Assembly (NCBI GenBank): GCA_032249315.1 | Contig: JAVVGB010000001.1 | Location: 4,072 to 68,071 of the forward strand | Direction: 5' to 3' | Origin: Thermoproteota archaeon | GTDB lineage: Archaea > Thermoproteota > Thermoprotei > Gearchaeales > Gearchaeaceae | DNA length: 64,000 nt | Part shown: in pieces, positions 1 through 64,000 of the stretch | Layout of the letters: each line of letters opens with the position of its first letter | How positions within the stretch are numbered: the stretch's first letter is position 1 | Notes under the pieces: model-generated | Databases searched by the model: none | What the model was told of the DNA's origin: nothing | Seen by the model: only the letters and a program-made list of their open reading frames with translations | Made by a program: the position numbers and the translations under genes

Positions 1-306
1 GAAACAGCTTTAAACGATTTAAATAATTATATTCAAAAAATTTATGGTAATCCATTAGAATCTACAAGACTGATAATAAAACTTCCACCTAATACATGGA
101 TAAAAATCTATAATAATACAATAGAAGTTAGCAAAAACATTAGTATTATTCTCTATGATCCAAACAAAATAATAAAAAACGTTTACATGAATAAAGTAGA
201 GTATTACGTAAATTTTACATATATAGAAATTAATAAACAAATCACAAAATTATACTTAAGTTATGATATAAAGAGAAATTTAATGACCATAGAGGAAATC
301 ACTTAG
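1..306 (+). CDS. 3'-partial CDS (C-terminal ~101 aa of a gene starting upstream of the window); hypothetical protein
   Basis: Frame 1 is open from position 1 to the TAG at 304-306 (…NKQITKLYLSYDIKRNLMTIEEIT*). No recognisable motif. Confidence 0.3.
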   Translation, partial: ETALNDLNNYIQKIYGNPLESTRLIIKLPPNTWIKIYNNTIEVSKNISIILYDPNKIIKNVYMNKVEYYVNFTYIEINKQITKLYLSYDIKRNLMTIEEIT

Positions 307-336
307 GCACCTTTTATATTTTTTTAATAATAATTT

Positions 337-549
337 TTGATGGATAGCCTATACTTTAAAGCAGCGCTTTATAAATCATTACTTGAACTAAAAAAAGCTA
401 CCGTAGAGGATATAGCAGCTTATCTTTTAGCCAAAGGAATAGAGGCTACTCCGCAGAAAATCAGTCAATATTTAATAAAGATGCCTGGAGTTAAATACAA
501 AAGACTTTCTTACAAAACAATATACTTTTTAGAAGAAAGTAATGCTTAA
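337..549 (+). CDS. small hypothetical protein (70 aa), possibly winged-helix-like
   Basis: ORF track. It lies directly upstream of and overlaps the TFB-like gene by 8 nt. No diagnostic motif. Confidence 0.3.
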   Translation: MMDSLYFKAALYKSLLELKKATVEDIAAYLLAKGIEATPQKISQYLIKMPGVKYKRLSYKTIYFLEESNA

Positions 550-1294
550 ATGCGATAATTGCGGTGAAGAATTAAAAGAAATCAACAATTCTAAATATTT
601 AGTATGCATTCAATGCGGATTTGTTAGCAATATTATAATTTTTTCAACAGCAAATTTTATAAAAGAAGAAGAGCTAAAACAAAAATTCAGGAGAAATAAT
701 TTATATTTTTCTAAAACTTTTTTAAAATTAAAAATACCATTAAAATATAAAAATAAAATAAATAATAAAATTTTATATCAAATAAGAGATAAAAAAATTA
801 AAAGTAGAAAGGAAATAATTAAAATTATAAGAAATGAAATTAAAGACAATTCTTTAATAAATAAAAAAACAATAAAAGAAGCAAAAAAATATATTAATAT
901 AATTAAAGTATTTTTAAATTATAGCGGCATAGAAGAGATTTTTCTAGGTATAGCAATAATTTTTTATTGTAAAAGGAATAATGTCAATATTTCTTTTGAA
1001 ACTGTAGCTAAGTTTCTAGGAATTTCAAAAAATAATCTTTTTAGAAGATATAAAGAATTTGAAAAGAGAATAAAACTTTATACCAATTTAAATTTTAAAA
1101 AAGCTCTTATACTTAAAATAATCGGTCAAAAGAGATTCAAAAATTTATCTCTCAAAGACATTTCTTTAATTTATAACAAAGATTACCAAAGATTAAAGAA
1201 AACTTATTTGAGATTATATAAAAAATTAAAAAGTAAAAGTACTGAGGAAATAATTAAAGATTTTTTAGTAAATTATGCAGGGGGTGGGATTTGA
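542..1294 (+). CDS. TFIIB-like protein: N-terminal Zn-ribbon plus a single cyclin-like repeat (divergent TFB paralog)
   Basis: CDNCGEELKEIN…VCIQCGF is a C-X2-C-X15-C-X2-C ribbon. Residues ~150-215 (GIAIIFYCKRNNVNISFETVAKFLGISKNNLFRRYKEFEKRI) match the TFB cyclin-repeat pattern (A..Y.ACR…R…EIA…VS.KE.GR.YR). The 3' end overlaps the opposite-strand tRNA-Leu. Confidence 0.5.
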   Translation: MLKCDNCGEELKEINNSKYLVCIQCGFVSNIIIFSTANFIKEEELKQKFRRNNLYFSKTFLKLKIPLKYKNKINNKILYQIRDKKIKSRKEIIKIIRNEIKDNSLINKKTIKEAKKYINIIKVFLNYSGIEEIFLGIAIIFYCKRNNVNISFETVAKFLGISKNNLFRRYKEFEKRIKLYTNLNFKKALILKIIGQKRFKNLSLKDISLIYNKDYQRLKKTYLRLYKKLKSKSTEEIIKDFLVNYAGGGI

Positions 1295-1362
1295 ACCCAC
1301 GCTGGCCTCAAAGCCACGGGATCTTGAGTCCCGCCCCTTAGACCTGGCTCGGGAACCCCTGC
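1276..1362 (-). tRNA. tRNA-Leu (anticodon CAA), long variable arm
   Basis: Cloverleaf read by hand. Acceptor GCAGGGG/CCCCTGC, anticodon stem CGGGA/TCCCG, loop CTCAAGA, variable arm TGGCTTTGAGGCCAGC, T-arm GTGGGTTCAAATCCCAC. CCA is not encoded. Confidence 0.9.
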
Positions 1363-1421
1363 TACCAAATATTAATTATTATTAAAGGATTTATATTCCT
1401 TTTAATTGGTTAAAACGTTCT

Positions 1422-2090
1422 TTAATAATATACTATTGTTCCTATATCTTCGTTCTTTATAACTTTTAAAATGTTTTCGGGAATTTCTCCATTGAATACC
1501 CTAACAGGAATCTTCGACCTTTTTAATATTTGTAAAGATTGTAAATCAAATAATTTATATCCTCCAGCATAAAACTCTTGGTTTTTCTCAAAAATTTTGA
1601 TTAAATCATCAATATGTACACGAGATAAAAGTTTTGCTTCTTTAAATTTTTTTGGATCTTTATCATATATTCCTTCAACATTTGTAGCATATAATAGCTC
1701 CCCATTTACAAGTTCAGAAATCATGCACGCAACAGTGGTTGTCGAGATCGTAGGAAAGAAGCCTCCGCATATTATTGCTTTATTTAAATTTGCTAGTTCA
1801 ATTAACTTATCCAGTTCTTTAACAAAATAAATTTCATTATATTTAGAAAGATATTGATGAAAAATTAAAGCATTTACTTGACTTATTAAAATTCCCAGAT
1901 AATCTAAAAAGGATTCACTTAAATTAAGAGATCTTCCAATTTCAATAAATTCCCTTGCTTTATCTCCACCACCTATAACAATTATTAAATCTTTCTTTAT
2001 TTTTATTGCTTCGTTTAATGTTTCTGCATATTTTTTAAAAAGTTCATTTTTAAGCAAATGTCCACCCAATTTTAGAATGGTTTTTTTCAT
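1422..2090 (-). CDS. pyrH: amino-acid-kinase family protein, probable archaeal uridylate kinase
   Basis: 222 aa with ILKLGG…IVIGGG…CGGFFPTISTTTVA, a carbamate/amino-acid kinase fold; the size fits archaeal UMP kinase. Confidence 0.55.
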   Translation of the reverse strand: MKKTILKLGGHLLKNELFKKYAETLNEAIKIKKDLIIVIGGGDKAREFIEIGRSLNLSESFLDYLGILISQVNALIFHQYLSKYNEIYFVKELDKLIELANLNKAIICGGFFPTISTTTVACMISELVNGELLYATNVEGIYDKDPKKFKEAKLLSRVHIDDLIKIFEKNQEFYAGGYKLFDLQSLQILKRSKIPVRVFNGEIPENILKVIKNEDIGTIVYY

Positions 2091-3331
2091 TAGTATCTTA
2101 ATATTCCTACAATACCTCCAAAGCTTTTTTTAATCGAAGAAGCTTCGTTTAAATTTTTACTTAGAAATATTAAATCTATTCCTGATTCAAAGATTTTTTC
2201 TAAAATATTATCAGTTTCATTTATTTCTTCAAATTTTAAATTAGTTGAGTTACATTTGCTGCATTTTAATTCGGATTTTAACTTAATAATTTCTTCCGAA
2301 TGGGTAAGAATTTCTTCTTTGTTTCTACAACTTAAACATTCATATATTAATTTTATTATTTCCAAATCTTCAGGTATTAAGATTTTCAAAAGTAAATTTT
2401 TATCCAAAGCTGCTAAAGTTTCGTTTAAACCTATACTAACCTGCTTAGGATTTTCAGTTAAATATTTTAAAAAATTAGAAATTTCCTCTTTCTGTTTAAC
2501 TATTTCAACCTTTTGCAAACTTTCCTTTCCCCTTTCAATCAATTCATAAATTCCTTCTTCTCCAGAATATCCCAAATCTATAACATCTATTACTTTTTTC
2601 TTTAAATCTGTAGGTAAATAATCTTTATCGAGAAATTCATTTTTTGTTGGTCCAGGTCCTCCTACTAATAAGCCATCAACAGAGTTTTCCCTAAGAAAAT
2701 ATTTTACAGCCCTTTCAGCAACTCTATGATAAAACTCATTAGTCATAACCTCAATAACTCTTTCAAATCTTCTTGCAGATTGTCCTCCTGCTCTATGTTT
2801 TCCAGGTATTCCTGAAGTAATTGTTTCAAGTATTTCAATATTACTACCATAAACTATAGCGAAAGATGCTTCTTCTCTATCTAATACCAACAAACCATAC
2901 TTTTTACCCATTTTAATACTCTCTTCTAATATTTCAGTATGGAAACGAGAATCACATCTATATAAATAAACATAAATTGGATAAGGAGGTTCTATTAAAT
3001 GAATTTCGAATTCTTCTGCGCCAGGTATTCCTTTATCTACATAACCAGCGAATACAACCAAACCGTTAGGAGGAGCTTTATTAAACAATTTTAATCTTTG
3101 AATAATTGAAGTTAATGCTTCTTGTACGTTATGTCTTGTGTTTCTATCCTTTATGTTACCTGCTTGCGAATATTCATTTTTTAATACATTTAATACATCG
3201 CTCATTTGCCTTTCAGAAGGTATATACAAAGAAATAAGTTCGGTTCCTTTACCTTCTTTCTTCTTCAATTCTTTTAATAATCTTCTTAGCCTTATTATTT
3301 CATTAGTATTATCTTCATTCATGAGGTTCAC
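2090..3331 (-). CDS. prf1: peptide chain release factor aRF1 (eRF1 homolog)
   Basis: 413 aa with a GGQ motif (HRAGGQSARRFERV), a NIKS-like NIKD motif and a C-terminal Zn-ribbon (CLSCRN…CSKCNS). Confidence 0.9.
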   Translation of the reverse strand: MNLMNEDNTNEIIRLRRLLKELKKKEGKGTELISLYIPSERQMSDVLNVLKNEYSQAGNIKDRNTRHNVQEALTSIIQRLKLFNKAPPNGLVVFAGYVDKGIPGAEEFEIHLIEPPYPIYVYLYRCDSRFHTEILEESIKMGKKYGLLVLDREEASFAIVYGSNIEILETITSGIPGKHRAGGQSARRFERVIEVMTNEFYHRVAERAVKYFLRENSVDGLLVGGPGPTKNEFLDKDYLPTDLKKKVIDVIDLGYSGEEGIYELIERGKESLQKVEIVKQKEEISNFLKYLTENPKQVSIGLNETLAALDKNLLLKILIPEDLEIIKLIYECLSCRNKEEILTHSEEIIKLKSELKCSKCNSTNLKFEEINETDNILEKIFESGIDLIFLSKNLNEASSIKKSFGGIVGILRY

Positions 3332-4457
3332 CTACTAAACGTATTATATTATATTTGAAAATGCCTTAAAAGTTTAACATTTTAAATAATTTTTATAACT
3401 TTTTACAAAAAATTGAGAAACTTACTTCTCAGCATGTGAAGTGACAATATTGGAAATCATACGAGAATAATAATGATAATAGGACTTACTTCCTTACGCC
3501 TTGAAAGGCAAGGTTTTATTTTGTAAAAGTTTTGTTCCTTAATCTATAACTCTTATTTTTGAATAAAATCAATGATGCACTGTTCCTCTAAAGGAACTTT
3601 GTCGTTTTTTCGTAATAAAAATAAATGATCTTGCATTAACTTCCAGTCAAAAAATAATAAGCATTCCTAAGATAACACTAACAAAAATCGCACTAAGAAT
3701 CTCCTTTAATTTATCTTCTTTATTGAGTTTGGGCGTTTTAACTAAAGTGTTATGAATACCAGAGTTAGTATCCCCCTACCTACTGTGTGAGCTTTACCGC
3801 ACGAATTCCTGAATAAAATTACGAAGGCCGGATTTTAATGTTTTAATTAGTGAAACAAAAATTTGGTCTCACATAGGATTCTATTGTCTCCATGGCAGGC
3901 CTTATCCAATTTCATCCAATTAGCAGGATATAGTTTATTGTCTCTAAAAATCTTGAATAAATCGATTGAAAATTACAGTTAAGTGAAGGTGAAAAAAATA
4001 GGGTCTGTAAGGGAATTGGCGAGGAATACAATGAAATAATGGGAATTAGATGGAAATTTAGTGCTACTGGCAGCTGAGCTAAGCTTAGCAGGATCCTAAG
4101 CGGCCAGGACCTTTTCGGTTCATTTAATCGCAAAATTATACGTTAATTTGAAATAAGGTTTTACGTAAACTCTGATAAAAATTGAAGTAACCCACAAAGC
4201 ATATAGTTTTGTTAGTTCTACATAAGCCTTTAAACACCAAAAATATGTTATACCTCAGCTAATAAGGATCTTTCACTCCAGCAAGCTCAAACGATTTAAT
4301 CCTCACTTTGCAACCCACACATTTTCCGCACGGTTTCTCCAAATTATTATAATAGATTTTCATTTTTATTCTCGGCTTAATTTTAACTTTTCTATTTAAA
4401 ACATATAGCTAATTTAGCGATAATCTTATATGCTAATTAAATTTTAATAGCCTGGTT

Positions 4458-4838
4458 TTAATACGGCTTTTTTATCTCAACTACTTTTACTCTCTCAAAA
4501 TCTTTTATATTTTTTGTAAGAATTGCACATTTCTCTTTAAAACCTACAGCTGCAATAATAGCATCTAGTAAGCTAATTCCATATTCTCTTCTAAATTTGG
4601 CTGCAATTTTTGCTATTTCATTATCCAACTCTACTTTTCTGAAAATTTTCAGCAACTTTTCTATCATTTCCCTTTCTTTAGCATCCTCGCATCTTTTTGC
4701 AGATAAAAGTTCTGCTTCAGTAATAACTGAGATTATTCCTTCAACTTCTTTTCTTTCTACTTTTTCTACTAGAATCCTTGCATCTGTGATATTTCTTAAA
4801 TGGTCAATTAAAATGCTAGTATCAAAAACATACTTCAT
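4458..4838 (-). CDS. vapC: PIN-domain ribonuclease toxin VapC
   Basis: 126 aa starting MKYVFDTSILIDHL, with the acidic PIN residues (D6, E42, D92…). Its start overlaps the upstream small gene by 4 nt. Confidence 0.7.
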   Translation of the reverse strand: MKYVFDTSILIDHLRNITDARILVEKVERKEVEGIISVITEAELLSAKRCEDAKEREMIEKLLKIFRKVELDNEIAKIAAKFRREYGISLLDAIIAAVGFKEKCAILTKNIKDFERVKVVEIKKPY

Positions 4839-5098
4839 ATTCCTAATCTTTTAAGTCTTTTTTCACTTTCTTTTCTCAATTTTCTAACATATCCCTCACT
4901 GGAAATTTTCCAAGTTTTCCAAAGTCCAAAAGTTTCCTCTGCTATTGTTTTTTTGGGCGACTCTAACCCTATTACTACTTTCTTTAATTTCTCATTTATT
5001 AAATATGATATTTTTTTAGTTGAGCCAAATCTCATTATTGATTCCTCAACCAACTTTTTATATATCTCATCATCCAAATTTATGGTTGTTTTAACCAT
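4835..5098 (-). CDS. vapB: VapB-type antitoxin (small DNA-binding protein) paired with VapC
   Basis: 87-aa ORF directly upstream of VapC with an ATGA-type overlap, the typical toxin-antitoxin operon organisation. Confidence 0.5.
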   Translation of the reverse strand: MVKTTINLDDEIYKKLVEESIMRFGSTKKISYLINEKLKKVVIGLESPKKTIAEETFGLWKTWKISSEGYVRKLRKESEKRLKRLGI

Positions 5099-5756
5099 AT
5101 AAAAATATTGTTACTAACAATATAAAAACTCTACGGTTATATGTTTTTAGCTCTCGAATCTTTTGCCAACTGTTCAAAAATTGTTATAATTGAATAAATC
5201 TGAATAAAACAACATCATCTTGAGTGAAATTTTAACTAAAAGATTATTCAATATTCCAAAATTTTCTTCGTTAGCTTAAGAAATTGCCAAATATTCACCA
5301 CAAACCTTTAAAGCTTATATACTCTTATCAATAGAGCTCATTCAATCATCATAGACTAATTTCTTTTTCTAACTATTCTATCTTCTTTTCCTATATGATT
5401 CCAAAATAAATCAGTAAAAATGTAATGAAAGGCTAAACCTTTCCATTTTCCATATCTACTTTCAGACAAGTTGATTTTTTTGTGCTGGGACTAACTTCTT
5501 ATTAAATAAAATTCTCGAGAGCTTTTTCTGTTCCCATGCTCTTCCCTTCAAATCAAATGTATCAGACCTTTAAAGATAATCTCACAAGATTATTTATGCG
5601 GTAGCCTGGCACTACCTGTTAAAATAGAATAAAGTTGAATAAACAATAGTAACATTGTTATAATGATAATCAGGAATAATTGGGCATACCTCTTAAATCA
5701 TAGTTAGAATTTCTATTAAGAATAAGGAGGCAAAAGCTTTAAATACTTTAATCGAA

Positions 5757-5828
5757 TGGACCGGGAGGGATTCGAACCCTCGACCTTCCGCGTGCGAAGC
5801 GGACATTCTACCACTGAACTACCGGCCC
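5757..5828 (-). tRNA. tRNA-Ala (anticodon CGC)
   Basis: Acceptor GGGCCGG/CCGGTCC with the G3:U70 Ala identity pair. Anticodon stem TCCGC/GCGGA, loop TTCGCAC, T-arm GAGGGTTCGAATCCCTC. Confidence 0.9.
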
Positions 5829-5871
5829 TTCAATAAAATAAACTAAAGAGAGAAAAATAAAATTAACAGCA

Positions 5872-5945
5872 GGCCCGGAATGGGATTTGAACCCATGCAA
5901 TAGGCTCCACAGGCCTACGAGCTACCAGGCTACTCAATCCGGGCC
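5872..5945 (-). tRNA. tRNA-His (anticodon GTG) with a genomically encoded G-1
   Basis: Reads GGCCCGGA…; G-1 pairs with discriminator C73. Anticodon loop CTGTGGA, T-arm ATGGGTTCAAATCCCAT. Confidence 0.9.
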
Positions 5946-5987
5946 ATTTCCAAAATAAATATTTAATAAAAAATCTTAAAAAGTTAT

Positions 5988-6305
5988 GTGAGGAAGTATA
6001 AGCAAATAGATTTGGCTAAGCAAAGAATTAAGATCTTATTAAATTATGCTTTAAAGTATTATAAGATCAATAAACAATTTTCAAAGAACTGTGTTTATCA
6101 TGCGTATAAAATAAAGACACGATTTAATTTAAAATTTCCTAAAGATTTTCGATCCCTATATTGCAAAAGCTGTTTTAACTTGTTATTACCCCCTGATGGT
6201 GCTAGGATTCGAATTGAAGGAAAAGGGAAAAAAATTAAAATAATAACTACCTGTTTAGATTGCGGTAGAGTAATTAGAAAAGAAGTTGAAAGAAAAATAT
6301 ATTAA
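5988..6305 (+). CDS. rnp4: RNase P protein subunit Rpp21/Rpr2 (zinc-ribbon)
   Basis: 105 aa, basic, with C-X2-C…C-X2-C (CKSCFNLL…CLDCGR). It sits in front of the S19e cluster, as in other archaea. Confidence 0.65.
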   Translation: MRKYKQIDLAKQRIKILLNYALKYYKINKQFSKNCVYHAYKIKTRFNLKFPKDFRSLYCKSCFNLLLPPDGARIRIEGKGKKIKIITTCLDCGRVIRKEVERKIY

Positions 6306-6331
6306 TAATTCTTACTTAAATTTTAACACAT

Positions 6332-6787
6332 ATGGTAGATCCTAAAATAATTCCTGCTGATAGATTCATAGCTGAGTTAGCTAGATATTTAAAAGAAAAT
6401 GTTAAAGAAATTCAGCCTCCACAATGGTCTGTATTCGTTAAAACTTCTCCTTCAAGGGAAAGATTGCCAATCCAAAATGATTGGTGGTATACTAGGGCTG
6501 CTGCTATATTAAGGAAAGTATATTTATTGCAACCAGTAAGCGTTAAAACTTTAAGAGTTTTATACGGAGGGAGAAAAAAGTTTAGTAAAAGAAGGGAACA
6601 TCATGTTAAAGCTAGCGGAGTAATAATAAGAAAAATATTACAACAATTGGAAATGGCAGGATATGTTAAAAAAACTCCCAAAGGAAGAATATTAACTAGT
6701 GAAGGACAATCATTGTTATATAAAATAGCTGATAAATTATATAATGAAATAGTTAAAGAAATTCCTGCATTAGCTAAGTATAGGTGA
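6332..6787 (+). CDS. rps19e: 30S ribosomal protein S19e
   Basis: 151 aa starting MVDPKIIPADRFIAELARYLKEN…, the S19e signature, in the conserved operon context. Confidence 0.85.
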   Translation: MVDPKIIPADRFIAELARYLKENVKEIQPPQWSVFVKTSPSRERLPIQNDWWYTRAAAILRKVYLLQPVSVKTLRVLYGGRKKFSKRREHHVKASGVIIRKILQQLEMAGYVKKTPKGRILTSEGQSLLYKIADKLYNEIVKEIPALAKYR

Positions 6788-6791
6788 GAAA

Positions 6792-7130
6792 ATGAGTGAA
6801 GATTTGGAACTTGAGGAAATTAGAAGAAGAAAATTAGAAGAATATAGAAAAAGATTAGAAGAATCCTATGATGAAGAAAGAAAAAGAAGAGAATTTGAAT
6901 TAAAGAAGGAAGAAATATTAAGGAAGATTTTAACACCTGAAGCAAGAAATAGAATTAATACAGTTAAATTAGTCAAACCTGAATTAATAAATCAACTTGA
7001 ATTACAATTAATGCAACTTGCATTGGCTGGCAAAATTAAAGAACCTTTGACAGATGAGCAGATAAAAGAGCTATTAAGGTCTATTCAAACAACAAGGGAA
7101 TTAAGGTTCAAAATTTATAAAAAAGAATAA
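6792..7130 (+). CDS. DNA-binding protein, PDCD5/TFAR19 homolog (COG2118)
   Basis: 112-aa charged helical protein in the conserved position between S19e and L39e. Confidence 0.65.
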   Translation: MSEDLELEEIRRRKLEEYRKRLEESYDEERKRREFELKKEEILRKILTPEARNRINTVKLVKPELINQLELQLMQLALAGKIKEPLTDEQIKELLRSIQTTRELRFKIYKKE

Positions 7131-7294
7131 TGGCAAGAAATAAGACCCCCTATAGAAAAAAGAAATTAGCAAGAGAAAGTAAGCTAGCAGAAGCTGTTCC
7201 TATATGGGTTACAGCGAAAACAAAAGTAGGAGGAAAAAGATTAAGAAGACATAATAGAAAAAGAAGTTGGCGCACTTCTTCCATTAAACCATGA
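7130..7294 (+). CDS. rpl39e: 50S ribosomal protein L39e (54 aa)
   Basis: Not in the ORF track because it is under 60 aa. Hand translation gives MARNKTPYRKKKLARESKLAEAVPIWVTAKTKVGGKRLRRHNRKRSWRTSSIKP*. Its start overlaps the upstream stop (TAATG) and its end overlaps the L31e start (ATGA). Confidence 0.85.
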   Translation: MARNKTPYRKKKLARESKLAEAVPIWVTAKTKVGGKRLRRHNRKRSWRTSSIKP

Positions 7295-7647
7295 GTGAAG
7301 AAAAAGAAGTTAGAAAAGGAGAAATAAAAGAAGAAGTAAAGGAAGAAACTACAGAAGAAAAATTTAAAATAGAAGATTTTCTCTATGAAGATGAAAGTAT
7401 TAAAGAAGAAAGAATTATGACAATAAATTTAAGAGATGCTAAAAAGGCTCCATTATATAAAAGAAGTAAAAAAGCTGTAAAACTTTTAAAAGAACTAGTT
7501 AAAAGATTTACAAAGCAAAAGGAAATATGGATCAGCCAAGAAGTTAATGAAGCAATATGGAAGAGGGGTATTAAGAAACCTCCTAGAAAAATAAAAGTTA
7601 AGATTATAATAACGAATAAAGATAGAGCATTGGTATTTTCTGCTTAA
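7291..7647 (+). CDS. rpl31e: 50S ribosomal protein L31e
   Basis: 118 aa with the L31e core (…ERIMTINLRDAKKAPLYKRSKKAVKLLKELVKRF…) in operon context. Confidence 0.85.
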   Translation: MSEEKEVRKGEIKEEVKEETTEEKFKIEDFLYEDESIKEERIMTINLRDAKKAPLYKRSKKAVKLLKELVKRFTKQKEIWISQEVNEAIWKRGIKKPPRKIKVKIIITNKDRALVFSA

Positions 7648-7651
7648 TTTT

Positions 7652-8326
7652 ATGGCAGGAATAGATAGAGCATTTATTTTTAATATGGAAATTATAGGTG
7701 CTTTCTCTATAGCTACAAATAAGGTTTGTTTTTTACCAAAAGGTGTATCTCAAAAAACAAAGGAATTATTTAAAGAAATTTTAGAAGTAGAAATCGAAGA
7801 AACTACAATTGCAGAAAGTAGCTTAATAGGAATTTTTGTAGCATTTAATGAAAAGGGAATATTGTTGCCTTGGAATTCTACAAAGGAGGAAAGGGATAAG
7901 ATGACTTCATATTTTGAAAATGTTGAAGTTTTGAAATCTAAATATAATGCGTTAGGTAATTTAATAAGCTGTAATTCGAGTGGTGCAGTTCTTCATATAA
8001 ATTTTAATGAGGATGAAATAAATTTAATAAAGGAAACTTTAAAAGTTAAAAATATTTCTTTTTTGCCTGAAGGAGAAAACTACTTAGCATCATTCTTATA
8101 TGTTAACGATAAAGGATTTTTAGCTTCAAACTATTTTAGTGAAAAAACGCTAGAGATGTTCAAAAATACTTTCAATACAAATGGAGGTTATGGAAGTGTA
8201 AACAGAGGAAGTAAAATTATTAAATTAGGTTTAATATGTAATAATAAAGGAGGAATTGTAGGTGGGATGACAACGGGTGTTGAAATTGGGAAAATCGACC
8301 AAATCTTCTTCGGAAAAAGTGGTTAA
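7652..8326 (+). CDS. eif6: translation initiation factor 6 (aIF6)
   Basis: 224 aa with the pentameric eIF6 repeats (MAGIDRAFIFNMEIIGAFSIATNKVCFLP…) in the conserved position. Confidence 0.9.
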   Translation: MAGIDRAFIFNMEIIGAFSIATNKVCFLPKGVSQKTKELFKEILEVEIEETTIAESSLIGIFVAFNEKGILLPWNSTKEERDKMTSYFENVEVLKSKYNALGNLISCNSSGAVLHINFNEDEINLIKETLKVKNISFLPEGENYLASFLYVNDKGFLASNYFSEKTLEMFKNTFNTNGGYGSVNRGSKIIKLGLICNNKGGIVGGMTTGVEIGKIDQIFFGKSG

Positions 8327-8513
8327 AGATTTTGAAGCTAAAGGATACATAAGAAAAGGCACTGAATTTTATTTAAGATTTAAAAAAAGGATAAAAGCAT
8401 ATTCATTAAAACATGCTATAAATATTCTGCTTTCTACTTTAGGAAGCAATTATAAAGTTAAAAGGGCTCATATTTTTATTGAAGAAATAAAAGAAATAAA
8501 AAATGAGCAGTAA
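8277..8513 (+). CDS. rplX: 50S ribosomal protein LX (L18Ae)
   Basis: The C-terminal half (…YSLKHAINILLSTLGSNYKVKRAHIFIEEIKEIK) resembles LX, and the gene order is conserved. The start is uncertain: GTG at 8277 or a later GTG at 8319; it overlaps the eIF6 3' end. Confidence 0.55.
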   Translation: MLKLGKSTKSSSEKVVKDFEAKGYIRKGTEFYLRFKKRIKAYSLKHAINILLSTLGSNYKVKRAHIFIEEIKEIKNEQ

Positions 8514-8922
8514 AGAAGCTATATTAAATAGGAAATTGATTGAATATGAATATTACAAACAATTATTGGAAAATTATCAAAATCAGTTAACTTTGATGCT
8601 AACAGTATATAATGAAATGGAAATTACTTCGAATTGCTTTGAAGAATTAAAAAAGCTTAAAGAAGATAATGTTGAAATGTTTGCATCAATAGGAAGTGGT
8701 TCTCATATTTTAATAAATTATAAACCAAACACAAAACTTCTGGTTCATGTAGGAAGTAAAATATACGTAGAATACACTTTAGAAGAAACAATTGATTTTA
8801 TAAATAGAAGGAAGAAAAGATTAATGGAAAATATTGAGAATTTGAATAAAATAATTCAAGAGTTAAGTAATATAATTACAAGAGTAGAAAGGGAAATAGC
8901 AAGATTGTCTGAAAAAAGTTAA
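8503..8922 (+). CDS. pfdA: prefoldin alpha subunit
   Basis: 139 aa, coiled-coil–beta-hairpin–coiled-coil (…ASIGSGSHILINYKPNTKLLVHVGSKIYVEYTLEE…), in the conserved position before ftsY. Confidence 0.75.
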   Translation: MSSKEAILNRKLIEYEYYKQLLENYQNQLTLMLTVYNEMEITSNCFEELKKLKEDNVEMFASIGSGSHILINYKPNTKLLVHVGSKIYVEYTLEETIDFINRRKKRLMENIENLNKIIQELSNIITRVEREIARLSEKS

Positions 8923-9824
8923 TGTTTAACGGTATTAAAAAAGCAATAAGCAAAGTTAAAGAAAAAATAACCACAACTACTCTAGAGGAAAAAGATCTAG
9001 ATAAAGCTTTATGGGAATTTGAAATTAATTTAGTTGAAAATAACGTATCTGAAGAAGTTGCACGAAAGTTAACTGAAAATATAAAATCTGCGTTATTAAA
9101 CAAAAAGTTTCCTAGGTTTACAAAAATTGATGAAGTGGTTGATAATATGTTTAAAAATTTGATCGATGAAACATTTCAACAATTGCCTAAATATGATCTT
9201 ATTAAAATGATTAAAGACAAGCAAGAGAAACCTTTTGTTATAGTTTTCATTGGAATAAACGGTAATGGAAAAACAACTTCTATTGCTAAGTTATGTTATA
9301 AATTAAAGAATGAACATAATTTGAAATGCTTGTTGGCTTGTTCAGATACTTTTAGAGCAGGAGCAATTGAACAGCTTGAAAAACATGCAAAAAATTTAAA
9401 TGTAGAATATGTTAAGCATAAATACGGCGCATCTCCTACAGCTGTAGCTTATAGTGCAGTAGAATATGCCTATAATAAAAAAATCGATGTAGTATTGATC
9501 GATACCGCAGGAAGAATGCAAACAGATAAAAACTTGGTAGATGAGATGAAAAAGCTTATAAAAGTTATCGAGCCTGATTTTGTAATACTAGTCGTTGATA
9601 GTTTATCTGGAAATGATGCATATTACCAAGCAGAAATTTTTGGAAAAGAAATACCGATACATGGATATATTGTTACCAAAGTGGATGCAGATGAAAAAGG
9701 AGGAGTACCTTTGTCATTGATTTATGCTACTAAAAAACCAATATTATATTTAGGTATAGGAACCAATTATGAAGATCTTATCGAAATGGATAAGGAATGG
9801 TTATTAAAGAATATTTTAAAATAA
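8922..9824 (+). CDS. ftsY: signal recognition particle receptor FtsY
   Basis: 300 aa with an SRP-GTPase NG domain: GINGNGKTTSIAKL (G1), DTAGR (G3), TKVDAD (G4). Confidence 0.9.
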   Translation: MFNGIKKAISKVKEKITTTTLEEKDLDKALWEFEINLVENNVSEEVARKLTENIKSALLNKKFPRFTKIDEVVDNMFKNLIDETFQQLPKYDLIKMIKDKQEKPFVIVFIGINGNGKTTSIAKLCYKLKNEHNLKCLLACSDTFRAGAIEQLEKHAKNLNVEYVKHKYGASPTAVAYSAVEYAYNKKIDVVLIDTAGRMQTDKNLVDEMKKLIKVIEPDFVILVVDSLSGNDAYYQAEIFGKEIPIHGYIVTKVDADEKGGVPLSLIYATKKPILYLGIGTNYEDLIEMDKEWLLKNILK

Positions 9825-10094
9825 CAAATAATTGATAGCATCAATTAAGGTTTTAAATTCCTTTTCTTCTTTACCATTTGAAATAATAATTTTTGATAGT
9901 TTAAAATGCTTGAAAATATCATTCAATGTTTTGTTTCCAAAAGCCTGAAACCATTTGACATGTAAGCCAGTAGTTTTTTCCTCAACAATTGTTTGATTAT
10001 TCAAAACTATTACATATTTTACTCCTTCAAAATATAAACGAGCCTTTAATCTTTTTTCTTTTAAATTTTTTCTTAATTTTTCTAATTCAGACAT
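9816..10094 (-). CDS. hypothetical protein (92 aa)
   Basis: ORF track only. Compact spacing between ftsY and hisS. Confidence 0.3.
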   Translation of the reverse strand: MSELEKLRKNLKEKRLKARLYFEGVKYVIVLNNQTIVEEKTTGLHVKWFQAFGNKTLNDIFKHFKLSKIIISNGKEEKEFKTLIDAINYLLF

Positions 10095-11370
10095 TTTTTG
10101 AAAACCACTCTGATAAATTGCTTAAACTTATTTCATACTGTTCTTTTTTAGATAAATCTCTTATAGTAATAATTTTATTATTTACTTCTTTTACACCAAT
10201 AATAACAAAAAAGTTATAATTTTCTTTTAACGCATATTTTATAGATTCAGATAAACTTCTATTAGAGGTATCAAAATTTGTTACAAGTTTAAATTTTTTT
10301 GCTTCATTAAGAAAATTCAAAGCATGATTTATTGTTTCTTTATTTATATCTGTTAAATAAATTAAACATTTTCTTTGATTTAAACCATTACTATCTTTAG
10401 ATATTAATGCTATTCTATCCACTCCCAAAGCACAACCTGTTGCTGGTACTTTTGGCCCGCCGTAATATTCAATAAGAGTGTCATATCTTCCTCCACCTCC
10501 TATTGCAACATTAAGATCTTCATGATAATATTCATATATTATACCTGTATAGTATTCCAAACCTCTTGCAAACGAAAAATCTGGTTCAACATGGAAAAAA
10601 GAAGAAATAATTAAAATTTCCTCTTTAAAATTGTTTAACAAAGCAACCAAATCTTCATATTTCTTTAAAATTTCTGAAGCTTCTGAAAATTTATCTTCTA
10701 TATTACCTTTTATTTGAGATAATTGGAACAAAATTTCATAGACTTCTTTACCATTATTTAATTTTTCTAAATTTTGTTTAATTTCATCAAAATTTCTTTT
10801 ATCTATTAGATGTAAATAATAAGGCAAGTCTTCTTCTTTTACGGAAGTTTTTCTTAATAGTTTTTTAATAAAATCCATGTTCCCAATCTTCATTTTAACA
10901 TTTTTTAAATTGAGATTTTCAAATATATCATAGCATAATTTAATTACTTCCATATCTGCCAAAACACTACTTGAACCTAAATGTTCAAATCCTGCTTGCC
11001 AAAATTCTCTGTATCTTGCTTTTTGGGGTTCATCATATCTAAATACGTTTATAAAATAAGAAATGCGGATCGGCTTTGGAAGAGCTTGAAGTTCATTTAT
11101 AAAAATTCTAGCAATCGAAGGAGTTCCTTCTGGTCTCAAGGCTATTTTTCTTCCAGATAAGTCTTCAAAAGCATACATTCTTTTTTTAATTTCATATCCA
11201 GATTTTTCTGCAAACAAGCTATAATATTCTATTGTTGGAGGAATAATTTCTCTATATCCATATGAATAACCAACATTTCTAGCAACATTGATTATCTTGA
11301 CTATTTTTTCAGCTTCATCAAAAATTAGATCCCGCATTCCTCTTACTAGTTGGATTTTTTCTTTACTCAT
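10087..11370 (-). CDS. hisS: histidyl-tRNA synthetase
   Basis: 427 aa with class II motifs (GMRDLIF…, RYDEPQKARYREFWQAGFE, GGGGRYD) and a C-terminal anticodon-binding domain. Confidence 0.9.
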   Translation of the reverse strand: MSKEKIQLVRGMRDLIFDEAEKIVKIINVARNVGYSYGYREIIPPTIEYYSLFAEKSGYEIKKRMYAFEDLSGRKIALRPEGTPSIARIFINELQALPKPIRISYFINVFRYDEPQKARYREFWQAGFEHLGSSSVLADMEVIKLCYDIFENLNLKNVKMKIGNMDFIKKLLRKTSVKEEDLPYYLHLIDKRNFDEIKQNLEKLNNGKEVYEILFQLSQIKGNIEDKFSEASEILKKYEDLVALLNNFKEEILIISSFFHVEPDFSFARGLEYYTGIIYEYYHEDLNVAIGGGGRYDTLIEYYGGPKVPATGCALGVDRIALISKDSNGLNQRKCLIYLTDINKETINHALNFLNEAKKFKLVTNFDTSNRSLSESIKYALKENYNFFVIIGVKEVNNKIITIRDLSKKEQYEISLSNLSEWFSKNV

Positions 11371-11371
11371 A

Positions 11372-12241
11372 TTATAAAAATAAAAATCCTATCAAAGCAA
11401 TAAACATTGCCACTAAATACATTTTTTTAACTTGATAGGAATTATATTTTGAAGGATTCTTTAATAATTTTATTGTATAATATAAGAAAATTATATCAGC
11501 AATTATTATGAATAAAATATAATAAAATGAGAATGAAATTAAGAAAGGTAATATACTTAATATTATTGCAATTATTATAAATACTGAAGCTATTTTGGAA
11601 GCTAGAAAAGGCCCTTTAGTATTAGCTAATGTTTTTACATTCATTTTTGAATCTCCTTCAATATCAACTATACCTTTTATTATTTCTCTACTTACGTTAG
11701 ATAAAAATGCCATTGAAGATAAAATGGTAATAAATTCAAAATTTTTGAAATAGACCAAGCTTGCACCGTATATAAAAGGTAAAGCAGTAGTATAAGCTAC
11801 CATTAAATTACCTATAAAGCCTTTCTTTTTAAAATAAAAATTATAAAGTATTGCTATTATTAATCCTGTAAAAGCTAACTGAATAGAAAGAGAATTTTTT
11901 ATTAGAAAGGCAAAGATTAAACCTGTTAAAGCTAATATAATTCCATAATATAAGGCTACATTCCTTTTTATTAAACCTGAAGGTAAAGGTTTGTTAGGAA
12001 AATTAATTTTATCTATAGAATAATCTGCATAATCATTTAAGACCATTGAAGAAGAAGTAATAAAGAAAGCTACAAGAAAGGAGATAATCATAAGAAGCAA
12101 ATAATGAGATTTTCCAAAAATAAAATCATATTCTAAATTTATCCAATAAGGATCAGCTACTTGGATCCCTATTATTACAGCTAAACCCATCATTAAAGAA
12201 TTAAAAGGTCTTGTAATCTTAATATATGGAAAAATTTTCAT
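11372..12241 (-). CDS. UbiA-family prenyltransferase, probable digeranylgeranylglyceryl phosphate synthase
   Basis: 289 aa, polytopic membrane protein with NDYADYSIDKIN (NDxxDxxxD) and a second Asp-rich region. Confidence 0.7.
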   Translation of the reverse strand: MKIFPYIKITRPFNSLMMGLAVIIGIQVADPYWINLEYDFIFGKSHYLLLMIISFLVAFFITSSSMVLNDYADYSIDKINFPNKPLPSGLIKRNVALYYGIILALTGLIFAFLIKNSLSIQLAFTGLIIAILYNFYFKKKGFIGNLMVAYTTALPFIYGASLVYFKNFEFITILSSMAFLSNVSREIIKGIVDIEGDSKMNVKTLANTKGPFLASKIASVFIIIAIILSILPFLISFSFYYILFIIIADIIFLYYTIKLLKNPSKYNSYQVKKMYLVAMFIALIGFLFL

Positions 12242-12759
12242 ACAATTTTAACTTTTGAAGCTTTATAAAAAGAAACATCACCATTGCCATCAATTATAGC
12301 AATAACCAATTCTTTTCTCATTCTTCTAGCAAAATCTAACATTTCATCTAATTTTTTTATCGGAATGCTTAATCCTTCTCTTAATATAGTTACAATATAT
12401 TTTGCATAATCTTCTTTATAGTTGCTTCCTTTTTTATACAACAAAAAATCATATTCTTTTCCATATCCTTTTCTTACAATATAATTTTTTTCCCTTAAGG
12501 TCATGTAAACAATGAAGCGTTCCCACAATCTTTCAGTTTTGCTTGAAAAGATCTTAAAAGCTTCTTCAAAACTTATATTCTTTCCATCCTTCATTATATT
12601 AGCTTTATTTTTATATAATAAATAAAGAGCTTCGTAAGGTTCTAAATAAAGATTATTTCCTTCAATAAATCCATATCCTGATTCAGCTAAACTTAAAGAT
12701 AAATTTAAAGGCAAGTATATTTTAAATTCTTCATCGACAATTATGTTATATTTCATCAA
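12238..12759 (-). CDS. endA: tRNA-splicing endonuclease (EndA)
   Basis: 173 aa with blocks resembling archaeal EndA (EPYEALYLLYKNKANI, YIVYMTLREKNYIVRKGYG, KELVIAIIDGNGDVSFYKAS). An intron-containing tRNA is present in the window. Confidence 0.65.
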   Translation of the reverse strand: MMKYNIIVDEEFKIYLPLNLSLSLAESGYGFIEGNNLYLEPYEALYLLYKNKANIMKDGKNISFEEAFKIFSSKTERLWERFIVYMTLREKNYIVRKGYGKEYDFLLYKKGSNYKEDYAKYIVTILREGLSIPIKKLDEMLDFARRMRKELVIAIIDGNGDVSFYKASKVKIV

Positions 12760-12792
12760 TATTAATAATAATGAAAAATGAATAATTTTTAA

Positions 12793-13824
12793 ATGATAAT
12801 AATAAACTTAGAATTCAAGGATGGAAAAGTAAGATTTATAGATACAAATTTGTTACCAAATAAATTCAAAATAATAGAAACAAATGATCCTGACGAAATT
12901 ATAGAAGCAATAAGGGAAATGAAAATAAGAGGTGCTCCTGCAATAGGTGGAGCTTCTGCTTTATGTTTAGCTTTAGTTGCTCTTTATAAAAAATATTCTT
13001 CAAAGGAAGAAATTAAGGCCCTTATAGAAGAATATTCAAATAAGTTAATTAGTGCCAGACCTACAGCTTACAATATGTATTTCGCTATTGATAAAATAAA
13101 AAATGTGATAAACAATGAAGAAAATTTGGAAAAAATTAAAGAAAAAATTTTACAAGAAGCATTGAAAATATGCGAAGAAGATATAAAAGCAAATATGAAA
13201 ATTGCTGAAAATGGAGAAAAGCTGATCGAGGATGATGATATTATTTTAACTCACTGTAATACAGGCGCATTAGCAACCGTTGGTATAGGGACTGCTTTAG
13301 GAATAATAGCAAAAGCTGCTGAAAGTAAAAAAATACAAGTTATTGTATCGGAAACAAGACCTAAATTACAGGGTTCAAGATTAACTGCGTGGGAATTAAA
13401 AAAATTAGGAATTCCTTATAAAATAATTCCAGATAGTGCTGTAGGTATTGTAATGAAAAAACGTATGGTAAAAAAAGTTTTAGTAGGAGCTGACAGAATT
13501 TTTCTAAGCGGACATGTAATAAATAAAATTGGCACATTAAGTATAGCATTAATAGCTAATTATTACAAAATTCCTTTTTACGTTGCAGCACCCACATCTA
13601 CAATAGATACAAAAAATAAAGTTGAAGATGTAAAAATTGAGGAAAGAGGGAAAGAGGAGGTAATTAAAATAAAAAGATTTTACATAGCTCCAAAAGATGC
13701 CGAAGTATTAAACTTAGCCTTTGATATAACAGATCCTGAATTAATAGATGCAATTATTACAGAAAAAGGAATAGCCTTTAGACCAGTTAATGCTTCTCTT
13801 GTCAATCTTCTGAGCTCATCTTAA
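12793..13824 (+). CDS. eIF-2B alpha/beta/delta-like family protein (MTR-1-P isomerase MtnA / ribose-1,5-bisphosphate isomerase type)
   Basis: 343 aa with RGAPAIGGASA, ARPTAYNM, LTHCNTGALAT, ETRPKLQGSRLTAWEL, VGADRI…NKIGT and FYVAAP blocks. Confidence 0.8.
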   Translation: MIIINLEFKDGKVRFIDTNLLPNKFKIIETNDPDEIIEAIREMKIRGAPAIGGASALCLALVALYKKYSSKEEIKALIEEYSNKLISARPTAYNMYFAIDKIKNVINNEENLEKIKEKILQEALKICEEDIKANMKIAENGEKLIEDDDIILTHCNTGALATVGIGTALGIIAKAAESKKIQVIVSETRPKLQGSRLTAWELKKLGIPYKIIPDSAVGIVMKKRMVKKVLVGADRIFLSGHVINKIGTLSIALIANYYKIPFYVAAPTSTIDTKNKVEDVKIEERGKEEVIKIKRFYIAPKDAEVLNLAFDITDPELIDAIITEKGIAFRPVNASLVNLLSSS

Positions 13825-13850
13825 ATAACAAGATTTGATCTTTTGCAAAA

Positions 13851-14600
13851 TCATAAAATAATTTTAAAGTAAATATTAGGATATATCTGGTTTAATCTAT
13901 CTTGAAATTCTTTAACATATTTCTTATTTTCAGAAAAAACGATAATTATTCCAGCTAATTCTACGAATTTTAATTTTTTGATAAGCGAAACCAAAGCTAA
14001 ATATTCAACCATTCGTGACAAACTTAAACCAGTTATCAATACTTTATCAAATTTTTTCAATGAGTTTTTAGATATAGCAATTGTATTTTTAATTTCATAT
14101 TCAAAAGGATCATTTAATTTTAAGCTGTAAGTAAATTCGATTCTTTTTTCTAAAGGCAAATATTTTTCATTATAAGCAAATACAAGTTGCGAGTTTAATT
14201 CCAAAGCTATTAAAAATCCTAAAAAAATATCATTTGGAAAGAAAACAATTACTTTATTTACATCAAGATTGTAACAATGTCTTAATATTAATGAAGAAAA
14301 AAGATATGTTAAAGAAGGATTGTTAACACCGTTATTACTTAAATTGTTTTTATTAATTATTTCTCTAATTAATCCCTTACTTATACATTGTTCATATATA
14401 ATTTCTGCTTTATCTTTACTAGGAAGAACACTTCCTGAAATATATCTTGAAAGAATAGATTTCGAAATCCCAAAAATTTTCTCCATTTCATTATATTTTA
14501 AAAAATTCTTTAAGCTTCTAAGAATTCTTACAGAATTTAGCCTTATGATAACATCATCGTATCTATCGTTTCTTGGAGAATTTTTCTCTTCCATTTCCAA
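13851..14600 (-). CDS. HTH-domain transcriptional regulator with a PRTase-like C-terminal domain (GfcR/PyrE-like family)
   Basis: 249 aa. An HTH (IFGISKSILSRYISGSVLPS) is followed by a Rossmann-like domain. The family assignment is tentative. Confidence 0.4.
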   Translation of the reverse strand: MEMEEKNSPRNDRYDDVIIRLNSVRILRSLKNFLKYNEMEKIFGISKSILSRYISGSVLPSKDKAEIIYEQCISKGLIREIINKNNLSNNGVNNPSLTYLFSSLILRHCYNLDVNKVIVFFPNDIFLGFLIALELNSQLVFAYNEKYLPLEKRIEFTYSLKLNDPFEYEIKNTIAISKNSLKKFDKVLITGLSLSRMVEYLALVSLIKKLKFVELAGIIIVFSENKKYVKEFQDRLNQIYPNIYFKIIL

Positions 14601-14670
14601 TGGTTTTTATAATTCTTCAATAAAAAAGCTTAAATATCTTTCTGTGTAAAAATCCATTAGAAAAACCGAA

Positions 14671-15069
14671 GTGGGACAACCTCTAGTTAAATTAAAAAAG
14701 AAAGAGAAAAAAATTATAGGAAAGCATGTATATGGAAACTTGTATGAATGCGATAAAGAAATAATCTCTTCTAAAGAAAAACTTTTAGAAATAGTAAAAG
14801 AAGCAGTTAAAATAGCTAAAATGAATCTTGTTGATATACATGCATGGAAATTAGAAGGAGAAAAGGGAGGAGTATCTGTTATTGCATTAATAAAGGAAAG
14901 CCATATTGCAATTCATACATGGACGGAATATAACTATGCTTCATTAGACGTCTATACATGCGGATACAAAAGCCAACCTCTTAAGGCATTTAAATATATT
15001 GTAAATGAATTGAAACCTAAAAAATATACCTTGCATAAAGTAAAAAGGATAGGGTACCATTTAAGTTAA
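14671..15069 (+). CDS. speH: pyruvoyl-dependent S-adenosylmethionine decarboxylase proenzyme (SpeH-type; could be the crenarchaeal arginine decarboxylase paralog)
   Basis: 132 aa with [23 protein letters not shown], the serinolysis site region of class 1 AdoMetDC. Confidence 0.75.
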
Positions 15070-15140
15070 GAAAAATTTTTTATTTTTTTATAAAATATTT
15101 TTAAAAATTTATTAAGAATAAAACTACATGTTCTGTTAAA

Positions 15141-15214
15141 CGGGCCCGGTGGGATTTGAACCCACGACCCCCCGGTTAAGAGCCGGGTGCTCAACCTGGC
15201 TAAGCTACGGGCCC
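15141..15214 (-). tRNA. tRNA-Lys (anticodon CTT)
   Basis: Acceptor GGGCCCG/CGGGCCC, anticodon stem CCCGG/CCGGG, loop CTCTTAA, T-arm GTGGGTTCAAATCCCAC. Confidence 0.9.
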
Positions 15215-15217
15215 ATT

Positions 15218-15661
15218 TTACTTAATATATTCCTTTAATATTTTATTTATTATACTTGTTGTACTATTTAGTTCTCCTTCCAATTTCTTTTTTAATCTTC
15301 TTATTTCTACATTATCTAAACCTTGTTCTCTTAAATAATCTTTAAGTTTATTTTCATCTACTTTTTGATCTGGTCCAAGGAGAATTATATCTGGTTTTAT
15401 TTTTGTTACTATTTGAAAAATATTAGGACCAGGATTTCCTAAAATTGCTTTACTTACATATTTTATACTTCTTATAACTGTTAATCTTTGTTTTTCATTA
15501 ATTATAGGTTCTCTTTTTTTAAATCTCCTAACATTCTCATCACGAGCAACAACTACTATAACTTTACCTAATTTTCTGGCTTCTCTTAACAAATAAATAT
15601 GACCAGGATGTAATATTTCAAAAGTTCCTCCAACCATAACGGTTTTTTCTTTTTTCCCCAT
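15218..15661 (-). CDS. ribL: FAD synthase RibL (archaeal FMN adenylyltransferase; cytidylyltransferase fold)
   Basis: 147 aa with GGTFEILHPGH (HxGH nucleotidyltransferase motif); length and blocks match RibL. Confidence 0.7.
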   Translation of the reverse strand: MGKKEKTVMVGGTFEILHPGHIYLLREARKLGKVIVVVARDENVRRFKKREPIINEKQRLTVIRSIKYVSKAILGNPGPNIFQIVTKIKPDIILLGPDQKVDENKLKDYLREQGLDNVEIRRLKKKLEGELNSTTSIINKILKEYIK

Positions 15662-15711
15662 TTAAGAATAATTTCAAAATTTGTTTATTAGTTTATTTTT
15701 AAAAATATGAA

Positions 15712-16353
15712 ATGATGGAAAACACGATTGAAACATTAAAATTATTGGGAATAATTAGAAGAAAGGAAGTTGAGGAAGCCATTAAAAAAATTCCTAGGGA
15801 AGAATTTTTACCTGAAGAATTTAAAAGATATGCTTATGTTGATACTCCTATACCTGTTGGTTACGGTCAAACAACTTCAGCAATACATATGGTAGCAATG
15901 CTTTGCGAAAATACTGAATTAAAAAAAGGAGATAATGTATTAGAGATAGGAGCAGGATCAGGTTATATGGCTTCAGTTTATCAATACATAACAAAATCAG
16001 AAGTCATTACTATTGAAGTAATAAAGGACCTAGCTAAATTTGCTAAAAAAAATTTAAGAAAGTTAAATCTTGACTATTTTATTCATGTAATAAATGCAGA
16101 TGCTACTCATTCTTTACCTTTTAGAAAAAAATTCGATGTAATTATAGTTACAGCATGCTCAAAGGAAATTCCTTCGGAATATATTAACTATTTAGAAAAT
16201 GGAGGGAGGCTAATAATTCCAGTAGGTTTATATGAGTTTGGTCAAGAACTCATTTTAGTAAGAAAAAAAGATGAAAAAATTTATTCAAATAAAATATGTG
16301 ATTGTGCTTTTGTACCATTGAAAGGAACAGGTAAAGTATATGAAAACGATTAA
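15712..16353 (+). CDS. pcm: protein-L-isoaspartate O-methyltransferase
   Basis: 213 aa with SAM motif I VLEIGAGSGYMASV and PIMT pre- and post-motifs. Confidence 0.85.
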   Translation: MMENTIETLKLLGIIRRKEVEEAIKKIPREEFLPEEFKRYAYVDTPIPVGYGQTTSAIHMVAMLCENTELKKGDNVLEIGAGSGYMASVYQYITKSEVITIEVIKDLAKFAKKNLRKLNLDYFIHVINADATHSLPFRKKFDVIIVTACSKEIPSEYINYLENGGRLIIPVGLYEFGQELILVRKKDEKIYSNKICDCAFVPLKGTGKVYEND

Positions 16354-17384
16354 CTAAACCATGCTTCCAAACCTTTTTGACCTTTTGAAAATATCGTTGA
16401 TCTTTTAATTCTATTTAATGCATTTAATATTCTTTCTTCAGAAAAATCATTTTCTTTACATAAAAAATCTATTATTTTATCAGTATTTGGAGGATTCCAT
16501 TCCAATTTATAGTTTGTTTCTACCTGAGGATTAAGAAAAATATTCCTTATTTCATCATAATAGTCTTTATATGGAATTTTAAGAGAAAGTAAAGCTTTCT
16601 TTAAATTACCATAATTTGTAATGAAAGAGTAAGCTCTTTTAGGACCTATTCCTTGAAATCCTTCAGGATTGTAGTCTGTTCCTATTAGTATAGCTATATC
16701 GATTAATTGTTCACGAGTTATTTTTAGCTTTTTTAATACTTCATCTAAGATTATTAGTTCAGGCTGAATTTCGATGTATGCTTCGCTCCTAGGCAATTTC
16801 CTTTTACCACTAATTGTTAAATTTCTAACCAATCTCGGAGAACCAAATAATAAAGAATCATAATCTTGACTTGCAGCAGCCCATGCATCATTTTTCATAG
16901 CCAAATATGCAGCTTGAGCTTCTCCTTCAGATTTGCTAATTACATATGGAATTCCCATGTATTGTAAAAGTTTCATAGCATCTTCTACCATTTTATCAGT
17001 TAATCTTGAAGCTTGTTGAGCATAAATCCTTGCTTCTTCTATTTCTCCAGCTTCCAAACTTTCAATATATTTTTTTTCTGCTTCTTCTCTTATTTGCTTT
17101 CTTTTTTCTATTTCTCTTTGTTTTAAACTTGGAGGTTTGCCATCAAAAACATAAACAGGTTTTATACCTATTTCTATTAAGTTTATTGTTCTATAAAATA
17201 AACCTGATAAATGACTAGTTATTTCTCCACGTCTATTCATCAAAGGTTTTCCGTCAGCTTGTCTTATTGCAGATAAATACTGATAAAGAGCATTATAAGC
17301 ATCTATAGCAATAATTTTACCAGATAAATCTTCAAGCCTTATATTTTTTCTTTCTATTAATTCGCCTAAATCTACACCCATCAA
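16350..17384 (-). CDS. fen: flap endonuclease FEN-1
   Basis: 344 aa with XPG-N/I domains (MGVDLGELI…AIDAYNALYQ…, GIPYVISKSEGEAQAAYL) and a C-terminal PIP-like tail. Confidence 0.9.
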   Translation of the reverse strand: MMGVDLGELIERKNIRLEDLSGKIIAIDAYNALYQYLSAIRQADGKPLMNRRGEITSHLSGLFYRTINLIEIGIKPVYVFDGKPPSLKQREIEKRKQIREEAEKKYIESLEAGEIEEARIYAQQASRLTDKMVEDAMKLLQYMGIPYVISKSEGEAQAAYLAMKNDAWAAASQDYDSLLFGSPRLVRNLTISGKRKLPRSEAYIEIQPELIILDEVLKKLKITREQLIDIAILIGTDYNPEGFQGIGPKRAYSFITNYGNLKKALLSLKIPYKDYYDEIRNIFLNPQVETNYKLEWNPPNTDKIIDFLCKENDFSEERILNALNRIKRSTIFSKGQKGLEAWFS

Positions 17385-17388
17385 TATT

Positions 17389-17604
17389 TTATTGTCTTAT
17401 CATTATTATTTTTGTATCTTTTTGGGAATAGACTATTATTTTTTCATAAAATTCAAGTTTCATTAAAGCATTATTTAATTCGGAAGGAGATACTATAATT
17501 TTTCTTTTATTTAATTCTTCAATTAATTCCTTTTCATCAACTTTTTGTTTCTTTGATATTATTTCAAAAATTATATTTTCCAAAGGTAAACTATAATAAC
17601 TCAT
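17389..17604 (-). CDS. hypothetical small protein (71 aa)
   Basis: ORF track. Tightly packed between FEN-1 and CDC48 on the same strand. Confidence 0.3.
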   Translation of the reverse strand: MSYYSLPLENIIFEIISKKQKVDEKELIEELNKRKIIVSPSELNNALMKLEFYEKIIVYSQKDTKIIMIRQ

Positions 17605-19799
17605 AAAAATGTTATAGGAGAAGGTTTTGTTTGAAGCATTTGTTTTGCTCTATTATACCATGATATGAAATAATTAACCATTGCTTCATTAGCAGAAGGA
17701 CTTAATTTCTTTATTGCTTCCAAAAAATGTTTTCTATATACTTTATTTGCATTAATGTTTTCTCTTAAAGCTATTAAGGCTGCTTCTCTACAAACATTTT
17801 TTATATCCGCACCTGTATACCAATTAGTTATTCTGGCTAGTTCAAAAATATCAACATCTTGGTCTATAGGCATTTTTTTAAGATAAATTCTAAAAATTGC
17901 TTGTCTTTCAATTTCATTTGGAGGTAAAATAAGTATAATTTTATCAAATCTTCCGCTTCTTAATAGAGCTGGATCTAAAAGATCAGGTCTATTTGTAGCA
18001 CCTAGTACAAATACATTTTCATTGCTTTTGAAACCATCGAATTCTGTTAAAAACTGACTTAAAACAGAATTATAAACTTCGCTACCTGAGATACCTCGAA
18101 CCGAAGCGATAGCTTCTATTTCATCGAAAAATATTATTGCAGGTGAAGAAAGTCTTGCTTTCCTAAATATTTCCCTTATAGCTTTTTCAGATTCTCCAAC
18201 CCATTTGCTAAATATTTCAGGTCCATTTACATAAATAAAATTAATTCCGCTTTCATTTGCTATTGCTTTAGCAAGCATAGTTTTGCCTGTACCAGGAGGA
18301 CCTACAAGCAATACACCTTTTACAGGTTCTATTCCCATTCTTTCATAAATATCCTTTCTTTTTATTGGCAATATTATTGCTTCTTCCAATTCTCTTTTTA
18401 CTTCATCCAACCCCCCAATATCTTCTAGTTTAACATTAGGCTTTTCAAAATAGACTTCCCTCATTGCACTTGGAGTTATTTCTTTAAGTGCTGAAAGAAA
18501 ATCTTCATAAGTTACTTTTATGTTATCCAGCAATTCAAGAGGAAATGGTTTACTTAAATCTAGGTTTGGTAAATATCTTCTAATTGCTTTCATGGCAGCT
18601 TCTTTAGTTAAAGCAGCTAGATCAGCACCTACAAAACCATGGGTCAATTCTGCAAGCTTTCTAAGATCTACATTACTATCTAGAGGCATATTTCTTGTAT
18701 GAATTTGCAATATCTCATATCTTCCTTCTTCATCAGGGACAGGAAATTCTATCTCTCTATCAAATCTGCCTGGCCTTCTTAAGGCTGGATCCAATAGATT
18801 TGGAACATTTGTAGCACCTATTACAATTACATTTTCTCTAGGTTCAAGTCCATCCATTAATGCAAGTAACTGAGCTACAACCCTTTTTTCTACTTCACCA
18901 TGTACTTCTTCTCTTCTAGGAGCTATTGCATCAATTTCATCTATGAATATTATTGAAGGAGCATGTTGTCTTGCTTCTTCAAATATTTCTCTTAATCTTG
19001 CTTCAGATTCTCCATAATATTTATTCATAATTTCAGGACCATTCACAGATATAAAATATGCGGCAGTTTCATTAGCAACAGCCTTAGCTAATAAAGTTTT
19101 ACCTGTTCCTGGAGGGCCATATAATAAAATACCTTTTGGAGGGTCTATTCCTAACTTTTTGAAAAGCTGGGGATATTTTAAAGGTAATTCGATCATTTCT
19201 CTTACTTTATCAATTACTTTTTTTAATCCTCCTATATCTTCATATGTTACTTTAACTCTTGCTATTTCAGAAACAGGTTTTTCTAAAATTATTAATGAGG
19301 TATCGCTGGTTATTAAAACAGGTCCTGAAGGCTTTGTATATATTACTTTAAAAATTAAATTATATTCAAGACCAGGTACTTGAATTAGATCATTTTCTAA
19401 AACAGGCTTATCAAGAAGCTTGTTTTTTATATAATTTAAAGAAGAAGAATCTATGCTTATAATGTGATCCTGAGGAGCAAGTTTTATTATCTCAGCATAT
19501 TTACAAGAAACAGGTCTTATTATGACTTTTTCTCCTAGTGAAACATTTGCATTTTTCCTTAGCAATCCATCCATTCTTATCATTTTCAATCCATCATCCT
19601 CAGGATAGGCTGGTAAAGCTATAGCTACAGTTTTTGATCTTCCTTCTATTTCTACAATTAAAGATTTTGGATTACCAAGTTTTAATAATATTTCACTATC
19701 AATTCTTACCCTTCCCTTTCCTACATCCTTTTGCTTAGCTTCAGCTACTCTTAAAACGAATTCCTTTTTTTCTTTAAATGAAGAATTAGATTTATGCAT
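17601..19799 (-). CDS. cdc48: CDC48/VCP-like AAA+ ATPase (two AAA domains)
   Basis: 732 aa. An N-domain is followed by two Walker A sites (GPPGTGKT ×2), two Walker B sites (IIFIDEIDA / IIFFDEIEA) and SRH regions. Confidence 0.9.
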
Positions 19800-19806
19800 A
19801 CAAAAA

Positions 19807-20082
19807 TTATTCCCTTAATAGAGATATAAACTCTACTTCTATTTGTTCTATACTTTCAAATTTATTTAGATAATCTTCAATAACTGAGGTTCCTCCTTCG
19901 ATATTATCTGGCATTGAAAAATAAAGTTTTAAACTCTTTAAACCAAAGGCAATTTCTTCTACTTTATAACCCTTTAAAGCTAGAATTTCAGGTAAATTTT
20001 CCTTAATTTTATGATATAATTCTTCTAAATTAACGCTTATATCCTTAGGCAAGACTTTTACAACAACTAATACTTTACCCAT
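19807..20082 (-). CDS. ef1b: translation elongation factor aEF-1 beta
   Basis: 91 aa starting MGKVLVVVKVLPKD…, the GEF-domain signature. Confidence 0.85.
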   Translation of the reverse strand: MGKVLVVVKVLPKDISVNLEELYHKIKENLPEILALKGYKVEEIAFGLKSLKLYFSMPDNIEGGTSVIEDYLNKFESIEQIEVEFISLLRE

Positions 20083-20083
20083 T

Positions 20084-20263
20084 TTAAGGTCCTTGAAAAC
20101 CGCATTTTATACAGGTATAGGTATTAACCAATTTTCTGCATTTTTGACATCTTACTATTATACTCCCGCCACAGTTTGGGCATGGAAATTTTATTGCTCT
20201 TTCATACGGTGGAATTATTCTATTACAAGTTGTACACTTAGGCAACTTTAATGAAGATTGCAT
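20084..20263 (-). CDS. Zn-ribbon protein (COG2888 family, conserved neighbour of aEF-1beta), 59 aa
   Basis: Not in the ORF track. Hand translation gives MQSSLKLPKCTTCNRIIPPYERAIKFPCPNCGGSIIVRCQKCRKLVNTYTCIKCGFQGP*, with three to four CxxC pairs. It abuts ef1b with 1-nt spacing. Confidence 0.6.
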   Translation of the reverse strand: MQSSLKLPKCTTCNRIIPPYERAIKFPCPNCGGSIIVRCQKCRKLVNTYTCIKCGFQGP

Positions 20264-20264
20264 A

Positions 20265-21413
20265 TTATCTTAATATATTGTCTATGAATTCCTTTATAAA
20301 CCCTACGCTTAAGTTATAAATTAATTTACGATCAATTAAAAAGTTTTTAATAACGCTATCATGATGATCTATATAACTCTCTTGTATTTTATTTAATGCG
20401 TCTGAAGATTTTATAGCATAAAAAATCTTATCGTAGAAATTGAAAGGCAAAGAGAAAAATATTCTAGAAAATTCATACATGTTTTTAAGAGGATTAGCTA
20501 TATACTTTGAATTAAATTTTTCAATTATGTTCTTATAATAATCATTTCTTTTTAGCACATATTTTGGGAAAAATTTTCCAGTTATTTTTGCTCCTAAAAT
20601 TCCATAATATAATCCTCCTCCTGTAGTAGGTTTCACATGACCAGCAGCATCACCTACTAAAGATACATTATTAAAAACAGTTTGATCAAAAGGCTTATCA
20701 AAAATTATCTTACCACTGTAAATTCCAAAAATTTTTCCTTTAATTCCTTTCTTAGAAATAAATTTATCTAGCATTAGCTTTGGAGAAATGTATTTATTAG
20801 CTAATCCTACAAGAAAAGTATTATTTGATGAAGGAGCATACCATGCAAAAAATCCTTCAGCTTCTTTACAAAGAAAAATTTTAACACATTCTTGATCTTT
20901 GACTTCTCCTTCAAATTCATACTGTATTGCTGGAATCGTTTTAGGAACTTTTACATCAATTAACTTATATTTTGTAGATGCTGCATAAATTATTCCTTTT
21001 GATTCGTATTCTTTGTTATTTGTTATTACTTTTACTTTTTCTTTTTCAATTGAAATCTTTTTTACTCTTTCTCCGAGATTAACCTTTACTCCTTTTTTTA
21101 ATGCTTTTTCAAGCAATAATTCTTCGAAGAGAACTCTTTCTAAAACAAAAACTTTGTGATGTGATAAGGTTATATTGAATTTTATTCCTGTAGGAGATAT
21201 AAATTCAGCTTTTTTAATTTTATTTTTTACGCTTTTAAAAGCAGGTTCACCAATCAACTTTAAAGCTTCATAACTTACTATTCCTGTACAATGTCTAGGT
21301 ATTCCTACTCTTTTATCTTCTTCTATTATTAAAATATCTATATTATTATCAGAAGCTTCTATAGCTGAAGATAATCCTGATGGCCCTCCGCCAACGATGA
21401 TCAAATCATGCAT
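20265..21413 (-). CDS. geranylgeranyl reductase (FAD-dependent digeranylgeranylglycerophospholipid reductase family)
   Basis: 382 aa with an N-terminal FAD motif IIVGGGPSGLSSA and the GGR-family length. Confidence 0.8.
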   Translation of the reverse strand: MHDLIIVGGGPSGLSSAIEASDNNIDILIIEEDKRVGIPRHCTGIVSYEALKLIGEPAFKSVKNKIKKAEFISPTGIKFNITLSHHKVFVLERVLFEELLLEKALKKGVKVNLGERVKKISIEKEKVKVITNNKEYESKGIIYAASTKYKLIDVKVPKTIPAIQYEFEGEVKDQECVKIFLCKEAEGFFAWYAPSSNNTFLVGLANKYISPKLMLDKFISKKGIKGKIFGIYSGKIIFDKPFDQTVFNNVSLVGDAAGHVKPTTGGGLYYGILGAKITGKFFPKYVLKRNDYYKNIIEKFNSKYIANPLKNMYEFSRIFFSLPFNFYDKIFYAIKSSDALNKIQESYIDHHDSVIKNFLIDRKLIYNLSVGFIKEFIDNILR

Positions 21414-21442
21414 ATATTCTATATTTAATTTATTTTAAAAAT

Positions 21443-21799
21443 ATGAATGAAATAAAACAGGTTATTGTTGTTAGGAATGATATTAAAATGGGTAAAGGTA
21501 AAATTGCTGCTCAAGTTGCTCATGCTTCAGTTTCTGCTTTTGTTGAAACATTAAAAGTAAATAAAAAATTAGCAGAAGATTGGCTATTTACTGGACAAAA
21601 GAAAGTAGTTTTAAAAGTTGATAGCTTAGAAGAATTATTAAGTTTGTATAAAAAAGCAATTGAAAAAGGATTAATAGCAGTAATAATAGAAGATAAGGGA
21701 TTAACACAATTGCCTGAAGGAACAATTACTTGTTTAGGTATTGGTCCTGATGAAAATAATAAAATAGATGAAATAACTTCTAAACTTAAGTTGCTTTAA
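21443..21799 (+). CDS. pth2: peptidyl-tRNA hydrolase, archaeal Pth2 type
   Basis: 118 aa with KQVIVVRNDIKMGKGKIAAQVAHAS…, the Pth2 signature. Confidence 0.85.
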   Translation: MNEIKQVIVVRNDIKMGKGKIAAQVAHASVSAFVETLKVNKKLAEDWLFTGQKKVVLKVDSLEELLSLYKKAIEKGLIAVIIEDKGLTQLPEGTITCLGIGPDENNKIDEITSKLKLL

Positions 21800-21964
21800 T
21801 TACTTCTTGACGATTTCTCTCCTTTTTAATCTTAAATTCTTTCTTTTGCATTTTCTGCATTTTTCAGCCTTTATTGAATTTCTTGCACCACATTCTCTAC
21901 ATATTTTTACAAATAGCAGATATTTTTGAGCTAGCTGTATTTTCTCAGGAGAAGGTAAAGGCAT
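21800..21964 (-). CDS. rpl40e: 50S ribosomal protein L40e (54 aa)
   Basis: Not in the ORF track. Hand translation gives MPLPSPEKIQLAQKYLLFVKICRECGARNSIKAEKCRKCKRKNLRLKRREIVKK*, with the L40e C4 Zn motif (KICRECGARN…CRKC). Confidence 0.8.
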   Translation of the reverse strand: MPLPSPEKIQLAQKYLLFVKICRECGARNSIKAEKCRKCKRKNLRLKRREIVKK

Positions 21965-22011
21965 AAATTAAAAATTACAGAAGAACTTTATAAATTTAAA
22001 AAAATTTAAGT

Positions 22012-22518
22012 CTAATCTATCGTTATCCTTACGTTTGTAGATAACAATTTAGATATGACTTTTTCCATTTCTTTTATTCCAATGGTAAGTTTTATTATTT
22101 CTTCTTTACTTATTCTAATATTATATTCATAAGAGCCTTCAGGCGACCATACCTGGTTTAAACTTAAAATTTTTACAGGATAAAAAATTTGCGAAACAAA
22201 TTTTTTAACATCTTTAACTTTCTCAACTATTTTTACATTTTTTCCTGTTTTATTACTTAAGTATTTTGAAAGGGAAGAAACTAATAATGGATTTAAAAGA
22301 GATGGAGATGAAACTATGACTAATAAGTTATCATTGTTTATGCTACTAACCTCTTCCAAGTTTATATTTTTGACCTCTTTAAATTTTTCTTCAATTTCAT
22401 AAAGATACTTTGCTACCTCTACTTCTGTAGAATTTAATATACCTTTTTCAAATTTCTCGCTACATTGAGAACAAAAAATATTACTTAGTGCACATACTTT
22501 GCATACTTTTGCTTTCAT
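22012..22518 (-). CDS. hypothetical protein with an N-terminal CxxC…CxxC zinc-ribbon (168 aa)
   Basis: Starts MKAKVCKVCALSNIFCSQCSEK…; no further assignable motif. Confidence 0.35.
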   Translation of the reverse strand: MKAKVCKVCALSNIFCSQCSEKFEKGILNSTEVEVAKYLYEIEEKFKEVKNINLEEVSSINNDNLLVIVSSPSLLNPLLVSSLSKYLSNKTGKNVKIVEKVKDVKKFVSQIFYPVKILSLNQVWSPEGSYEYNIRISKEEIIKLTIGIKEMEKVISKLLSTNVRITID

Positions 22519-22711
22519 TATATCAATTCTTTAATAAGTTTAACATGCTAAAATAGATTACTTTTTAATATCCATTATTTAAAATGAAAGCCTTGCTTTT
22601 TAGGGCGGGGAAGTCAGTTAATGTTATATCAGTCTCATGTTAAAGAACTAGCTTTAATATGCATAAAAATTGCTAAGCTAATAAATTATTTTAATCATTA
22701 AAAATAACAAA

Positions 22712-23992
22712 ATGAAAAAAGTTTACATAAACGAAATTCCTAAGCTAGTTGATAAAGAAATAGAATTGTATGGATGGGTACATGAAATTAGAGATACTGC
22801 AAAATTCCTATTTATTATTGTAAGAGACGTTACAGGAAAAGCACAAATAACAATAAATAAAGACCAGGAGGAAATATCCAAGATAGGCGAAAAACTACAT
22901 CATGAAGATGTAATATACGTTAAAGGAATAGTTAAAAAATCAGAAATAGCAAAATTAGGTTACGAAATAATTCCAAACGAAATAAAAGTAATTTCCAAAG
23001 CAAAACATCCATTAGCTTTGGATGTTACTAGAAAAGTTGATGCTGAATTAAATACAATTTTAGATGCAAGATATCTTTCATTAAGAAGAGAAGATTATAA
23101 TTCGATATTTAAAATTCAATCTGCATTGGTTAGATATATTCGTGAATTTTTATATGAAAGAGGATTTATTGAAATATTTACTCCTAAAATAATAAAATTC
23201 GCTACAGAAGGAGGAGCTGAACTATTTGAAGTAAAATATTTTGATGAAATAGCTTATCTTGCACAAAGTCCACAAATATATAAAGAAATTTGTTCAGGAG
23301 CCTTTGAAAAAGTATTCGAAATAGCTAGTTATTTTAGAGCTGAAAAATCTAGAACACCTTATCATTTATCAGAATTTTTATCCTTTGATGTAGAATGTGC
23401 TTTTTATAGCTATCATGCAGTAATGGATCTATTGGAATCTTTGATAAAATATGTAATTAACAAGCTCTATGAAAATAATGAAAAAGAGTTTAAAGTTTTA
23501 AAAAGTGAAAAAATAAACGTCGATTATAAATTTGAAAGAATAAAATATGATGAGGTAATTTCAATTCTTGAACCTTATGGTATAAAATGGGGTGATGACT
23601 TGACACAACATACTTTAAAATTGCTTGAAGAAAAAATGGGTAAGAAATTTTTCTTTATAATAGATTGGCCAACGGAATTAAAACCATTTTATACCTATGA
23701 GCATGAAGATAATCCTAAAATAACCAAATCTTTTGATTTTAACTATGGATTTTTAGAAATAGCTTCAGGAGGGGAAAGAATTTATAAAAGTGAGCAACTT
23801 ATTCAAAAACTTAAGAAAATGAACTTAAATCCTGAGAATTTCTCTTTGTTTATAAAGGCTTTAGATTCAGGTATGCCTCCTCATGCAGGTTTTGGCTTAG
23901 GAATATCAAGGCTTTTACTAATTTTAACTAATAGCAGAAACGTAAAGGAAGTTGTATTATTTCCAAGGGATGTTGATAGATTAATTCCTTAA
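22712..23992 (+). CDS. aspS: aspartyl-tRNA synthetase (archaeal type)
   Basis: 426 aa with an N-terminal OB fold and class IIb motifs: LAQSPQIYKE (QSPQ is typical of AspRS rather than AsnRS), FRAE, GFGLGISRLL. Confidence 0.85.
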   Translation: MKKVYINEIPKLVDKEIELYGWVHEIRDTAKFLFIIVRDVTGKAQITINKDQEEISKIGEKLHHEDVIYVKGIVKKSEIAKLGYEIIPNEIKVISKAKHPLALDVTRKVDAELNTILDARYLSLRREDYNSIFKIQSALVRYIREFLYERGFIEIFTPKIIKFATEGGAELFEVKYFDEIAYLAQSPQIYKEICSGAFEKVFEIASYFRAEKSRTPYHLSEFLSFDVECAFYSYHAVMDLLESLIKYVINKLYENNEKEFKVLKSEKINVDYKFERIKYDEVISILEPYGIKWGDDLTQHTLKLLEEKMGKKFFFIIDWPTELKPFYTYEHEDNPKITKSFDFNYGFLEIASGGERIYKSEQLIQKLKKMNLNPENFSLFIKALDSGMPPHAGFGLGISRLLLILTNSRNVKEVVLFPRDVDRLIP

Positions 23993-24070
23993 AAGAAAAA
24001 TTATGAGTCAAGAATGAATTAGAGAGTAAGTAAAAAATCCCATGCGGATATCCTAAAATCAAACGGGTGA

Positions 24071-24217
24071 GTATCCCATAAAGGGAATTGAAAGTATGGA
24101 ACAGGAAATAAAAGAACTATTGGAAGGAGTATCCCATAAAGGGAATTGAAAGAATTTTGGTCTAGCTGATTGTGGCATTGCAGATGCTCTAAAGTATCCC
24201 ATAAAGGGAATTGAAAG
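24071..24217 (+). CRISPR. orphan CRISPR mini-array: 3 identical 24-nt repeats and 2 spacers (34 and 41 nt)
   Basis: GTATCCCATAAAGGGAATTGAAAG occurs at 24071-24094, 24129-24152 and 24194-24217. The spacers are unique. The repeat ends GAATTGAAAG like crenarchaeal type I-A/III repeats, which would give an ATTGAAAG 5' handle. No cas genes lie within 20 kb. Confidence 0.7.
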
Positions 24218-24253
24218 TTAAAAGAAAAATTCTAAAGAACTTATTTATTATTT

Positions 24254-24327
24254 GGGCTGGTGGTCTAGCCTGGTAGGATGTCTGCCTCACACGCAGGAGA
24301 ACCCCGGTTCAAATCCGGGCCAGCCCA
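24254..24327 (+). tRNA. tRNA-Val (anticodon CAC)
   Basis: Acceptor GGGCTGG/CCAGCCC, anticodon stem with loop CTCACAC, T-arm CCCGGTTCAAATCCGGG. Confidence 0.9.
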
Positions 24328-24351
24328 AAATTTGATTTTTTATAATAATTT

Positions 24352-25101
24352 CTATACAGGTTTTGCAGATTCCCAAACATATAAGAAATAATTTTTTGCA
24401 AATTTAGCTAAACCTTCATGGTCTGACCATAAAGCAATAAAATCCCCATCTTCTTCTGATAATAAAAGCAAAACTTCCTTTGAATCAACTATCAATCCTC
24501 CTCCAAACATTTTTTTGGCTACCCTAACTTCTATATTAAGGTTTGAAAATCTGAAAATTGTATCGGATACATCTTTGCTTATTAATGCATATATTTTTAT
24601 ATTTTGAAATCTTATGCTAGTAAATAAATCAGGAATTATTTGCTTTAGCTCAGGATAATACTTAGGTAAAGATAGAAAAAGTTCATGTTTACAAATTATT
24701 ACCATCTCTTTTATTTTAGCAATTATATCATTTTTTCCTCTTATAAGCCATACATCAGATTTTTCCTTTATACCTTTTCTTTCATATATTGCATTTAACT
24801 CGGAAAGTGCAATTTCTACATTTTGTATTAATTTTTTCTCATTTTCTTTTTTAAGATAATCAAGAACTATTTTAGGTTCGATAGGATAATATTTAGCAGG
24901 TCTAGCTTTTTCTATCTTAATAAAACCTTTTTTAAATAAACTAGTTAAGACTTCGTAAACTTTAGTATAAGGTATTTTAGAGATTTGACTAAGCTCATTT
25001 GCAGTTAGATAACCATGAGAAATCAAGGTTTCATAAACTTTTACCTCATAAGCAGTTAATCCAAGTTCATATAAAGCTTTTCTAGCTTGATCTGAAAGCA
25101 T
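24352..25101 (-). CDS. TrmB-family transcriptional regulator
   Basis: 249 aa with an N-terminal wHTH (LGLTAYEVKVYETLISHGYLTANELSQISKIPYTKVYEVLTSLFKKGFI) and a C-terminal effector domain typical of TrmB. Confidence 0.7.
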   Translation of the reverse strand: MLSDQARKALYELGLTAYEVKVYETLISHGYLTANELSQISKIPYTKVYEVLTSLFKKGFIKIEKARPAKYYPIEPKIVLDYLKKENEKKLIQNVEIALSELNAIYERKGIKEKSDVWLIRGKNDIIAKIKEMVIICKHELFLSLPKYYPELKQIIPDLFTSIRFQNIKIYALISKDVSDTIFRFSNLNIEVRVAKKMFGGGLIVDSKEVLLLLSEEDGDFIALWSDHEGLAKFAKNYFLYVWESAKPV

Positions 25102-25140
25102 ATATTAATTAATTTCTTATATTTTTAAAAGTCTTTAAAA

Positions 25141-25554
25141 TTAATAATAAAAATCAACAGCTTTGCCTAAGTATTTTCTTATTCTTATTAATTTATGTTT
25201 AATTTCATTCCCGTAGAAATTATCTTCTTCTAAACATTCTATTTCCTTCTCTACTCCTCCTATACAAGTATGCTTTATTTTTTTTCCTATTTCTGTTTGA
25301 ACTAAACTATAAATATATTTTTCACCAAAATAGCATACAAGCAAAAACCAATCGTTTCCTTCTTCAAGCTCTTCGAAACCTAGTTTTGGTTCTAAAACAA
25401 ATGGTAAACCTATTCTTCTTAGATCAGCGAAAAGCTTTTTGCAAATTCTACAATGATAGATATCAGCAACAGCAACAATTTCTCCTTTATTTAGAAAATT
25501 AACTGCATTATAATAAGTTATAACATGCTCACACTTCGTGCTCATTATATTCAT
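25141..25554 (-). CDS. hypothetical Cys-rich protein (137 aa)
   Basis: ORF track. CEH…CRIC pairs suggest a possible Zn site. Its start overlaps the upstream wHTH gene by 4 nt. Confidence 0.3.
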   Translation of the reverse strand: MNIMSTKCEHVITYYNAVNFLNKGEIVAVADIYHCRICKKLFADLRRIGLPFVLEPKLGFEELEEGNDWFLLVCYFGEKYIYSLVQTEIGKKIKHTCIGGVEKEIECLEEDNFYGNEIKHKLIRIRKYLGKAVDFYY

Positions 25555-25895
25555 TTTTCGTAGTAAGAAGTTAAAAATCTTACCAGTAATTCAGCTTTTT
25601 TCCTTTTTTCTTTTAAACTATTTAAGACTTTTTCTTCCAATATTTTATAAACATTAGTTATTCCCATTCTAGGATGCAAGCATTTAAATCTTTTATTTGT
25701 TCCTTCAATTATAAGACCCATTCCTTTAAATTTTTCTATTATATTCAAAGTTTCATTTTCAGCTATTCCTAATTCGAATATATCCTTTTCAACAAATTCC
25801 TTTTTTCTAAGAATATATAAATATACCTTTATTTCTTCATCATTAAATTCTAATTCCTTTAACAAAGTTACTATTTGTTCTGTTAACCTGCTCAA
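25551..25895 (-). CDS. small winged-helix DNA-binding protein (114 aa)
   Basis: Helix-turn-helix pattern (EEIKVYLYILRKKEFVEKDIFELGIAENETLNIIEKFKGMGLI) similar to a TrmB/MarR-type N-domain. Confidence 0.4.
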   Translation of the reverse strand: MSRLTEQIVTLLKELEFNDEEIKVYLYILRKKEFVEKDIFELGIAENETLNIIEKFKGMGLIIEGTNKRFKCLHPRMGITNVYKILEEKVLNSLKEKRKKAELLVRFLTSYYEK

Positions 25896-25932
25896 GCTTA
25901 GTATTTTAACATCTTTTGATTATATATTCTTT

Positions 25933-26661
25933 ATGAAAATAGAAGACTGTTTATTTCCTGAAGAATTATTATATACTCCAGATTTTAATGTTTGGTTTAA
26001 AGAAATACAAACAAATATATACAAAATTGGTATAACTAGCTTGTTTTCATTTTATTTAGGAAAAATAGTAAGAATTAACTTTAAGCCTATTCTTAGTATA
26101 ATAGAAAAGGGAAAGAATGTTTGCTTAATTGAAAGCTTAAATAAATATGAAGGAATCAGATTGCCTTTCAAAGTTAAATTAATTGAAATTAATGAAAAAA
26201 TACTATCCAAACCAAAAATTGTTAACGATGATCCTTATAATGATGGTTGGTTAGCTTTGATTGAAGCAATGGAAAAACCAATTCTTCTTAAAGAAGTTAA
26301 AAAAGAAGAAGAAAATATAAAAAATCTCATAAAAACTTTAAAAATAAAATGTTTAAAATATGTACCAGATCATCATCTTTATGAAATAGGTGTTGAATGC
26401 GCAGCGGTAATACCGAAGCTTAATGAATTATTTTCTAAAATTCAAGAAAAGGAAATAGTTTTGCTTGTTTCAGATGATCCTACAGCTTACGTGGAAATGA
26501 TAAGATGGACTGATCAAACAAAAAATGAGTTTTTAGATGTAAAAAAAGAAGGAAATTTATGGTATATATTTGTAAGAAAAAATAAACTGGTGAAATACTT
26601 GCTCCTCCTGAATATCCCAATGAAGGCGGACAAAGAGGTGGACATATTCCTAAGGCTTTAA
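25933..26661 (+). CDS. fusion protein: N-terminal GcvH-like lipoyl-type domain plus C-terminal TusA-like sulfur-carrier domain. The last ~25 codons read through into inverted rhodanese DNA.
   Basis: Residues 1-120 carry the GcvH hallmark DPYNDGWL, with ESLNK in place of the ESVKA lipoyl site. Residues ~140-215 resemble TusA (…[40 protein letters not shown]). The native end is probably near 26585. Confidence 0.55.
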
Positions 26662-26840
26662 ATATTCCGTGGAGTATTGCAGTTAAAGAAGATGGAACGA
26701 TAAAAAGCTATGAAGAGCTTAAGCAAATATATGAAAGTCAAGGTGTAACTCCTGATAAAGAAATAATAGTATATTGCAGAATAGGAGAAAGAGCTTCATT
26801 TACATGGTTTATATTCCTTTGGACTTCTAACATCTATTAA
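26586..26840 (+). pseudogene. inverted fragment of a rhodanese (thiosulfate sulfurtransferase) catalytic domain
   Basis: The frame opens after TAA at 26583-85 and has no start codon. It encodes [29 protein letters not shown]…[19 protein letters not shown], containing the rhodanese active-site Cys loop. It is on the opposite strand from the rest of the gene. Confidence 0.6.
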
Positions 26841-27335
26841 TATTTTATCTACGCCAACATACTGTAAGGAAGACTTAACATAATCAAGATATGCTCTAAT
26901 TTTTTCATCAGGCTCTTGAGCAACATAATTTGTTGGAGGAAAACTTGGAATATCTTTTGTTATTGGTCTATCTTCTTCTAACCATTTTTTCCTTCCACCA
27001 TTCATTAATCTAACATCTTTGTGGCCATAGTATTTAAATACCCAAAAAGCAAAGGCAGCAAACCAGTTATTGAAATCACCGTATAATACAACTGTTGTAT
27101 CATTACTTATTCCTAATCTGCTTAAAAGTTTTTCAAAATCAGCTTTTTTTATAATATCCCTAATTAAAGGATCATTCATGTCCTTTTTCCAATCTATTAG
27201 TACTGCATTTGGTACATGTCCTTGATAATAATTCGAAGGATCGTAATCTACTTCAGCTATTCTTATTTGCGGATTGTTTATATTATTTTGTACCCATTCT
27301 GTAGATACTAAAACCTCTGGTTTAAAATAACCCAT
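26796..27335 (-). pseudogene. rhodanese gene, 5' part (N-terminal inactive domain plus the first strand of the catalytic domain), truncated at about 26810
   Basis: 179 aa: MGYFKPEVLVSTEWV…GHVPNAVLIDW… (N-domain), then …[11 protein letters not shown], then KPCK*. Homology stops exactly where the plus-strand fragment's homology ends. Confidence 0.6.
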
Positions 27336-27640
27336 AGAATTATTATAACTTATGTTATATAAAAATTTTAAGAACGATCTAAGACTAGTATCCTAAAACT
27401 GACCTCCTAAAATAATGAGAAGTAAAAAATTTGAAATTTATAACGTGAACAAGGTTAAAACTCACAATAATTAAAAGGAAGTTCAAGTATAAATAGGGGC
27501 AGTTATCTATTTATTTTATAAATAATAAAGGAGACAAATACGTGAAAAGTATCTATAAAATCTAAAAAACAAGTAATTAACCTTTTTAACATATGTAAAG
27601 TTAATGAAGGTTTTTAAACCCTTAAACAAATGATAATTCA

Positions 27641-29380
27641 ATGGCACAACTTATACAGATCAAACCAAAGAAATTAATATCAGAGGGGCTTTCATTAAGG
27701 GAAAATGAAAGATTAATAAGATATACTCAAAGTATATGTCCTGAATGTAACAGATTATTGGAAGCTGTTGTTCTTGAAAGAGAAAATAAAGTCTTTATGA
27801 GAAAAGTTTGTCCAGAACATGGAGAAATAGAAGAACTATATTTTGGTTCTTATAGAATGTATGAAAGATTTAGTGCCTACTGGAAAGATGGAAAAGGTAC
27901 ACATGCTCCTAATGTTCCAATGGAAAGATGCATGTGTCCATATAACTGTGGTTTATGTAGCAACCATCTTAGCCATACAGGTTTAGCTAATATAATTATA
28001 ACAAATAGATGTGATCTGACATGCTGGTATTGTTTCTTCTACGTTAAAAAAGGATTAGAAGGAGCATACGTATATGAACCAACTATTGAACAAATAGTTG
28101 AAATGGTAAGAATGTTAAGAAGTGAAAGACCTGTACCAGGAAACTCTGTACAAATTACAGGCGGAGAACCAACATTAAGAGAAGATTTAATAGATATAGT
28201 AAAGGCAATAAAGGCTGAAGGAATAGATCATATACAATTAAATACAAACGGAATTACAATTGCTTTAAAAGGTCCAGAATATGCAATTGCTTTAAGAAAA
28301 GCAGGAGTTTCAAATCTATATTTAAGTTTCGATGGAGTTACACCAAGAACAAATCCGAAGAACCATTGGGAAGTTCCTTATGTTTTAGATGCATGTAGAA
28401 AAGCTGGAATTGGAGTAGTACTTGTACCTACAGTTATTAAAAGCATTAACGATCATGAATTAGGATTAATTATTAGATATGCTCAAAGAAATATGGATAT
28501 TGTTAGAGCTGTAAACTTCCAACCAGTATCTTTAACAGGAAGATTAACAAAGTCTGAAAGAGAAAAATACAGGATAACAATTCCAGATTGTATAAAGAGA
28601 GTAGAAGAACAAACAAATGGAGAAATAGCAGAAGAAGATTGGTTCCCTGTCCCTTCATGTACTCCTTTAAGCGATTTCATTCAATTTTTAACTAAAAAGC
28701 CTAAATATGAATTATCGATACATTTTGCATGCGGTGCAGGAACTTATGTATTTAAAGATGATGAAACAAATAAACTAGTTCCTATAACAAGATTTGTTGA
28801 TATTCATGGATTATTGGAATTCTTAGAAGAAGAAGTAGAGGAAATAAAATCTGGAAGACCAAGAATAGTTTCACTTGGTAAGTTTATATTAAAATTAAAA
28901 AGCTTCATAGACGAAAGCAAAGAACCTAAAGGACTAAAGTTTGCACAAGCTATAGCTGATATTGTAATTAAACATAGCTATGAAGCTGTTGGTAGATTAC
29001 AATTAAAGAGTTTATTCCTAGGTATGATGCACTTCCAAGATAAATATAATCAAGATGAAGAGAGATTGCAAAGATGCGATATTCATTATTTGACACCCGA
29101 TTTAAGAATAATCCCATTCTGTTCATTTAATGTAATACCAGAATTTTACCGCGATAGAATTCAGCAAAAATATGGAATACCAGTTGAGGAATGGGAAAAA
29201 AGAACAGGAAAGAAATTAGAAGATGGATTATATAGAGGAACCTTAAGAAGAGGTAAACATCATCCAAACTGCGGTTGCGATTTGGCAAATTATAAAACTA
29301 CAAAGGAATCTTTGCAACCAAGCTGTGCATGTGCAACTATCCATTCTTCTAAAACAGGACAAGCAGCTGTTTCTAGCTAA
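27641..29380 (+). CDS. radical SAM domain protein (579 aa) with an N-terminal Zn-ribbon and a C-terminal Cys-rich tail
   Basis: CX3CX2C motif NRCDLTCWYCF with a downstream GGEPTL (SAM-binding) motif. The N-terminus has CPECN…CPEHG and the C-terminus has CGCD…CAC. Large archaeal radical-SAM families of this size include the tetraether-lipid synthase and GDGT ring synthase types, but the subfamily cannot be assigned from sequence alone. Confidence 0.65.
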   Translation: MAQLIQIKPKKLISEGLSLRENERLIRYTQSICPECNRLLEAVVLERENKVFMRKVCPEHGEIEELYFGSYRMYERFSAYWKDGKGTHAPNVPMERCMCPYNCGLCSNHLSHTGLANIIITNRCDLTCWYCFFYVKKGLEGAYVYEPTIEQIVEMVRMLRSERPVPGNSVQITGGEPTLREDLIDIVKAIKAEGIDHIQLNTNGITIALKGPEYAIALRKAGVSNLYLSFDGVTPRTNPKNHWEVPYVLDACRKAGIGVVLVPTVIKSINDHELGLIIRYAQRNMDIVRAVNFQPVSLTGRLTKSEREKYRITIPDCIKRVEEQTNGEIAEEDWFPVPSCTPLSDFIQFLTKKPKYELSIHFACGAGTYVFKDDETNKLVPITRFVDIHGLLEFLEEEVEEIKSGRPRIVSLGKFILKLKSFIDESKEPKGLKFAQAIADIVIKHSYEAVGRLQLKSLFLGMMHFQDKYNQDEERLQRCDIHYLTPDLRIIPFCSFNVIPEFYRDRIQQKYGIPVEEWEKRTGKKLEDGLYRGTLRRGKHHPNCGCDLANYKTTKESLQPSCACATIHSSKTGQAAVSS

Positions 29381-29460
29381 GTAACGTAACCAGCATAAAA
29401 TAACTAGATTTTTTCTTCTATAAAAGATAATTAGTTTTATACTATTTTCTTAATCTTTTT

Positions 29461-30546
29461 ATGATAAGATTAGGCTATATTATAGAAGGAGGATCAAAAG
29501 GAAAATTATATGAAATAGATCCTAAGATATTAATTAGACATACATGCATTTTTGGTGTAACTGGCTCTGGTAAATCAACAACTTTAAAGATTTTAAGCTA
29601 CGAATTAAATAAATTAAACATTCCTTGCTTAATATTAGATCGAACTGGAGAATTTGGTAAGCATTTACCTAAATATATTGAAAATTCTTACGTTTATATT
29701 CCAAGTATAAATTTTTCTCTTTCTCCTTTTTATATTTGGGAAAATTATGAAATAGAAGAAAGAGTTCAAAACGAAGTTTTCTTATTAAATGAATACTGCA
29801 GAATAACATGGAAAGATCAATTTAGTCCTCTTCAAACAAGAATACTTATCGATACTCTTCAAGAAATGCATGAGAAAGAAGAAAAAATAAACTTTGATAT
29901 TTTACTAAAGAATATAATTGATGGTTCAAACAAAAGAGGCATAATTTGGAAGGAAGCATATGAAGCTATAATTTCCAGATTCTTTATATTTAAGATAGGA
30001 AAAGTTAAAAAAGCCTTTGAAAACTCTGATTTTAATGAATTCTATGAAGCTTTGATAAAAACAGGAATTCATATTGTAGATATGTCTATATTCGAATATG
30101 AAAGTATAAAAAACATGTTCAGTTTGGTTTTATTAAATCTTTTAAATTTGTTTTTAAGAAAAAATGAAATAACAAACAATCCTAAATTGATCATTATAAT
30201 AGATGAAGCACAAAATGTTGCTTCAAAAGAAAATGAAAACGGAATATTGGAAAAAATGTTTATGGAATTAAGAAAGTATGGATTAGGCATAATATTAGCG
30301 TGTACAAGACCTTCCATAATTAATCAGAATATTTTAGCTAATACCTGCTGTTTAATTCTGCATCAAATACTTAATTCCTATGATATTAATTATCTTAAAA
30401 ACTTCTCTATAATTTCAAGCAATGATATAGATATAGCTCTTAGCATTATTAATGAAGGTGAAGCGATAGTAAAAAATATAAAAGATAAGAAGGAAAGCTT
30501 AGTAAAAATAGGATTGCCTGAGCATGAATTCTTAATATTTAGCTGA
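29461..30546 (+). CDS. DUF87/HerA-like P-loop ATPase (361 aa)
   Basis: Walker A GVTGSGKST preceded by H..IFG, as in HerA/VirB4-type ATPases. Walker B LIIIIDEAQNV. Confidence 0.55.
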   Translation: MIRLGYIIEGGSKGKLYEIDPKILIRHTCIFGVTGSGKSTTLKILSYELNKLNIPCLILDRTGEFGKHLPKYIENSYVYIPSINFSLSPFYIWENYEIEERVQNEVFLLNEYCRITWKDQFSPLQTRILIDTLQEMHEKEEKINFDILLKNIIDGSNKRGIIWKEAYEAIISRFFIFKIGKVKKAFENSDFNEFYEALIKTGIHIVDMSIFEYESIKNMFSLVLLNLLNLFLRKNEITNNPKLIIIIDEAQNVASKENENGILEKMFMELRKYGLGIILACTRPSIINQNILANTCCLILHQILNSYDINYLKNFSIISSNDIDIALSIINEGEAIVKNIKDKKESLVKIGLPEHEFLIFS

Positions 30547-30858
30547 CTTTCTTACCATAAAAGAAGAAACTTTCAGTCTTTCAAAAATCAAGAAATAATG
30601 GGGTTTATTCCTTTGTTTGTCCCTTTGTAATAGAGGAAAAGATTTCTGCCGAATTTATTACTACACCTTCCTTATATATGAACGTAGTTAAGTTATATTT
30701 TCCAATATTTTCTTCCATCATTCCAGCATTTATCACTATCTTTTTTAGTTTAGTATTCATAGGAACCATAATAGTAATTCCGTAGTCAAAATCAACATAA
30801 TACGCTCCAGTAATGCCAATGTTTATTTTAAATATTTTAATTTTATATAAAGAATGAA

Positions 30859-31380
30859 ATGGAAACTTTCTTAGAAAATGTAATAATCGATACGGATAAG
30901 AACAAATTAAAGGAAGATGATACGTTAAAAATTAGGATTTATGCTAAATTAAACGGTAAAATAAGAGAAGTTTTTTCACCTGATATATGGGAGAAAGCAT
31001 ACGATAAAGGAGAAAGGAGATTCTTACTAAGATATTACATTGAAATATTTAAAAAAGAAAAATTTTTGAAAAAATTAATTTTAAAAGATAAAATAGTAAG
31101 AAAAGCAACATTCTTTTGGACCCGTAATCCTACAATAAAAAATAGAATATGGGTAATGTATGTGTCAGAAGAAAAGAAGCCATATCTTCCTTCAGATGCT
31201 GAAGAAGTTAAGGATAAACTATTTGTTTTAAAAAAAGAGTATTTGATAGATAATTTTAAATTAGGTAAAGGTAAGCATGAGATATTTGCTGTGGTTAAAG
31301 CGAAATGGGGAAATTATGAATTTATAAAGAAAGGAGAAGTTAAAGCAAAAAGTAATAAAGTTAAAGTAGAATGTTATTAA
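30859..31380 (+). CDS. hypothetical protein (173 aa)
   Basis: ORF track only; no motif recognised. Confidence 0.35.
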   Translation: METFLENVIIDTDKNKLKEDDTLKIRIYAKLNGKIREVFSPDIWEKAYDKGERRFLLRYYIEIFKKEKFLKKLILKDKIVRKATFFWTRNPTIKNRIWVMYVSEEKKPYLPSDAEEVKDKLFVLKKEYLIDNFKLGKGKHEIFAVVKAKWGNYEFIKKGEVKAKSNKVKVECY

Positions 31381-31653
31381 ATGTTTAAGAAAAAAATAGA
31401 AGCTACTTTTGGAAACGATTACGCAATAGAAAAAGCTGAAGAAGAATTAAAAAAATATGATTTTCGTTTTAAAAGGAAAATTCCATTAAAACTTGAAATC
31501 TTTGTTTCAAATAAAAAGGATATAGAAAAAATAACAAAAATTGTGAGAGAAAATTTTGGTTATGTTGAAGAAATAGAGACTTTTAAGAAGAGAATTATTA
31601 AAACAATAACTTATCCTTTTAAAGCTTTGCTACTTCCAAAGAAAAAGAAGTAG
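31381..31653 (+). CDS. hypothetical protein (90 aa), translationally coupled to the upstream gene
   Basis: Its start directly abuts the stop of the 30859..31380 gene (TAAATG). Confidence 0.3.
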   Translation: MFKKKIEATFGNDYAIEKAEEELKKYDFRFKRKIPLKLEIFVSNKKDIEKITKIVRENFGYVEEIETFKKRIIKTITYPFKALLLPKKKK

Positions 31654-31770
31654 TTAAGGTTCAACTTCTACTATTGATTCACATTTTGTGCAGAAAGGAT
31701 ATTCGTTAAAAGGAGATACAGGATCCTTTATAAAAACTCTTATTTCTGAACCGCAGTATTTGCATTTCAT
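31654..31770 (-). CDS. possible small Zn-ribbon protein (38 aa)
   Basis: Hand translation gives MKCKYCGSEIRVFIKDPVSPFNEYPFCTKCESIVEVEP*, with two CxxC pairs. It fits exactly between the flanking genes. Confidence 0.3.
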   Translation of the reverse strand: MKCKYCGSEIRVFIKDPVSPFNEYPFCTKCESIVEVEP

Positions 31771-31802
31771 TTTTGATATTATTTTTTAATTTTATAATAT
31801 AT

Positions 31803-32786
31803 TTAACCCCATCGTTTAAAGTGTTCCCATCCTTTACTTTCTATTACAAAATTCCTTTTTCCATCATTATAAATTACTTCTTTATTCTTAGTTATTTCTC
31901 CAATAACATTAAATTCGCATCCTAAACTTGTTAATAAATTCTTGATATCTTCTAAATAACTTTTATTAAAACAAAATAAAATTTCATATTCTTCTCCTCC
32001 TTTATATAAAGAAAGCTCCAAAGGATCTAAGTTATTAATTTCACAAAATTCATTAACTTTCTCATGAATAGGTATGTTAAAAATTCTTGCTCCTACATTA
32101 TTTAATTCACATAATTGATTTAAAGAAATAGCTAAACCATCGCTTATGTCCATGCAACAATTTAAATAAGGAGAAATCATTAAAGCTTCTTTTATTCTTC
32201 CCTTAGGTTTAAATAGATTTGCAAAAGATAAGTTCTTAATATATTCATTGCTTTTAGCTTTTTTAAACAATATTTCATATGCTACTGAATTTAAACCAAA
32301 TTTACCAGTAACACCAATTAGATCACCTATTTTTGCTCCTTTTCTTTTAATTATTCTTTTTGCTATTCCAAAAGTGAATCCTGCTATACTTAGCTCATTT
32401 GAACTAGAAGTATCTCCTCCTAAGTAAATTACATCTTCTTCTTTACATGCATCACAAATACCTTTTACCATTTCTTCAAAATCTTTTAAATCTAAACTTT
32501 TTGGAAGAGAAAAAGAAAAAAGAATTCCTAAAGGCTTTGCTCCTTTACAAGCTATATCAGATAAATTTGATATTACAGCTTTCCAACCAAAGTTATAAAA
32601 TCCCATTTCTTTAATAAAATCGGTTGACTCGTTTAAAACATCCGTATGTAATACTAGATAATCTGAAGAAGGAAGTCTTATAAAAACTGAATCATCGTAA
32701 TCTGGTTTAAAGTTAAGCTTTTTTTCAATAATTTCATGAACAATTTCAATTATTTTCCTTTCTCCTAATTCTGAAATGTTCATCAA
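31803..32786 (-). CDS. thiL: AIR-synthase-related (PurM-like) family protein, probable thiamine-monophosphate kinase ThiL
   Basis: 327 aa starting with an ELGE…KII N-terminus, with PurM-like N- and C-domains (…DISDGL…). The size fits ThiL; HypE or SelD cannot be fully excluded. Confidence 0.6.
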   Translation of the reverse strand: MMNISELGERKIIEIVHEIIEKKLNFKPDYDDSVFIRLPSSDYLVLHTDVLNESTDFIKEMGFYNFGWKAVISNLSDIACKGAKPLGILFSFSLPKSLDLKDFEEMVKGICDACKEEDVIYLGGDTSSSNELSIAGFTFGIAKRIIKRKGAKIGDLIGVTGKFGLNSVAYEILFKKAKSNEYIKNLSFANLFKPKGRIKEALMISPYLNCCMDISDGLAISLNQLCELNNVGARIFNIPIHEKVNEFCEINNLDPLELSLYKGGEEYEILFCFNKSYLEDIKNLLTSLGCEFNVIGEITKNKEVIYNDGKRNFVIESKGWEHFKRWG

Positions 32787-32826
32787 AATAAACTTAAAAT
32801 TTTATTTTAATAAATAATAATTGGAA

Positions 32827-32913
32827 GCCCCAGTAGCATAGCTTGGTAATGCGCTTGCCTCGTAAATATATCGGGAAAGCAAGAGATCGCGGGTTCAAAT
32901 CCCGCCTGGGGCT
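32827..32913 (+). tRNA. intron-containing tRNA, probably tRNA-Thr (anticodon CGT) with a ~13-nt intron after position 37
   Basis: Acceptor GCCCCAG/CTGGGGC, D-stem GCAT/ATGC, anticodon stem CTTGC/GCAAG enclosing a 20-nt loop CTCGTAAATATATCGGGAAA, T-arm GCGGGTTCAAATCCCGC. EndA is encoded in the window. Confidence 0.65.
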
Positions 32914-32975
32914 TAAAATTTACCATTATAACAATAGTTATATTTATATTTTGGTTGAAATACTATTAAGGAAGT

Positions 32976-33740
32976 ATGATTGATACACTAACAATTGAGG
33001 ACTTGCATGTAGAAGTAGAAGGAAAAGAAGTAATTAGAGGTGTAAATTTAGAAGTTAAAAAAGGCGAGATTCATGCAATAATGGGTCCAAACGGTTCAGG
33101 AAAAAGCTCATTAGCTTTAGCTATATTAGGTCATCCTAAATATAAAATAACAAAAGGAGACATTAAATTAAACGGCGAAAGTATAATTAATTTACCTACA
33201 GATCAAAGAGTTAAAAAAGGCTTATTTCTATCTATGCAATACCCAATAAGTATACCTGGAATTACTTTGCTTAGTTTAATGAGAGCTTCAATTACATCAA
33301 TATATGGATTACAACAAGATTCTAAAGAAATAGCTACCGTTATAAAAATTAAGAAGGATCTAACAAATGCTTTAAAATTACTTGGTTTAGATGAAAGCTT
33401 TAGTTCAAGATATATAAATGAAGGATTTTCAGGAGGAGAGAAAAAAAGAACTGAAATTGTTCAATTGGCAATGATAAAGCCAAAATTTGCAATATTAGAT
33501 GAAACAGATTCAGGATTGGATATAGATGGTATAAAAATAGTTTCAAATGCAATAATGGAAATATATAAAAATGGTATGGGATTAATTTTAATTACGCATT
33601 ATAACAGAATATTGAAATATATTAGACCCAACTATGTTCATGTATTAATAGATGGTAAAATAATTGATTCAGGAGGCGCTGAATTAGCTGATCATCTTGA
33701 AGAAAAGGGTTATAATTGGTTAAGAGGTGTAGGAACATGA
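32976..33740 (+). CDS. sufC: Fe-S cluster assembly ATPase SufC
   Basis: 254 aa ABC ATPase with GPNGSGKSSL, LSGGEKKR and ILDETDSGLD. Confidence 0.9.
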   Translation: MIDTLTIEDLHVEVEGKEVIRGVNLEVKKGEIHAIMGPNGSGKSSLALAILGHPKYKITKGDIKLNGESIINLPTDQRVKKGLFLSMQYPISIPGITLLSLMRASITSIYGLQQDSKEIATVIKIKKDLTNALKLLGLDESFSSRYINEGFSGGEKKRTEIVQLAMIKPKFAILDETDSGLDIDGIKIVSNAIMEIYKNGMGLILITHYNRILKYIRPNYVHVLIDGKIIDSGGAELADHLEEKGYNWLRGVGT

Positions 33741-36217
33741 GCAAAATAGATCTTAGTTTTGATTATAGTAAATACAATTTTAGAGATATTGTAGAGTATG
33801 AAATACTATTACCTAAAGGGCTAAACGAAGAAATAGTAAGGGAAATATCTAGAATAAAGAATGAACCTTCATGGATGGAAGAATTCAGAGTTAAATCATT
33901 TAAATTATTCATGGAAAAACCAATGCCTACATGGGGTGTAGATCTATCAAAACTTAGATTGGATGATATCCATTATTATGCAAAACCTACAAGCAAAAAA
34001 GGAAGAAGTTGGGATGAAGTACCTGAATATATAAAAAGAACTTTTGAAAGATTAGGAATTCCTGAAGCAGAAAGGAAATTCTTAGCAGGAGTAGGAGGTC
34101 AATATGATTCAGAAGTTGTATATCATAACTTAAGGAAAGAATTAGAAAAGCAAGGAGTAATTTTTGTTGATACAGATACAGCTGTAAGAGAATATCCTGA
34201 AATAGTTAAAAAATACTTTGGTACAGTTGTACCTCCAAATGATAATAAATTTGCTGCATTAAATTCAGCAGTATGGAGCGGAGGTAGCTTTATTTATGTT
34301 CCTGAAGGAGTTAAAGTAGAGATGCCCTTACAAGCATATTTCAGAATTAATGCTCAAAATGTTGGTCAATTTGAAAGAACATTAATAATAGCTGAGCCTT
34401 ACAGCGAAGTCCAGTATATTGAGGGGTGTTTGCCACCAGGTGAAAAGGTTTCTTTAGGAGATTCTTGGATAAATATTGAAACGATAAAACCAGGAGATTA
34501 TGTTGTTACTCATAGGGGAACTTTAGCTAAGGTTAAATTGGTAATGACGAGAAATTATAAAGGAGATATGTACAAAATTACACCAATTTCTCCTTTTAAT
34601 AGTTTTTCGCTTACCGAGGAACATCCAGTTTTAGCTATTAAGAGAGAGTGGGTAATGAAAAAGAGAAAAATAAGGAAAGAGGGTTGGCTACCAGAAGTAG
34701 ATTCTCGAAAGTTAAAGAATACAAAACCAGAATTCATTCCGGTAAGAGATCTTAAAAAAGGAGATTTTCTAATATTTCCCAAAATAAAAAATCAAATAAT
34801 AAATTCTTCAAATCTTTCTGATGAAGAAATAGAATTTTTAGGATTTTATGCTGCTGAAGGTTCAGCTTATTATCATAAAAAACTTAAACAATTTGTTGTT
34901 TCTTTGTCTTTTTCTGAAAGAGAAAAGGAAAATATTGAAAGAGTAAAGTTTCTAATAGAAAAAATCTCTGGCAAAAAAGCTATTTTAGTAAGAGATAAAA
35001 AGAAACATTCAATAAATGTAGTAGTATATTCAAAACCATTATACGATTTGTGTTTAAGACATTGCGGAAAATTGGCCAAAGAGAAAAGACTAAGCCCAGA
35101 GATATTGAATTTGCCAAAAGAAAAATTAGAAAAGTTCTTTTGGGCTTATTTTAAAGGAGATGGAAATCTTTGCATAAAAAATGGAAAAAGTAAACTTTAT
35201 CGTGTTGCAACTGCTTCAATTAATTTAGCCATTCAGCTACAAGAGATTTTAGCCAAAATTGGAATTTTCGCTAGCATTCAAGAAAGAAAAGGAGGAAAGG
35301 ATAAAATTTTGGGAAGAGAGATCAAAAGAAAAAATCAATACATTGTTGCTTTTACTTATCCTAAAAAGTGGTCAGAAGTGAGAGAAACAGAGGAATATTA
35401 TATAGTCCCAATTAAAAAAATCGAAAAGTTTGAATATGAAGGTCCAGTTTTTAATCTAGAAGTTGAAAGGGATAATTCTTATTTAGTTAAAGGATTTGCA
35501 GTTCACAATTGTACAGCGCCGATATATTTGAGTCATTCGTTACATAGTGCAGTAGTAGAGATAATTGCAAAGAAAGGAGCAAAGGTAAGATATACTACAA
35601 TACAAAACTGGAGTATAGATGTTTATAATTTAGTAACAAAGAGAGCCCATGCATATGAAGAAGCTAGAGTAGAATGGGTCGATGCAAACATTGGAAGTAA
35701 AGCTACAATGAAATATCCTTCAGTTTATCTTTTAGGAAAATATGCGACTGCTGAAATAATTTCAGTTGCTTTTGCAGGAAAAGGTCAACATCAAGATACT
35801 GGTGGAAAGGTAATTCATTTAGCTCCATATACTTCTTCTAGAATTACTTCAAAATCTGTATCAAAAGACGGTGGAAGAACTACATACAGAGGATTATTAC
35901 ATGTAGCAAAGGGAGCTAGAGGAGTTAAAGCAAGTGTAAGATGTGATGCTTTGCTTTTAGATGAATATTCAAAAACAGATACATATCCATACGTTGAAAT
36001 ATTAGAAGATGATGCTACAGTTACACATGAAGCAACAGTAGGAAAAATTAGCGAAGATCAGCTATTTTATTTAATGTCAAGAGGAATTCCAGAAGTAGAA
36101 GCATTAAATATGATAGTTTTAGGATTCTTTGAACCATTTATAAAAGAGCTACCAATGGAATATGCTGTAGAAATGAATAGATTATTAAGACTTGAAATGA
36201 CAGGTTCTGTAGGTTAA
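33737..36217 (+). CDS. sufB: Fe-S cluster assembly protein SufB interrupted by an in-frame intein (precursor 826 aa; spliced about 465 aa)
   Basis: SufB blocks flank a 361-aa insert. …RTLIIAEPYSEVQYIEG|C…intein…HN|CTAPIYLSHSLHSAVVEIIAKKGAKVRYTTIQNW… restores the canonical EGCTAP motif. ATG 33737 overlaps the sufC stop (ATGA); the ORF-track start at 33716 is a TTG. Confidence 0.85.
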   Translation: MSKIDLSFDYSKYNFRDIVEYEILLPKGLNEEIVREISRIKNEPSWMEEFRVKSFKLFMEKPMPTWGVDLSKLRLDDIHYYAKPTSKKGRSWDEVPEYIKRTFERLGIPEAERKFLAGVGGQYDSEVVYHNLRKELEKQGVIFVDTDTAVREYPEIVKKYFGTVVPPNDNKFAALNSAVWSGGSFIYVPEGVKVEMPLQAYFRINAQNVGQFERTLIIAEPYSEVQYIEGCLPPGEKVSLGDSWINIETIKPGDYVVTHRGTLAKVKLVMTRNYKGDMYKITPISPFNSFSLTEEHPVLAIKREWVMKKRKIRKEGWLPEVDSRKLKNTKPEFIPVRDLKKGDFLIFPKIKNQIINSSNLSDEEIEFLGFYAAEGSAYYHKKLKQFVVSLSFSEREKENIERVKFLIEKISGKKAILVRDKKKHSINVVVYSKPLYDLCLRHCGKLAKEKRLSPEILNLPKEKLEKFFWAYFKGDGNLCIKNGKSKLYRVATASINLAIQLQEILAKIGIFASIQERKGGKDKILGREIKRKNQYIVAFTYPKKWSEVRETEEYYIVPIKKIEKFEYEGPVFNLEVERDNSYLVKGFAVHNCTAPIYLSHSLHSAVVEIIAKKGAKVRYTTIQNWSIDVYNLVTKRAHAYEEARVEWVDANIGSKATMKYPSVYLLGKYATAEIISVAFAGKGQHQDTGGKVIHLAPYTSSRITSKSVSKDGGRTTYRGLLHVAKGARGVKASVRCDALLLDEYSKTDTYPYVEILEDDATVTHEATVGKISEDQLFYLMSRGIPEVEALNMIVLGFFEPFIKELPMEYAVEMNRLLRLEMTGSVG
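34427..35509 (+). mobile_element. intein (361 aa) with a LAGLIDADG homing-endonuclease domain inside sufB
   Basis: Begins with Cys (C238) and ends …VHN, followed by +1 Cys. Two dodecapeptide blocks are present: LGFYAAEGSAYY and FWAYFKGDGNL. Length is 1083 nt, in frame. Confidence 0.75.
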
Positions 36218-37623
36218 TGAGCTATCAATTACCAAATTTTTCATTAAAGGAAATTTTTGAAAATAAATATCAATTAAATGAAGTAAGTATTCTTACTGAA
36301 TATAGAAAGGAAGCCTTTGATTATTATAATAAATTAAATATTGAAGTTTCTCCTTTGTATATAAAAAACTTTGATATTTCAGGTTTAAATTTAGCAAATG
36401 CTAAAATAGCTTATGAAGAAAAATATGAAGCTGATAAAGAAATATTAGGATTCTTAGAAAGCATAAGCAATTTTCCTTATGCTTTAATAATAAATGGTAA
36501 GGTTTCAAAAATTAACATTCCTGAAATTTTTTTAAAAACAGGTTTAAGAATAGATAGCATAAAAAGTTATCTTTCTGAAGAAGAAAAAATAAAAGAAATT
36601 TTTAAATATAAAACGATAAGCAACAAAGAAGATAAATTTGCAGCTTTCAATGATGCATTTTTCTTAGATGGTTTATTTATTTATATTCCAAAAGGAATTC
36701 AGCTAAAGGTTCCAATAAGAATAATAAATTTAATAAACAATGAAGGAATAGTTTCTGTAGTTCAAAATTTCATAGTAGCAGATAATGATAGTAAATTTGT
36801 AATATTAGAAGAGAATTTTTCAAAAGAAGATATTTCTGTTCAATCTTTACATAGTCAAAATTTGAATGTTTATTTAAACGAAGGTTCAGAATTGGAATAT
36901 ATTACAGTTTGTAATTTTAATGAAAAGACGAGTTATTTTAGCAATAGGAGAGTTGTTTGTAATAAAGATTCAAGAATTTCATGGATCTCAGGATATTTAG
37001 GAGGATTAATAACAAGAATAAAAACTGATAATTTTATGAAAGAGCAAGGAGCTTTTTCAAATACAATAGAGCTAATTGTAGGTAACTTGAAACAAAGATT
37101 TGATATAACATCCTATTTAACCCATGCTGCTTCTTATACACAAGGAGTGGCTTTATCAAGAGCAGTTTTAAAAGATGAATCAAGAAGCTTATTAAAAGGT
37201 TTAATAAAAATTACAGAAAATGCAAAGAATTCAAATGCATATTTAGAAGAACATGCAATGATCTTAAATAGAGGTGCAAGAGCTGATTCTATTCCTGGAT
37301 TAGAAATTGCAAACAATGAAGTAAGAGCTACTCATTCTGCATCGGTAGCACAAATAGATGAAGAACAAATATTTTATTTAATGAGTAGAGGTTTAAGTGA
37401 AAATGAAGCAAAGAAACTATTAACTTTAGGATTTTTTGATCCTCTTTTAGCAAAGATTCTTTCAGAAAGTATAAAAGAAAAAATTAAGGAATTAATTGAA
37501 GATAAAATTGAAAATAGAAAGAAAAAGATAGAAGAAAGATTAATCATAACAGAAGAAATAAAAGAATTTAAAGAATTATCTCCTGAAAAAATGTTTGAAA
37601 CACATTATAAATATAGAAAATGA
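36217..37623 (+). CDS. sufD: Fe-S cluster assembly protein SufD
   Basis: 468 aa with a SufBD beta-helix core (…EEHAMILNRGARADSIPGLEIANNEVRATHSASVAQIDEEQIFYLMSRG…); ATGA overlap with sufB. Confidence 0.8.
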   Translation: MSYQLPNFSLKEIFENKYQLNEVSILTEYRKEAFDYYNKLNIEVSPLYIKNFDISGLNLANAKIAYEEKYEADKEILGFLESISNFPYALIINGKVSKINIPEIFLKTGLRIDSIKSYLSEEEKIKEIFKYKTISNKEDKFAAFNDAFFLDGLFIYIPKGIQLKVPIRIINLINNEGIVSVVQNFIVADNDSKFVILEENFSKEDISVQSLHSQNLNVYLNEGSELEYITVCNFNEKTSYFSNRRVVCNKDSRISWISGYLGGLITRIKTDNFMKEQGAFSNTIELIVGNLKQRFDITSYLTHAASYTQGVALSRAVLKDESRSLLKGLIKITENAKNSNAYLEEHAMILNRGARADSIPGLEIANNEVRATHSASVAQIDEEQIFYLMSRGLSENEAKKLLTLGFFDPLLAKILSESIKEKIKELIEDKIENRKKKIEERLIITEEIKEFKELSPEKMFETHYKYRK

Positions 37624-37922
37624 AGGTAAAAATTGGAGAAATAAAAAATTTAATTGAAGGTAATATATATTCAAAGGATATAAACAATGAACATATAATA
37701 TTTTTTAAACTTGGAAATAAAGTATATGCTCTTGAAGGATATTGTACACATGAAAAAGCAGATTTAGCTTATAGTATACTTACAGAAAATGAAATAATAT
37801 GTCCTTTACATTTATCTTCTTTTAATATAGAAACAGGTCAAGTATTAAATCCTCCAGCTGAAAGAAACTTAAAAACATATAAAGTAGAAATAATTAACGG
37901 TGAAATTTTTATAGAAATTTAA
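37620..37922 (+). CDS. Rieske-type [2Fe-2S] ferredoxin-like protein
   Basis: 100 aa with CTHEKADL and CPLHLSSF (CxH…CxxH). Confidence 0.7.
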   Translation: MKVKIGEIKNLIEGNIYSKDINNEHIIFFKLGNKVYALEGYCTHEKADLAYSILTENEIICPLHLSSFNIETGQVLNPPAERNLKTYKVEIINGEIFIEI

Positions 37923-37945
37923 ATTTGTTTATGTAAAGTAAAACT

Positions 37946-38356
37946 ATGAGCGATATTTATTACGAGATAATTCTTGAACATTATAAATTTCCTAGAAATT
38001 ATGGTAAAATAGAAAATGCAGATATTAAAGTAAAAGATTCGAATCCTTTATGCGGTGATGAAATTGAATATTATATAAAATTAGATTCTGAGAAAAAGAG
38101 AATTGAACAAATAAAATTCATTGGAAAAGGATGTGCAATAAGCCAAGCTTCAGCTTCAATTTTATCTGAGTTAGTAAAAGGTAAAACTTTAGATGAAATA
38201 AAAAAGCTTAAGAAAGAAAATATTTTAGAAGAGATGGGAAATCCTTATTTAGGTCCTTCAAGAATAAAATGTGCTACATTGTCTTTAAAGGTATTAAAGT
38301 TAGGAATATATGCATTCTTAGGTCAAAAATTATCTTCAGAAGAAGGTTCTCTTTAA
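37946..38356 (+). CDS. sufU: SufU/IscU-like Fe-S scaffold (NifU N-terminal domain family)
   Basis: 136 aa with the three conserved Cys (NPLCGDE, GKGCAISQAS, IKCATLS). Confidence 0.75.
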   Translation: MSDIYYEIILEHYKFPRNYGKIENADIKVKDSNPLCGDEIEYYIKLDSEKKRIEQIKFIGKGCAISQASASILSELVKGKTLDEIKKLKKENILEEMGNPYLGPSRIKCATLSLKVLKLGIYAFLGQKLSSEEGSL

Positions 38357-38392
38357 AATTTTTAGGCAAAATTTAATTATATTATATTTGGA

Positions 38393-38476
38393 GCAGGGGT
38401 TCCCTAGCCAGGTCAAAGGGGTGGGGCTTAGGACCCTATGGCGAAGGCCTTCGTGGGTTCAAATCCCACCCCCTGC
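38393..38476 (+). tRNA. tRNA-Leu (anticodon TAG), long variable arm
   Basis: Acceptor GCAGGGG/CCCCTGC, anticodon loop CTTAGGA, variable arm ATGGCGAAGGCCTTC, T-arm GTGGGTTCAAATCCCAC. Confidence 0.9.
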
Positions 38477-38625
38477 ATATTTATTTCGAATAATTTTCAT
38501 CTTGTTTTTTTGGTTAATATTTCGTTGATTTATTTAAAAGTAGAATAATTTTCATATTTTCAGTCCAAATATCACATTATTTTTAAAAAACTTAGAAAAT
38601 AATCGGTTAATATTTCAAATACGAT

Positions 38626-38640
38626 TTTTAAATTTTTATA
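38626..38640 (+). promoter_or_regulatory. putative archaeal TATA box for glmS (leaderless transcript)
   Basis: TTTTTAAATTTTTATA lies about 25-35 nt upstream of the ATG at 38663, the spacing expected for a BRE/TATA driving a leaderless mRNA. Confidence 0.3.
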
Positions 38641-38662
38641 CCGTTAACCTAAATTAAAGAAT

Positions 38663-40483
38663 ATGTGTAGAATCTTTGCTGGAATAATTAAAGATGGTGA
38701 TATTGCTCCTTTATTAAGAATTGGTTTAAAAAGATTAGAATACGGAGGCTATGATTCAGCTGGAATTGCTACAATTTATGATGATAAAATTTACTTAAAA
38801 AAAGATAAAGGAAAAATAGATGAAATCCATCAAAGATTAAATTTTGATGACCTAAAAGGAAAAATTGGAATAGCTCATACAAGATGGGCAACACATGGAG
38901 CTCCTTCACAAATTAATGCCCATCCCCATTTAGATTGTAGCAAAAACATAGCAATAGCTCATAATGGAATAATAGAAAATTTTTTGGAATTAAAACAAGA
39001 ACTTGAACAGCTTAATCATAAATTTGTCTCAAGAACAGATACAGAAGTAATAGTACATTTAATTGAAGAATATTACAAGTTAACTAAGGATTTTAAAGAG
39101 GCTTTTATACAAGCTATAAAAAGATTACAAGGCTCATATGCTATTTCAGTAATTACAACTTATGAACCAGATAAAATTTTCCTTGCAAAAAATGGTGCTC
39201 CTTTATTATTAGGTATAGGAAAAGAATTCAATTTTGCTTCCTCAGATACTATAGCATTTATAGATAAAACTAAGGAATGCATTCCTTTAGAAGATAACGA
39301 AATAGCAATAATTTCTCTTAATGGCTATGAAATATATAAATTAGAAGGGAAAACAAAGGTTAACAGGAAACCAATAATTTTAAATTGGAGCTTGGAACAA
39401 GCAAGCAAGGAAGGTTATGATCACTATATGCTAAAAGAGATAATGGAACAGGAAACATCTATGAGATGGTCTTTAAATGCCCAAAAGATTTATTTAGATT
39501 TAATTTCAGAATTTATAGATAAAGCTAATAAGGTATTTTTAGTAGGGGCAGGAACTTCATATCATTCATGTGTTGTAGGTTCATATTATTATTCAAAGCT
39601 TGCTACAATTACTACAATTCCTGTAATAGCTTCAGAATTCATAGAAAATTATGGCTCCTCAATAGATATTAACACAGCAATATTGTTTGTTTCTCAATCA
39701 GGAGAAACAGCTGATGTATTAAATGCAGTAGATTTTGCAAGAAAAAGAGCATGTACAATATTAGCTATTTGTAATGTAATAGGTTCAACTTTAACAAGAG
39801 TAGCAAGAGCATATGTTTTGCAACAATCAGGACCCGAAATAGGAGTAGCTGCTACTAAAACATATACATCGCAGCTAATAATACATTTACTTTTAGCTTT
39901 GAATTTAGCTAAAAAAAGAGGAAAAATTTCACAATATGAAATGGATGAAATGAAAGAAACTCTTAGCGAAATACCAATTTTAGCAGGAAAAATTTTAAAA
40001 GAAAAAAGCAAAGAAGTAAAGGAAGTAGCAAAGAAAATAATGAATAAGAACCATGTATTCTTTTTAGCTAGAGGATTAAATTATGGAACAGCTTTGGAAG
40101 GAAGATTAAAGCTTTTAGAAATAGCATATATTCCTTCAACAGCCTATCCTGCAGGAGAATCTAAGCATGGACCAATAAGCTTGATAGAAGAAGGAGTGCC
40201 AGTTATTTTTATAGCTCCTAAGGATGAAACAAGGAAGCAAATAATTGGAAATATAATGGAAATGAAAGCAAGAGGAGCAGAAATAATTGCTTTAGCAGAA
40301 GAAGATGATGAAGAAATAAGATCTTTAAGCAATATATTCATAGGAATGCCTAAAATGAATAGCATAATTACACCTATTTTATACATTTTACCTTTACAAC
40401 TTTTAGCATATTATACTGCAGTATTAAAAGGACTTGATCCTGATAAACCAAGGAATTTAGCTAAATCTGTAACTGTACTTTAA
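38663..40483 (+). CDS. glmS: glutamine--fructose-6-phosphate aminotransferase (isomerizing) GlmS
   Basis: 606 aa with an N-terminal Ntn Cys2 (MCRIF…), a class-II GATase domain, two SIS domains and the C-terminal …KPRNLAKSVTVL. Confidence 0.9.
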   Translation: MCRIFAGIIKDGDIAPLLRIGLKRLEYGGYDSAGIATIYDDKIYLKKDKGKIDEIHQRLNFDDLKGKIGIAHTRWATHGAPSQINAHPHLDCSKNIAIAHNGIIENFLELKQELEQLNHKFVSRTDTEVIVHLIEEYYKLTKDFKEAFIQAIKRLQGSYAISVITTYEPDKIFLAKNGAPLLLGIGKEFNFASSDTIAFIDKTKECIPLEDNEIAIISLNGYEIYKLEGKTKVNRKPIILNWSLEQASKEGYDHYMLKEIMEQETSMRWSLNAQKIYLDLISEFIDKANKVFLVGAGTSYHSCVVGSYYYSKLATITTIPVIASEFIENYGSSIDINTAILFVSQSGETADVLNAVDFARKRACTILAICNVIGSTLTRVARAYVLQQSGPEIGVAATKTYTSQLIIHLLLALNLAKKRGKISQYEMDEMKETLSEIPILAGKILKEKSKEVKEVAKKIMNKNHVFFLARGLNYGTALEGRLKLLEIAYIPSTAYPAGESKHGPISLIEEGVPVIFIAPKDETRKQIIGNIMEMKARGAEIIALAEEDDEEIRSLSNIFIGMPKMNSIITPILYILPLQLLAYYTAVLKGLDPDKPRNLAKSVTVL

Positions 40484-40484
40484 A

Positions 40485-42200
40485 ATGAGCGAAATAAAAG
40501 ATAAAGAAAAAAGGGAATGGCTAAAAACATTAGGATTAGGAGCTGCAGCTATAGCTACTGCAGGAACGTTGTTTCTATTATCTCAAAGATTATCTCCTGC
40601 AACATTAAGAGGAGACATTTTAGCTAACTATATAATATTTCAAGAAAGAGAGCTTTTTAAAGCTTTAAATGGTGTAACTGGAAACATAGATTTCCAAGAT
40701 TATGATGCTACAATTGTTATACAAAAAGCAATAGAAGCACTTTATCAAAGAGGGGGAAGAATATTTATTAGGAATGGAGTTTATGTTGTAAGAGGGTTTG
40801 AAATTGACAACAAAGGTGTTCCTATAATAATAGAAGGAGAAGGAAATACAGTATTAAGAAGAAAAGTAGATGTTTCAAAAGAGCCTAATTATGGTAATAC
40901 TTTTTTAATAAGAACAGGAAACGGAGCAAACAATATAGTAATAAGAAACATTATATTTGAAGCTGAACCTTTAAAAGTTACTCCTGTAATCGATCCTAAG
41001 GCACCTATTGCTGTAGAGGAACAGTTCCATCATATCAGTTTTAGCTGGGCTGTAAAATCTAGCGGACCAGGATATATTAATGATGCAAATATTTTAATAG
41101 AAGATTGTATATTTAGAAACAATCCTGTTACAGGTACTAATAATGAATATATTTGGTTTTCACCAAGCTCATATAAAGGAACTATTATAAGAAGATGCAT
41201 ATTTTATCAAGAAATTCCTATTAATATGATACGTGTTGATTATGCTTCTGATGTAGTAATAGCTGAGAATGTTTTTAGACAAGACAGCGATCCTTTAATT
41301 ACCAATAATCCTGCTGTAACTTTATGGGGTACAGATAATCCAATAAGCGAACCTCCCTTTACTGATATAACAGGTAAAAATTTTGTAACAAACAATATTT
41401 TTTATAATACTTCATTGTTATTATACGGCCATTCAGCTCTCAACGTAGTATCAAATAATACATTTATTCTTGATAGAAATATTTCTCCAGATTTACCTGC
41501 CCAAGATTGGAGCTTTATAACTGTAGCAGGTACAAATGCTACAGAAGATAATCCTGGCTATAATGGAAGCATAATAGCAAATAATACAATTTTAACAGAT
41601 TTTTCTAAAGTAAAAATTGCAACATATGGAATAAGAATAGAAAATAATACCGATGTGAAAATAGTTAATAATACAGTAATAGCTAGTAATCCCTTTGTTA
41701 TTTTTGGTTCAGGAAGGGGATGCCATATTGAAGGAAATACGTTTATAGGCGGAATATTTTCCATAAGTTATGCTAAAGATCCAAATAAATGCGATAATAG
41801 ATACCTTAAGGTAGTAAACAATAGAATTAAAACAATAAGAGTAGTTGTTAGAGGAAACAAAATGGATTCAAGTATTTTCGCAAGCAATATCTTCGAAAAT
41901 TACAGTCAAGATTATCCTTCAATCATATTTGAGATAAAAACTAAAGGCGCTTTATTTATTAATAATGAAGGCTATAACCAAAAAGAAGTAAAGGAAATAA
42001 ATTTCGAAGAAAATCCATTTGTTTATATAAACGAAAATCCTTACCCTGTGAATATAATAATTATAGGAGAAGCTAATGTAGAATATTCAAAGGATGGTAA
42101 AAAATTCTATAAAGTAAATAATCAAATAACTCTTTATCCTTATGAGATAGTTAAAGTAAGTTACAATTTAAAACCCAGAATTTTAGAGATACAATTATGA
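40485..42200 (+). CDS. secreted or membrane-anchored right-handed beta-helix (pectin-lyase-fold) repeat protein, hypothetical
   Basis: 571 aa with an N-terminal hydrophobic segment (LGLGAAAIATAGTLFLL), many NxS/T sequons and repeated …N.I..N… beta-helix rungs. Translationally coupled to glmS (TAAAATG). Confidence 0.5.
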   Translation: MSEIKDKEKREWLKTLGLGAAAIATAGTLFLLSQRLSPATLRGDILANYIIFQERELFKALNGVTGNIDFQDYDATIVIQKAIEALYQRGGRIFIRNGVYVVRGFEIDNKGVPIIIEGEGNTVLRRKVDVSKEPNYGNTFLIRTGNGANNIVIRNIIFEAEPLKVTPVIDPKAPIAVEEQFHHISFSWAVKSSGPGYINDANILIEDCIFRNNPVTGTNNEYIWFSPSSYKGTIIRRCIFYQEIPINMIRVDYASDVVIAENVFRQDSDPLITNNPAVTLWGTDNPISEPPFTDITGKNFVTNNIFYNTSLLLYGHSALNVVSNNTFILDRNISPDLPAQDWSFITVAGTNATEDNPGYNGSIIANNTILTDFSKVKIATYGIRIENNTDVKIVNNTVIASNPFVIFGSGRGCHIEGNTFIGGIFSISYAKDPNKCDNRYLKVVNNRIKTIRVVVRGNKMDSSIFASNIFENYSQDYPSIIFEIKTKGALFINNEGYNQKEVKEINFEENPFVYINENPYPVNIIIIGEANVEYSKDGKKFYKVNNQITLYPYEIVKVSYNLKPRILEIQL

Positions 42201-42344
42201 GCTATTCCTTAATGGCAAAGATTTCTGCGTTTAGAGTAGGTTTAACCATCATTTATAGCGAGATTTTTGCTCTCCTATAATAAAATAAAAATCTTTAAAT
42301 AGTAGAAAGATTTAAATACTCTTACGCTATAGTATAATTACAAA

Positions 42345-42809
42345 ATGGATAAAATAAGGCTAGGATTAATAGTAATTTCAATAATTGCTATTATAGTATC
42401 GTTTTTCATTTCACCAGCACAACTTGTAGGTTTATCAACAATTTTAGGTAGTACAATATTAGGTTCAACAATATTAGGCAGCACCGTGTTAGGTTCTACG
42501 GTGTTAGGTAGTACAGTAATGGGCTCTACAATATTAGGGAGCACAGTCTTAGGCTCTGTAACTTTAACTACTGTCTACGCTGAAACTTATTTAAATACTT
42601 TAATTAATGCATTATATATAGCTCAAATAATAATTGCAGTAGCTACAATAGGTTTATTAATTTATTTAGAAATTACTCACCAAAGTTATGGAAATGTTAA
42701 AAGAAAATACTTTGAAATTAGAAATGCATTGTTACCGATGGGAATAATACTTGCTTTAATTTTCTTTACGATAGTTACTTTAAGGGCAATATTAGTAATA
42801 ACTGGCTAA
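42345..42809 (+). CDS. small membrane protein carrying eight tandem pentapeptide repeats, (S-T-I/V-L-G)8
   Basis: 154 aa: an N-terminal TM helix, then LSTILGSTILGSTILGSTVLGSTVLGSTVMGSTILGSTVLGSV, then two or three C-terminal TM helices. Confidence 0.45.
   Translation: MDKIRLGLIVISIIAIIVSFFISPAQLVGLSTILGSTILGSTILGSTVLGSTVLGSTVMGSTILGSTVLGSVTLTTVYAETYLNTLINALYIAQIIIAVATIGLLIYLEITHQSYGNVKRKYFEIRNALLPMGIILALIFFTIVTLRAILVITG
42436..42555 (+). repeat. imperfect 15-nt tandem repeat ×8 encoding the STxLG pentapeptide
   Basis: tcaacaattttaggt / agtacaatattaggt / tcaacaatattaggc / agcaccgtgttaggt / tctacggtgttaggt / agtacagtaatgggc / tctacaatattaggg / agcacagtcttaggc. Confidence 0.8.
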
Positions 42810-42815
42810 AATTTC

Positions 42816-43766
42816 ATGGAAGATAGCTCAGAAATAATAAGGCAAACACTAACACTTTTTTTTCTTTCTTTAATATTCTTTTCAGTTTACTATGTTATTC
42901 TAAGCTTATTTATTCCTTATTATTATTTATCTTTACATTTTATAGCAACAACCGCTTTTACTCTTTTATCCCTTTTTTTAATACTTATTGGAATTAAAGA
43001 AAAAACAAAATTATATTTATTGTTTATTTCTATAACAATATTAATATTAATTGAAGAATTACTTTTAATATCTTTATATGTTATTTATGGTTTAATTATA
43101 AATATATTTCTTATAATCTTTTTACCTCTCTTTGCTAACTTAATGACTAAGGATGAAAGATTAAGAATTTGCCTTGAATCACTAGCTTTAATTTTAATTA
43201 GCAGAACAATATTGGTAGCTTTTCCTAAACAGTTTTTATTTCTTGGTTATTCAATGATCATTATTTACGCTTTCTTAATAATAGCAATAGTAACTTATTT
43301 GTATATAAGAAAAATATCTAATGAAAGCATTAGGCTATTCAAAGGAAATTCAAGTTTAACATTCCAAATTATTTTAGGTTTAATTGTAGGTATTGGTGTT
43401 GGGACAACAGAATATTTTGTTTTAAAGTTAAAAGTCGTAATTTTCGAGAATTTGCTTCTAGTATTTTCATACGTTGTTTTTGTTATGATATTAGTAGGAT
43501 TTGCTGAAGAAATTTTATTCAGAGGAATGCTTCAAACATATCTTGAAAAATTAATGCCTAAATTTCATGCCATTTTTTTAGCTTCAGTAATATTTGGATT
43601 AATGCACATAGGTTGGCTAAATCCTTGGGAAGTAGTTTTAGCATATGGTGCAGGATTAATATTTGGTTTATTTGCTTATTATTTCAATAGCCTTGTCACT
43701 CCCATAACAGCCCACTTTTCTGGCAACATAATTTTATATCTTATACCTGTATTTTTTGTTAGCTAA
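42816..43766 (+). CDS. CPBP-family intramembrane metalloprotease (CAAX protease / Abi self-immunity family)
   Basis: 316 aa polytopic protein with motif 1 FAEEILFRG (EExxxR), motif 2 FGLMH and a third His-containing helix. Confidence 0.7.
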   Translation: MEDSSEIIRQTLTLFFLSLIFFSVYYVILSLFIPYYYLSLHFIATTAFTLLSLFLILIGIKEKTKLYLLFISITILILIEELLLISLYVIYGLIINIFLIIFLPLFANLMTKDERLRICLESLALILISRTILVAFPKQFLFLGYSMIIIYAFLIIAIVTYLYIRKISNESIRLFKGNSSLTFQIILGLIVGIGVGTTEYFVLKLKVVIFENLLLVFSYVVFVMILVGFAEEILFRGMLQTYLEKLMPKFHAIFLASVIFGLMHIGWLNPWEVVLAYGAGLIFGLFAYYFNSLVTPITAHFSGNIILYLIPVFFVS

Positions 43767-43798
43767 GTTTATATTTTTCTAAACAACTAATCTTTTGA

Positions 43799-44683
43799 AT
43801 GAAAGTTATTGCTTTAATTCCTGCCTATAACGAAGAAAATACAATAGCTAAAGTCATATTAAAAGCGAAAAAATATGTTGATAAAATAATAGTTTGTGAT
43901 GATGGCTCTCAAGATATGACATATGAAATAGCCAAAAGTCTTGGAGCTGAAGTAATAAAAAATGAAAGAAATTATGGCAAAGGATATTGTTTAGCTGAAT
44001 TATTTAAAAGAGCTTTGAAAGAAGATGCTGATGTTGTAATAACTTTAGATGCTGATATGCAGCATGATCCAGATCTAATACCTTTTTTTATAAATACTTT
44101 AACAGAAAATGATGCTGATGTTGTAATAGGTTCAAGATTTTTAAATTCAAAAAGCAAGGAAGTACCAGGTTATAGAGTTATTGGTAATAAAATATTAAAC
44201 ATTGTTACAAACAAAAAATATACAGATTCCCAATGCGGTTTTAGAGCTTATAAAAAAGAAATATTAAAGCATCTAATTCCATCAGAAATGGGCTATGGAG
44301 CTGATTCTGAAATTTTGCTAAAAGCTCTGGATAATAACTTGAAAGTAATAGAAATTCCTATTTCTGTTAAATACAATGTTCCAAAACCTTCAAAAACAAA
44401 TCCTATTTTGCATGGCTTAGATGTTTTGCTTACAGTTTTAAAAAGACATGCTATAAGGCATCCTTTAATTTTATTTGGAATTCCATCCTTTATTTTCTTA
44501 CTAATTTCCATAACTATTGGGATATTAGCTATGGATTACTTTAATACTACTAGGCAATTGCCAACAAATTTGCTTATAATATCTGGAATGAGTTTAATAA
44601 TTTCAATAATTTTAGCTGCAACTGGATTGTTAATATTTATACTTGTTTCTTTAATAAGAGAAGAAATATCAAAATCTAAATGA
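43799..44683 (+). CDS. GT2-family glycosyltransferase, dolichyl-phosphate hexose synthase (DPM1/AglD-like) with a C-terminal TM anchor
   Basis: 294 aa with IPAYNEE, DDGSQD, a DAD motif and two C-terminal TM segments. Confidence 0.8.
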   Translation: MKVIALIPAYNEENTIAKVILKAKKYVDKIIVCDDGSQDMTYEIAKSLGAEVIKNERNYGKGYCLAELFKRALKEDADVVITLDADMQHDPDLIPFFINTLTENDADVVIGSRFLNSKSKEVPGYRVIGNKILNIVTNKKYTDSQCGFRAYKKEILKHLIPSEMGYGADSEILLKALDNNLKVIEIPISVKYNVPKPSKTNPILHGLDVLLTVLKRHAIRHPLILFGIPSFIFLLISITIGILAMDYFNTTRQLPTNLLIISGMSLIISIILAATGLLIFILVSLIREEISKSK

Positions 44684-45864
44684 AAAAAATATGCATAATA
44701 TCGCAATATTGGCTTCCAGATTTAAATGGAGATGTTGTTAGATTAAAGAACTGTATAAAAGTTTTAATAGATCTTGGATATGAGGTAACTTTAATAACAT
44801 CCTTACCTCATTATCCATACGGAGATAGAAAAGGTTACAAATCAAAGCCTATGATAATAGAAAAAGGAAAAAATATTAAAATAATAAGAGTTTACATTCC
44901 TCCTTTAAAGCATGAAGGTTTACATAGAAGATTAATATTATATATTACATTTACTTTCACTTCTCTCTTTCCATTGTTTATTTTAAAGAAAGCAGATTAC
45001 GTTTGGGCTTTTAGTCAAAGAATATTTTCTTCCATTTCTGGAATAATATTTAAAATTTTTTACAGATGCAAATTGATAAGCGATATTACAGATCTTTGGC
45101 CAGAAGCTTTAGTAAACACTGGATATACAAAATATAATAGTCTATTTTTCAAAGTAGGCAGATTTTTGGCTAAAATTGTATATTTGTTAAGTGATAAAGT
45201 AACTGTATTAGCATATTCGATGAAGGATTTTATTGCAAAAGAATATAAAATTGAACCTAAAAAAATTGAAATTTTGCCAAATATAGCAAAAAAACATGAT
45301 TGCGAAGAAAATGTTAGTAAGGATAAATTAAGGATCGTTTATTCAGGAAATCTTGGTAAAAATTATGATCTAATTTCAATCATTGAAATAGCTAAAATTT
45401 TGAATAACGAAAAGATAGAGTTTATCATAAGAGGTCAAGGAGAAATGTATAGCATTTTAAGCAAATTAATAAAAGAATATAATTTAAAGAATGTAAAAAT
45501 TGAAAATAAGCCTTTACCTTATAAAGATTATTTAAAAGAAATGTGCAATTCAGATATTTTCTTGCTTCCTTTAAAAAGTTCAATGTTTCCAGATGCATCC
45601 TTTCCAATAAAATTTGTAGAATATTTAGGATTTGGGAAGCCAATGTTGATAATATCAAAAGGATATTTAGCAAAGTTTTCGAAAGAAAAAAATGTTGGTT
45701 TTGTATTTGAAGAAGCCAACCACCAAGAGATTGCCTCTTTGCTAATAAAAATTTCCAAAGAAAAAAATTCATTAAAAGAGTTTAAATTAAGAAATATTAA
45801 AGTTCTAAATGAGTATTTTTCAGAAAACAAATTAAAGGAAATTTTAAAGAAAATCTTTAACTAA
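44680..45864 (+). CDS. GT4-family (GT-B) glycosyltransferase
   Basis: 394 aa with a C-terminal GT-B domain (…RGQGE…, FPIKFVEYLGFGKPMLI). Confidence 0.65.
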   Translation: MKKICIISQYWLPDLNGDVVRLKNCIKVLIDLGYEVTLITSLPHYPYGDRKGYKSKPMIIEKGKNIKIIRVYIPPLKHEGLHRRLILYITFTFTSLFPLFILKKADYVWAFSQRIFSSISGIIFKIFYRCKLISDITDLWPEALVNTGYTKYNSLFFKVGRFLAKIVYLLSDKVTVLAYSMKDFIAKEYKIEPKKIEILPNIAKKHDCEENVSKDKLRIVYSGNLGKNYDLISIIEIAKILNNEKIEFIIRGQGEMYSILSKLIKEYNLKNVKIENKPLPYKDYLKEMCNSDIFLLPLKSSMFPDASFPIKFVEYLGFGKPMLIISKGYLAKFSKEKNVGFVFEEANHQEIASLLIKISKEKNSLKEFKLRNIKVLNEYFSENKLKEILKKIFN

Positions 45865-45898
45865 AAACATTTAAGCTTATAAAGAAAATTTTAAAGAA

Positions 45899-46882
45899 AT
45901 GAATTTTAAAGAATTTGAAGGAAGCAATGTTTTAATTACAGGTGGAGCAGGGTTTATAGGTTCAAATTTAGCTAAGAAACTAGTAGAGCTAGGTGCAAAT
46001 GTTATAGTTGCGGATAATCTTTCCAGAGGAAGTGTGGAAAATTTAAGTGAGATAATTGATAAAATAAAATTTTACAAAGTAGATTTAACAGATATAAATA
46101 ATTGTATAAAAGTTAGCCAAGGAGTCGATTACATTTTTCATTTAGCTTCATCTGTTGGTGGAATTCATTACATTTCAAAGGTAAATGTTGAACAATTATC
46201 TCCTTCTGTAACTATGAATATAAACATGCTTGAAGCTGCTAGAAAAAATGATGTTAAAGGTTTTTTATTTACAAGTTCTGCTTGTGTTTATAGAAACAAA
46301 ACAAATGGATTAAATGTATTTAAAGAAGAAGATGCTTATCCAGCAAATCCACCAACAACATATGGATGGGCAAAAATATTGGGAGAAATAGCATGTAAAG
46401 CTTATTATAAAGACTATGGTATAAAATGTTCAGTTCCTAGAATATTTAATGCTTATGGTGAAAATGAAAATCTTGATCTAAAATGGGCTCATGTAATTCC
46501 ATCATTGATAAGAAAGGCAATAATGTATCCAAAGGAAAGATTTGTAATATTAGGAGACGGAAGTCAACAGAGAGCATTTTTATATGTTCAAGATTGTATT
46601 GAAGGCCTTCTTAGATGCATGTTAAAAGCTAATGATGCTGAGCCAATAAATCTTGGAAACAATGAAGTAGTTACGATAAATGAAGTTGCTTTAAAAATCA
46701 TTAAAATTCTTGGTAAGGAAATAAAATTAGAATATGATCTTAATGGAACAGTAGGAGTAAAAGGATATTGTGCAGACCTAACAAAAATGAAGGAAAAACT
46801 TGATTGGATGCCAAAAATAAAATTGGATGAAGGATTGAAAAGAACAATAGAGTGGGCTTATAAGAAACTAAACAATGTATAA
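45899..46882 (+). CDS. NAD-dependent epimerase/dehydratase (extended SDR; UDP-sugar 4-epimerase or UDP-glucuronate decarboxylase-like)
   Basis: 327 aa with GGAGFIGSNL and YxxxK (YGWAK). Confidence 0.8.
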   Translation: MNFKEFEGSNVLITGGAGFIGSNLAKKLVELGANVIVADNLSRGSVENLSEIIDKIKFYKVDLTDINNCIKVSQGVDYIFHLASSVGGIHYISKVNVEQLSPSVTMNINMLEAARKNDVKGFLFTSSACVYRNKTNGLNVFKEEDAYPANPPTTYGWAKILGEIACKAYYKDYGIKCSVPRIFNAYGENENLDLKWAHVIPSLIRKAIMYPKERFVILGDGSQQRAFLYVQDCIEGLLRCMLKANDAEPINLGNNEVVTINEVALKIIKILGKEIKLEYDLNGTVGVKGYCADLTKMKEKLDWMPKIKLDEGLKRTIEWAYKKLNNV

Positions 46883-47936
46883 AGGTAAAAAAGTTCTTGT
46901 TACAGGAGGAGCATCCTTCATAGGAAGTCATTTGGTGGATAAATTGTTAAAAGAAGGTGCTGAAGTTATTGTAGCTGACAATTTCTCGAGTGGAAGATGG
47001 GAAAATTTACAATACAGTTTTTCAAAAGTTGCAAAAGGAGAATATGTTGCAAAGGAAGCAAATTTAAAGGTTTATGTTGGAGATTTAAAAGATAGAAGAT
47101 TTGTAAGGAAAGTAGTTAAAAATATAGATGTTGTGTTTCATTTAGCAGCAATTCATGGAGGAAGAGGATACATAGCTACGCATCCTGCAGATGTTTGTAC
47201 AGGAATGATAATAGATCAGTTAGTTTTTGAAGAAGCATGTAAAAATAACGTAGAAAGAATATGCTATGCTAGTTCTGCATGTGTTTACCCTGTTTATTTA
47301 CAAGAAGATCCTGAAGGTAATTATAAATTAAAAGAGGAAGATGCCGATCCTTTTACTTATGGTAAAGCTAATGCAGATCTAGAATATGGTTGGAGTAAAC
47401 TAATGGGAGAAATGGCTTTAAAAGCTTATCATAGACAATATGGAATGAAAACATCTTCTGTTAGAATATTTACAGCCTATGGTCCAAGGGAAAATGAAAC
47501 ACATTCTGTTATAGCTTTAATAGCTAAGACCTTCATAAAAATGGATCCATTTGTAATTTGGGGGAATGGTAAGCAAAAAAGAAACTACACTTATATAGAT
47601 GATATTGTAGATGCCTTGATCTTAGCCTGTGAAAAAATCGAAGATGGTACTGCTGTAAATGCTGGAAGAGAAGATAGCATAACGATCAATGAATTAGCTG
47701 AAATGATATTTGAAATAGTTAACTGGAGACCAAATAAGATTGTTTATGATACAAACAAACCTGTTGGAGTATTGTCTAGAGCTGCAGATCTAACTTTAGC
47801 TAGAAAATTACTTAGCTGGGAACCTAAAGTTAGTTATAAAGAAGGATTGAAAAGAACAATAGAATGGTATTTTTCTACAAAAGATCCTGAAGAAATAAAG
47901 AAAAAACTTGATTATTTGCTTTTTGAAAGAAGTTAA
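46875..47936 (+). CDS. NAD-dependent epimerase/dehydratase (second extended SDR paralog)
   Basis: 353 aa with GGASFIGSHL and YGWSK; overlaps the upstream gene by 8 nt. Confidence 0.8.
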   Translation: MYKGKKVLVTGGASFIGSHLVDKLLKEGAEVIVADNFSSGRWENLQYSFSKVAKGEYVAKEANLKVYVGDLKDRRFVRKVVKNIDVVFHLAAIHGGRGYIATHPADVCTGMIIDQLVFEEACKNNVERICYASSACVYPVYLQEDPEGNYKLKEEDADPFTYGKANADLEYGWSKLMGEMALKAYHRQYGMKTSSVRIFTAYGPRENETHSVIALIAKTFIKMDPFVIWGNGKQKRNYTYIDDIVDALILACEKIEDGTAVNAGREDSITINELAEMIFEIVNWRPNKIVYDTNKPVGVLSRAADLTLARKLLSWEPKVSYKEGLKRTIEWYFSTKDPEEIKKKLDYLLFERS

Positions 47937-49642
47937 TGCCACATAGACCAATAACAGTTCTAGGTATAAACGATGGACATGATTGTGGAGCAGCTTTAAT
48001 AAGAGATGGAAAAGTTTTAGCAGCAATACAAGAAGAAAGATTATCAAATATAAAGCATCACAGCGGAATACCTAAATTATCTATAAAAGAAGTATATAAA
48101 ATAGCAAAAGTTGACCCTTCCGAAACAGATGCTATAGCTATAGTAAGTCTAAATCGAGTTTATTCACCTTTGGAAGAATATCCTTTAAAAGTAAAGATAT
48201 TTGAAAAAATTTCTCCTTATATTCATTTTAAATCTTTTGTAAAGCTTTACGTAAAAATACTAAGTAAATTCAGAAATATAAAGGAATTGAAAAAAATATT
48301 TGAAGAATTAGGAATTGATAATAAAGAAGTATTTTTTGTAGAGCATCATTTAGCCCATGCTTCATGTGCTTACAGAACTTCTCCTTTTGGTTACGATGAG
48401 AAAGTTTTAATAATGACCGCAGATGGTGCTGGAGATGGTGTTTCTTCAACAGTTTCAATAGGAGAAAAAGGAGAAATTATAAGAATTGCATGGTCAACTT
48501 TCTATGATTCACTAGGAAATGCATTATATAGCGAAATAACGAGATATTTAGGAATGAAGCCTTGGGATCATGAATATAAAGTAATGGGTCTTGCTCCATA
48601 TGGAAAGCCAGAATATTGCATTGATAAGATGAGAAAAATAATAAGAATAAATCCAAAAAATCCTTTGGAATTTCAGAATACTTTCAGAAGCTACTTGAAA
48701 TCTATGCAGAAAAAATTAAGAAAGCTACTTGAAGGAGAAAGATTTGATAATATAGCTGCTGCATGTCAAGCTTATTATGAAGAATTATTTATACAATGGG
48801 TAAAAAATGCAATAAATATTACAGGAATTCATAAACTAGTATTTGCAGGAGGAAATATACTGAATGTTAAAGCAAATAAAAGAGTTTTGGAAATGGAGGA
48901 AGTTGATGATGCTTTCTTTTATCCTGCAGCTGGAGATGATGGAACTCCTGTTGGTGCTGCTTTACAAATTTACTATGAGCTTTGTAAAAGAGATGGAAGA
49001 AAACCAGAATTTCATCCTTTAGAAGATCTTTATTACGGATGCGAATTTGATGATGATTATATAAGAGAAGTAATAAAGAGAGAAGGATTGGAAAATAAAA
49101 CTGAAAAATATGATGGTATAGAAGAAGTTGTAGGAGAACTATTAGCTAAAGGAGAAATTGTAGCAAGATTTAATGGAAGAGTTGAGTGGGGACCAAGAGC
49201 GTTAGGCAACAGAAGTATTTTAGCAGATCCAAGAGATTTTAGAGTTGTAAGAAAATTAAATAGCGCAATAAAGCAAAGAGATTTTTGGATGCCATTTGCA
49301 CCAACAATACTTGAAGAAAGAATGCATGAATATTTAGTAAATGCGAGACCTGCGAGATATATGATACTTGCCTTTGATACAACAGAAAAAAGAGATGAAA
49401 TAATTGCTGCTATTCATCCCCAAGATTTTACAGCAAGACCCCAAACTTTAAATGAGTGGAATCCTTCTTATAAAAAAATATTAAAAGCTTTTGAAAAAAT
49501 TACAGGAGTTGGAGCCATTTTAAATACAAGTTTTAATTTGCATGGATATCCAATTGTAGGAACACCTGAACTTGCTATATGGACTTTCAAAAATTCAGGC
49601 TTAAAATATTTAGCTATCAGTAATTATTTGATCAAAAAATAA
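47936..49642 (+). CDS. NodU/CmcH-family carbamoyltransferase
   Basis: 568 aa with an N-terminal Kae1/HypF-like domain (ITVLGINDGHDCGAALIRDGKVLAAIQEERLSNIKH) and a C-terminal carbamoyltransferase domain. Confidence 0.8.
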   Translation: MPHRPITVLGINDGHDCGAALIRDGKVLAAIQEERLSNIKHHSGIPKLSIKEVYKIAKVDPSETDAIAIVSLNRVYSPLEEYPLKVKIFEKISPYIHFKSFVKLYVKILSKFRNIKELKKIFEELGIDNKEVFFVEHHLAHASCAYRTSPFGYDEKVLIMTADGAGDGVSSTVSIGEKGEIIRIAWSTFYDSLGNALYSEITRYLGMKPWDHEYKVMGLAPYGKPEYCIDKMRKIIRINPKNPLEFQNTFRSYLKSMQKKLRKLLEGERFDNIAAACQAYYEELFIQWVKNAINITGIHKLVFAGGNILNVKANKRVLEMEEVDDAFFYPAAGDDGTPVGAALQIYYELCKRDGRKPEFHPLEDLYYGCEFDDDYIREVIKREGLENKTEKYDGIEEVVGELLAKGEIVARFNGRVEWGPRALGNRSILADPRDFRVVRKLNSAIKQRDFWMPFAPTILEERMHEYLVNARPARYMILAFDTTEKRDEIIAAIHPQDFTARPQTLNEWNPSYKKILKAFEKITGVGAILNTSFNLHGYPIVGTPELAIWTFKNSGLKYLAISNYLIKK

Positions 49643-49710
49643 TTCTTTAAATGAGATGAAGTTTTCTCCATGATAAAAGTTTTTAAACAATAAAGTGATT
49701 AATTAATAAA

Positions 49711-50052
49711 ATGCTTAGCTTATCATTTTCAGATCTATCAAGATTTTATAAATCATGCTTAAGAAGAGGATTATGGAACAACCTTTCAGCTATGGATAAA
49801 GCATTTTACATTGCTTGCATGAAACTATCAAAAATTAAAAAGATAATAAACAAGGAGATCATTGAATCAGTAATATCAATAATGAAGAAGTTAAATTCCT
49901 TTAAAGAAAAAATAATGAAAAAAGGGAAAGAAATTGCAGAAGTGTTATCAAAAAGCAAAACAGCTGCAATGATACCAAAAATAAAAGATTGGTTAAAAGA
50001 TCCTAATTATATCTTTTGGTTAGGATTAACATATTCAAATTTAAAAAGATAA
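49711..50052 (+). CDS. hypothetical protein (113 aa)
   Basis: ORF track only. Confidence 0.3.
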   Translation: MLSLSFSDLSRFYKSCLRRGLWNNLSAMDKAFYIACMKLSKIKKIINKEIIESVISIMKKLNSFKEKIMKKGKEIAEVLSKSKTAAMIPKIKDWLKDPNYIFWLGLTYSNLKR

Positions 50053-50092
50053 ATATTCCATTCTTAAAAAATTAAACCTCACAAATCCTTAT

Positions 50093-50914
50093 ATGACTAA
50101 GAACAAGCTTACAATTGATCACGTATTGCCAAGATTAAAAGAATTATTTGAAAAGTTTGAAAATGTTGAAACAGCAATATTATTTGGTTCCATAGCAAGA
50201 AATAAGTTCAGTGTTCATGACATAGATATAGCCCTAAAATTAAATAAAGAAGACCTGCTAGAAACTGGATACATTATAACCCAGATAGCAAAAACACTAC
50301 ATATCAATGAAGATCATATAGATATTGTGCTCTTAAACCAAGCAAATCCAATAACGCTCTCAAAAATACTCAAAGAAGGTATCATAATCAAAGCACAACC
50401 TAATATTATTGAACAACTCTTACAAAAAGCAGAGCAAGCGCCAGATGCCATAATGGAGATTGAGCATTGGGCAACTTTTGATCCAAAATTAGATAAAATG
50501 GTCATTATATCAAGAACAGAAGAAATCAGAAGAAACACAGAATTCATTAAAAGCGAAATACTATCGAAGAAAATCGAAGACTTAAATTACAAAGATATGC
50601 TAGCCCTAGAAAGAGCTATGCAAAAAATCATAGAAGCTATGCTTGATATATGCAGACATCTAGTTTCAGTTTACTTGCTTGATTTGGCTGAAAGTTATGA
50701 AGAATATCCACAAAAACTAACAAGAGCAAACAAAATGTCTAAAGACTTAGCAGAATATATAACAAGACTTGTAGGCTTAAGAAACATGCTTGTGAATCAA
50801 TACTTAGAAATTAGTAACGAAATTCTTTATCAAACAGCTAATGAAACAACAGAAAAAATAGTAAGCAAATTCATTGAATGGACAAAAACTATTGATTTAA
50901 ATTACGGTCGTTAA
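50093..50914 (+). CDS. two-domain protein: minimal nucleotidyltransferase (MntA-like) fused to a HEPN/DUF86-like domain
   Basis: The N-terminus has GSIARNKFSVHDIDIAL (G[SG]x9-13DxD NTase motif). The C-terminus has LVGLRNMLVNQY at the position of the HepT RNxxxHxY motif, with His replaced by Asn. Codon usage is more C-rich than the neighbouring genes. Confidence 0.55.
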   Translation: MTKNKLTIDHVLPRLKELFEKFENVETAILFGSIARNKFSVHDIDIALKLNKEDLLETGYIITQIAKTLHINEDHIDIVLLNQANPITLSKILKEGIIIKAQPNIIEQLLQKAEQAPDAIMEIEHWATFDPKLDKMVIISRTEEIRRNTEFIKSEILSKKIEDLNYKDMLALERAMQKIIEAMLDICRHLVSVYLLDLAESYEEYPQKLTRANKMSKDLAEYITRLVGLRNMLVNQYLEISNEILYQTANETTEKIVSKFIEWTKTIDLNYGR

Positions 50915-50948
50915 ACCAATAATCTAACAAAGATTACTAAAGCAAGAA

Positions 50949-52151
50949 ATGAGTAAAATTAAGATATTACTAGTCTGCGAACAACCTTTACCTTCCAAGA
51001 AAAGAGCAGGAAGACCGAATTATAGCGTTAAATATCTTTCAGAATTAGGAAACGATATAACGGTTATTTGTCCTAAATCAGATTTGCCAGAAGATAATTT
51101 AGCTAATTACGAATATATAAATTTAGAATTTAAGCAATTCAACATCTTTTCAAGGATAAAAATAACGAGAGAAATGAAGAAGAAAATAAAAGAACTATGC
51201 AAAAAAGAAAAATTTGATATAATTAGAACTATTAATATCGTGCCAACTTACGCAGCAATATCAAACAAAAAAGAAATAAAAATACCAATTTATGCAGAGC
51301 TAACCGACTTCATCAGCGACCTTTATATTCAATTTGATATGCCTCTTAAAAGTTTAGTAGTACCTTTTTTAAAAAGAAAGGAAAGGAAGATAGCCAGAAC
51401 AGTAGATTATGCAAACGTTGAAACAGACTTAGGCAGAGACTTTTGGCATGAGTATGGTCTTAACAAAGAGAAAGTTGCAGTAATACCAAATGGTGTTGAT
51501 ATAGAGCATTTTAATCCTGATAAAATAAATCCTGATATGATAAAAAGTAAGCTTGAACTGAATGATAAAGTAATTTTTTACCATGGTGACATGGGACTTT
51601 ATGATGGAGTTCATTTATTGATAAAAGCTTTTAATAAACTAAAAGAAAAAGCTTCTCTATTAATTGTAGGAGAAGGTAAGCCAAATTATATGAATTATTT
51701 AAGATCTTTAATAAATGAAAATGGTTTAGCTAAAGAAGTTAAACTAACAGGATGGATAGAATATGAAGAATTGCCAAACTATATAGCTTCAGCATCATTA
51801 TGCGCATTACCTTTATTACCTGTAACAAGAATGAACCGCGCAAATCTTCATACAAGAATAAGAGAATATTTAAGCATGTGCAAGCCTTTTTTGGTTACGA
51901 AAACTGAAGGTATTTCAAGATCTTTGGGCAATGTAGCAAGGTATTTTAGAGATCCTTCAAACGTAGATATGATTGCTGAAGATTTGGCTCTTGCTTTGAA
52001 AGAAGTTGAAAATAAAGATTTCAGCTTTATGCGAAACATTGCTAAAAAATTGGATTGGAAAAATATAATTTATCAGGATTTCAAGGTTATGGAAGCGATA
52101 GTTGAAGGTAATGTTAAAGATCTAAGAGAGTTCGATTTGAAGCTGAATTGA
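50949..52151 (+). CDS. GT4-family glycosyltransferase
   Basis: 400 aa with a GT-B C-domain (FYHGDMGLYDGV…IVGEG…). Confidence 0.65.
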   Translation: MSKIKILLVCEQPLPSKKRAGRPNYSVKYLSELGNDITVICPKSDLPEDNLANYEYINLEFKQFNIFSRIKITREMKKKIKELCKKEKFDIIRTINIVPTYAAISNKKEIKIPIYAELTDFISDLYIQFDMPLKSLVVPFLKRKERKIARTVDYANVETDLGRDFWHEYGLNKEKVAVIPNGVDIEHFNPDKINPDMIKSKLELNDKVIFYHGDMGLYDGVHLLIKAFNKLKEKASLLIVGEGKPNYMNYLRSLINENGLAKEVKLTGWIEYEELPNYIASASLCALPLLPVTRMNRANLHTRIREYLSMCKPFLVTKTEGISRSLGNVARYFRDPSNVDMIAEDLALALKEVENKDFSFMRNIAKKLDWKNIIYQDFKVMEAIVEGNVKDLREFDLKLN

Positions 52152-52192
52152 TAACATTAAACAAAGAGTGTTAAAACCTTAAATTACAATAT

Positions 52193-52903
52193 ATGAAAAC
52201 ATTAATCGATTACGTTCTAAATAAACAGTCTTTTAAACATTTCATAAAAAATCCATCTGATCTCAGATTTATAATTCATTATTTAGAGAGAGAGCACAAA
52301 TTGGTCAAATTAACAGGAGAAGAAAAGGTGAAAATTAAAAGAGTACTGAATGAAGCTGAAAATATAAGAGAATATATTACTGATAAACTCTCAAAAATTC
52401 CTGCTTTTCATGGAGCTATGGTTTCTCCTTTAGAAGGACCAATAATTTATACAATAATTAGATGTCTTAAACCTAGAATAGTAATTGAAACGGGAGTAGC
52501 TAACGGAGCCTCTTCAACTTTCATATTAAGCGCTCTTGAAAAGAATAATTTAGGTAAACTTTATAGCATAGATTTGCCAAGTAAAGACCTTTTATTAAAG
52601 GAAGAAATAGGATGGCTAGTACCACAATCCTTAAGGCATAGATGGGAACTGATCATTGGCGACTCAAGAATTGTTTTACCAAAATTGCTAGCTGAGCTAG
52701 GTCATGTGGATATATTTCTTCACGACTCATTACATACACTAGAACATATACTTTTCGAGTTAAAAGAGTCTTATAATTACATACCAAAAGGAGGATTTTT
52801 AATTGTAGATGATATAAACGTCGATTGGATAAGAATAGTTAATCAAAAAATTAAAACAGACAAATTTGAACTATTCTATGATTTGCTTGTTTTAAAGAAA
52901 TAA
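52193..52903 (+). CDS. class I SAM-dependent methyltransferase, TylF/CmcI (macrocin-O-MT / cephalosporin hydroxylase) family
   Basis: 236 aa with IVIETGVANGASSTFI (motif I) and …GDSRIVLPKL…. Confidence 0.6.
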   Translation: MKTLIDYVLNKQSFKHFIKNPSDLRFIIHYLEREHKLVKLTGEEKVKIKRVLNEAENIREYITDKLSKIPAFHGAMVSPLEGPIIYTIIRCLKPRIVIETGVANGASSTFILSALEKNNLGKLYSIDLPSKDLLLKEEIGWLVPQSLRHRWELIIGDSRIVLPKLLAELGHVDIFLHDSLHTLEHILFELKESYNYIPKGGFLIVDDINVDWIRIVNQKIKTDKFELFYDLLVLKK

Positions 52904-52939
52904 TGTTATTGAAAATACTGGAATTTTGAGTAGTACAAA

Positions 52940-54079
52940 TTGATAGTTTTAAGATTGATAGGAGAATTTGGAAGCGGATTCACAGGCCCTTCAAAGCAAG
53001 CATATCTTTTAACCAAAGGTTTGGAAAATAAAGGAATTAGCTCAATAATTTTAACCTTTAAAAAGGGATCAGTAAATTTAAAGAGAAGTAAGATAATTGA
53101 ATATAAGCCATTTTTTGGCGCGGGCCATTACAAGCTATCTTTGAAAATGTTGCTAGATTCTTTAAGGAAAGATTACAATATAATTCATGTTCATGGCTAC
53201 AGGAATTTCCAGACCGATGCTGGGGCTATATCCTCTTTCCTTAGAAAAGTACCTTTAATAATTACAACGCATGGAACTGTTAGAGGCTATGAATTCTTGG
53301 ATTTAGATTTGAAATCAAGATTGCCAAATATAATCTATGATGCAATAACAATGAAGTTTTCTTTAAAAATAGCAAAGATAATCGTTGCTACGTCAAAAAG
53401 TGAAGCGAAAGAGTTAATTAGTTTTGGAATTCCAGAAAATAAAATAAAAATAATACCAAACGGTATAGAATTTCCAAATATTAATATAAAGAAGAAAGAT
53501 AAAGGAACAATAAATTTACTTACTGTAAGCAGATTAACTTATAAAAATAATTTAGAAATGGCAATTAAAGCTTTTTATGAAGCTTATAAAAGAAATAATA
53601 AGCTTCGTTATATAATAGTCGGAGATGTGATTCCTAGCAGATATGGAAAAGAAGAGAAAGGATACAAAGAAATGCTAATTAAATTATGCAAGGATTTAGG
53701 TTTGCAAGACAAAGTGATCTTCAAAGGATGGCTAAGCGGTGAAGAATTATGGAAAGTTTACTGCAATTCAGATTTATTTATATGGAGCTCAAGATATGAT
53801 AACTTTGCACATGCATTAGTTGAAGCAGCTTACTTTAAATTACCGATTATAAGTACGCCTGTTGGTATAGTTGAGGAGCTTATAGGAAAAGAAGGAGGCT
53901 TCATTGTAAGTCATGAAAATTATAAGGAAATGAGTGAAAGAATAATTGAAATTGTAGAAAATCCTAAACTAATGATAGAGATGGGTGAGCATAATCATAA
54001 GCAATCTTTAAATTATAGCTATGAAAGAATGGTGGGAGAATATTACAAATTATATAAAGAAGTATTGCAATATAAGTAA
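52940..54079 (+). CDS. GT4-family glycosyltransferase
   Basis: 379 aa with EAAYFKLPIISTPVGIVEELI (E-x7-E-type C-terminal motif). Confidence 0.7.
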   Translation: MIVLRLIGEFGSGFTGPSKQAYLLTKGLENKGISSIILTFKKGSVNLKRSKIIEYKPFFGAGHYKLSLKMLLDSLRKDYNIIHVHGYRNFQTDAGAISSFLRKVPLIITTHGTVRGYEFLDLDLKSRLPNIIYDAITMKFSLKIAKIIVATSKSEAKELISFGIPENKIKIIPNGIEFPNINIKKKDKGTINLLTVSRLTYKNNLEMAIKAFYEAYKRNNKLRYIIVGDVIPSRYGKEEKGYKEMLIKLCKDLGLQDKVIFKGWLSGEELWKVYCNSDLFIWSSRYDNFAHALVEAAYFKLPIISTPVGIVEELIGKEGGFIVSHENYKEMSERIIEIVENPKLMIEMGEHNHKQSLNYSYERMVGEYYKLYKEVLQYK

Positions 54080-54092
54080 GAACAACAAAACA

Positions 54093-54452
54093 ATGGGCCA
54101 CATTTACGTTACAGCTAAGTTGGGAGATCCGCTCAAGCAAAAGGTTAGAGATGTTAAAATGCTTGTTGATACCGGTGCAACATATCCATGTATCCCTAAA
54201 TGGCTGGCCGAAGCGTTAGGTTTGAGATTGGAATTTAAGACTATGGTCACATTAGCTGATGGAAGGATGGTTGAGGCATGGTATACGACAGCTTATCTAG
54301 AAATTATGGGAAAAGGTGATTTGATTCCAATTAGAGTTTTCGATGTTGATGAGCCATTACTTGAAGTCTTTGCACTTGAAGCCTTAGGATTAGCTGTGGA
54401 TCCTGTGTCAGGAGAAATTAAGCCTACGAGAACCTTCATAGCAAGGGCTTAA
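54093..54452 (+). CDS. retropepsin-like (clan AA) aspartic protease, single domain (~119 aa from M25)
   Basis: LVDTGAT is the D-T/S-G-A catalytic motif, followed by a flap and a C-terminal strand. GC is about 42% against about 30% in flanking genes. The ORF-track start at 54021 lies inside the upstream GT4 gene; ATG 54093 is more plausible. Confidence 0.55.
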   Translation: MGHIYVTAKLGDPLKQKVRDVKMLVDTGATYPCIPKWLAEALGLRLEFKTMVTLADGRMVEAWYTTAYLEIMGKGDLIPIRVFDVDEPLLEVFALEALGLAVDPVSGEIKPTRTFIARA

Positions 54453-54503
54453 TTAACAGTCACGGCGAGTTGGATGCTTTCTTTACCATAAGAGTCAATT
54501 AAC

Positions 54504-54752
54504 ATGTTAAGGAGGAATATTGTGAATACTAATAAGATTAAGCTCTTATTTGCGCCCGGATTAGAAGTTGAGTTCGTTGATAGAGAAAGAGCTATAAAAC
54601 AGGTGGAAGAGTTTGCTGAGAAAGGTACTAGATTCCCGATAGTTGTCTTCGGGCCTGAAGGTTGTGGCAAAACCGCATGGTTAAAACAAGCTACTTTTAT
54701 TTTACGGGAACTTGGTTTTGAAGCTATTTATATTGATCCATTACATACGTAA
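54504..54752 (+). pseudogene. truncated N-terminal fragment (82 aa) duplicating the downstream AAA ATPase
   Basis: KLLFAPGLEVEFVDRERAIKQVEEFAEKGTRFPIVVFGPEGCGKTAWLKQATFILRELGFEAIYIDPL aligns residue-for-residue with residues 11-78 of the 54861..55892 protein, then stops. Confidence 0.5.
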
Positions 54753-54860
54753 GTACAAGAAGGGATGGAAAATATATGCAAAGATATAAAAAAATTAGGA
54801 ATACCATTCATAATATATTCATGAGACCCCTAAAATAGTAACAGTGCAGCATAAATTAGA

Positions 54861-55892
54861 ATGCAACCCTTGAGTAGCAATGTGAAAAGAATAAGGCTAC
54901 GCTTTGATGATCTTCAAATTGAATTTACAGCTAGAGACAGGGCGCTTAGTCAAGTATCTGAATGGGCTGATAGAGGCACCGGAAATCCAGTAGTAATCTT
55001 CGGACCTGAGGGTTGCGGAAAGTCTGCCTTCTTGCTACAAGCAACAGCAATGCTTAAAGAGATGGGCTACGATGTCTTCTACCTACACCCTCTGGACAAA
55101 ATCTTCGAAGCAGAGATAGAGGAGATAGACGTGAAAAGAGCGTTTCTAGACTTTGTCCAAAGAGCGGCAGCAGAGGATGCTTTGGGCAGAGTAGCATGGG
55201 CAGTATTCGATTTCGTACGCGAAGGATTAAAGAGAAGAAAAAGGAAAGTGGCCGTAATAGCTGATGACGTGTTTCAAGCAATAGGACTCAATAGAGCGGC
55301 AATTTATGTAAAAGGTCTGCTGAACATGATAGAACACCCATTCTACAACTACGAAAAAATGGTTGTGCTAGTAGCGACCAGCGAGGGCTTAACTCGCTAT
55401 GAAATCGGCAGGCACAGGTGGGCTTATATATTACCCATGTGGAACATGAACAGGGAAGAGTTCGAGCAACTCTACCAGAAAATACCAGGCCCGAAACCAT
55501 CACTTGAAGAGGCATGGAAGCTAACAGGAGGAAATCCTTACATGCTACAGGAGCTGTACAGAAAGCAGTGGAACGCGGATGATACGGTAACAGGTATCAT
55601 CGAAGTAAAATCTTTGAGAGACTTCATCTTTGCACTGACGAAAGAAGAGAGGGCATGGCTGATAGAGGCTCTAGATGATCCTGACACACTCTATACAAGA
55701 GAGAGGTTGCCTCTACTGCACAAGTTGGTTGAAATAAATCTTGCAGTAAGTAGTATGTACAGCAGAATTCCGAATCTTTGGATAGACATACCACCTCCCG
55801 AAAAGGACCTAGAGCTGGGCATAGGAAAATATGCTTCATGGCAAACACCCCTTCATCGAGAAGCCATAAGAAGGATACTTATGAAAGTATGA
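54861..55892 (+). CDS. archaeal-type AAA ATPase (Arch_ATPase/PF01637-like)
   Basis: 343 aa with Walker A GPEGCGKS, Walker B VAVIADDVFQ and an alpha-helical C-terminal part. GC is about 47%, the highest in the window. Confidence 0.6.
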   Translation: MQPLSSNVKRIRLRFDDLQIEFTARDRALSQVSEWADRGTGNPVVIFGPEGCGKSAFLLQATAMLKEMGYDVFYLHPLDKIFEAEIEEIDVKRAFLDFVQRAAAEDALGRVAWAVFDFVREGLKRRKRKVAVIADDVFQAIGLNRAAIYVKGLLNMIEHPFYNYEKMVVLVATSEGLTRYEIGRHRWAYILPMWNMNREEFEQLYQKIPGPKPSLEEAWKLTGGNPYMLQELYRKQWNADDTVTGIIEVKSLRDFIFALTKEERAWLIEALDDPDTLYTRERLPLLHKLVEINLAVSSMYSRIPNLWIDIPPPEKDLELGIGKYASWQTPLHREAIRRILMKV

Positions 55893-56019
55893 AACCTATA
55901 GCGCTTAGGAGCATTATACCAATCCGCCCTCATCCTCAGATAAAATATAGGTAATCATGTATTGTTGTTCTAAATAGAGATAACTAAAATTGATCAAAAA
56001 TAAGTAGAGAAATAGCAGA

Positions 56020-57843
56020 ATGTGCGGAATCTGTGGAATAATAGGAGAACCTAATAAATATCTTTTAAAATTAATGTGCAACAATTTAATTCATCGAGGA
56101 CCTGATAGCGAAGGATATTATATTGATGATCATGTTGGCTTGGGAGTAAGAAGGTTGAGGATAATTGATCTGAAAACCGGAGACCAGCCCATTCATAATG
56201 AAGATGAAACAGTTTGGGTTGTTTTCAATGGCGAAATTTATAACTTCATTGAATTAAGAAACGAGTTGAAATCAAGACATAAATTCTATACAAATACAGA
56301 TACAGAGGTATTAGTCCATTTGTGGGAAGAAGAAAAAGAGAAAATGCTGAATAGAATAATTGGAATGTTCGCTTTTGCAATATATGATTCAAAGGAAAAA
56401 ACTGTTTTCATAGCGAGAGATAGATTTGGAGAGAAGCCTTTGTATTATACCTTTGTTAATGATAACTTCATATTTGCTTCTGAGCTAAGAGCAATTATCA
56501 ATTGCATTGAAAATCCTGAAATTAATCCTAATGCAATAGCAAGTTATCTAGCTTTCTTTTACAATCATTTAGAAGAAAGTTTTATAAAAAAAGTCTATAG
56601 ATTAAACCCTGCAAGCTACATTTTATATTCTTTGAAAGATAAAAAGGCTACTTTCAATTCTTATTGGGATTTGAACTTTGAGGAAAATAATGATATAGAT
56701 TTGGATACCGCATTAAAAATTCTTGATGCAAACTTAAAAGGTATAGTAAAGAATACTTTGATAAGCGATGTTCCCTTAGGAGTTTTGTTAAGCGGAGGCG
56801 TTGATTCAAGCGTTATAGCTAAGGTTGCTTCAGAATATTCAAGACTTAAAACAATGCATGTTACTGGTAGCGAAGAAGAAGTTAAATTTGCTGAGGAAGT
56901 TGTAAACTTAATAAAAAGTGATCATAAAACAATACATGTAAAAACAGATTTCATGAAAGATTTTGATCAAATTACTATTGCAATAGATGAACCTGTTGCT
57001 GATCCTTCAATTATTCCAACATTTTACATATGTAGAGAAATAAAGAAGGAAGTAACGGTTGCTTTAACAGGAGAAGGAGGAGATGAAATGTTCTGGGGAT
57101 ATCCTTGGATAAATATAAATGATATTCTTAGCAAATGGTTTAGCTTGCCTAAGTTCATTAGGAAAATTATAATTTCTTTAGGAAGCCATTTAAATAAAAA
57201 TTTAGCAGGAACATTTCAAGACTTAAAGCGATATGAAAAATATAGATATTATTCATTGGATAACGCAGGTAAAAGATTGCTAAGACTTTCTCATTTCAAT
57301 AAAGAAGAGTTGAAAAATATAATTGTAAATAGCTTCGAAGATCCTTTCATTGAATATGAAAAGATGTTAAGAAAAGGTGATGAGCATAAAAGCGCTGCAT
57401 ACGTTACCATTAAGAAAGTTTTGCCGAATGATTTCTTGCATAAGGATGATAGAATTAGCATGAAAAACTCGCTAGAGCTAAGAGCACCATTTTTAAACCA
57501 TATTTTAATGCAAAAAATATTTAGCTTTCAAAATGAAATGAAAATAAATCATGGAATAGATAAATATTTATTAAAAGTATATGCAATTAAATATTTAAAA
57601 ATACCTAAACATATAATTTTAAGAAAAAAAGTTGGATTTAGCATATCTTTAAAGAAATATCATAAAGATTTTATAAATAAAATTGATGAATTAAGTTATT
57701 TAATGAAGGAATTAAATTTAAATTATAATGAAATAAAGAAATATTATGAATATTATTCTTCCTATGAATACACAAATAGATTATTTTCAATTGCTTTACT
57801 ATTGAATTGGTTCAAATTAACATTTAAACACATTTTTACTTAA
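56020..57843 (+). CDS. asnB: asparagine synthetase (glutamine-hydrolysing) AsnB-family amidotransferase
   Basis: 607 aa with an N-terminal Ntn Cys2 (MCGICGIIG), a PP-loop SGGVDSS and a C-terminal synthetase domain. Confidence 0.85.
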   Translation: MCGICGIIGEPNKYLLKLMCNNLIHRGPDSEGYYIDDHVGLGVRRLRIIDLKTGDQPIHNEDETVWVVFNGEIYNFIELRNELKSRHKFYTNTDTEVLVHLWEEEKEKMLNRIIGMFAFAIYDSKEKTVFIARDRFGEKPLYYTFVNDNFIFASELRAIINCIENPEINPNAIASYLAFFYNHLEESFIKKVYRLNPASYILYSLKDKKATFNSYWDLNFEENNDIDLDTALKILDANLKGIVKNTLISDVPLGVLLSGGVDSSVIAKVASEYSRLKTMHVTGSEEEVKFAEEVVNLIKSDHKTIHVKTDFMKDFDQITIAIDEPVADPSIIPTFYICREIKKEVTVALTGEGGDEMFWGYPWININDILSKWFSLPKFIRKIIISLGSHLNKNLAGTFQDLKRYEKYRYYSLDNAGKRLLRLSHFNKEELKNIIVNSFEDPFIEYEKMLRKGDEHKSAAYVTIKKVLPNDFLHKDDRISMKNSLELRAPFLNHILMQKIFSFQNEMKINHGIDKYLLKVYAIKYLKIPKHIILRKKVGFSISLKKYHKDFINKIDELSYLMKELNLNYNEIKKYYEYYSSYEYTNRLFSIALLLNWFKLTFKHIFT

Positions 57844-57869
57844 AAACTAAAGAATATTTAAAATAATTT

Positions 57870-59018
57870 ATGGAAGAAGCAATTAAAGATTTAAAGAGAC
57901 TTCGTATTGCAATAACCCACCTAAATTTAAGTTGGTATCGCATACCATTATTTAAAATACTACAAGATGAAATAAGATCAGACATAATTATATTAAATTC
58001 TAAAGAGTTGCCCACATATGGTAAAGCAGATTTTGATGCTATAGAATATTTATTAAAAAAATACAAAATAAGTTATAAAACTGAAAAAGTAATTGGTAAT
58101 AACAATTTTTACTTTAATCCTTTCTTATTAAGAACTCTGTTAAATTATGACATTATTGTATGGGGCGAACCCATTTTATCATTGAATAGCCTTTTATTCA
58201 TTCCTACTCTAAAACTATTTCGCAAAAAAGCAGTATTGTGGGTAGATGATTGGGGTTATAAAAAACATTTGATCAGAAAAATATTTGAGCCTTTTGTTCG
58301 TCTAATATACTTAATAGCTGATGGCATTTTAGTTCATGGTATCAAGCATTATTTATATTTTTTAAAACTAGGTGTTGATAAGAGAAAAATATTTTTCATA
58401 GGAAATGCATCTACAATATTTAGAGAATTTTCGTCTAAAGACGAGATTGAAAGAGTAAGAAGGATATTAAATACAAAGCATATTATTTTGTACGTAGGCG
58501 GCCTAATTAAGAGAAAAAATGTAGACAAAATTATTAAGGCTATTTATAATTTAAGAAAAAAAAATTTGGATGTTGGTCTATTGATAGTAGGACAAGGACC
58601 TGAAATTAAAAGTTTATATAACCTGGTATGGAAGATGAATTTAGCTTATCATATAAAATTTTTAGGTTGGATACCTTTTCATAGATTAGCCAACTATTAT
58701 TTAGCTGCTGACGTTTTTGTTTTTCCAGCAGAAAATGAACCATGGGGTTTAGTAATAAATGAAGCCTTAGAAGCAGGAATACCTATAGTAACCACAAAAA
58801 GTGTAGGAGCAGAAGAACTAATAGTCAATAATATTAATGGTGTATTAATAAATAAAATTGATGAAAAAAATATAGCAGATGGAATTACTAAGTGTCTATC
58901 AAATAAAATCGATATAAATAATAATATAATATTAAAAATAAAAAAGAAATATAATTATAAAACTATGGCAAATTTATTTATTAATGCACTTCTCAAAATC
59001 TATTATAATAAATGTTAA
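57870..59018 (+). CDS. GT4-family glycosyltransferase (divergent N-domain)
   Basis: 382 aa with a canonical GT-B C-domain (LYVGGLIKRKN…FVFPAENEPWGLVINEALEAGIPIVTT). Confidence 0.6.
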   Translation: MEEAIKDLKRLRIAITHLNLSWYRIPLFKILQDEIRSDIIILNSKELPTYGKADFDAIEYLLKKYKISYKTEKVIGNNNFYFNPFLLRTLLNYDIIVWGEPILSLNSLLFIPTLKLFRKKAVLWVDDWGYKKHLIRKIFEPFVRLIYLIADGILVHGIKHYLYFLKLGVDKRKIFFIGNASTIFREFSSKDEIERVRRILNTKHIILYVGGLIKRKNVDKIIKAIYNLRKKNLDVGLLIVGQGPEIKSLYNLVWKMNLAYHIKFLGWIPFHRLANYYLAADVFVFPAENEPWGLVINEALEAGIPIVTTKSVGAEELIVNNINGVLINKIDEKNIADGITKCLSNKIDINNNIILKIKKKYNYKTMANLFINALLKIYYNKC

Positions 59019-59270
59019 AATATCATGATTACCATAAAATTGTACTTATTATGAAAAATGCCAATTAACTTTTTATATAGAGGACAAGCCTAGGAAGAAC
59101 AAAAGAACTTCTTTGGAAAACATAGTAAAAAGGAGGAAATTAATAAAGTTATCCTCTTAACAATAACGTTCATAATGCCAAGTATTAATTTAAATGATTG
59201 AACCAAAAAAATTCAACAAAAGAATAAGAGAGAATGTAAATAATCAAACTATATTCCATAAACCCTTAAA

Positions 59271-60425
59271 ATGGTTATTCTTATAATTAGTCCAGGTCTA
59301 GTTGAAGTCCCTCCTATTCGAATTATTGGAGGAATACCAGAAATAGACTATCGAATTGGTATTCAAATTTCTGCACATTATAAAACTATAATTACTTCAC
59401 CTTTTTACTATAAATATCAAAAATATAAAAAAGTTAATAAAAATCTCAAAATACTTTATATATATCATCCTGCAATAAATAGGTCTGCAAAAGTTAATAT
59501 TTTGCGATTATCTTTAGAAACATTATCAATCTTGATCTCTTATACTTTTCAAATAATAATAAATATTATTAAATTAAAAAAATATGGCTTAAATTTGGTA
59601 ATACTTAGTGAAAGATATTCAGGTATTATTCAAATTATGATTTGTAAATTACTTAAAATTAAAACTATATTTTCTGAAAGTAATCCGTACCCATGGTATT
59701 CACCTTTTTTAATTAAGAGACCACATGCCCTTAGTTGGGGGGTTAATTTAAGTTTTGGAAAGTTAGCATGCAAATTAGCCGATAAAATTAGGACACAATC
59801 AATACTAATAAAAAGAGGTATGATTAATTACAGAATATCAAAAGATAAAATAGAAATAATTCCTGCAGGAGTTGATACGAACACTTTTAGGCCTTATAAT
59901 TCTGATGAAACAAATTGCGTTGTTGGATTCCTTGGAAGATTAACAGAAGAAAAAGGGGCTGGCCTTTTATATGATATTATGAAAACATGCGAAAAAGAAT
60001 TGCCTGAAGTTAAATTTATTGTTCTAGGTTCTGGTCCTTATGAATATATGTTAAAAAATTTGAAGAACATAGCATTTCAACAAACTATTCCAAGAAATAT
60101 ATTGCCAACATTCATTAATAAAGCAGATATGTTTGTCAGCACATATTATGATTTCTCATTATCAGATTTAGAAATCTTATCTTGCGGTAAACCTTTGATA
60201 AAAATAAACACGCCTGAAATGAATAAACTTTTTAAAAACTATGAAGAGATCATTTTTTGTGATAGAGATGTAAAAGATTTTGTAAATAAAATAAAGCTAT
60301 TGTATGAAAATAAAGATTTGTGTAAAAAAATAGGCGAACGTGCTCGAAAAAAGGTTGAGAAGGAGTTTGATTGGAAAGTAATAGGAGAACAGTGGATAAG
60401 ATTAATAAATAGCTTGCTAAAATAA
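59271..60425 (+). CDS. GT4-family glycosyltransferase
   Basis: 384 aa with GFLGRLTEEKG; the start is uncertain. Confidence 0.6.
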   Translation: MVILIISPGLVEVPPIRIIGGIPEIDYRIGIQISAHYKTIITSPFYYKYQKYKKVNKNLKILYIYHPAINRSAKVNILRLSLETLSILISYTFQIIINIIKLKKYGLNLVILSERYSGIIQIMICKLLKIKTIFSESNPYPWYSPFLIKRPHALSWGVNLSFGKLACKLADKIRTQSILIKRGMINYRISKDKIEIIPAGVDTNTFRPYNSDETNCVVGFLGRLTEEKGAGLLYDIMKTCEKELPEVKFIVLGSGPYEYMLKNLKNIAFQQTIPRNILPTFINKADMFVSTYYDFSLSDLEILSCGKPLIKINTPEMNKLFKNYEEIIFCDRDVKDFVNKIKLLYENKDLCKKIGERARKKVEKEFDWKVIGEQWIRLINSLLK

Positions 60426-61561
60426 TGGTAAGAATAACAATTATAACACCTGTCTTTCCATATCCTAAACGGGGAGTTTATACAGGAATTGAAAGGCATG
60501 TGGAAGGCTTATGCAAAGGCTTTAAGAAACTGGGTCATAAAGTTACAATAATAACTACATTTTGGAATGGCGGAAGTTCATATCACACTTTGAACGGTAT
60601 AGAAATCTATAGATTTAAGGATCTTAGAGCAATCTTAGGAAAATTTGGAAGACTAAGTGGAGTTTTTGAGTTGGATTTTTTAACTTTTTCTTTAAACGTT
60701 ACATTAAATAAAAAATTGCTCGATGCTGATCTCTTATTGATAAACTTGCCATTCCCGTTTTTAAGTTTAATAGATGGCAATTTTATAAGTGTTGGCCTTT
60801 TACATCATGTTCAGCCCATTGTGAAGATTAAAGATGCTCTTGCTGTACCTTTTGGAAATATTTATGGCAAATTAACCAAGCCAGACTATTGGGCAGCACC
60901 AAGTAAATTCACAGCTGAGCAGTTCATAAAATTATTCAAAATATCGAAGGAAAAGATAAGAATTATACCAGAAGGAGTAGATCAGGAAAAATTTAACAGA
61001 AATGTTGATACTTCAGATATTAACGAAAAACTAGGTAACGAGAGAAAAATATTGTTTGTAGGAAATCTTCATCCTAGTAAAGGGATTCATTTTCTTATAA
61101 AGTCTTTTGCATTAGTAAAATCTCGAATTAATAATGTAAAACTTGTAATAGTTGGTGATGGTCCTTTAAAACATTACTTAATCAATTTGACAAAAAGACT
61201 GAAACTAGAAAAAGATATTATTTTTGCAGGATTTGTTAACGATGAAGATTTACCTAAATATTATGCTTCTTGTGACATATTCGCATCAGCAAGCGTCCTT
61301 GAAGGATTTGGATTAATATTCTTAGAAGCAATGGCTTTAGGTAAGCCAATCGTAGCTTTCAATCTAGCAAGCATACCAGAAGTGGTAGGAAATGCAGGAA
61401 TATTAGTTAACGAAATAAATCATGAAAAATTCGCTAATGCAATTATCGAATTATTACAAAATAAAGCACTTTATAAAGAAAAATCCGAAATTGCACTAAA
61501 TAGAGTAAAACTATTTTCATGGGAAAAGATAGCTGAGCAGTTTATTAAAATTATTAAATAA
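60425..61561 (+). CDS. GT4-family glycosyltransferase
   Basis: 378 aa with FVGNLHPSKG and EGFGLIFLEAMALGKPIVA. Confidence 0.75.
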   Translation: MVRITIITPVFPYPKRGVYTGIERHVEGLCKGFKKLGHKVTIITTFWNGGSSYHTLNGIEIYRFKDLRAILGKFGRLSGVFELDFLTFSLNVTLNKKLLDADLLLINLPFPFLSLIDGNFISVGLLHHVQPIVKIKDALAVPFGNIYGKLTKPDYWAAPSKFTAEQFIKLFKISKEKIRIIPEGVDQEKFNRNVDTSDINEKLGNERKILFVGNLHPSKGIHFLIKSFALVKSRINNVKLVIVGDGPLKHYLINLTKRLKLEKDIIFAGFVNDEDLPKYYASCDIFASASVLEGFGLIFLEAMALGKPIVAFNLASIPEVVGNAGILVNEINHEKFANAIIELLQNKALYKEKSEIALNRVKLFSWEKIAEQFIKIIK

Positions 61562-61647
61562 AATTTATAAATCAATGATTAATAAATTATAAATTACTCT
61601 ATTAAAAAATTGATATATTGCCTCTTAAATCTTAACAACAATTAACC

Positions 61648-62775
61648 ATGATTAATAAAAATTTACGATTCCTAATCTATTCGCATTTTTACTATCCTAG
61701 TATTGGAGGTGTTGAAAGGCATACTGATAACTTAGCAAAACTATTGATAAATAAAGGATACACTGTTACTATCGTAACCCAAATAGGAAATCAAGGTATA
61801 GAAATAAAACATAAAATAACAATTGTGAGAAAACCATCAATACCATTATTAAGTTTCCTTATATTTTATCATAATATAATCCATATGCAAGGATTTAATG
61901 TTTTTGTATATTTATTTGCTAAATTATTTAGAAAAAGAATCGTTTGGTATCATCACACTTATGATTTATGTAGCGTTGGTGGGGGGACATCTATTTATAA
62001 AGGAGTCTTTAAAACTTTGGAACCACATTTAAGAAGAAGTTTGGATGGAATACTTCTTTGGTTAAGCTTTCATATTAGTAGAATGATTGCGAAAATTGAT
62101 AAAAAAATAACACATATAGTTACAACTTATTACATGTTAACGAGATTTAGAGAATTTATAAGAAGGTTAAATTGGCATATAATTTATAATCCTGTTTTAT
62201 TTGATAATTTAAATCAAATTCCTTTAAACAATTCAAATAATGATGACAATTACATTTTACTATACGGAAGAATGATGGCAGGTAAAGGGGAAGATGTGCT
62301 GATAAAGGCTTTAAATATTCTTAAAGATAAAGGTATAATTTACCGAGCAATTATTTGCGGACCTTCACCTAGCAAAGATTACCCTAGTAATTTAATAAAA
62401 TTTTATAGACTAGAAAATCAAGTAGTTTATGTTGGTCCTCAATCCACTGAAGAGTTAGTTAAACTAATAACTAGAAGTTCAATAGTAGTCATTCCTTCTA
62501 CATATGAAGAAATGTTTGGTCAAACAGCTATCGAAGCAATGTATTTTGGCAAGCCAGTTATAGCGAGTAAAACCGGCGGACTTGCTGAAGTTGTTGGTAA
62601 CTTTGGCATAATTATTCCTTCAAATAATCCTTATGCTTTGGCTGAAGTTATCCATGAACTTATGAGCGATAGAAATAAGATCGAAGTGCTGAGCAAGAAG
62701 GCAAAGGAATATGCAAGAAGTGTTTTTAATCCTGAGAATTACATTCAAAAATATTTAAGGGCTGTTCTAAAATAG
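61648..62775 (+). CDS. GT4-family glycosyltransferase
   Basis: 375 aa with EEMFGQTAIEAMYFGKPVIASKTGG. Confidence 0.7.
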   Translation: MINKNLRFLIYSHFYYPSIGGVERHTDNLAKLLINKGYTVTIVTQIGNQGIEIKHKITIVRKPSIPLLSFLIFYHNIIHMQGFNVFVYLFAKLFRKRIVWYHHTYDLCSVGGGTSIYKGVFKTLEPHLRRSLDGILLWLSFHISRMIAKIDKKITHIVTTYYMLTRFREFIRRLNWHIIYNPVLFDNLNQIPLNNSNNDDNYILLYGRMMAGKGEDVLIKALNILKDKGIIYRAIICGPSPSKDYPSNLIKFYRLENQVVYVGPQSTEELVKLITRSSIVVIPSTYEEMFGQTAIEAMYFGKPVIASKTGGLAEVVGNFGIIIPSNNPYALAEVIHELMSDRNKIEVLSKKAKEYARSVFNPENYIQKYLRAVLK

Positions 62776-62958
62776 TTAACCGTTATACTAACGTTCTAAA
62801 AATTAATTTGATAAATGTTTTATCATATACTAACCAGATTCTTTCCTATGAAAATACGGATAAAATTCAAATAACCATAAGAATAAGCTATTCTTAGTTA
62901 GATAAGTTATTTTTCATAAAGAAATCTGCTTTAACATAATTTATTTTTCTTATAAAAA

Positions 62959-63204
62959 ATGAATACAATTAATCAACCTAAAGTTACAGTAATAATTGTA
63001 GCATATAATGCTGAAGGAATGAAAAATATATTCAAACAATGCCTAGATTCAACTTTAAATTTGAAATATGATAATTATGAAGTTATTGTGGTGAATAATG
63101 GTTCTACTGATAAAACAAGAGAAATTTTAGAAGATTATGAGAAAACTATAATAAACGATGAAGATATTAATAGATCTGCAAGGAAATTTGTTATTTCAAG
63201 ATAA
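62959..63204 (+). pseudogene. truncated GT2 glycosyltransferase (N-terminal 81 aa only)
   Basis: PKVTVIIVAYNAEGMKN…YEVIVVNNGSTDKTREIL is a GT2 N-terminus. It stops after 81 aa and is followed by about 80 nt of non-coding DNA. Confidence 0.45.
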
Positions 63205-63284
63205 GTTATTAGATCAGGAATTGCAAATTGTTATCTTTCCTTAGAACTATTATTAATATATTTTATATTTAATAAAATCATAAT

Positions 63285-64000
63285 ATGAAAAAATTAATTA
63301 TAAAAGCCTTAGACCTAATTAATTATAAAAACCTTAAATACATATTATACTTACTTATAGGAATATCCATAATTTTAACTATTTATAACTTATTTAATTT
63401 AACTGCAATCGGAATATTTTTCTTAATGAATACTTTTGCATCAGTATTAGGAATATTTTCATATACTATTATAAAATCAAACAATAAAAACAAAATAGAT
63501 CCAATAATTAATTATAAAAAAATTTACATAACAATTATAATATTTTTTGTTTTATTATCATTTTCCTCATTATTAGCATACTTTAGTATAACTTACAGAT
63601 CATTACTATATTTCATATTTTTATCATTTACTTTCTTTATTATTGCTTTCCAAATATTATTTTTAGATCTTAATAAAAAATTAGCTAAAATTATTTTATT
63701 TGAAATAATTTTAATTGTTATAATTAATAAAATTTCAATTTATTTTATTAATTATGAAATAGCTTGGTGGGATTCATTTTTCCATTATACTGTAATTTAT
63801 AATATATTTAACACAAACCAATTGCCACCAGCTGAAACTAACTGGGGAGCATTTGGTCTATTTCATGCTTTCAATACAATAGTTTTAAAAATATTATTCA
63901 ACGAAACAAATATAAATTATATTTATATCGATCTTTTAATAATATTTGTTATTATTATATTTGCTTATTATATTATATACCGAATATCAAAAAGCTTTAA
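63285..64000 (+). CDS. 3'-partial polytopic membrane protein (candidate oligosaccharide polymerase, flippase or oligosaccharyltransferase of the glycan locus)
   Basis: ATG at 63285, then a continuous open frame to the window end (≥238 aa) with more than six predicted TM helices (MKKLIIKALDLINYKNLKYILYLLIGISIILTIY…). Confidence 0.45.
   Translation, partial: MKKLIIKALDLINYKNLKYILYLLIGISIILTIYNLFNLTAIGIFFLMNTFASVLGIFSYTIIKSNNKNKIDPIINYKKIYITIIIFFVLLSFSSLLAYFSITYRSLLYFIFLSFTFFIIAFQILFLDLNKKLAKIILFEIILIVIINKISIYFINYEIAWWDSFFHYTVIYNIFNTNQLPPAETNWGAFGLFHAFNTIVLKILFNETNINYIYIDLLIIFVIIIFAYYIIYRISKSF

What the first reader, a model, noticed from the sequence alone, without database searches (positions are those of the whole stretch)
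24040..24330. Orphan three-repeat CRISPR mini-array immediately upstream of tRNA-Val, with no cas genes in the window
There are three perfect copies of GTATCCCATAAAGGGAATTGAAAG, with 34-nt and 41-nt unique spacers. The repeat belongs to the crenarchaeal family ending GAATTGAAAG (Cas6 8-nt handle). A possibly degenerate repeat-like sequence (…ATCCCATGCGGATATCC…) lies just upstream at about 24040-24066, on the leader side. The array ends 36 nt before tRNA-Val. Mini-arrays next to tRNA genes can be remnants of larger arrays or may be serviced in trans by cas loci elsewhere.
Basis: seen in the sequence. Interest (0 to 1): 0.5.

Follow-up and report, generated by a model that had tools for sequence, protein, structure and literature searches.

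The report
Small satellite CRISPR array beside tRNA-Val
This is a real two-spacer CRISPR array that arose when a short copy of the organism's main CRISPR leader plus repeat was inserted next to a tRNA gene; related strains show it gaining spacers or decaying, so it is a well-documented example of a known kind of element, not a new kind.

Summary
Three perfect 24-nt repeats (24071-24094, 24129-24152, 24194-24217) flank spacers of 34 and 41 nt, 35 nt upstream of tRNA-Val(CAC). No cas gene was found in the window.

It is a genuine CRISPR array. The identical repeat forms arrays of up to 157 repeat copies directly downstream of a complete type I-A cas locus in hot-spring metagenomes. The 68 nt upstream of the window's first repeat are a truncated, 75%-identical copy of that main leader.

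A sister lineage (82% identical flanks) has a clean empty site. The window carries a 229-bp insertion bracketed by an exact 14-nt duplication, TTAAAAGAAAAATT, which is probably the tRNA-Val TATA-like promoter element.

Within the species the locus is polymorphic. One clade has perfect repeats and spacers S1/S2/S3. The other has degenerate repeats with one or no spacer.

Spacer S2 overlaps, on the opposite strand, a spacer in the main array (31 of 32 bases). This points to independent capture from a shared target.

Verdict: an isolated, trans-serviced type I-A mini-array born by ectopic copying of leader plus repeat. It is not a remnant of a local cas locus and not carried by a mobile element. 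It is a new member of a known kind, of moderate interest.

The parts
22712..23992 (+). aspS (aspartyl-tRNA synthetase), the upstream flank. Its stop codon TAA (23990-23992) lies inside the left 14-mer.
   Evidence: ORF. Homologues carry PF01336 and PF00152. The flank is conserved in all related loci.
23989..24002 (+). Left copy of the 14-nt direct duplication TTAAAAGAAAAATT. Its last 8 nt (GAAAAATT) are also where homology to the main CRISPR leader begins. It is the candidate promoter for the mini-array (inferred).
   Evidence: Exact 14-nt repeat D11. The sister lineage L016 has a single copy. The leader alignment starts at GAAAAA-TTAT.
24003..24070 (+). Truncated CRISPR leader: a copy of about the last 93 nt of the main type I-A leader, carrying a ~12-nt deletion, and ending in the conserved CGGG.G.G junction motif.
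   Evidence: Local alignment score 52 against shuffles of 18.1 +/- 2.6, with 0 of 1000 reaching it. BLAST gives 75% identity over 69 nt, E = 4e-6. The junction motif is shared with cas-adjacent arrays.
24036..24059 (+).
   Evidence: It is homologous to GTCCCGCGTGGATATCCGAAAA in the main leader. The equivalent element matches the repeat at 19/24 in the type II leader and 15/24 in type III.
24071..24094 (+). CRISPR repeat 1 (leader-proximal).
   Evidence: Exact match. Identical to the repeat of the large cas-adjacent arrays.
24095..24128 (+). Spacer S1 (34 nt), the newest spacer by inference. It is shared by haplotypes A and B.
   Evidence: No protospacer was found.
24129..24152 (+). CRISPR repeat 2.
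24153..24193 (+). Spacer S2 (41 nt). Positions 10-41 are the reverse complement, at 31 of 32 bases, of a spacer in the main array lineage L004/L049.
   Evidence: No protospacer was found in the public virus or plasmid sets.
24194..24217 (+). CRISPR repeat 3 (terminal).
24218..24231 (+). Right copy of the 14-nt duplication TTAAAAGAAAAATT, at -36 to -23 (Rfam start; -35 to -22 by ARAGORN) from tRNA-Val. It is probably the tRNA's TATA-like promoter element.
   Evidence: The spacing to the tRNA (22 nt) is the same as for the single copy in L016. Similar TTAAA(A)G elements lie upstream of other tRNAs in the window.
24253..24328 (+). tRNA-Val (CAC), the downstream flank.
   Evidence: ARAGORN. Rfam RF00005, 62.5 bits.
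24352..25101 (-). TrmB-family transcriptional regulator, a conserved downstream neighbour. It is not part of the CRISPR unit; I used it as an anchor to recover strain variants.
   Evidence: Pfam PF01978 and PF11495. The exact protein was found on 22 contigs.

Best explanation
The feature is an isolated (cas-distal) CRISPR mini-array belonging to a Sulfolobales-style type I-A system of a very AT-rich hot-spring archaeon of the NAG1/'Geoarchaeota' lineage. It originated when about 80 nt of the leader end of the main cas-adjacent array, plus its first repeat, was copied into the 36-nt gap between the aspS stop codon and tRNA-Val. The copy landed at the tRNA's TATA-like promoter element, which ended up duplicated on both sides as a 14-nt direct repeat. 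The retained leader-repeat junction then let the host's Cas1-Cas2 (with Cas4 and Csa1) add spacers at the leader end. The likely order is S3 (itself apparently leader-derived), then S2, then S1. Recombination between repeats later removed individual units, giving the window its leader-R-S1-R-S2-R form. In a sister clade of the same species the locus has decayed to degenerate repeats with one or no spacer. The array is presumably transcribed from the duplicated promoter or the leader remnant, cut by Cas6 within each repeat so that every crRNA keeps the 8-nt AUUGAAAG 5' handle, and loaded into effector complexes encoded elsewhere in the genome. Shown here: the identity of the repeat, the leader homology, the empty site, the duplication, the haplotypes, and the S2 overlap with a main-array spacer. 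Inferred: the order of events, promoter use, current activity, and location in the same genome as the cas locus.
For: (1) Repeat identity. The exact 24-nt repeat occurs in arrays of 44 to 157 repeat copies. These lie directly downstream of csa1-cas1-cas2-cas4, next to csa3, csa5, cas7/csa2, cas5a, cas3 and csaX.
(2) Leader homology. Window 23994-24066 aligns with -93 to -19 of that main leader: score 52 against 18.1 +/- 2.6, 0 of 1000 shuffles; 75% identity, E = 4e-6.
(3) Empty site. L016 (82% identical flanks) reads aspS stop, one TTAAAAGAAAAATT, 22 nt, tRNA-Val. More distant relatives have tRNA-Val directly after the L40e gene, with no CRISPR. The array is therefore a derived 229-bp insertion flanked by an exact 14-nt duplication.
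(4) Population polymorphism. Haplotype A (99.9% identical flanks) has the window's structure in three further assemblies. B (99.05%) has S1 plus S3. C has degenerate repeats plus a diverged S3. D, E and F have a single degenerate repeat. All of them keep the leader and both 14-mers.
(5) S2 overlaps a main-array spacer on the opposite strand at 31 of 32 bases. This is what independent acquisition from one target would give.
(6) Link to a cas locus. JGI sample 3300045908 has the type I-A locus at the end of a 582-kb contig and mini-array haplotype B on a 439-kb contig. Samples 3300005858 and 3300005855 also contain both. [quoted passage not shown]
(7) TTAAA(A)G-type elements sit at about -45 to -25 upstream of several tRNAs in the window, which supports the promoter reading of the 14-mer.
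Against: No protospacer was found for S1 or S2 in cultured phages, IMG/VR contigs or plasmids, so a foreign origin for the spacers is inferred, not shown. Only about 70 nt of a leader of more than 200 nt are retained, with a 12-nt deletion near the integration site, and whether that is enough for adaptation is untested. The shared spacer S1 is leader-proximal while the differing spacers (S2 versus S3) are distal. That is the reverse of the usual pattern and needs two independent deletions to explain. No Cas6 gene was seen in the roughly 10 kb of cas locus available. The link to one genome rests on co-occurrence in samples and on composition (r = 0.98, which does not discriminate among relatives), not on a closed genome. 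There are no expression data. The molecular mechanism of the insertion is unresolved: there are no terminal inverted repeats, and 14 nt does not match the 24-nt repeat-length duplication expected from Cas1-Cas2.
Confidence: 0.85

Rival explanations
1. Inert fossil. The locus is a genuine ectopic copy of leader plus repeat and did acquire spacers in the past, but in the window's strain it is no longer transcribed, processed or extended. It would be neutral DNA on its way to the decayed state seen in the sister clade.
For: Most haplotypes in the species (C to F) have degenerate repeats and one or no spacer. The leader is truncated and carries a 12-nt deletion. The array has only two spacers, against 44-157 repeats in the main arrays. 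No target was found for either spacer.
Against: In clade 1 all three repeats are perfect, and the leader-repeat junction motif CGGG.G.G is intact. In clade 2, only about 2% diverged overall, the repeats have already picked up 1-2 changes each. That contrast fits recent repeat duplication by spacer acquisition, or purifying selection, in clade 1. S1 and S2 are specific to clade 1 and so are more recent than the split between the clades. S2 samples a target that the main array also targets.
Confidence: 0.2
2. Remnant of a once-complete local CRISPR-Cas locus: a large array and its cas genes formerly sat here and were deleted, leaving three repeats.
For: Orphan and isolated arrays are often explained this way; the idea is reviewed in PMC13142298. 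The haplotypes do show that repeat-spacer units can be lost.
Against: The sister lineage has a precise empty site with only 36 nt between aspS and tRNA-Val. The whole unit is 229 bp, bracketed by an exact 14-nt duplication. The leader begins abruptly at -93 of the main leader, right at the aspS stop codon. The flanking genes are conserved housekeeping genes in the same order in all relatives. The window has no cas pseudogene fragments by tblastn.
Confidence: 0.04
3. Mini-array carried by a mobile element: the array belongs to an integrated virus or plasmid that used the tRNA gene as its attachment site, like the virus-borne mini-arrays of Sulfolobales viruses.
For: Virus-borne mini-arrays have 1-2 spacers, host-like repeats and leaders, and no cas genes (PMC6858448). 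tRNA genes are common integration sites (general knowledge). The insert is flanked by direct repeats.
Against: The insert is only 229 bp and has no ORF. No integrase, transposase or viral genes flank it. It lies 5' of the tRNA, in the promoter, not in the tRNA's 3' half. The neighbours on both sides are conserved chromosomal genes with intact synteny in strains with and without the array.
Confidence: 0.03
4. Neo-CRISPR from off-target spacer integration, or a casposon- or MITE-like transposition: Cas1-Cas2 or a casposase inserted DNA at a non-CRISPR site and created the flanking duplication.
For: There is a 14-nt flanking duplication next to a tRNA gene. Casposases make 14-15-bp target duplications and favour sites next to tRNA genes (my own knowledge, not checked here). 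Off-target spacer acquisition is one proposed route to isolated arrays (cited in PMC13142298).
Against: The repeats are identical to the main CRISPR repeat and are not derived from local sequence. The 14-nt duplication is shorter than the 24-nt repeat length that this Cas1-Cas2 would duplicate. The two ends of the insert (ATGAGTCAAGAA... and ...GGGAATTGAAAG) are not inverted repeats (read directly). The left 14-mer overlaps donor homology (GAAAAATT), which points to a microhomology junction, not a staggered cut.
Confidence: 0.03
5. Not CRISPR at all: a short tandem repeat or a regulatory element of the tRNA-Val promoter that only resembles a CRISPR repeat.
For: Solo copies of the same 24-mer occur in intergenic regions of two other archaeal genomes (L008; L012/L002). 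The element sits in a promoter region.
Against: The identical repeat forms arrays of 44-157 units with about 39-nt unique spacers next to cas genes. The leader is homologous. The spacers are polymorphic. S2 overlaps a main-array spacer. The locus is absent from the sister lineage, whose tRNA-Val is otherwise intact.
Confidence: 0.01

Closest known systems
Isolated (cas-distal) CRISPR arrays whose leader is a copy of a cas-adjacent array's leader, for example Pseudomonas aeruginosa type I-F CRISPR3 (PMC13142298); general category from Shmakov et al. [quoted passage not shown]
   Same: The repeat is the same as in the cas-adjacent array. The leader is homologous to the cas-adjacent leader. There are no cas genes nearby. 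The spacer content differs from the main array and varies between strains. [quoted passage not shown]
   Different: This one is archaeal and type I-A, not bacterial type I-F. It is tiny (two spacers). The leader copy is only about 70 nt and 75% identical, against about 98% over 900 bp in P. aeruginosa. No mobile elements flank it. An exact empty site and a 14-nt junction duplication are preserved here, so the insertion can be read to the nucleotide.
Multi-array type I-A CRISPR-Cas loci of Sulfolobales (Saccharolobus/Sulfolobus) with 24-25-nt repeats ending in ATTGAAAG
   Same: The repeats are 24 nt with the 3' ...GAATTGAAAG end. The gene set is csa1-cas1-cas2-cas4 plus csa3, csa5, cas7/csa2, cas5a, cas3 and csaX. 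Spacers are about 39 nt. The leader carries a BRE/TATA-like promoter.
   Different: The host is a NAG1/'Geoarchaeota'-lineage archaeon with 28% GC, not a member of the Sulfolobales. The array in the window is separated from the cas locus and has a truncated leader.
Virus-borne mini-CRISPR arrays of Sulfolobales viruses SPV1 and SPV2 (Medvedeva et al. 2019, PMC6858448)
   Same: They have 1-2 spacers, host-type repeats, a preceding leader similar to host leaders, no cas genes, and presumed dependence on host Cas proteins. Stand-alone repeats also occur.
   Different: Those arrays are on viral genomes and target competing viruses. This one is chromosomal, lies between aspS and tRNA-Val, and has conserved host synteny and no viral genes.
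Neo-CRISPR formation by off-target Cas1-Cas2 integration, and casposon integration with 14-15-bp target duplications near tRNA genes (my own knowledge, not verified here)
   Same: A new CRISPR-like locus or insert appears at a non-CRISPR site with a short flanking direct duplication next to a tRNA gene.
   Different: The repeats here are copies of the main repeat, not duplicated local sequence. The duplication is 14 nt, not the 24-nt repeat length. There are no terminal inverted repeats and no casposase. Part of the left duplicate is also homologous to the donor leader.

Membership tests
CRISPR array | Two or more near-identical direct repeats of about 23-50 nt, separated by unique spacers of similar length | tested here: met
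   Three exact 24-nt repeats with 34- and 41-nt unique spacers. No chance matches in shuffles.
CRISPR array | The repeat is identical or near-identical to the repeats of arrays physically linked to cas genes | tested here: met
   The exact repeat occurs in arrays of 44-157 units, directly downstream of csa1-cas1-cas2-cas4 and the type I-A effector genes.
CRISPR array | An upstream leader related to that of cognate arrays, with a conserved leader-repeat junction | tested here: met
   Alignment score 52 against 18.1 +/- 2.6, 0 of 1000 shuffles. 75% identity over 69 nt, E = 4e-6. The junction CGGG.G.G|repeat is shared with the main arrays. The copy is truncated to about 70 nt.
CRISPR array | Spacers derived from foreign genetic elements (protospacer matches) | tested here: inconclusive
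   No significant match in phages, IMG/VR contigs or plasmids. Indirect support: S2 overlaps, on the opposite strand, a main-array spacer at 31 of 32 bases. S3 (in relatives) looks leader-derived, not foreign.
CRISPR array | Spacer content varies between closely related strains while the flanks are conserved | tested here: met
   Six haplotypes plus an empty site, with flanks 96-99.9% identical to the window.
CRISPR array | Transcription into pre-crRNA and processing into crRNAs | not testable with these tools
   No expression data are available. The promoter assignment (left 14-mer plus leader remnant) is inferred.
Type I-A (Sulfolobales-type) CRISPR-Cas repeat family | A 24-25-nt weakly structured repeat ending in the 8-nt handle ATTGAAAG | tested here: met
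   The sequence ends ...GAATTGAAAG. Only a 4-bp stem is predicted, at -5.1 kcal/mol.
Type I-A (Sulfolobales-type) CRISPR-Cas repeat family | Association with Cas7/Csa2, Cas5a, Csa5, Cas3 and the Csa1-Cas1-Cas2-Cas4 adaptation genes | tested here: met
   This holds for the main arrays on other contigs. TIGR02583 Cas7/Csa2 scores 250.7 bits against a cutoff of 212.6; Cas5a, Cas3' plus Cas3'', Csa5, Csa3, CsaX, Csa1, Cas1, Cas2 and Cas4 are also present. None of them is in the window itself.
Type I-A (Sulfolobales-type) CRISPR-Cas repeat family | A compatible Cas6 processing endonuclease in the genome | tested here: inconclusive
   No Cas6 was seen in the roughly 10 kb of cas locus available. PMC5671600 reports cas and cmr genes in GBS NAG1 but does not name cas6 in the passages I read.
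Isolated (not orphan) array | No cas genes near the array | tested here: met
   63 ORFs across 64 kb have no strong Cas hit in PADLOC; only the 25 best-supported families were listed, and those not shown have E > 2.5e-6. The Pfam summary shows housekeeping families. tblastn with ten type I-A proteins finds nothing.
Isolated (not orphan) array | A cognate cas locus elsewhere in the same genome | tested here: inconclusive
   Large contigs in the same sample carry the two loci: 582 kb with the cas locus and 439 kb with the mini-array. They co-occur in two further samples. Composition is compatible. The literature agrees. There is no closed genome.
Virus- or MGE-borne mini-CRISPR array | Located within a viral, plasmid or integrated-element genome (integrase, attachment sites, MGE genes) | tested here: not met
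   The 229-bp insert has no ORF. Its neighbours are aspS, tRNA-Val, TrmB regulators, GcvH/TusA, a rhodanese and a radical SAM enzyme. Synteny is conserved in strains with and without the array.
Neo-CRISPR by off-target spacer integration | The repeats are duplications of local target sequence, of about repeat length | tested here: not met
   The repeats equal the main CRISPR repeat. The duplicated local sequence is 14 nt and lies outside the repeats.
Casposon- or MITE-like transposition | Terminal inverted repeats plus a target-site duplication (14-15 bp for casposons) | tested here: not met
   A 14-nt duplication is present, but the two ends of the insert are not inverted repeats (read directly). 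There is no casposase or Cas1 in the window.

The most novel reading that the evidence does not exclude
The most novel reading not excluded is 'array homing'. In this reading the ectopic array was seeded by repair of a break at the tRNA-Val promoter, possibly caused by a self-targeting spacer from the main array, with the main CRISPR locus itself as the repair template. The left junction would have formed through the 8-nt microhomology GAAAAATT between the target and the main leader's TATA region. The right junction would have formed exactly at the repeat-spacer boundary, through a spacer that matched the chromosomal site. If so, CRISPR leader-repeat modules could copy themselves to the chromosomal sites their own spacers match. 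The insertion would also destroy the target context while duplicating a tRNA promoter that then drives the new array. This would be a specific, repeatable route for the birth of new CRISPR arrays.
Probability: 0.07. Interest if true: 0.75.

Novelty: new member of a known kind. Interest (0 to 1): 0.4.

Why it matters
How new CRISPR arrays arise away from cas genes is mostly inferred from end states. Here four stages are preserved in natural populations of one uncultivated archaeal lineage: the empty site, the exact junctions of the insertion, a growing form (perfect repeats, new spacers), and decaying forms (degenerate solo repeats). This supports the idea that a short leader end plus one repeat is enough to seed a working satellite array. 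It also gives a minimal natural leader (about 70 nt) to test with type I-A adaptation proteins. It suggests that a duplicated tRNA promoter can be co-opted to express an array. It probably also explains the puzzling '2-3 repeat' CRISPR region reported for GBS NAG1 assemblies. It does not reveal a new kind of system.

Tried and rejected
1. Protospacer searches for S1 and S2 found nothing meaningful. INPHARED phages gave only chance hits with E >= 0.1. IMG/VR exact 21-22-mers found nothing. Codon-degenerate patterns for three open frames found nothing. PLSDB plasmids gave no hit or only chance hits.
2. Rfam at gathering thresholds found only tRNAs in the window and no CRISPR-DR family.
3. The genome-contig scan did not recover the window's own genome, so a whole-genome inventory of arrays and cas genes for the source organism was not possible.
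4. I considered a 25-nt repeat, because an A precedes all three copies. I rejected it because the preceding base varies in the large arrays.
5. I considered reading the upstream ATCCCATGCGG... motif as a decayed repeat-spacer unit made in place. I rejected it because it is inherited leader sequence and lies only about 10 nt from repeat 1.
6. I tested whether any of 1,097 unique main-array spacers matches the aspS/tRNA-Val intergenic target, as the self-targeting origin would predict. None does.
7. Tetranucleotide composition could not tell the window's organism apart from related AT-rich archaea, so it does not prove that the cas locus is in the same genome.
8. The region upstream of the solo repeat in L012 shares an exact 16-mer with the main leader, but the overall alignment is not significant: score 33 against 23.9 +/- 3.7, maximum 39.
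9. The bacterial promoter/terminator scanner was not used because it does not model archaeal promoters.
10. Shmakov et al. 2020 (PMC7757702) could not be read.
Full report
OBSERVATION. GTATCCCATAAAGGGAATTGAAAG occurs three times without a mismatch, at 24071-24094, 24129-24152 and 24194-24217 on the + strand. There are no further copies in 64 kb with up to 3 mismatches, and none in 100 dinucleotide shuffles. There are still only three copies with up to 7 mismatches. The spacers are 34 nt (24095-24128, S1) and 41 nt (24153-24193, S2). tRNA-Val(CAC) follows at 24253-24328 or 24254-24327 (Rfam), which is 35-36 nt after the last repeat. The upstream gene (22712-23992) is an aspartyl-tRNA synthetase and the downstream gene (24352-25101, minus strand) is a TrmB-family regulator. 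The window is 28.4% G+C.

IS IT A CRISPR REPEAT? Yes. A scan of one genome per species found the 22-nt core in archaeal MAGs. Two contigs (L004, L005) carry the exact 24-mer 73 and 44 times with a period of about 63 nt. A metagenome scan with the leader-repeat junction returned 21 loci. Fifteen of them have the window's exact repeat, with up to 157 repeat copies. In L035, L050 and L054 that array lies directly downstream of csa1-cas1-cas2-cas4. The wider neighbourhood (L056, L058) is a complete Sulfolobales-style type I-A locus: csaX, a fused cas3'/cas3'', cas5a, cas7/csa2 (TIGR02583, 250.7 bits against a cutoff of 212.6), csa5 and csa3, then csa1-cas1-cas2-cas4, the leader and the array. Across 1,273 spacers from all fetched arrays sharing the repeat's 22-nt core (including a few Bathyarchaeia and mini-array loci), the median length is 39 nt, with 5-95% between 35 and 44. 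S2 (41 nt) is typical and S1 (34 nt) is slightly short. The base before GTATCCC varies in these arrays, so the unit is 24 nt.

NO CAS GENES IN THE WINDOW. I scanned 63 ORFs of at least 90 aa in one call against PADLOC-DB. The hits were unrelated ATPase, HerA and glycosyltransferase-type models, with no strong Cas family. The Pfam summary shows ordinary chromosomal genes: glycosyltransferases, SufBD, aminoacyl-tRNA synthetases and SRP54. The ten nearest neighbours, scanned individually, are regulators, GcvH/TusA, a rhodanese, a radical SAM enzyme, a HerA-like ATPase and an AIR-synthase-like protein. tblastn with all ten Cas proteins of L056 against the six-frame window found nothing at E <= 0.01.

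THE UPSTREAM 68 NT ARE A TRUNCATED COPY OF THE MAIN LEADER. The main ('type I') leader ends ...ACACGGAAAAATTTATAAGCCCAGAATCGGATTAATAATTAAATAAAAAGTCCCGCGTGGATATCCGAAAACAAAGCGGAAAATCACGCGGGCGG|GTATCCC. Window 23994-24066 aligns with positions -93 to -19 of it. The local score is 52 against 18.1 +/- 2.6 for 1000 shuffles, and none of them reached it. BLAST gives 75% identity over 69 nt with E = 4e-6. The window's copy lacks about 12 nt just before the junction motif, which it keeps (CGGGTGA|G against CGGGCGG|G). In a related leader type with a GAATCCC repeat (L010, L040) the same element matches the repeat at 19 of 24 positions, so it is an old fossil repeat embedded in the leader. It came with the leader copy and was not made in place.

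THE WHOLE UNIT IS A 229-BP INSERTION WITH A 14-NT FLANKING DUPLICATION. TTAAAAGAAAAATT occurs at 23989-24002, overlapping the aspS stop codon. It occurs again at 24218-24231, immediately after the last repeat. I fetched the same locus from relatives through the flanking proteins. In L016 (NCBI GCA_000398765.1; flanks 82% identical to the window) the region reads aspS stop, a single TTAAAAGAAAAATT, 22 nt, then tRNA-Val, with no leader and no repeat. In the window, 22 nt likewise separate the right-hand 14-mer from the tRNA. The left copy is therefore anchored to aspS and the right copy to the tRNA, and everything between them is extra. More distant relatives (68-72% identical flanks) have a different gene order, with tRNA-Val directly after the L40e gene and no CRISPR sequence. 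The array is thus a derived insertion in the window's lineage. Even if L016 had lost the array by recombination between the two 14-mers, the duplication itself would still be the footprint of an insertion.

THE 14-MER IS PROBABLY THE tRNA-Val PROMOTER ELEMENT. It lies at -36 to -23 from the tRNA. Other tRNA genes in the window have similar elements at about -45 to -25: Leu-CAA TTAAAAGGAATAT, Lys TTAAAGGAATAT, and others with TTTAAAA. Archaeal TATA boxes sit about 26-30 nt upstream of the start site (established knowledge). I infer that the right copy still serves the tRNA. The left copy, merged with the leader's own degraded TATA region (main AAATTTATAAG, window AAAAATTATGAG), could promote the mini-array. 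This is not shown.

HOW THE INSERTION HAPPENED IS NOT RESOLVED. Homology to the donor leader begins at GAAAAATT, inside the left 14-mer, so the left junction looks like an 8-nt microhomology junction. The right junction is exactly at the end of a repeat. The ends of the insert are not inverted repeats. The duplication is 14 nt, not the 24 nt that this system's Cas1-Cas2 would duplicate. No integrase or transposase is nearby. I favour microhomology-mediated copying, by template switching or break repair, from the main locus. Casposon-like, off-target-integration and MGE-integration models each fail a defining feature (see the membership table).

POPULATION HAPLOTYPES.
- A, the window's structure (leader-R-S1-R-S2-R, all repeats perfect): found in three further independent assemblies with 99.9% identical flanks (L023/L034, L032, and L024, which is partial).
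- B (L026, 99.05%): leader-R-S1-R-S3-R, with S3 = GAAATCAAAGCGTAAAACGAACGGACAG and a terminal repeat that starts with A.
- C (L025, L030, about 97.7%): leader-R'-S3'-R'', with 2 changes in each repeat and 5 changes in S3.
- D, E and F (L013, L028, L031; L014, L027, L033; L029; 96-98%): leader plus one degenerate repeat and no spacer.
All of them keep both 14-mers. SNPs in the flanks split them into clade 1 (A, B) and clade 2 (C to F). The most economical history is as follows. The ancestor was leader-R-S3-R. Clade 1 added S2 and then S1 at the leader end. A then lost S3 and B lost S2, each by recombination between repeats. Clade 2 decayed and mostly collapsed to a solo repeat that keeps the AAATGG mutation of C's terminal repeat. 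This history needs two deletions, and it predicts that an S1-S2-S3 haplotype exists.

EVIDENCE THAT THE SPACERS ARE REAL ACQUISITIONS. S2 positions 10-41 are the reverse complement, at 31 of 32 bases, of a 40-nt spacer in main-array lineage L004/L049. Those two contigs share 72 spacers in the same order across two samples. Two overlapping protospacers taken from opposite strands of one 49-nt stretch imply independent capture from the same target by the mini-array and by the main array. No protospacer was found in public virus or plasmid sets. That is unsurprising for an uncultivated hot-spring lineage, but it leaves the target unknown. S3 is different. It aligns along its length with the last ~29 nt of the main leader: score 24 against 13.5 +/- 2.4, reached by 1 of 2000 shuffles. 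It is also unusually short at 28 nt. The oldest unit is therefore probably a duplicated or captured 'leader end plus repeat' and not foreign DNA.

IS THE cas LOCUS IN THE SAME GENOME? This is likely but not proven. JGI sample 3300045908 has the type I-A locus at the very end of a 582-kb contig, which stops at leader plus first repeat (L058). The same sample has mini-array haplotype B on a 439-kb contig (L026). Samples 3300005858 and 3300005855 also hold both. Composition is compatible (tetranucleotide r = 0.98) but does not discriminate among relatives. [quoted passage not shown] That fits this locus being the only array short enough to assemble. I did not see a cas6 gene in the DNA available.

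COMPARISON WITH KNOWN SYSTEMS. The closest category is the isolated, cas-distal array whose leader is copied from a cas-adjacent array. [quoted passage not shown] Virus-borne mini-arrays of Sulfolobales viruses share the small size, the host-like leader and the dependence on host Cas proteins, but they sit on viral genomes (PMC6858448). The present case is an archaeal type I-A member of the first category. It is distinguished mainly by how completely its birth, growth and decay can be read from natural variants.

VERDICT. It is a new member of a known kind, with interest 0.4. The most novel reading not excluded is that break repair at a site matching a spacer copied the leader-repeat module there ('array homing'). 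I rate that at about 7% probability.

Noticed in passing
L026 (haplotype B) and L025/L030 (haplotype C), between the last two repeats of the mini-array; no counterpart in the window: 'Spacer' S3 (28 nt) aligns along its length with the last ~29 nt of the main CRISPR leader (GAAAACAAAGCGGAAAATCACGCGGGCGG). The score was reached by 1 of 2000 shuffles. The oldest unit of the mini-array therefore looks like a duplicated or captured 'leader end plus repeat', not foreign DNA. S3 differs at 5 of 28 positions between the clades, far more than the adjacent leader does.
   Followed up: partly
L008 1118-1141 (-) (Crenarchaeote SCGC AAA261-N23); L012 5095-5118 joined to L002 1-22 (Thermoproteota PSS.bin.9): Single solo copies of the exact 24-nt repeat lie in intergenic DNA of two other archaeal genomes, both followed by TAAAA. 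L012 shares an exact 16-mer (AAAATTTTATTATCCG) with the main leader upstream of its solo repeat, but the overall similarity is not significant. They could be further ectopic seeds or collapsed arrays.
   Followed up: partly
L042 (oriented) 375-1440: A main array is interrupted by a 1.07-kb segment between two intact repeats. The segment encodes two ORFs (217 and 114 aa) with hydrophobic ends and Thr/Gly-rich linkers. It is a gene-sized 'spacer' or an insertion of unknown origin.
   Followed up: no
L045 47-77 and downstream; L053 13482-13505: L045 has the main leader and one repeat, followed directly by more than 4 kb of non-array DNA with small ORFs. This could be a variant locus, an insertion or an assembly chimera. 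L053 has an extra degenerate repeat (GTATCCCATAAAGGTAATTGAAGG) about 440 nt upstream of its array's first repeat.
   Followed up: no
window 21443-24328 compared with L017, L061 and L062: The gene order around tRNA-Val is rearranged relative to more distant NAG1-type relatives. There the KH-domain gene and aspS form a co-directional pair and tRNA-Val sits 5 nt after the L40e stop codon. In the window's lineage aspS has moved next to tRNA-Val, which then has its own promoter element, the 14-mer later duplicated by the CRISPR insertion.
   Followed up: partly
window 26796-27335 (-) and 25933-26661 (+): The rhodanese ORF is 179 aa and the GcvH/TusA ORF 242 aa in the window and in haplotype-A locus L032. 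In haplotype B to F strains they are mostly 281 aa and 217 aa (the rhodanese is 300 aa in L025), and in L016 they are 281 aa and 222 aa. This suggests an indel or frameshift between these two genes that is specific to haplotype A.
   Followed up: no
window 33716-36217 (+): An 833-aa ORF has a weak homing-endonuclease hit (PADLOC HEase, E = 2.5e-6, residues 352-521), so it may contain an intein.
   Followed up: no
window 54001-56000: This stretch has 40.6% G+C, against about 28% in the rest of the window. Rfam found no RNA family there at gathering thresholds. Part of it (54093-54431) is protein-coding and conserved with L008.
   Followed up: no
window 32826-32914 (+), 38393-38477 (+) and 1276-1362 (-): tRNA-Ala(TGC) is 89 nt long, which suggests an intron. 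The two tRNA-Leu genes are 85-87 nt, as expected for class II tRNAs.
   Followed up: no

Follow-up and report, generated by a model that had tools for sequence, protein, structure and literature searches.

An in-frame predicted intein with a LAGLIDADG endonuclease domain in an archaeal sufB gene

The interrupted sufB gene and its operon

The 64-kb stretch of archaeal DNA analysed here (the window) carries a suf operon in the intact order sufC-sufB-sufD-...-sufU, with a long in-frame insert in sufB (Table 1). The archaeal markers aRF1, CDC48 and Tes were found in the window. Going by these and by the NCBI name of the 98%-identical SufB P0120, the host is an uncultured, AT-rich archaeon of Thermoproteota type. 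A second, uninterrupted sufB may lie beyond the window.

The ORF list places sufB at 33716 (TTG) to 36217, which gives 833 aa. Homologs support the ATG at 33737 as the start; it shares the sequence ATGA with the stop codon of sufC and gives 826 aa. The N-terminus generated by this start, MSKIDL, is that of the intein-free homologs P0120-P0134, which backs the shorter version.

Table 1. Features of the suf locus and of the sufB insert, in window coordinates.
Feature	Position	Strand	Size and evidence
sufC (ABC ATPase, SUF system), directly upstream of sufB	32976..33740	+	operon position and Walker motifs in translation
sufB precursor (N-extein + intein + C-extein)	33737..36217	+	826 aa plus stop; TIGR01980 match
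N-extein	33737..34426	+	230 aa, ending ...SEVQYIEG
Predicted intein: Hint splicing domain split by LAGLIDADG endonuclease domain	34427..35509	+	361 aa; Pfam, TIGR01443, structure model, absence from L088
Block A, CLPPGEKVSLG with Cys1	34427..34459	+	CLPxxE opening common to ∼100 relatives
Block B, SFSLTEEHPVLA with Thr63 and His66 (TxxH)	34601..34636	+	both at least 90% conserved
Block C, first LAGLIDADG motif LGFYAAEGSAYY	34838..34873	+	intein aa 138-149; Glu144 putative catalytic acid
Block E, second LAGLIDADG motif FWAYFKGDGNL	35138..35170	+	intein aa 238-248; Asp245 putative catalytic acid
Blocks F and G, GPVFNLEVERDNSYLV and KGFAVHN	35441..35509	+	Asn343, penultimate His360, terminal Asn361
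C-extein	35510..36217	+	235 aa plus stop; opens with the +1 Cys (CTAPIY...)
sufD	36217..37623	+	TIGR01981, 222.5 bits
sufU-type sulfur-transfer/scaffold gene, intein-free	37946..38356	+	TIGR01994 SufU, 110.8 bits

The insert begins with Cys1 (TGT, 34427-34429), ends with His-Asn (H360-N361) at 35509 and is followed directly by the +1 Cys (TGT, 35510-35512). Removal of the insert in silico leaves ...SEVQYIEG/CTAPIYLS... (the slash marks the junction) in a protein of 465 aa. The sufB model TIGR01980 scored 697 bits against a cut-off of 346, and its two matched stretches flank the insert. When the spliced 465-aa product was aligned with E. coli SufB (5awf_A), there was no gap at the junction and the +1 Cys was the counterpart of Cys254 (5awf_A numbering). 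This position is invariant in all SufB loci examined. In E. coli, Cys254 is a sulfur-acceptor residue.

The original prediction had called a 361-aa insert at 34427-35509, with Cys first, His-Asn last and then Cys, in an ORF of 826-833 aa where about 465 aa is usual for SufB. All of these coordinates and lengths hold. It had also expected removal of the insert to restore YIEG-CTAPIY, which the gap-free junction with E. coli SufB bears out. The alignment to intein-less SufB that it had proposed was extended to 73 of the retrieved GTDB loci and a 98%-identical relative, all without the insert, and again the junction was free of gaps.

Intein motifs, predicted structure and proposed splicing

Three family models recognised the insert. 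Pfam Intein_splicing scored 42.5 bits (gathering score 35.8), Pfam LAGLIDADG_3 scored 46.4 bits (gathering score 22.5) and the intein C-terminal model TIGR01443 scored 17.3 bits (cut-off 15.6). Since the insert passes all three thresholds, the pattern is not due to chance.

Both dodecapeptide blocks noted at the outset, LGFYAAEGSAYY and FWAYFKGDGNL, are present as blocks C and E. The remaining intein blocks A, B, F and G had been suggested as a check; A (Cys1), B (T63/H66) and G (H360-N361 plus Cys) were found, and F was found with Asn343. The TxxH motif of block B reads T63-E-E-H66, and in 50 relatives conservation of its Thr and His is at least 90%. Each of the LAGLIDADG helices, LGFYAAE144G and FWAYFKGD245G, has an acidic residue followed by Gly. 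Among ∼50 aligned relatives E144 and G145 are invariant, and conservation is 90% or more at G244, D245 and G246. The positions conserved in 50 relatives are T63, H66, E144, G145, K220, D245, N343, H360 and N361. By sequence similarity, both LAGLIDADG motifs align with two intein endonucleases of solved structure, 7qsu (the TliVMA intein) and 2cw7. Block F is recognisable, with Asn343 at the usual Asp position (F:4) and His absent from its usual place. Asn343 is invariant across the intein family, and the block F Asp is also missing in some active inteins, for example Sce VMA.

An AlphaFold model of the intein (pLDDT 94.4, pTM 0.91) was compared with solved structures using Foldseek. Intein homing endonucleases take the first 16 places among the PDB matches (E 2.8e-19 to 5e-12), with TliVMA, PI-SceI, PI-PkoII, PhoVMA and PI-PfuI at the top, and after them come the free LAGLIDADG enzymes I-DmoI and I-Tsp061I (probability 1.0). 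The match to solved inteins is full-length, with TM 0.59-0.69. A Hint fold is predicted from this match together with the Intein_splicing score. The secondary structure of the model comprises H132-144, E145-150, E155-163, H167-181, E186-190 and E195-201 in the first half, and H231-245, E246-251, E255-262, H265-277 and E283-294 in the second half. The predicted endonuclease fold is pseudo-dimeric alpha-beta-beta-alpha-beta-beta-alpha.

The insert is very probably a class 1 intein with a double-motif LAGLIDADG homing endonuclease, placed in frame in archaeal sufB between Gly230 and the Cys254-equivalent, and it is predicted to splice. The steps of splicing would follow established class 1 intein chemistry. 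The 826-aa precursor would be translated first. Cys1, aided by Thr63 and His66 of block B, would then form a thioester at the Gly-Cys1 bond, and the N-extein would be passed to the +1 Cys. Asn361 would cyclise with the help of His360, freeing the intein, and an S-to-N shift would generate ...YIEG-CTAP... in a 465-aa SufB competent to assemble with SufC and SufD. The freed 361-aa protein would cut intein-less sufB around ...TATATTGAGGGN/TGTACAGCGCCG..., and repair from the intein-bearing copy would spread the intein, which is homing.

Empty alleles, transfer and alternative explanations

The search for an empty allele in related strains, which the original prediction had recommended, was successful. 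The metagenome contig L088 (OGCB01000016.1; ∼96% nucleotide identity) is colinear with the window and lacks the 1083 bases of the insert, with the alignment breaking exactly at the insert ends. Nucleotide identity is 95.5% over 30785-34429 and 96.5% over 35509-40472, and the sufB gene of L088 is 97.2% (nt) and 98% (aa) identical to the spliced window gene. The empty junction sequence is CAGTATATTGAGGGT/TGTACAGCGCCGGTATAT. In addition, 15 distinct intein-free SufB proteins of 465 aa are 4-9 residues off the spliced product. An identical intein-bearing 826-aa protein was not found in public collections, nor was an identical locus among the GTDB representatives. Because near-identical relatives are without it, the insert behaves as a mobile selfish element.

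The intein and its exteins give discordant identities. Relative to P0001/L081, the intein is 91% (aa) and 86% (nt) identical while the C-extein is only 61% (aa) and 65% (nt) identical, with the drop at the junction. Relative to P0007 the order is reversed, with 82% identity in the extein and 46% in the intein. These comparisons argue that the intein moved between divergent hosts by lateral transfer. The nearest sampled intein relative has 86% nucleotide identity and a dS of 0.78. For intein aa 173-361 the dN/dS ratio is 0.063; for the endonuclease part it is 0.071, so that this part is under strong purifying selection. The presence/absence polymorphism, the intein-extein discordance, the purifying selection and the retained catalytic residues point indirectly to homing capability. 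Present-day splicing and DNA cutting are inferred.

The composition of the insert was also examined. No anomaly was found, as GC and GC3 match the host (third-position GC 0.19 versus 0.17). In a stretch of 20 codons about the junction GC3 is 0.5 versus 0.17 genome-wide, a value reached by ∼1% of 20-codon windows. We considered this as a possible footprint of a GC-richer donor and rejected the idea, as the empty allele of L088 has the same codons. No further inteins of the same family were found within the window.

An alternative is that splicing has been kept while the endonuclease is dead, in which case the insert would be a vertically inherited remnant becoming a mini-intein, without current homing. 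We consider this unlikely. While many inteins are in such a state and a degenerate insert of 189 aa occupies the same site in another locus (L006), the window intein has lost neither of its catalytic acidic residues nor the invariant Lys220, and the low dN/dS of its endonuclease part and the discordant identities also speak against a remnant. The window was compared with L088 for a co-conversion tract beside the insert and none was found, the differences being spread evenly along the gene. This would fit a dead endonuclease, but the intein allele is nested among at least 15 empty alleles 4-9 aa apart, which argues for a recent gain.

Somewhat less likely still is that the intein has been co-opted, besides or instead of mobility, as a redox switch, whereby a Cys1/+1 Cys disulfide formed under oxidative or nitrosative stress would delay SufB maturation. 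The analogy is with the M. tuberculosis SufB intein, which appears to have the same site and has the same Cys1/Cys+1 pair, and whose splicing is redox-sensitive according to PMC8529194 (citing Topilina et al. 2015) and PMC8891592. The correspondence of the +1 Cys with E. coli Cys254 would suit such a role. Against it, nothing in the sequence sets a sensor apart from a plain intein, and almost the whole of the population lacks the intein, which shows that regulation in this lineage can dispense with it.

That the 361 aa are a lineage-specific accessory domain that stays in mature SufB is scarcely credible. The unbroken reading frame is all that agrees with it. E. coli SufB lacks the insert, as do most GTDB and metagenome SufB loci and the 98%-identical ortholog, and these homologs also exclude the case that the original prediction had set against itself, a SufB-specific domain kept in all homologs. 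Furthermore, the breakpoints are exactly Cys1 and Asn361, the conserved YIEG-CTAP is interrupted directly before the invariant Cys, and the insert has the family membership and fold of inteins and LAGLIDADG proteins. Equally far-fetched is an assembly or binning artefact joining the DNA of two organisms, for while the exact window protein is absent from public collections, the insert keeps the frame precisely and has canonical splice junctions, its third-position GC is close to that of host genes, both flanks are colinear with L088, and many independent assemblies have the same architecture at the same site.

Relation to known inteins

A class 1 intein remains the preferred reading. As such it is an intein of the textbook kind whose host gene and site have been studied before in M. 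tuberculosis, and it brings no conceptual change. What makes it valuable is the clean natural setting, since within one uncultured archaeal population an intein-bearing sufB is found beside many near-identical empty alleles. The two kinds of allele define a candidate target site and form a matched pair in which homing and splicing can be studied. In both archaea and bacteria the EG/C site of SufB has been invaded, and the inteins found there belong to at least two dissimilar lineages.

Intein-bearing SufB genes are often truncated and called 'SufD family' in public annotation. Such truncation causes surveys of SUF systems and of inteins to miscount. Several SufB proteins in the databases begin ∼15 residues inside the intein. 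A naturally split or frameshifted SufB was considered and rejected as an annotation artefact; the full 823-aa ORF is intact in L082.

In a neighbour-joining tree, the sister clade of the sufB intein consists of ∼100 members in IscU/NifU-type Fe-S scaffolds (PF01592) from Thermoplasmatales, Nanoarchaeota, Omnitrophota and other hosts. The IscU-hosted inteins are 35-43% identical over the full 361 aa and share the CLPxxE opening, the GFAVHN end and the conserved catalytic positions. They, too, sit between a Gly and a conserved Cys in a protein of Fe-S assembly, but the host protein (PF01592) and the site, FKTFG/C-x-AAIA, are different. Comparison of sites places GKG/CAIS of the window sufU at the position occupied by this clade in IscU-type proteins. 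In a single comparison, IscU-type and sufB target DNA were alike only in a short core (13/24 bases). A description of the IscU-hosted clade was not found in the searchable literature.

It is plausible, if not quite probable, that one intein lineage (CLPxxE...GFAVHN) colonised two unrelated Fe-S assembly proteins, each time before a critical Cys after Gly (the SufB C254-equivalent and the second conserved IscU Cys). The jump was perhaps via a shared target core, GGN/TGYACAGCNNCNATA, which encodes G/CTA.I. The sister clade would then be a possible case of intein movement between genes of related function and, if this is true, the window intein would represent the SufB side of an ectopic transposition that linked two functionally connected genes.

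PI-SceI, TliVMA, PI-PkoII and PI-PfuI have the same organisation, a two-part Hint domain with an inserted double-LAGLIDADG endonuclease domain. They are only 12-17% identical to the sufB intein and reside in other host genes (V-ATPase, DNA polymerase, RNR). Both PI-SceI and PI-PkoII are larger than the sufB intein, in which only a short loop rich in Lys and Arg (aa 72-103) takes the place of the separate DNA-recognition region of PI-SceI.

Inteins in SufB itself are listed in InBase for M. tuberculosis, M. leprae, M. gastri and Ferroplasma. The Ferroplasma acidarmanus intein (InBase) likewise resides in an archaeal SufB (PMC8891592); both this intein and its insertion site diverge from those of M. 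tuberculosis (PMC8891592). The M. tuberculosis SufB (Pps1, Rv1461) intein resembles the window intein in host protein, Cys1, His-Asn, +1 Cys and an intact LAGLIDADG domain, but the host is an actinobacterium rather than an archaeon. Its length is 359 aa versus 361 aa in archaeal sufB, and the C-extein is 235 aa in M. tuberculosis (PMC8891592) as in the archaeon. Shared-word searches with the window intein or with a same-site Chloroflexota intein returned no mycobacterial proteins among their matches. His-5 and His-38 of M. tuberculosis SufB are reported to speed splicing (PMC8891592), and at the positions given there they are in register with ...H(-38)...H(-5)YVEG/C in SufB relatives. The published lengths and this register indicate that the two inteins probably share an insertion site. 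In the archaeal N-extein, and in the intein-free alleles as well, Gln (-5) and Lys (-38) stand in place of the M. tuberculosis histidines. Because of these two residues and of Asn343 in block F, splicing kinetics could differ.

The sufB gene and its intein

The sufB precursor is encoded in one frame. Close homologs all start MSKIDL, which matches an ATG that overlaps the stop of the upstream gene as ATGA. The start was therefore placed at this ATG, which yields a precursor of 826 aa. SufB minus the insert is 465 aa. The precursor matched the SufB model TIGR01980 in two stretches, one on each side of the insert, with 697 bits (cut-off, 346 bits). Spliced SufB aligned with E. coli SufB (PDB 5awf chain A; E 2e-110) free of gaps at the junction, with the +1 Cys, the first residue of the C-extein, on Cys254.

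Positions of features in the window
Feature	Position	Strand	Remarks
tRNA-Ala(TGC)	32826-32914	+	89 nt (ARAGORN); directly upstream of sufC
ABC-ATPase gene (assigned as sufC)	32976-33740		upstream of sufB (ORF list)
sufB precursor frame	33716-36217	+	single long ORF; 833 aa counted from TTG (ORF list)
sufB start codon	33737	+	ATG
Lys at -38	34313-34315	+	extein codon
Gln at -5	34412-34414	+	extein codon
Ten codons before the intein	34397-34426	+	third-position G+C 0.6
Intein	34427-35509	+	361 aa; first codon TGT
Ten codons after the intein	35510-35539	+	third-position G+C 0.4
sufD	36217-37623		downstream of sufB (TIGR01981)
SufU-type gene	37946-38356	+	TIGR01994

The neighborhood of sufB includes the SufU-type gene and a small ORF whose Cys/His pattern, read by eye, is Rieske-like. 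The window also codes for aRF1, a CDC48-type ATPase and the tetraether lipid synthase Tes, which marks the host as an archaeon. G+C in the region is ~27%. The length of the tRNA-Ala(TGC) suggests an intron; tRNA introns are common in archaea.

The insert begins with Cys after SEVQYIEG and ends with KGFAVHN, followed by CTAPIY, and its two dodecapeptide motifs occupy residues 138-149 and 238-248 of the intein. The original prediction, a LAGLIDADG intein at the EG/CTAP site, proved exact in the translated frame as to coordinates, Cys start, His-Asn end, following Cys and both motifs, and the gap-free E. coli alignment bears out its claim that removal restores the SufB motif. Intein profiles agreed, since the insert scored above the gathering thresholds of Pfam Intein_splicing (42.5 bits) and LAGLIDADG_3 (46.4 bits) and passed TIGR01443, an intein C-terminal model. 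It also matched in sequence the endonuclease domains of the TliVMA intein (7qsu) and PI-PkoII (2cw7) across both LAGLIDADG motifs.

An AlphaFold model built from an alignment of 50 intein relatives was confident, with a mean pLDDT of 94.4 and a pTM of 0.91. The best 16 Foldseek matches in the PDB were all intein homing endonucleases, namely TliVMA, PI-SceI, PI-PkoII, PhoVMA and PI-PfuI (E 2.8e-19 to 5e-12). LAGLIDADG enzymes that are not part of an intein, among them I-DmoI and I-Tsp061I, came next. Residues invariant or ≥90% conserved across the 50 relatives include block B Thr63 and His66, Lys220, His360-Asn361, and the pairs that close the two LAGLIDADG helices, Glu144-Gly145 and Asp245-Gly246. 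The sole departure from the textbook pattern is block F Asn343, a position at which class 1 inteins mostly have Asp. Asn343 is invariant across the intein family, and is thus a family trait rather than decay. Both the observation and its interpretation were judged correct: the insert is a canonical intein that carries a LAGLIDADG homing endonuclease, with splicing and cleavage as predicted activities.

Empty alleles and mobility

Scanning metagenome contigs with the precursor recovered L088 (OGCB01000016.1, 59 kb), whose sufB is an empty allele. L088 bases 1-3693 align with window 30785-34429 (95.5% identity) and bases 3690-8648 with 35509-40472 (96.5%). The two alignments abut, with an overlap of four bases; these include the TGT that occurs at either end of the intein. 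L088 lacks exactly the 1083-base insert and so supplies the empty allele looked for in relatives. The L088 sufB (1398 bases; junction CAGTATATTGAGGGT/TGTACAGCGCCGGTATAT, slashes here and below marking insertion points) matches the spliced window gene with 97.2% DNA and 98% protein identity. With this allele as the query, a protein search brought up another fifteen distinct SufB proteins of 465 aa, which come from different samples; all are intein-free and only 4-9 residues off the window's spliced product. The next relatives (86-88% identity) likewise lack the intein, and no public database record of the exact intein-bearing window protein was found. The intein-bearing allele thus sits within a population of empty ones, a distribution explained more economically by a gain in the window's lineage than by exact loss in the other lineages.

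An intein-only search returned 119 relatives, the closest being a fragment (P0001, contig L081) with 91% protein identity over intein residues 173-361 and 61% in the C-extein. At the DNA level identity falls from 86% (intein) to 65% (C-extein), and the drop falls at the splice junction. A Nitrososphaerota protein (P0007) has the opposite pattern, its C-extein being 82% identical and its intein 46%. Such discordance is the outcome expected from horizontal intein spread among divergent sufB genes. Between the window and L081 (dS 0.78), dN/dS comes to 0.063 in the intein part and to 0.071 when only the endonuclease part is counted, so the endonuclease has been maintained under purifying selection. 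Third-position G+C of the intein (0.19) matches that of host genes (0.17), suggesting that the donor was likewise AT-rich or that the intein has long resided in such genomes. The comparative evidence for recent mobility is unusually clean here.

Third-position G+C in the codons flanking the junction reaches a level attained by only ~1% of 20-codon windows (window genes, 0.17). These codons were rejected as an insertion footprint, as L088 has identical ones.

Related inteins in SufB and other hosts

Most sufB genes among 80 fetched GTDB loci are uninterrupted, including that of a Nitrosopumilus genome (L008). An insert occupies the identical EG/C position in seven loci of Chloroflexota and actinobacteria (L001-L007). 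These inteins (367-368 aa, ~26% identity to the window's) form a second lineage at that site, where L006 has a 189-aa remnant; a search seeded with this lineage returned Chloroflexota-type SufB proteins only. SufB has at least two more insertion points in the fetched loci, one near extein residue 124 and the other at 293/294 (DANIG/SK); they were seen in L005, L037, L085, L086, L087 and P0215, and the single sufB on contig L087 has three inserts.

Public calls for intein-bearing SufB (P0005, P0007, P0011, P0072) go under the name 'SufD family' and start ~15 residues into the intein, which truncates them to 574-581 aa. The L082 DNA (4275-6746) contains an unbroken ORF of 823 aa, so the short call is an annotation artefact and a split gene was rejected.

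About 100 of the 119 relatives (P0009, P0012-P0109) lie in IscU/NifU-type scaffold proteins (PF01592). Their insertion point is FKTFG/C-x-AAIA, directly before the second of three conserved IscU cysteines. They are 35-43% identical to the window intein over full length and, like it, begin with CLPxxE and end with GFAVHN. A neighbor-joining tree separated 97 IscU-hosted and 11 SufB-hosted inteins into two sister clades. One IscU-hosted example (P0020; L163 1501-2946) adjoins a cysteine desulfurase gene. The literature searched yielded no paper describing native IscU inteins. In one comparison the SufB and IscU target sites shared 13/24 bases around the junction (GG./TG.ACAGC..C.ATA), because both encode G/CTA.I; the likeness is suggestive only. 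The window's own SufU-type gene is intein-free at GKG/CAIS, the equivalent of the position invaded by the sister clade.

P0009 has two inteins, a mini-intein before the CGD-motif Cys (GNPI/C...VLHN/CGD) and a large LAGLIDADG type at FG/C. A more distant relative (P0117, 29% identity), in a putative methyltransferase at LDLG/CAKG, likewise sits after Gly and before Cys.

Comparison with the M. tuberculosis SufB intein

Mycobacteria are well known to harbor SufB inteins, and Ferroplasma is listed as another host (PMC8891592, PMC8529194). In M. tuberculosis the precursor comprises an N-extein of 252 aa, an intein of 359 aa and a C-extein of 235 aa, with Cys1, His358 and Asn359 followed by the +1 Cys (PMC8891592). 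The window C-extein is also 235 aa, as in every relative examined except two outliers, and His-5 and His-38 of PMC8891592 sit at -5 and -38 of VHYVEG/C in fetched SufB relatives. From this length and register we infer that the window intein shares the M. tuberculosis insertion site. Most SufB proteins, M. tuberculosis included, have histidines at -38 and -5, reported to promote splicing (PMC8891592), whereas the window has Lys and Gln, as do the intein-free near-identical alleles.

As related in PMC8529194, citing Huet et al. 2006 and Topilina et al. 2015, M. tuberculosis SufB must be spliced before it can interact with SufC and SufD, and in oxidative stress the splicing is blocked by a disulfide between Cys1 and Cys+1. 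By analogy both could hold for the window intein. That nearly all members of the window's population lack the intein speaks against a need for it. The significance is modest: this is a known kind of element at an already studied SufB site, with a new example from an uncultured archaeon, and its value lies in the clean mobility comparison.

Follow-up and report, generated by a model that had tools for sequence, protein, structure and literature searches.

The interval between a GT4 glycosyltransferase gene and an asnB-type asparagine synthase gene, in the glycan-biosynthesis locus of a hot-spring Thermoproteota archaeon of about 28% GC, probably holds an accessory islet that was acquired horizontally and is undergoing erosion, and that has lost 1,650 bp including a HEPN–MNT gene pair (Table 1). 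The window analysed is a stretch of 64,000 nucleotides (64 kb). An earlier note on it had described a GC-rich foreign island encoding a protease, a truncated duplicate of the following gene and an ATPase, and had considered a small mobile or defence-like module. For the window, our analysis is of value mainly as a correction: what looked like a truncated duplicate is the scar of a deletion, and the islet would be decaying cargo and not an active novel module.

Table 1. Features of the GT4–asnB interval and its flanks (positions of the window)
Feature	Position	Strand	Remarks
GT4 glycosyltransferase (left flank)	52940..54079	+	Pfam PF00534/PF13439; GC 0.301, GC3 0.247, host composition
Left copy of 14-nt inverted repeat AGAACAACAAAACA	54079..54092	+	Islet edge; probably chance match
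Retropepsin-like (clan AA) gene, 119 aa	54093..54452	+	Pfam PF13650/PF13975 above cut-off; DTGA; LLE (G91E)
ATPase_2 paralog 1, stump, 82 aa	54504..54752	+	Walker A within about 80 authentic codons; Thr and stop derive from the junction
Deletion junction	54745..54747	.	3-bp ATA microhomology; codon ~80 of paralog 1 fused to MNT 3' end
MNT antitoxin remnant, last 13 codons and stop	54748..54789	+	Out of frame with stump; translation RKYKKGWKIYAKI, then stop
AT-rich upstream region of paralog 2, retained intact	54790..54860	+	Collinear with relatives
ATPase_2 paralog 2, 343 aa, intact	54861..55892	+	Walker A GPEGCGKS, Walker B IADD; helical/winged-helix-like C-terminus
Right copy of inverted 14-mer (AGAACAACAATACA on minus strand)	55958..55971	-	Probably chance match
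Asparagine synthase, asnB-type (right flank)	56020..57843	+	Pfam PF00733/PF13537; GC 0.282

The islet is compositionally foreign to its surroundings. Its boundaries are confirmed, with the GT4 gene ending at 54079 and asnB starting at 56020, and the three open reading frames between them belong to the families first assigned to them: a retropepsin-like protease, a fragment of the PF01637 (ATPase_2) family and a PF01637 ATPase. Positions 54090–55940 have a GC content of 0.420, against 0.281 ± 0.020 elsewhere (32 non-overlapping windows of the 64 kb; z = 6.8), and among all sliding windows of 1,851 bp the GC peak of the whole 64 kb starts at 54089. The peak described earlier is therefore real, but it is not a uniform 42–48%: GC is 0.417 in the protease gene, 0.373 in the fragment, 0.287 in the intergenic stretch 54753–54860 and 0.446 in paralog 2. 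The GC3 of paralog 2 is 0.437, against 0.177 ± 0.054, which is the highest among the window's 40 open reading frames of 200 aa or more (relative L005, 0.428). Both the regional GC and this GC3 value give the islet the atypical composition of a horizontally acquired island. Paralog 2 is the only strong GC3 outlier, and GC3 varies across the islet (0.44 in paralog 2, 0.33 in the protease, 0.25–0.30 in paralog 1). Because its parts differ in this way, they may have arrived at different times and not in a single acquisition event.

In relatives, the same GT4–asnB position carries a fuller islet, comprising the protease, a full-length paralog 1, HEPN, MNT and paralog 2. More specifically, the order paralog 1–HEPN–MNT–paralog 2 is found at this locus in L001–L009, L115, L118 and L119, with a HEPN (PF05168) and NTP_transf_2/Polbeta pair between both ATPases. 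Flanks and islet align to the relatives by blastn at about 90–92% nucleotide identity with a clean 1,650-bp gap, so that the window lacks exactly L005:6234–7883 (blastn coordinates). At the breakpoints the left reference reads TTACATA/AAGAC, the right reference AAAGATA/CGTAAG and the window TTACATACGTAAG, and the stop codon of the 82-aa frame is created by the junction itself. Upstream of the junction, the stump is about 92% identical in nucleotides to the 5' end of the full-length gene of 343–349 aa in L001, L005, L006, L007 and L009. Downstream, the MNT tail RKYKKGWKIYAKI with its stop is identical to the C-terminus of the L005 open reading frame 7680–7928 (in L184, too, a homologous tail precedes the ATPase), and from 54745 on the window is collinear with the relatives at about 90–91% identity, including the AT-rich spacer. 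The same deletion allele is present in at least two independent ENA assemblies (ERZ27247211 and ERZ27249314). The fragment is accordingly what remains of a separate paralog after a microhomology deletion of 1,650 bp. By illegitimate recombination across the 3-bp microhomology, the allele lost three quarters of paralog 1 and the entire HEPN–MNT pair; the stump and the MNT tail stayed behind, and paralog 2 would be the orphan survivor of a lost toxin module.

The earlier note had taken the fragment for a residue-by-residue copy of the N-terminus of the next gene, and had suggested recombination or successive insertion at this site. A tandem ATPase duplication followed by truncation, or successive insertions, would fit the two tandem PF01637 frames on one strand of the window, and the ATPase family often forms fragment-rich tandem arrays at other loci (such as those of L090 and L157). 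We nevertheless consider this origin highly improbable. The fragment covers profile positions 1–59 only (75.8 bits) and shares just 37 of 73 residues (51%) with paralog 2, an identity that marks the two as anciently diverged paralog types, and both types co-occur in L089 and L091. Moreover, the relatives hold the full-length version of the fragment's own gene, and the deletion junction and MNT tail, marking the loss of a toxin-antitoxin pair as well, are directly visible in the window. These observations refute the reading of the stump as a recent duplicate.

The deletion in the window is one of several independent decay events. L002 and L003 carry a split paralog 1, MNT is shortened to 82 aa in L005, and the protease gene is deleted in L001 and L003 while the ATPases are retained; the only gene intact in every relative compared is paralog 2. 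We are looking at ordinary genome erosion of a decaying accessory toxin-antitoxin (TA)/ATPase islet and not at a new system. The locus thereby offers a base-resolved example of how imported TA/ATPase islets in archaeal glycan loci decay differently from strain to strain.

The islet is present in all close relatives (about 91% identical) that span the site, and there too its GC is not host-like, so the shared position does not speak against the foreign origin proposed earlier. As that proposal anticipated, more distant relatives lack the islet at the GT4–asnB junction: in L179 and L180 the GT4 and asnB genes lie 84 bp apart, and in L176–L178 a different gene of 613 aa occupies the slot. No islet remnants were detectable in these island-free relatives, L176–L180 (tblastn, E > 0.1), whose orthologous site thus shows the absence characteristic of a genomic island. 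The ATPase family itself has its home mainly in high-GC Thermoproteota: its loci have a median GC of 0.575, with 2 of 86 under 0.35, and the nearest non-syntenic homologs have GC3 values of 0.59 (78% identity) and 0.84 (72% identity). This distribution, combined with the absence from distant relatives, supports a foreign origin. The island and its flanks have similar synonymous divergence (dS), and the flanks show dN/dS values of 0.12–0.21; islet and flanks have been co-inherited vertically since acquisition, which predates the divergence of the strains. The left flank is mosaic, at 72% identity to L176 compared with 86% for asnB, and the 'GT4' beside asnB in L179 is possibly not an orthologue of the GT4 in the window. 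Alternatively, the islet may have been present ancestrally and lost in L176.

A discrete mobile element, transposon-like or an integrative cassette, with 14-nt terminal inverted repeats and inserted between GT4 and asnB could also account for foreign composition and island-free sites. In its favour, AGAACAACAAWACA occurs just twice in the 64 kb, inverted and at the exact islet edges (matches expected for the 14-mer, 0.10; 2 of 100 shuffles reach two). The repeat pair is not conserved among islet carriers, however, in which the right arm reads TGTCTTATTGTTCT and the left arm varies; it is near-perfect in the window only and degrades in the aligned relatives, which led us to reject the 14-mer as a conserved terminal inverted repeat. 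It is also absent at other ATPase loci, 15 inverted pairs of similar quality lie in the same 4 kb, and direct repeats or target-site duplications around the islet amount to chance-level matches only. The gene tables of the relatives list no integrase or transposase within ±8 kb; the nearest tRNA gene in the window is at 38393–38477, and neither a mobility gene nor an att-like repeat nor a neighbouring tRNA gene was found that would explain how the islet arrived. We therefore give very little credence to an element of this kind. A viral or plasmid origin was rejected as well, since the sole match on viral contigs was a P-loop stretch of 32 residues and PHROGs gave nothing. Nor is a known defence system recognizable: in PADLOC-DB 2.0 the best E-values were 0.006–0.05, from P-loop stretches only, and the protease had no match. 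The earlier suggestion of a mobile module thus finds no backing in mobility genes, conserved repeats, viral relatives or database matches, and an eroding islet remains our preferred reading.

In composition, presence/absence polymorphism and TA gene content, the islet resembles the genomic islets and TA-rich variable regions of surface-glycan loci, with which it also has in common a rapid turnover of indels and a setting within a mosaic glycosylation cluster. It differs from them in lacking an integrase, a tRNA target and direct repeats.

Paralog 2 matches the full PF01637 profile (1–225 of 225; 217.6 bits, cut-off 33.2) and, like the solved members of the family, has Walker A and Walker B motifs and a P-loop NTPase fold; at a dN/dS of 0.15 it is under purifying selection. 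The DUF234 domain, which the earlier note had proposed to look for, is not among the Pfam matches of the islet proteins at E ≤ 0.1. Identity to the solved structures, PABY2304 of P. abyssi (2qen) and SSO1545 of S. solfataricus (2fna), is just 13–14%, and in contrast to them the subfamily of the window is highly conserved (59–89% identity), multi-paralog and found in hot-spring Thermoproteota. Our literature search found no published biological function for PABY2304, SSO1545 or this subfamily. After the PF01637 structures, the nearest folds are STAND immune NTPases; unlike NB-ARC NLRs, CED-4 and the bacterial Avs3/Avs5, paralog 2, being only 343 aa long, has no fused sensor repeats or effector domain. 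Scores for nSTAND families are under the Pfam cut-offs, and neither PADLOC nor NCBIfam places the protein among the Avs families. These ATPases probably act as STAND/Orc-like NTP-dependent switches with a DNA-binding-type C-terminus.

The retropepsin-like gene exceeds the cut-offs of two Pfam families (PF13650, 34.5 bits, cut-off 24.3; PF13975, 32.2 bits, cut-off 28.2) and falls under those of NCBIfam (TIGR03698, clan_AA_DTGF, 37.8 against 57.35 bits; TIGR02281, clan_AA_DTGA, 25.1 against 57.95 bits). The window allele has the catalytic triad with its following residue (D26-T27-G28-A29), which is altered in several sister alleles (D26N, G28S/D/R). A downstream hydrophobic-hydrophobic-Gly motif is an established retropepsin signature (I84-I85-G86 in HIV-1 protease); the window and L181 read L-L-E at this place. 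Since G91 is kept in at least 90% of the family, with E only in the window/L181 allele, this motif conservation suggests that G91E probably impairs catalysis. In a search of the PDB with the family profile, ApRick (5c9d) scored best at 7.8e-5, followed by Ddi1. The predicted protein shares with Rickettsia APRc/ApRick and the Ddi1-type prokaryotic retropepsins a single retropepsin domain with a DTG signature, and differs from them by having no membrane or UBL domains and by LLE in place of LLG. Small retropepsin proteins of about 100 aa have been reported beside type III CRISPR loci in Sulfolobales (PMC3973734), and the Saci_1895-type protein described there is similar in its small size and conflict-type gene surroundings in a crenarchaeon; the protease of the window has no CRISPR locus nearby.

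Could protease and ATPase form a dedicated system, for instance a defence-like one with a sensor ATPase and the protease as effector or regulator, of which the window keeps a functional core of protease and paralog 2? A protease gene lies directly upstream of the ATPase on the same strand in three of 46 ATPase lineages (the L089 group, 11 of 12; paralog 1 in the group of the window, 7 of 8; and L160), with spacings from a 28-bp overlap to a 105-bp gap. L095 holds two tandem protease–ATPase cassettes, and in one more lineage (L132, L140, L147) the two genes are separated by no more than about 560 bp. The CRISPR-linked retropepsins and the STAND-like fold point the same way. On the other hand, 43 of the 46 assessable ATPase lineages have no adjacent protease and 79 of 80 protease-family loci no ATPase. 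The neighbours of the protease are a housekeeping mix (103 of 127 singletons), and no recurrent partner gene was found at the 80 genome loci, apart from occasional tandem protease paralogs. In the group of the window the protease adjoins paralog 1, destroyed here, and not paralog 2; L001 and L003 dispensed with it and kept the ATPases; the independent substitutions in the catalytic motif and a dN/dS of 0.48 (window against L005) speak against selection on catalysis; and PADLOC gave no match. A dedicated pairing is, on balance, quite unlikely, and the gene appears to be a facultative passenger of the eroding islet. The earlier statement that no retropepsin–ATPase system is known stands in so far as we found none described, the only related item in our literature searches being the CRISPR-associated retropepsin (PMC3973734); what it lacked is that the adjacency recurs, if facultatively (three of 46 lineages, one of 80 loci).

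A wider by-product is that the ATPase subfamily recurs beside HEPN-type genes (PaREP1, HEPN–MNT) and sometimes beside a retropepsin-like gene. To our knowledge, neither PF01637 ATPases nor PaREP1 proteins, both of them abundant in hyperthermophilic archaea, have been assigned a biological role. HEPN/MNT (HepT/MntA) pairs are described as type VII TA modules with an established mechanism, in which MNT AMPylates the HEPN RNase (PMC7641770, PMC11586414), and the PaREP1 family as having no identified antitoxin (PMC3632139). Adjacent HEPN and MNT genes of this type are present in L001–L003, whereas the window, with its module deleted, retains the 13-codon MNT tail. The pair in the relatives is distinguished from HepT/MntA modules by being embedded between ATPase_2 paralogs, an arrangement that we did not find described. 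Gene neighbourhood suggests a functional link between ATPase_2 and HEPN: in the home lineages the ATPase would typically be followed by a gene for a HEPN-superfamily RNase, either HEPN–MNT or PaREP1, and the ATPases would probably act with HEPN-type toxins as addiction or conflict modules. That the subfamily supplies the NTPase at the core of a crenarchaeal conflict system not yet described, with a HEPN-superfamily RNase (PaREP1 or HEPN–MNT) as the usual partner immediately downstream and an optional retropepsin immediately upstream, and that the window holds a broken copy, seems rather unlikely to us; if true, these ATPases would be the partner that the PaREP1 family has long been missing. 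Among the neighbour families of the ATPase, PaREP1 recurs most often, with a PaREP1-like gene at most 1 kb away in 9 of 54 lineages. ATPase–PaREP1 cassettes occur as tandem repeats, and the order MNT–paralog 2 is also found in L184.

The earlier note described the 82-aa ORF in the GC-rich islet (54090-55940) as a truncated duplicate, a residue-by-residue copy of the start of the next gene. The two products share 51% identity over 73 residues, and comparison with relatives identifies the ORF instead as the deletion scar of a different gene. The host is an uncultured member of the Thermoproteota; NCBI MAG records contain identical proteins, and the intron-bearing tRNA at 32826-32914 is a hint to its domain. 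The same locus is present in metagenome and MAG contigs (L001-L009, L115, L118 and L119) whose DNA is about 90-92% identical to the window. In these relatives the order between GT4 and asnB is protease, ATPase#1 (343-349 aa), HEPN (PF05168), MNT (NTP_transf_2/Polbeta) and ATPase#2 (340 aa), where ATPase#1 is the full-length counterpart of the 82-aa stump. By blastn, the window matches contig L005 up to 54747 (L005:…6233) and again from 54745 (L005:7884…), and 1,650 bp present in L005 are missing. The junction sequences are TTACATA/AAGAC in the left reference, AAAGATA/CGTAAG in the right reference (slash, breakpoint) and TTACATACGTAAG in the window; these place the deletion at a 3-bp ATA microhomology. 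The deletion created the TAA stop two codons past the breakpoint, and the MNT C-terminus, RKYKKGWKIYAKI followed by its stop, is still encoded directly after the junction at 54748-54789. Hence the ancestral state is the long form, and the window allele is derived. An assembly artefact as the source of the deletion is ruled out because independent ENA assemblies (L181, L182 and two further contigs) share this allele. The stump has a dN/dS of 0.15 over 80 codons, with no excess of non-synonymous change, and is thus consistent with a recent event.

The islet bounds and all three family assignments hold (see table): Pfam supports the protease, the stump and ATPase#2. No DUF234 domain, which the earlier note had proposed to look for, was found in the islet products; the protease falls below the NCBIfam cut-offs of TIGR03698 and TIGR02281, and PADLOC and PHROGs searches of the islet returned no meaningful match. 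The reported rise in GC is real and strong (0.420 vs 0.281±0.020 in 32 non-overlapping background windows; z 6.8), and position 54089 starts the GC maximum among all sliding 1,851-bp windows of the 64 kb. The rise is, however, uneven: GC is 0.446 in ATPase#2, 0.417 in the protease, 0.373 in the 82-aa ORF and 0.287 in the spacer 54753-54860. The sole extreme outlier in GC3 is the 343-aa ATPase#2 (0.437, against 0.177±0.054 in the 40 ORFs with 200 aa or more). The antisense ORFs within ATPase#2 overlap a conserved, selected gene, and the simplest reading is that they are artefacts of composition, as the earlier note held.

Features of the window and of related loci
Feature	Location	Strand	Size	Remarks
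tRNA-Ala(TGC)	32826-32914		89 nt	consistent with an intron-containing archaeal tRNA
Fused MNT–HEPN gene	50093-50914	+	273 aa	Polbeta + HepT-like; within the glycan locus, 3 kb upstream
Methyltransf_24 gene	52193-52903			within indel-polymorphic 52172-52937
GT4 glycosyltransferase	ends 54079			left flank of islet
Protease	best start ATG 54093		119 aa	above PF13650 and PF13975 thresholds
82-aa ORF	54504-54752		82 aa	PF01637, profile positions 1-59
ATPase#2	54861-55892		343 aa	PF01637, entire profile
Asparagine synthase (asnB)	starts 56020			right flank of islet
ATPase_2 → PaREP1 cassettes	L131, L132, L133, L140, L147, L149, L151 (e.g. L140:1221-2861 and 4099-5757)		338 aa → ~180 aa	two to three tandem copies

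The case that the earlier note named as its refutation, relatives carrying these genes with host-like GC, was not seen (ATPase#2 of L005: GC 0.44, GC3 0.43). The GT4–asnB junction is free of the islet in more distant relatives. In L179 and L180 (asnB 49% identical) asnB lies 84 bp after a GT4 gene; in L176-L178 (asnB 88% identical) the slot is filled by a 613-aa protein that has no Pfam hit. A tblastn search of all five islet proteins against these islet-free relatives gave nothing at E below 0.1. The ATPase family is found mainly in high-GC genomes (median GC 0.575 over 86 loci, two of them below 0.35), and the nearest non-syntenic ATPase#2 homologs, L184 and L183, are 78% and 72% identical with GC3 of 0.59 and 0.84. 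Between the window and its 90-92% relatives, islet and flanks are similarly diverged in blastn identity and dS. The islet is best read as imported from a Thermoproteota donor of higher GC, at a time when the sampled strains had not yet split. Its parts may have arrived in more than one event, because GC3 is unequal among them (ATPase#2 0.44, protease 0.28-0.33, HEPN 0.29, ATPase#1 0.25-0.30).

The flanks are themselves very unequally diverged: L176 and the window share 72% nucleotide identity in GT4 (52938-53994) and 86% in asnB (56020-57825), and the glycan locus is mosaic, one recombination boundary lying at the islet or close to it. Beyond the species group, asnB (56020-57843) drops to at most 66% identity, and the homologs that come next (36-52%) are in part from many bacterial candidate phyla, Omnitrophota and Aminicenantia for instance, so this gene may also be foreign.

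The suggestion of a small mobile module was not borne out, and the islet is no recognisable mobile element. The relatives' gene tables list neither an integrase nor a transposase within ±8 kb, the closest tRNA lies at a distance of 15 kb, repeats across 53000-57000 do not exceed chance, and a viral-contig scan for islet relatives found nothing real. An inverted 14-mer, AGAACAACAAWACA, has its only two copies in the window exactly at both islet edges; as terminal repeats the pair was rejected, its arms differing in relatives with the same islet and the motif missing from other ATPase loci, and we treat its position as coincidence.

Seen from the protease, the protease and ATPase do not form a system. 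Among 80 genome loci with protease relatives (31-92% identity, archaea and bacteria), one (L009, from the window's own species group) has an adjacent ATPase; the flanking ORFs are mostly singletons (103 of 127), with a housekeeping mix of Pfam content. The sole recurrent neighbour is a second retropepsin-like paralog, immediately adjoining the protease in L011, L067, L077 and L083. Seen from the ATPase, with 110 assessable full-length genes that fall into 46 lineages when clustered at 80% identity, a retropepsin-like ORF lies directly upstream on the same strand of 19 genes. These come from three lineages (L089 group, 11/12; ATPase#1 of the window group, 7/8; L160), whose proteases are only 25-38% identical to the window's; one further lineage has a protease about 560 bp upstream. 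The adjacency is recurrent yet facultative, and in the window it is ATPase#1, normally found next to the protease, that was destroyed.

Within the window's species group the protease itself looks dispensable or decaying. The gene is deleted in L001 and L003, and its dN/dS is 0.48 vs 0.12-0.21 for neighbouring genes. Its catalytic signature changes by allele (D26N in P0122 and P0125, G28S in L005/P0123, G28D in L115, G28R in P0156), and the window/L181 allele carries G91E in the hydrophobic-hydrophobic-Gly motif, which hardly varies elsewhere. The two motifs are well-established signatures of retropepsins and align with ApRick in the family profile.

Taken as a whole, the islet is imported accessory TA/ATPase-type cargo under erosion, which has proceeded through the 1.65-kb deletion in the window, splitting of ATPase#1 in L002 and L003, MNT decay in L005 and protease loss in L001 and L003. 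ATPase#2, the only islet gene intact in all relatives compared, is under purifying selection (dN/dS 0.15).

Conservation is high within the ATPase subfamily (mean column identity of 75% in alignment A4), whose members form arrays of tandem paralogs that frequently include fragments (L090, L096, L131-L133, L157). The array at L090:3131-7524, with nine or more ATPase_2 ORFs and fragments in a row on one strand, records heavy tandem amplification and pseudogenisation. The subfamily's commonest non-ATPase neighbour is PaREP1/PaREP8 (PF05942; 38 + 17 members at 25 + 15 loci), assigned to the HEPN-T clade (PMC3710099) and described as lacking MNT association, with no antitoxin or partner identified (PMC3632139). 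One lineage has tandem repeats of ATPase→PaREP1 pairs, the two genes being about 75 bp apart, and a retropepsin-like gene sometimes lies between such cassettes. In the window's relatives HEPN follows ATPase#1 by 64 bp, and the MNT→ATPase#2 order recurs in L184 in a different GC background. At lineage level the link is partial: 9 of 54 clusters have a PaREP1-like gene no more than 1 kb from the ATPase. From this neighbourhood we infer a probable role of the ATPases alongside HEPN-type toxins; HEPN/MNT belongs to the established type VII TAs (PMC7641770, PMC11586414). The islet is ordinary in kind, and its residual novelty is the family-level association of ATPase_2 with HEPN/PaREP1, sometimes with a retropepsin, of which we found no description in the literature.

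On the unrelated contigs L089 (1772-7556) and L091 (2215-6023), two ATPase paralog types bracket TA-like genes (RHH, PaREP1, PIN) directly beside GT2/GT4 glycosyltransferases; the glycan-locus association is thus not unique to the window. With the fused MNT–HEPN gene, which relatives also conserve (238-273 aa), a second gene of TA type lies among the glycosyltransferases; according to PMC13000451, such fused systems have recently been characterised. The window, L002 and L181/L182 have the Methyltransf_24 gene; L001, L005 and L006 do not, and their two GT4 genes abut. The lowest GC in the stretch profiled is 0.17-0.18 at 57450-57900 (asnB 3' end and next spacer) and 0.14-0.20 at 63300-63900, near the window end.
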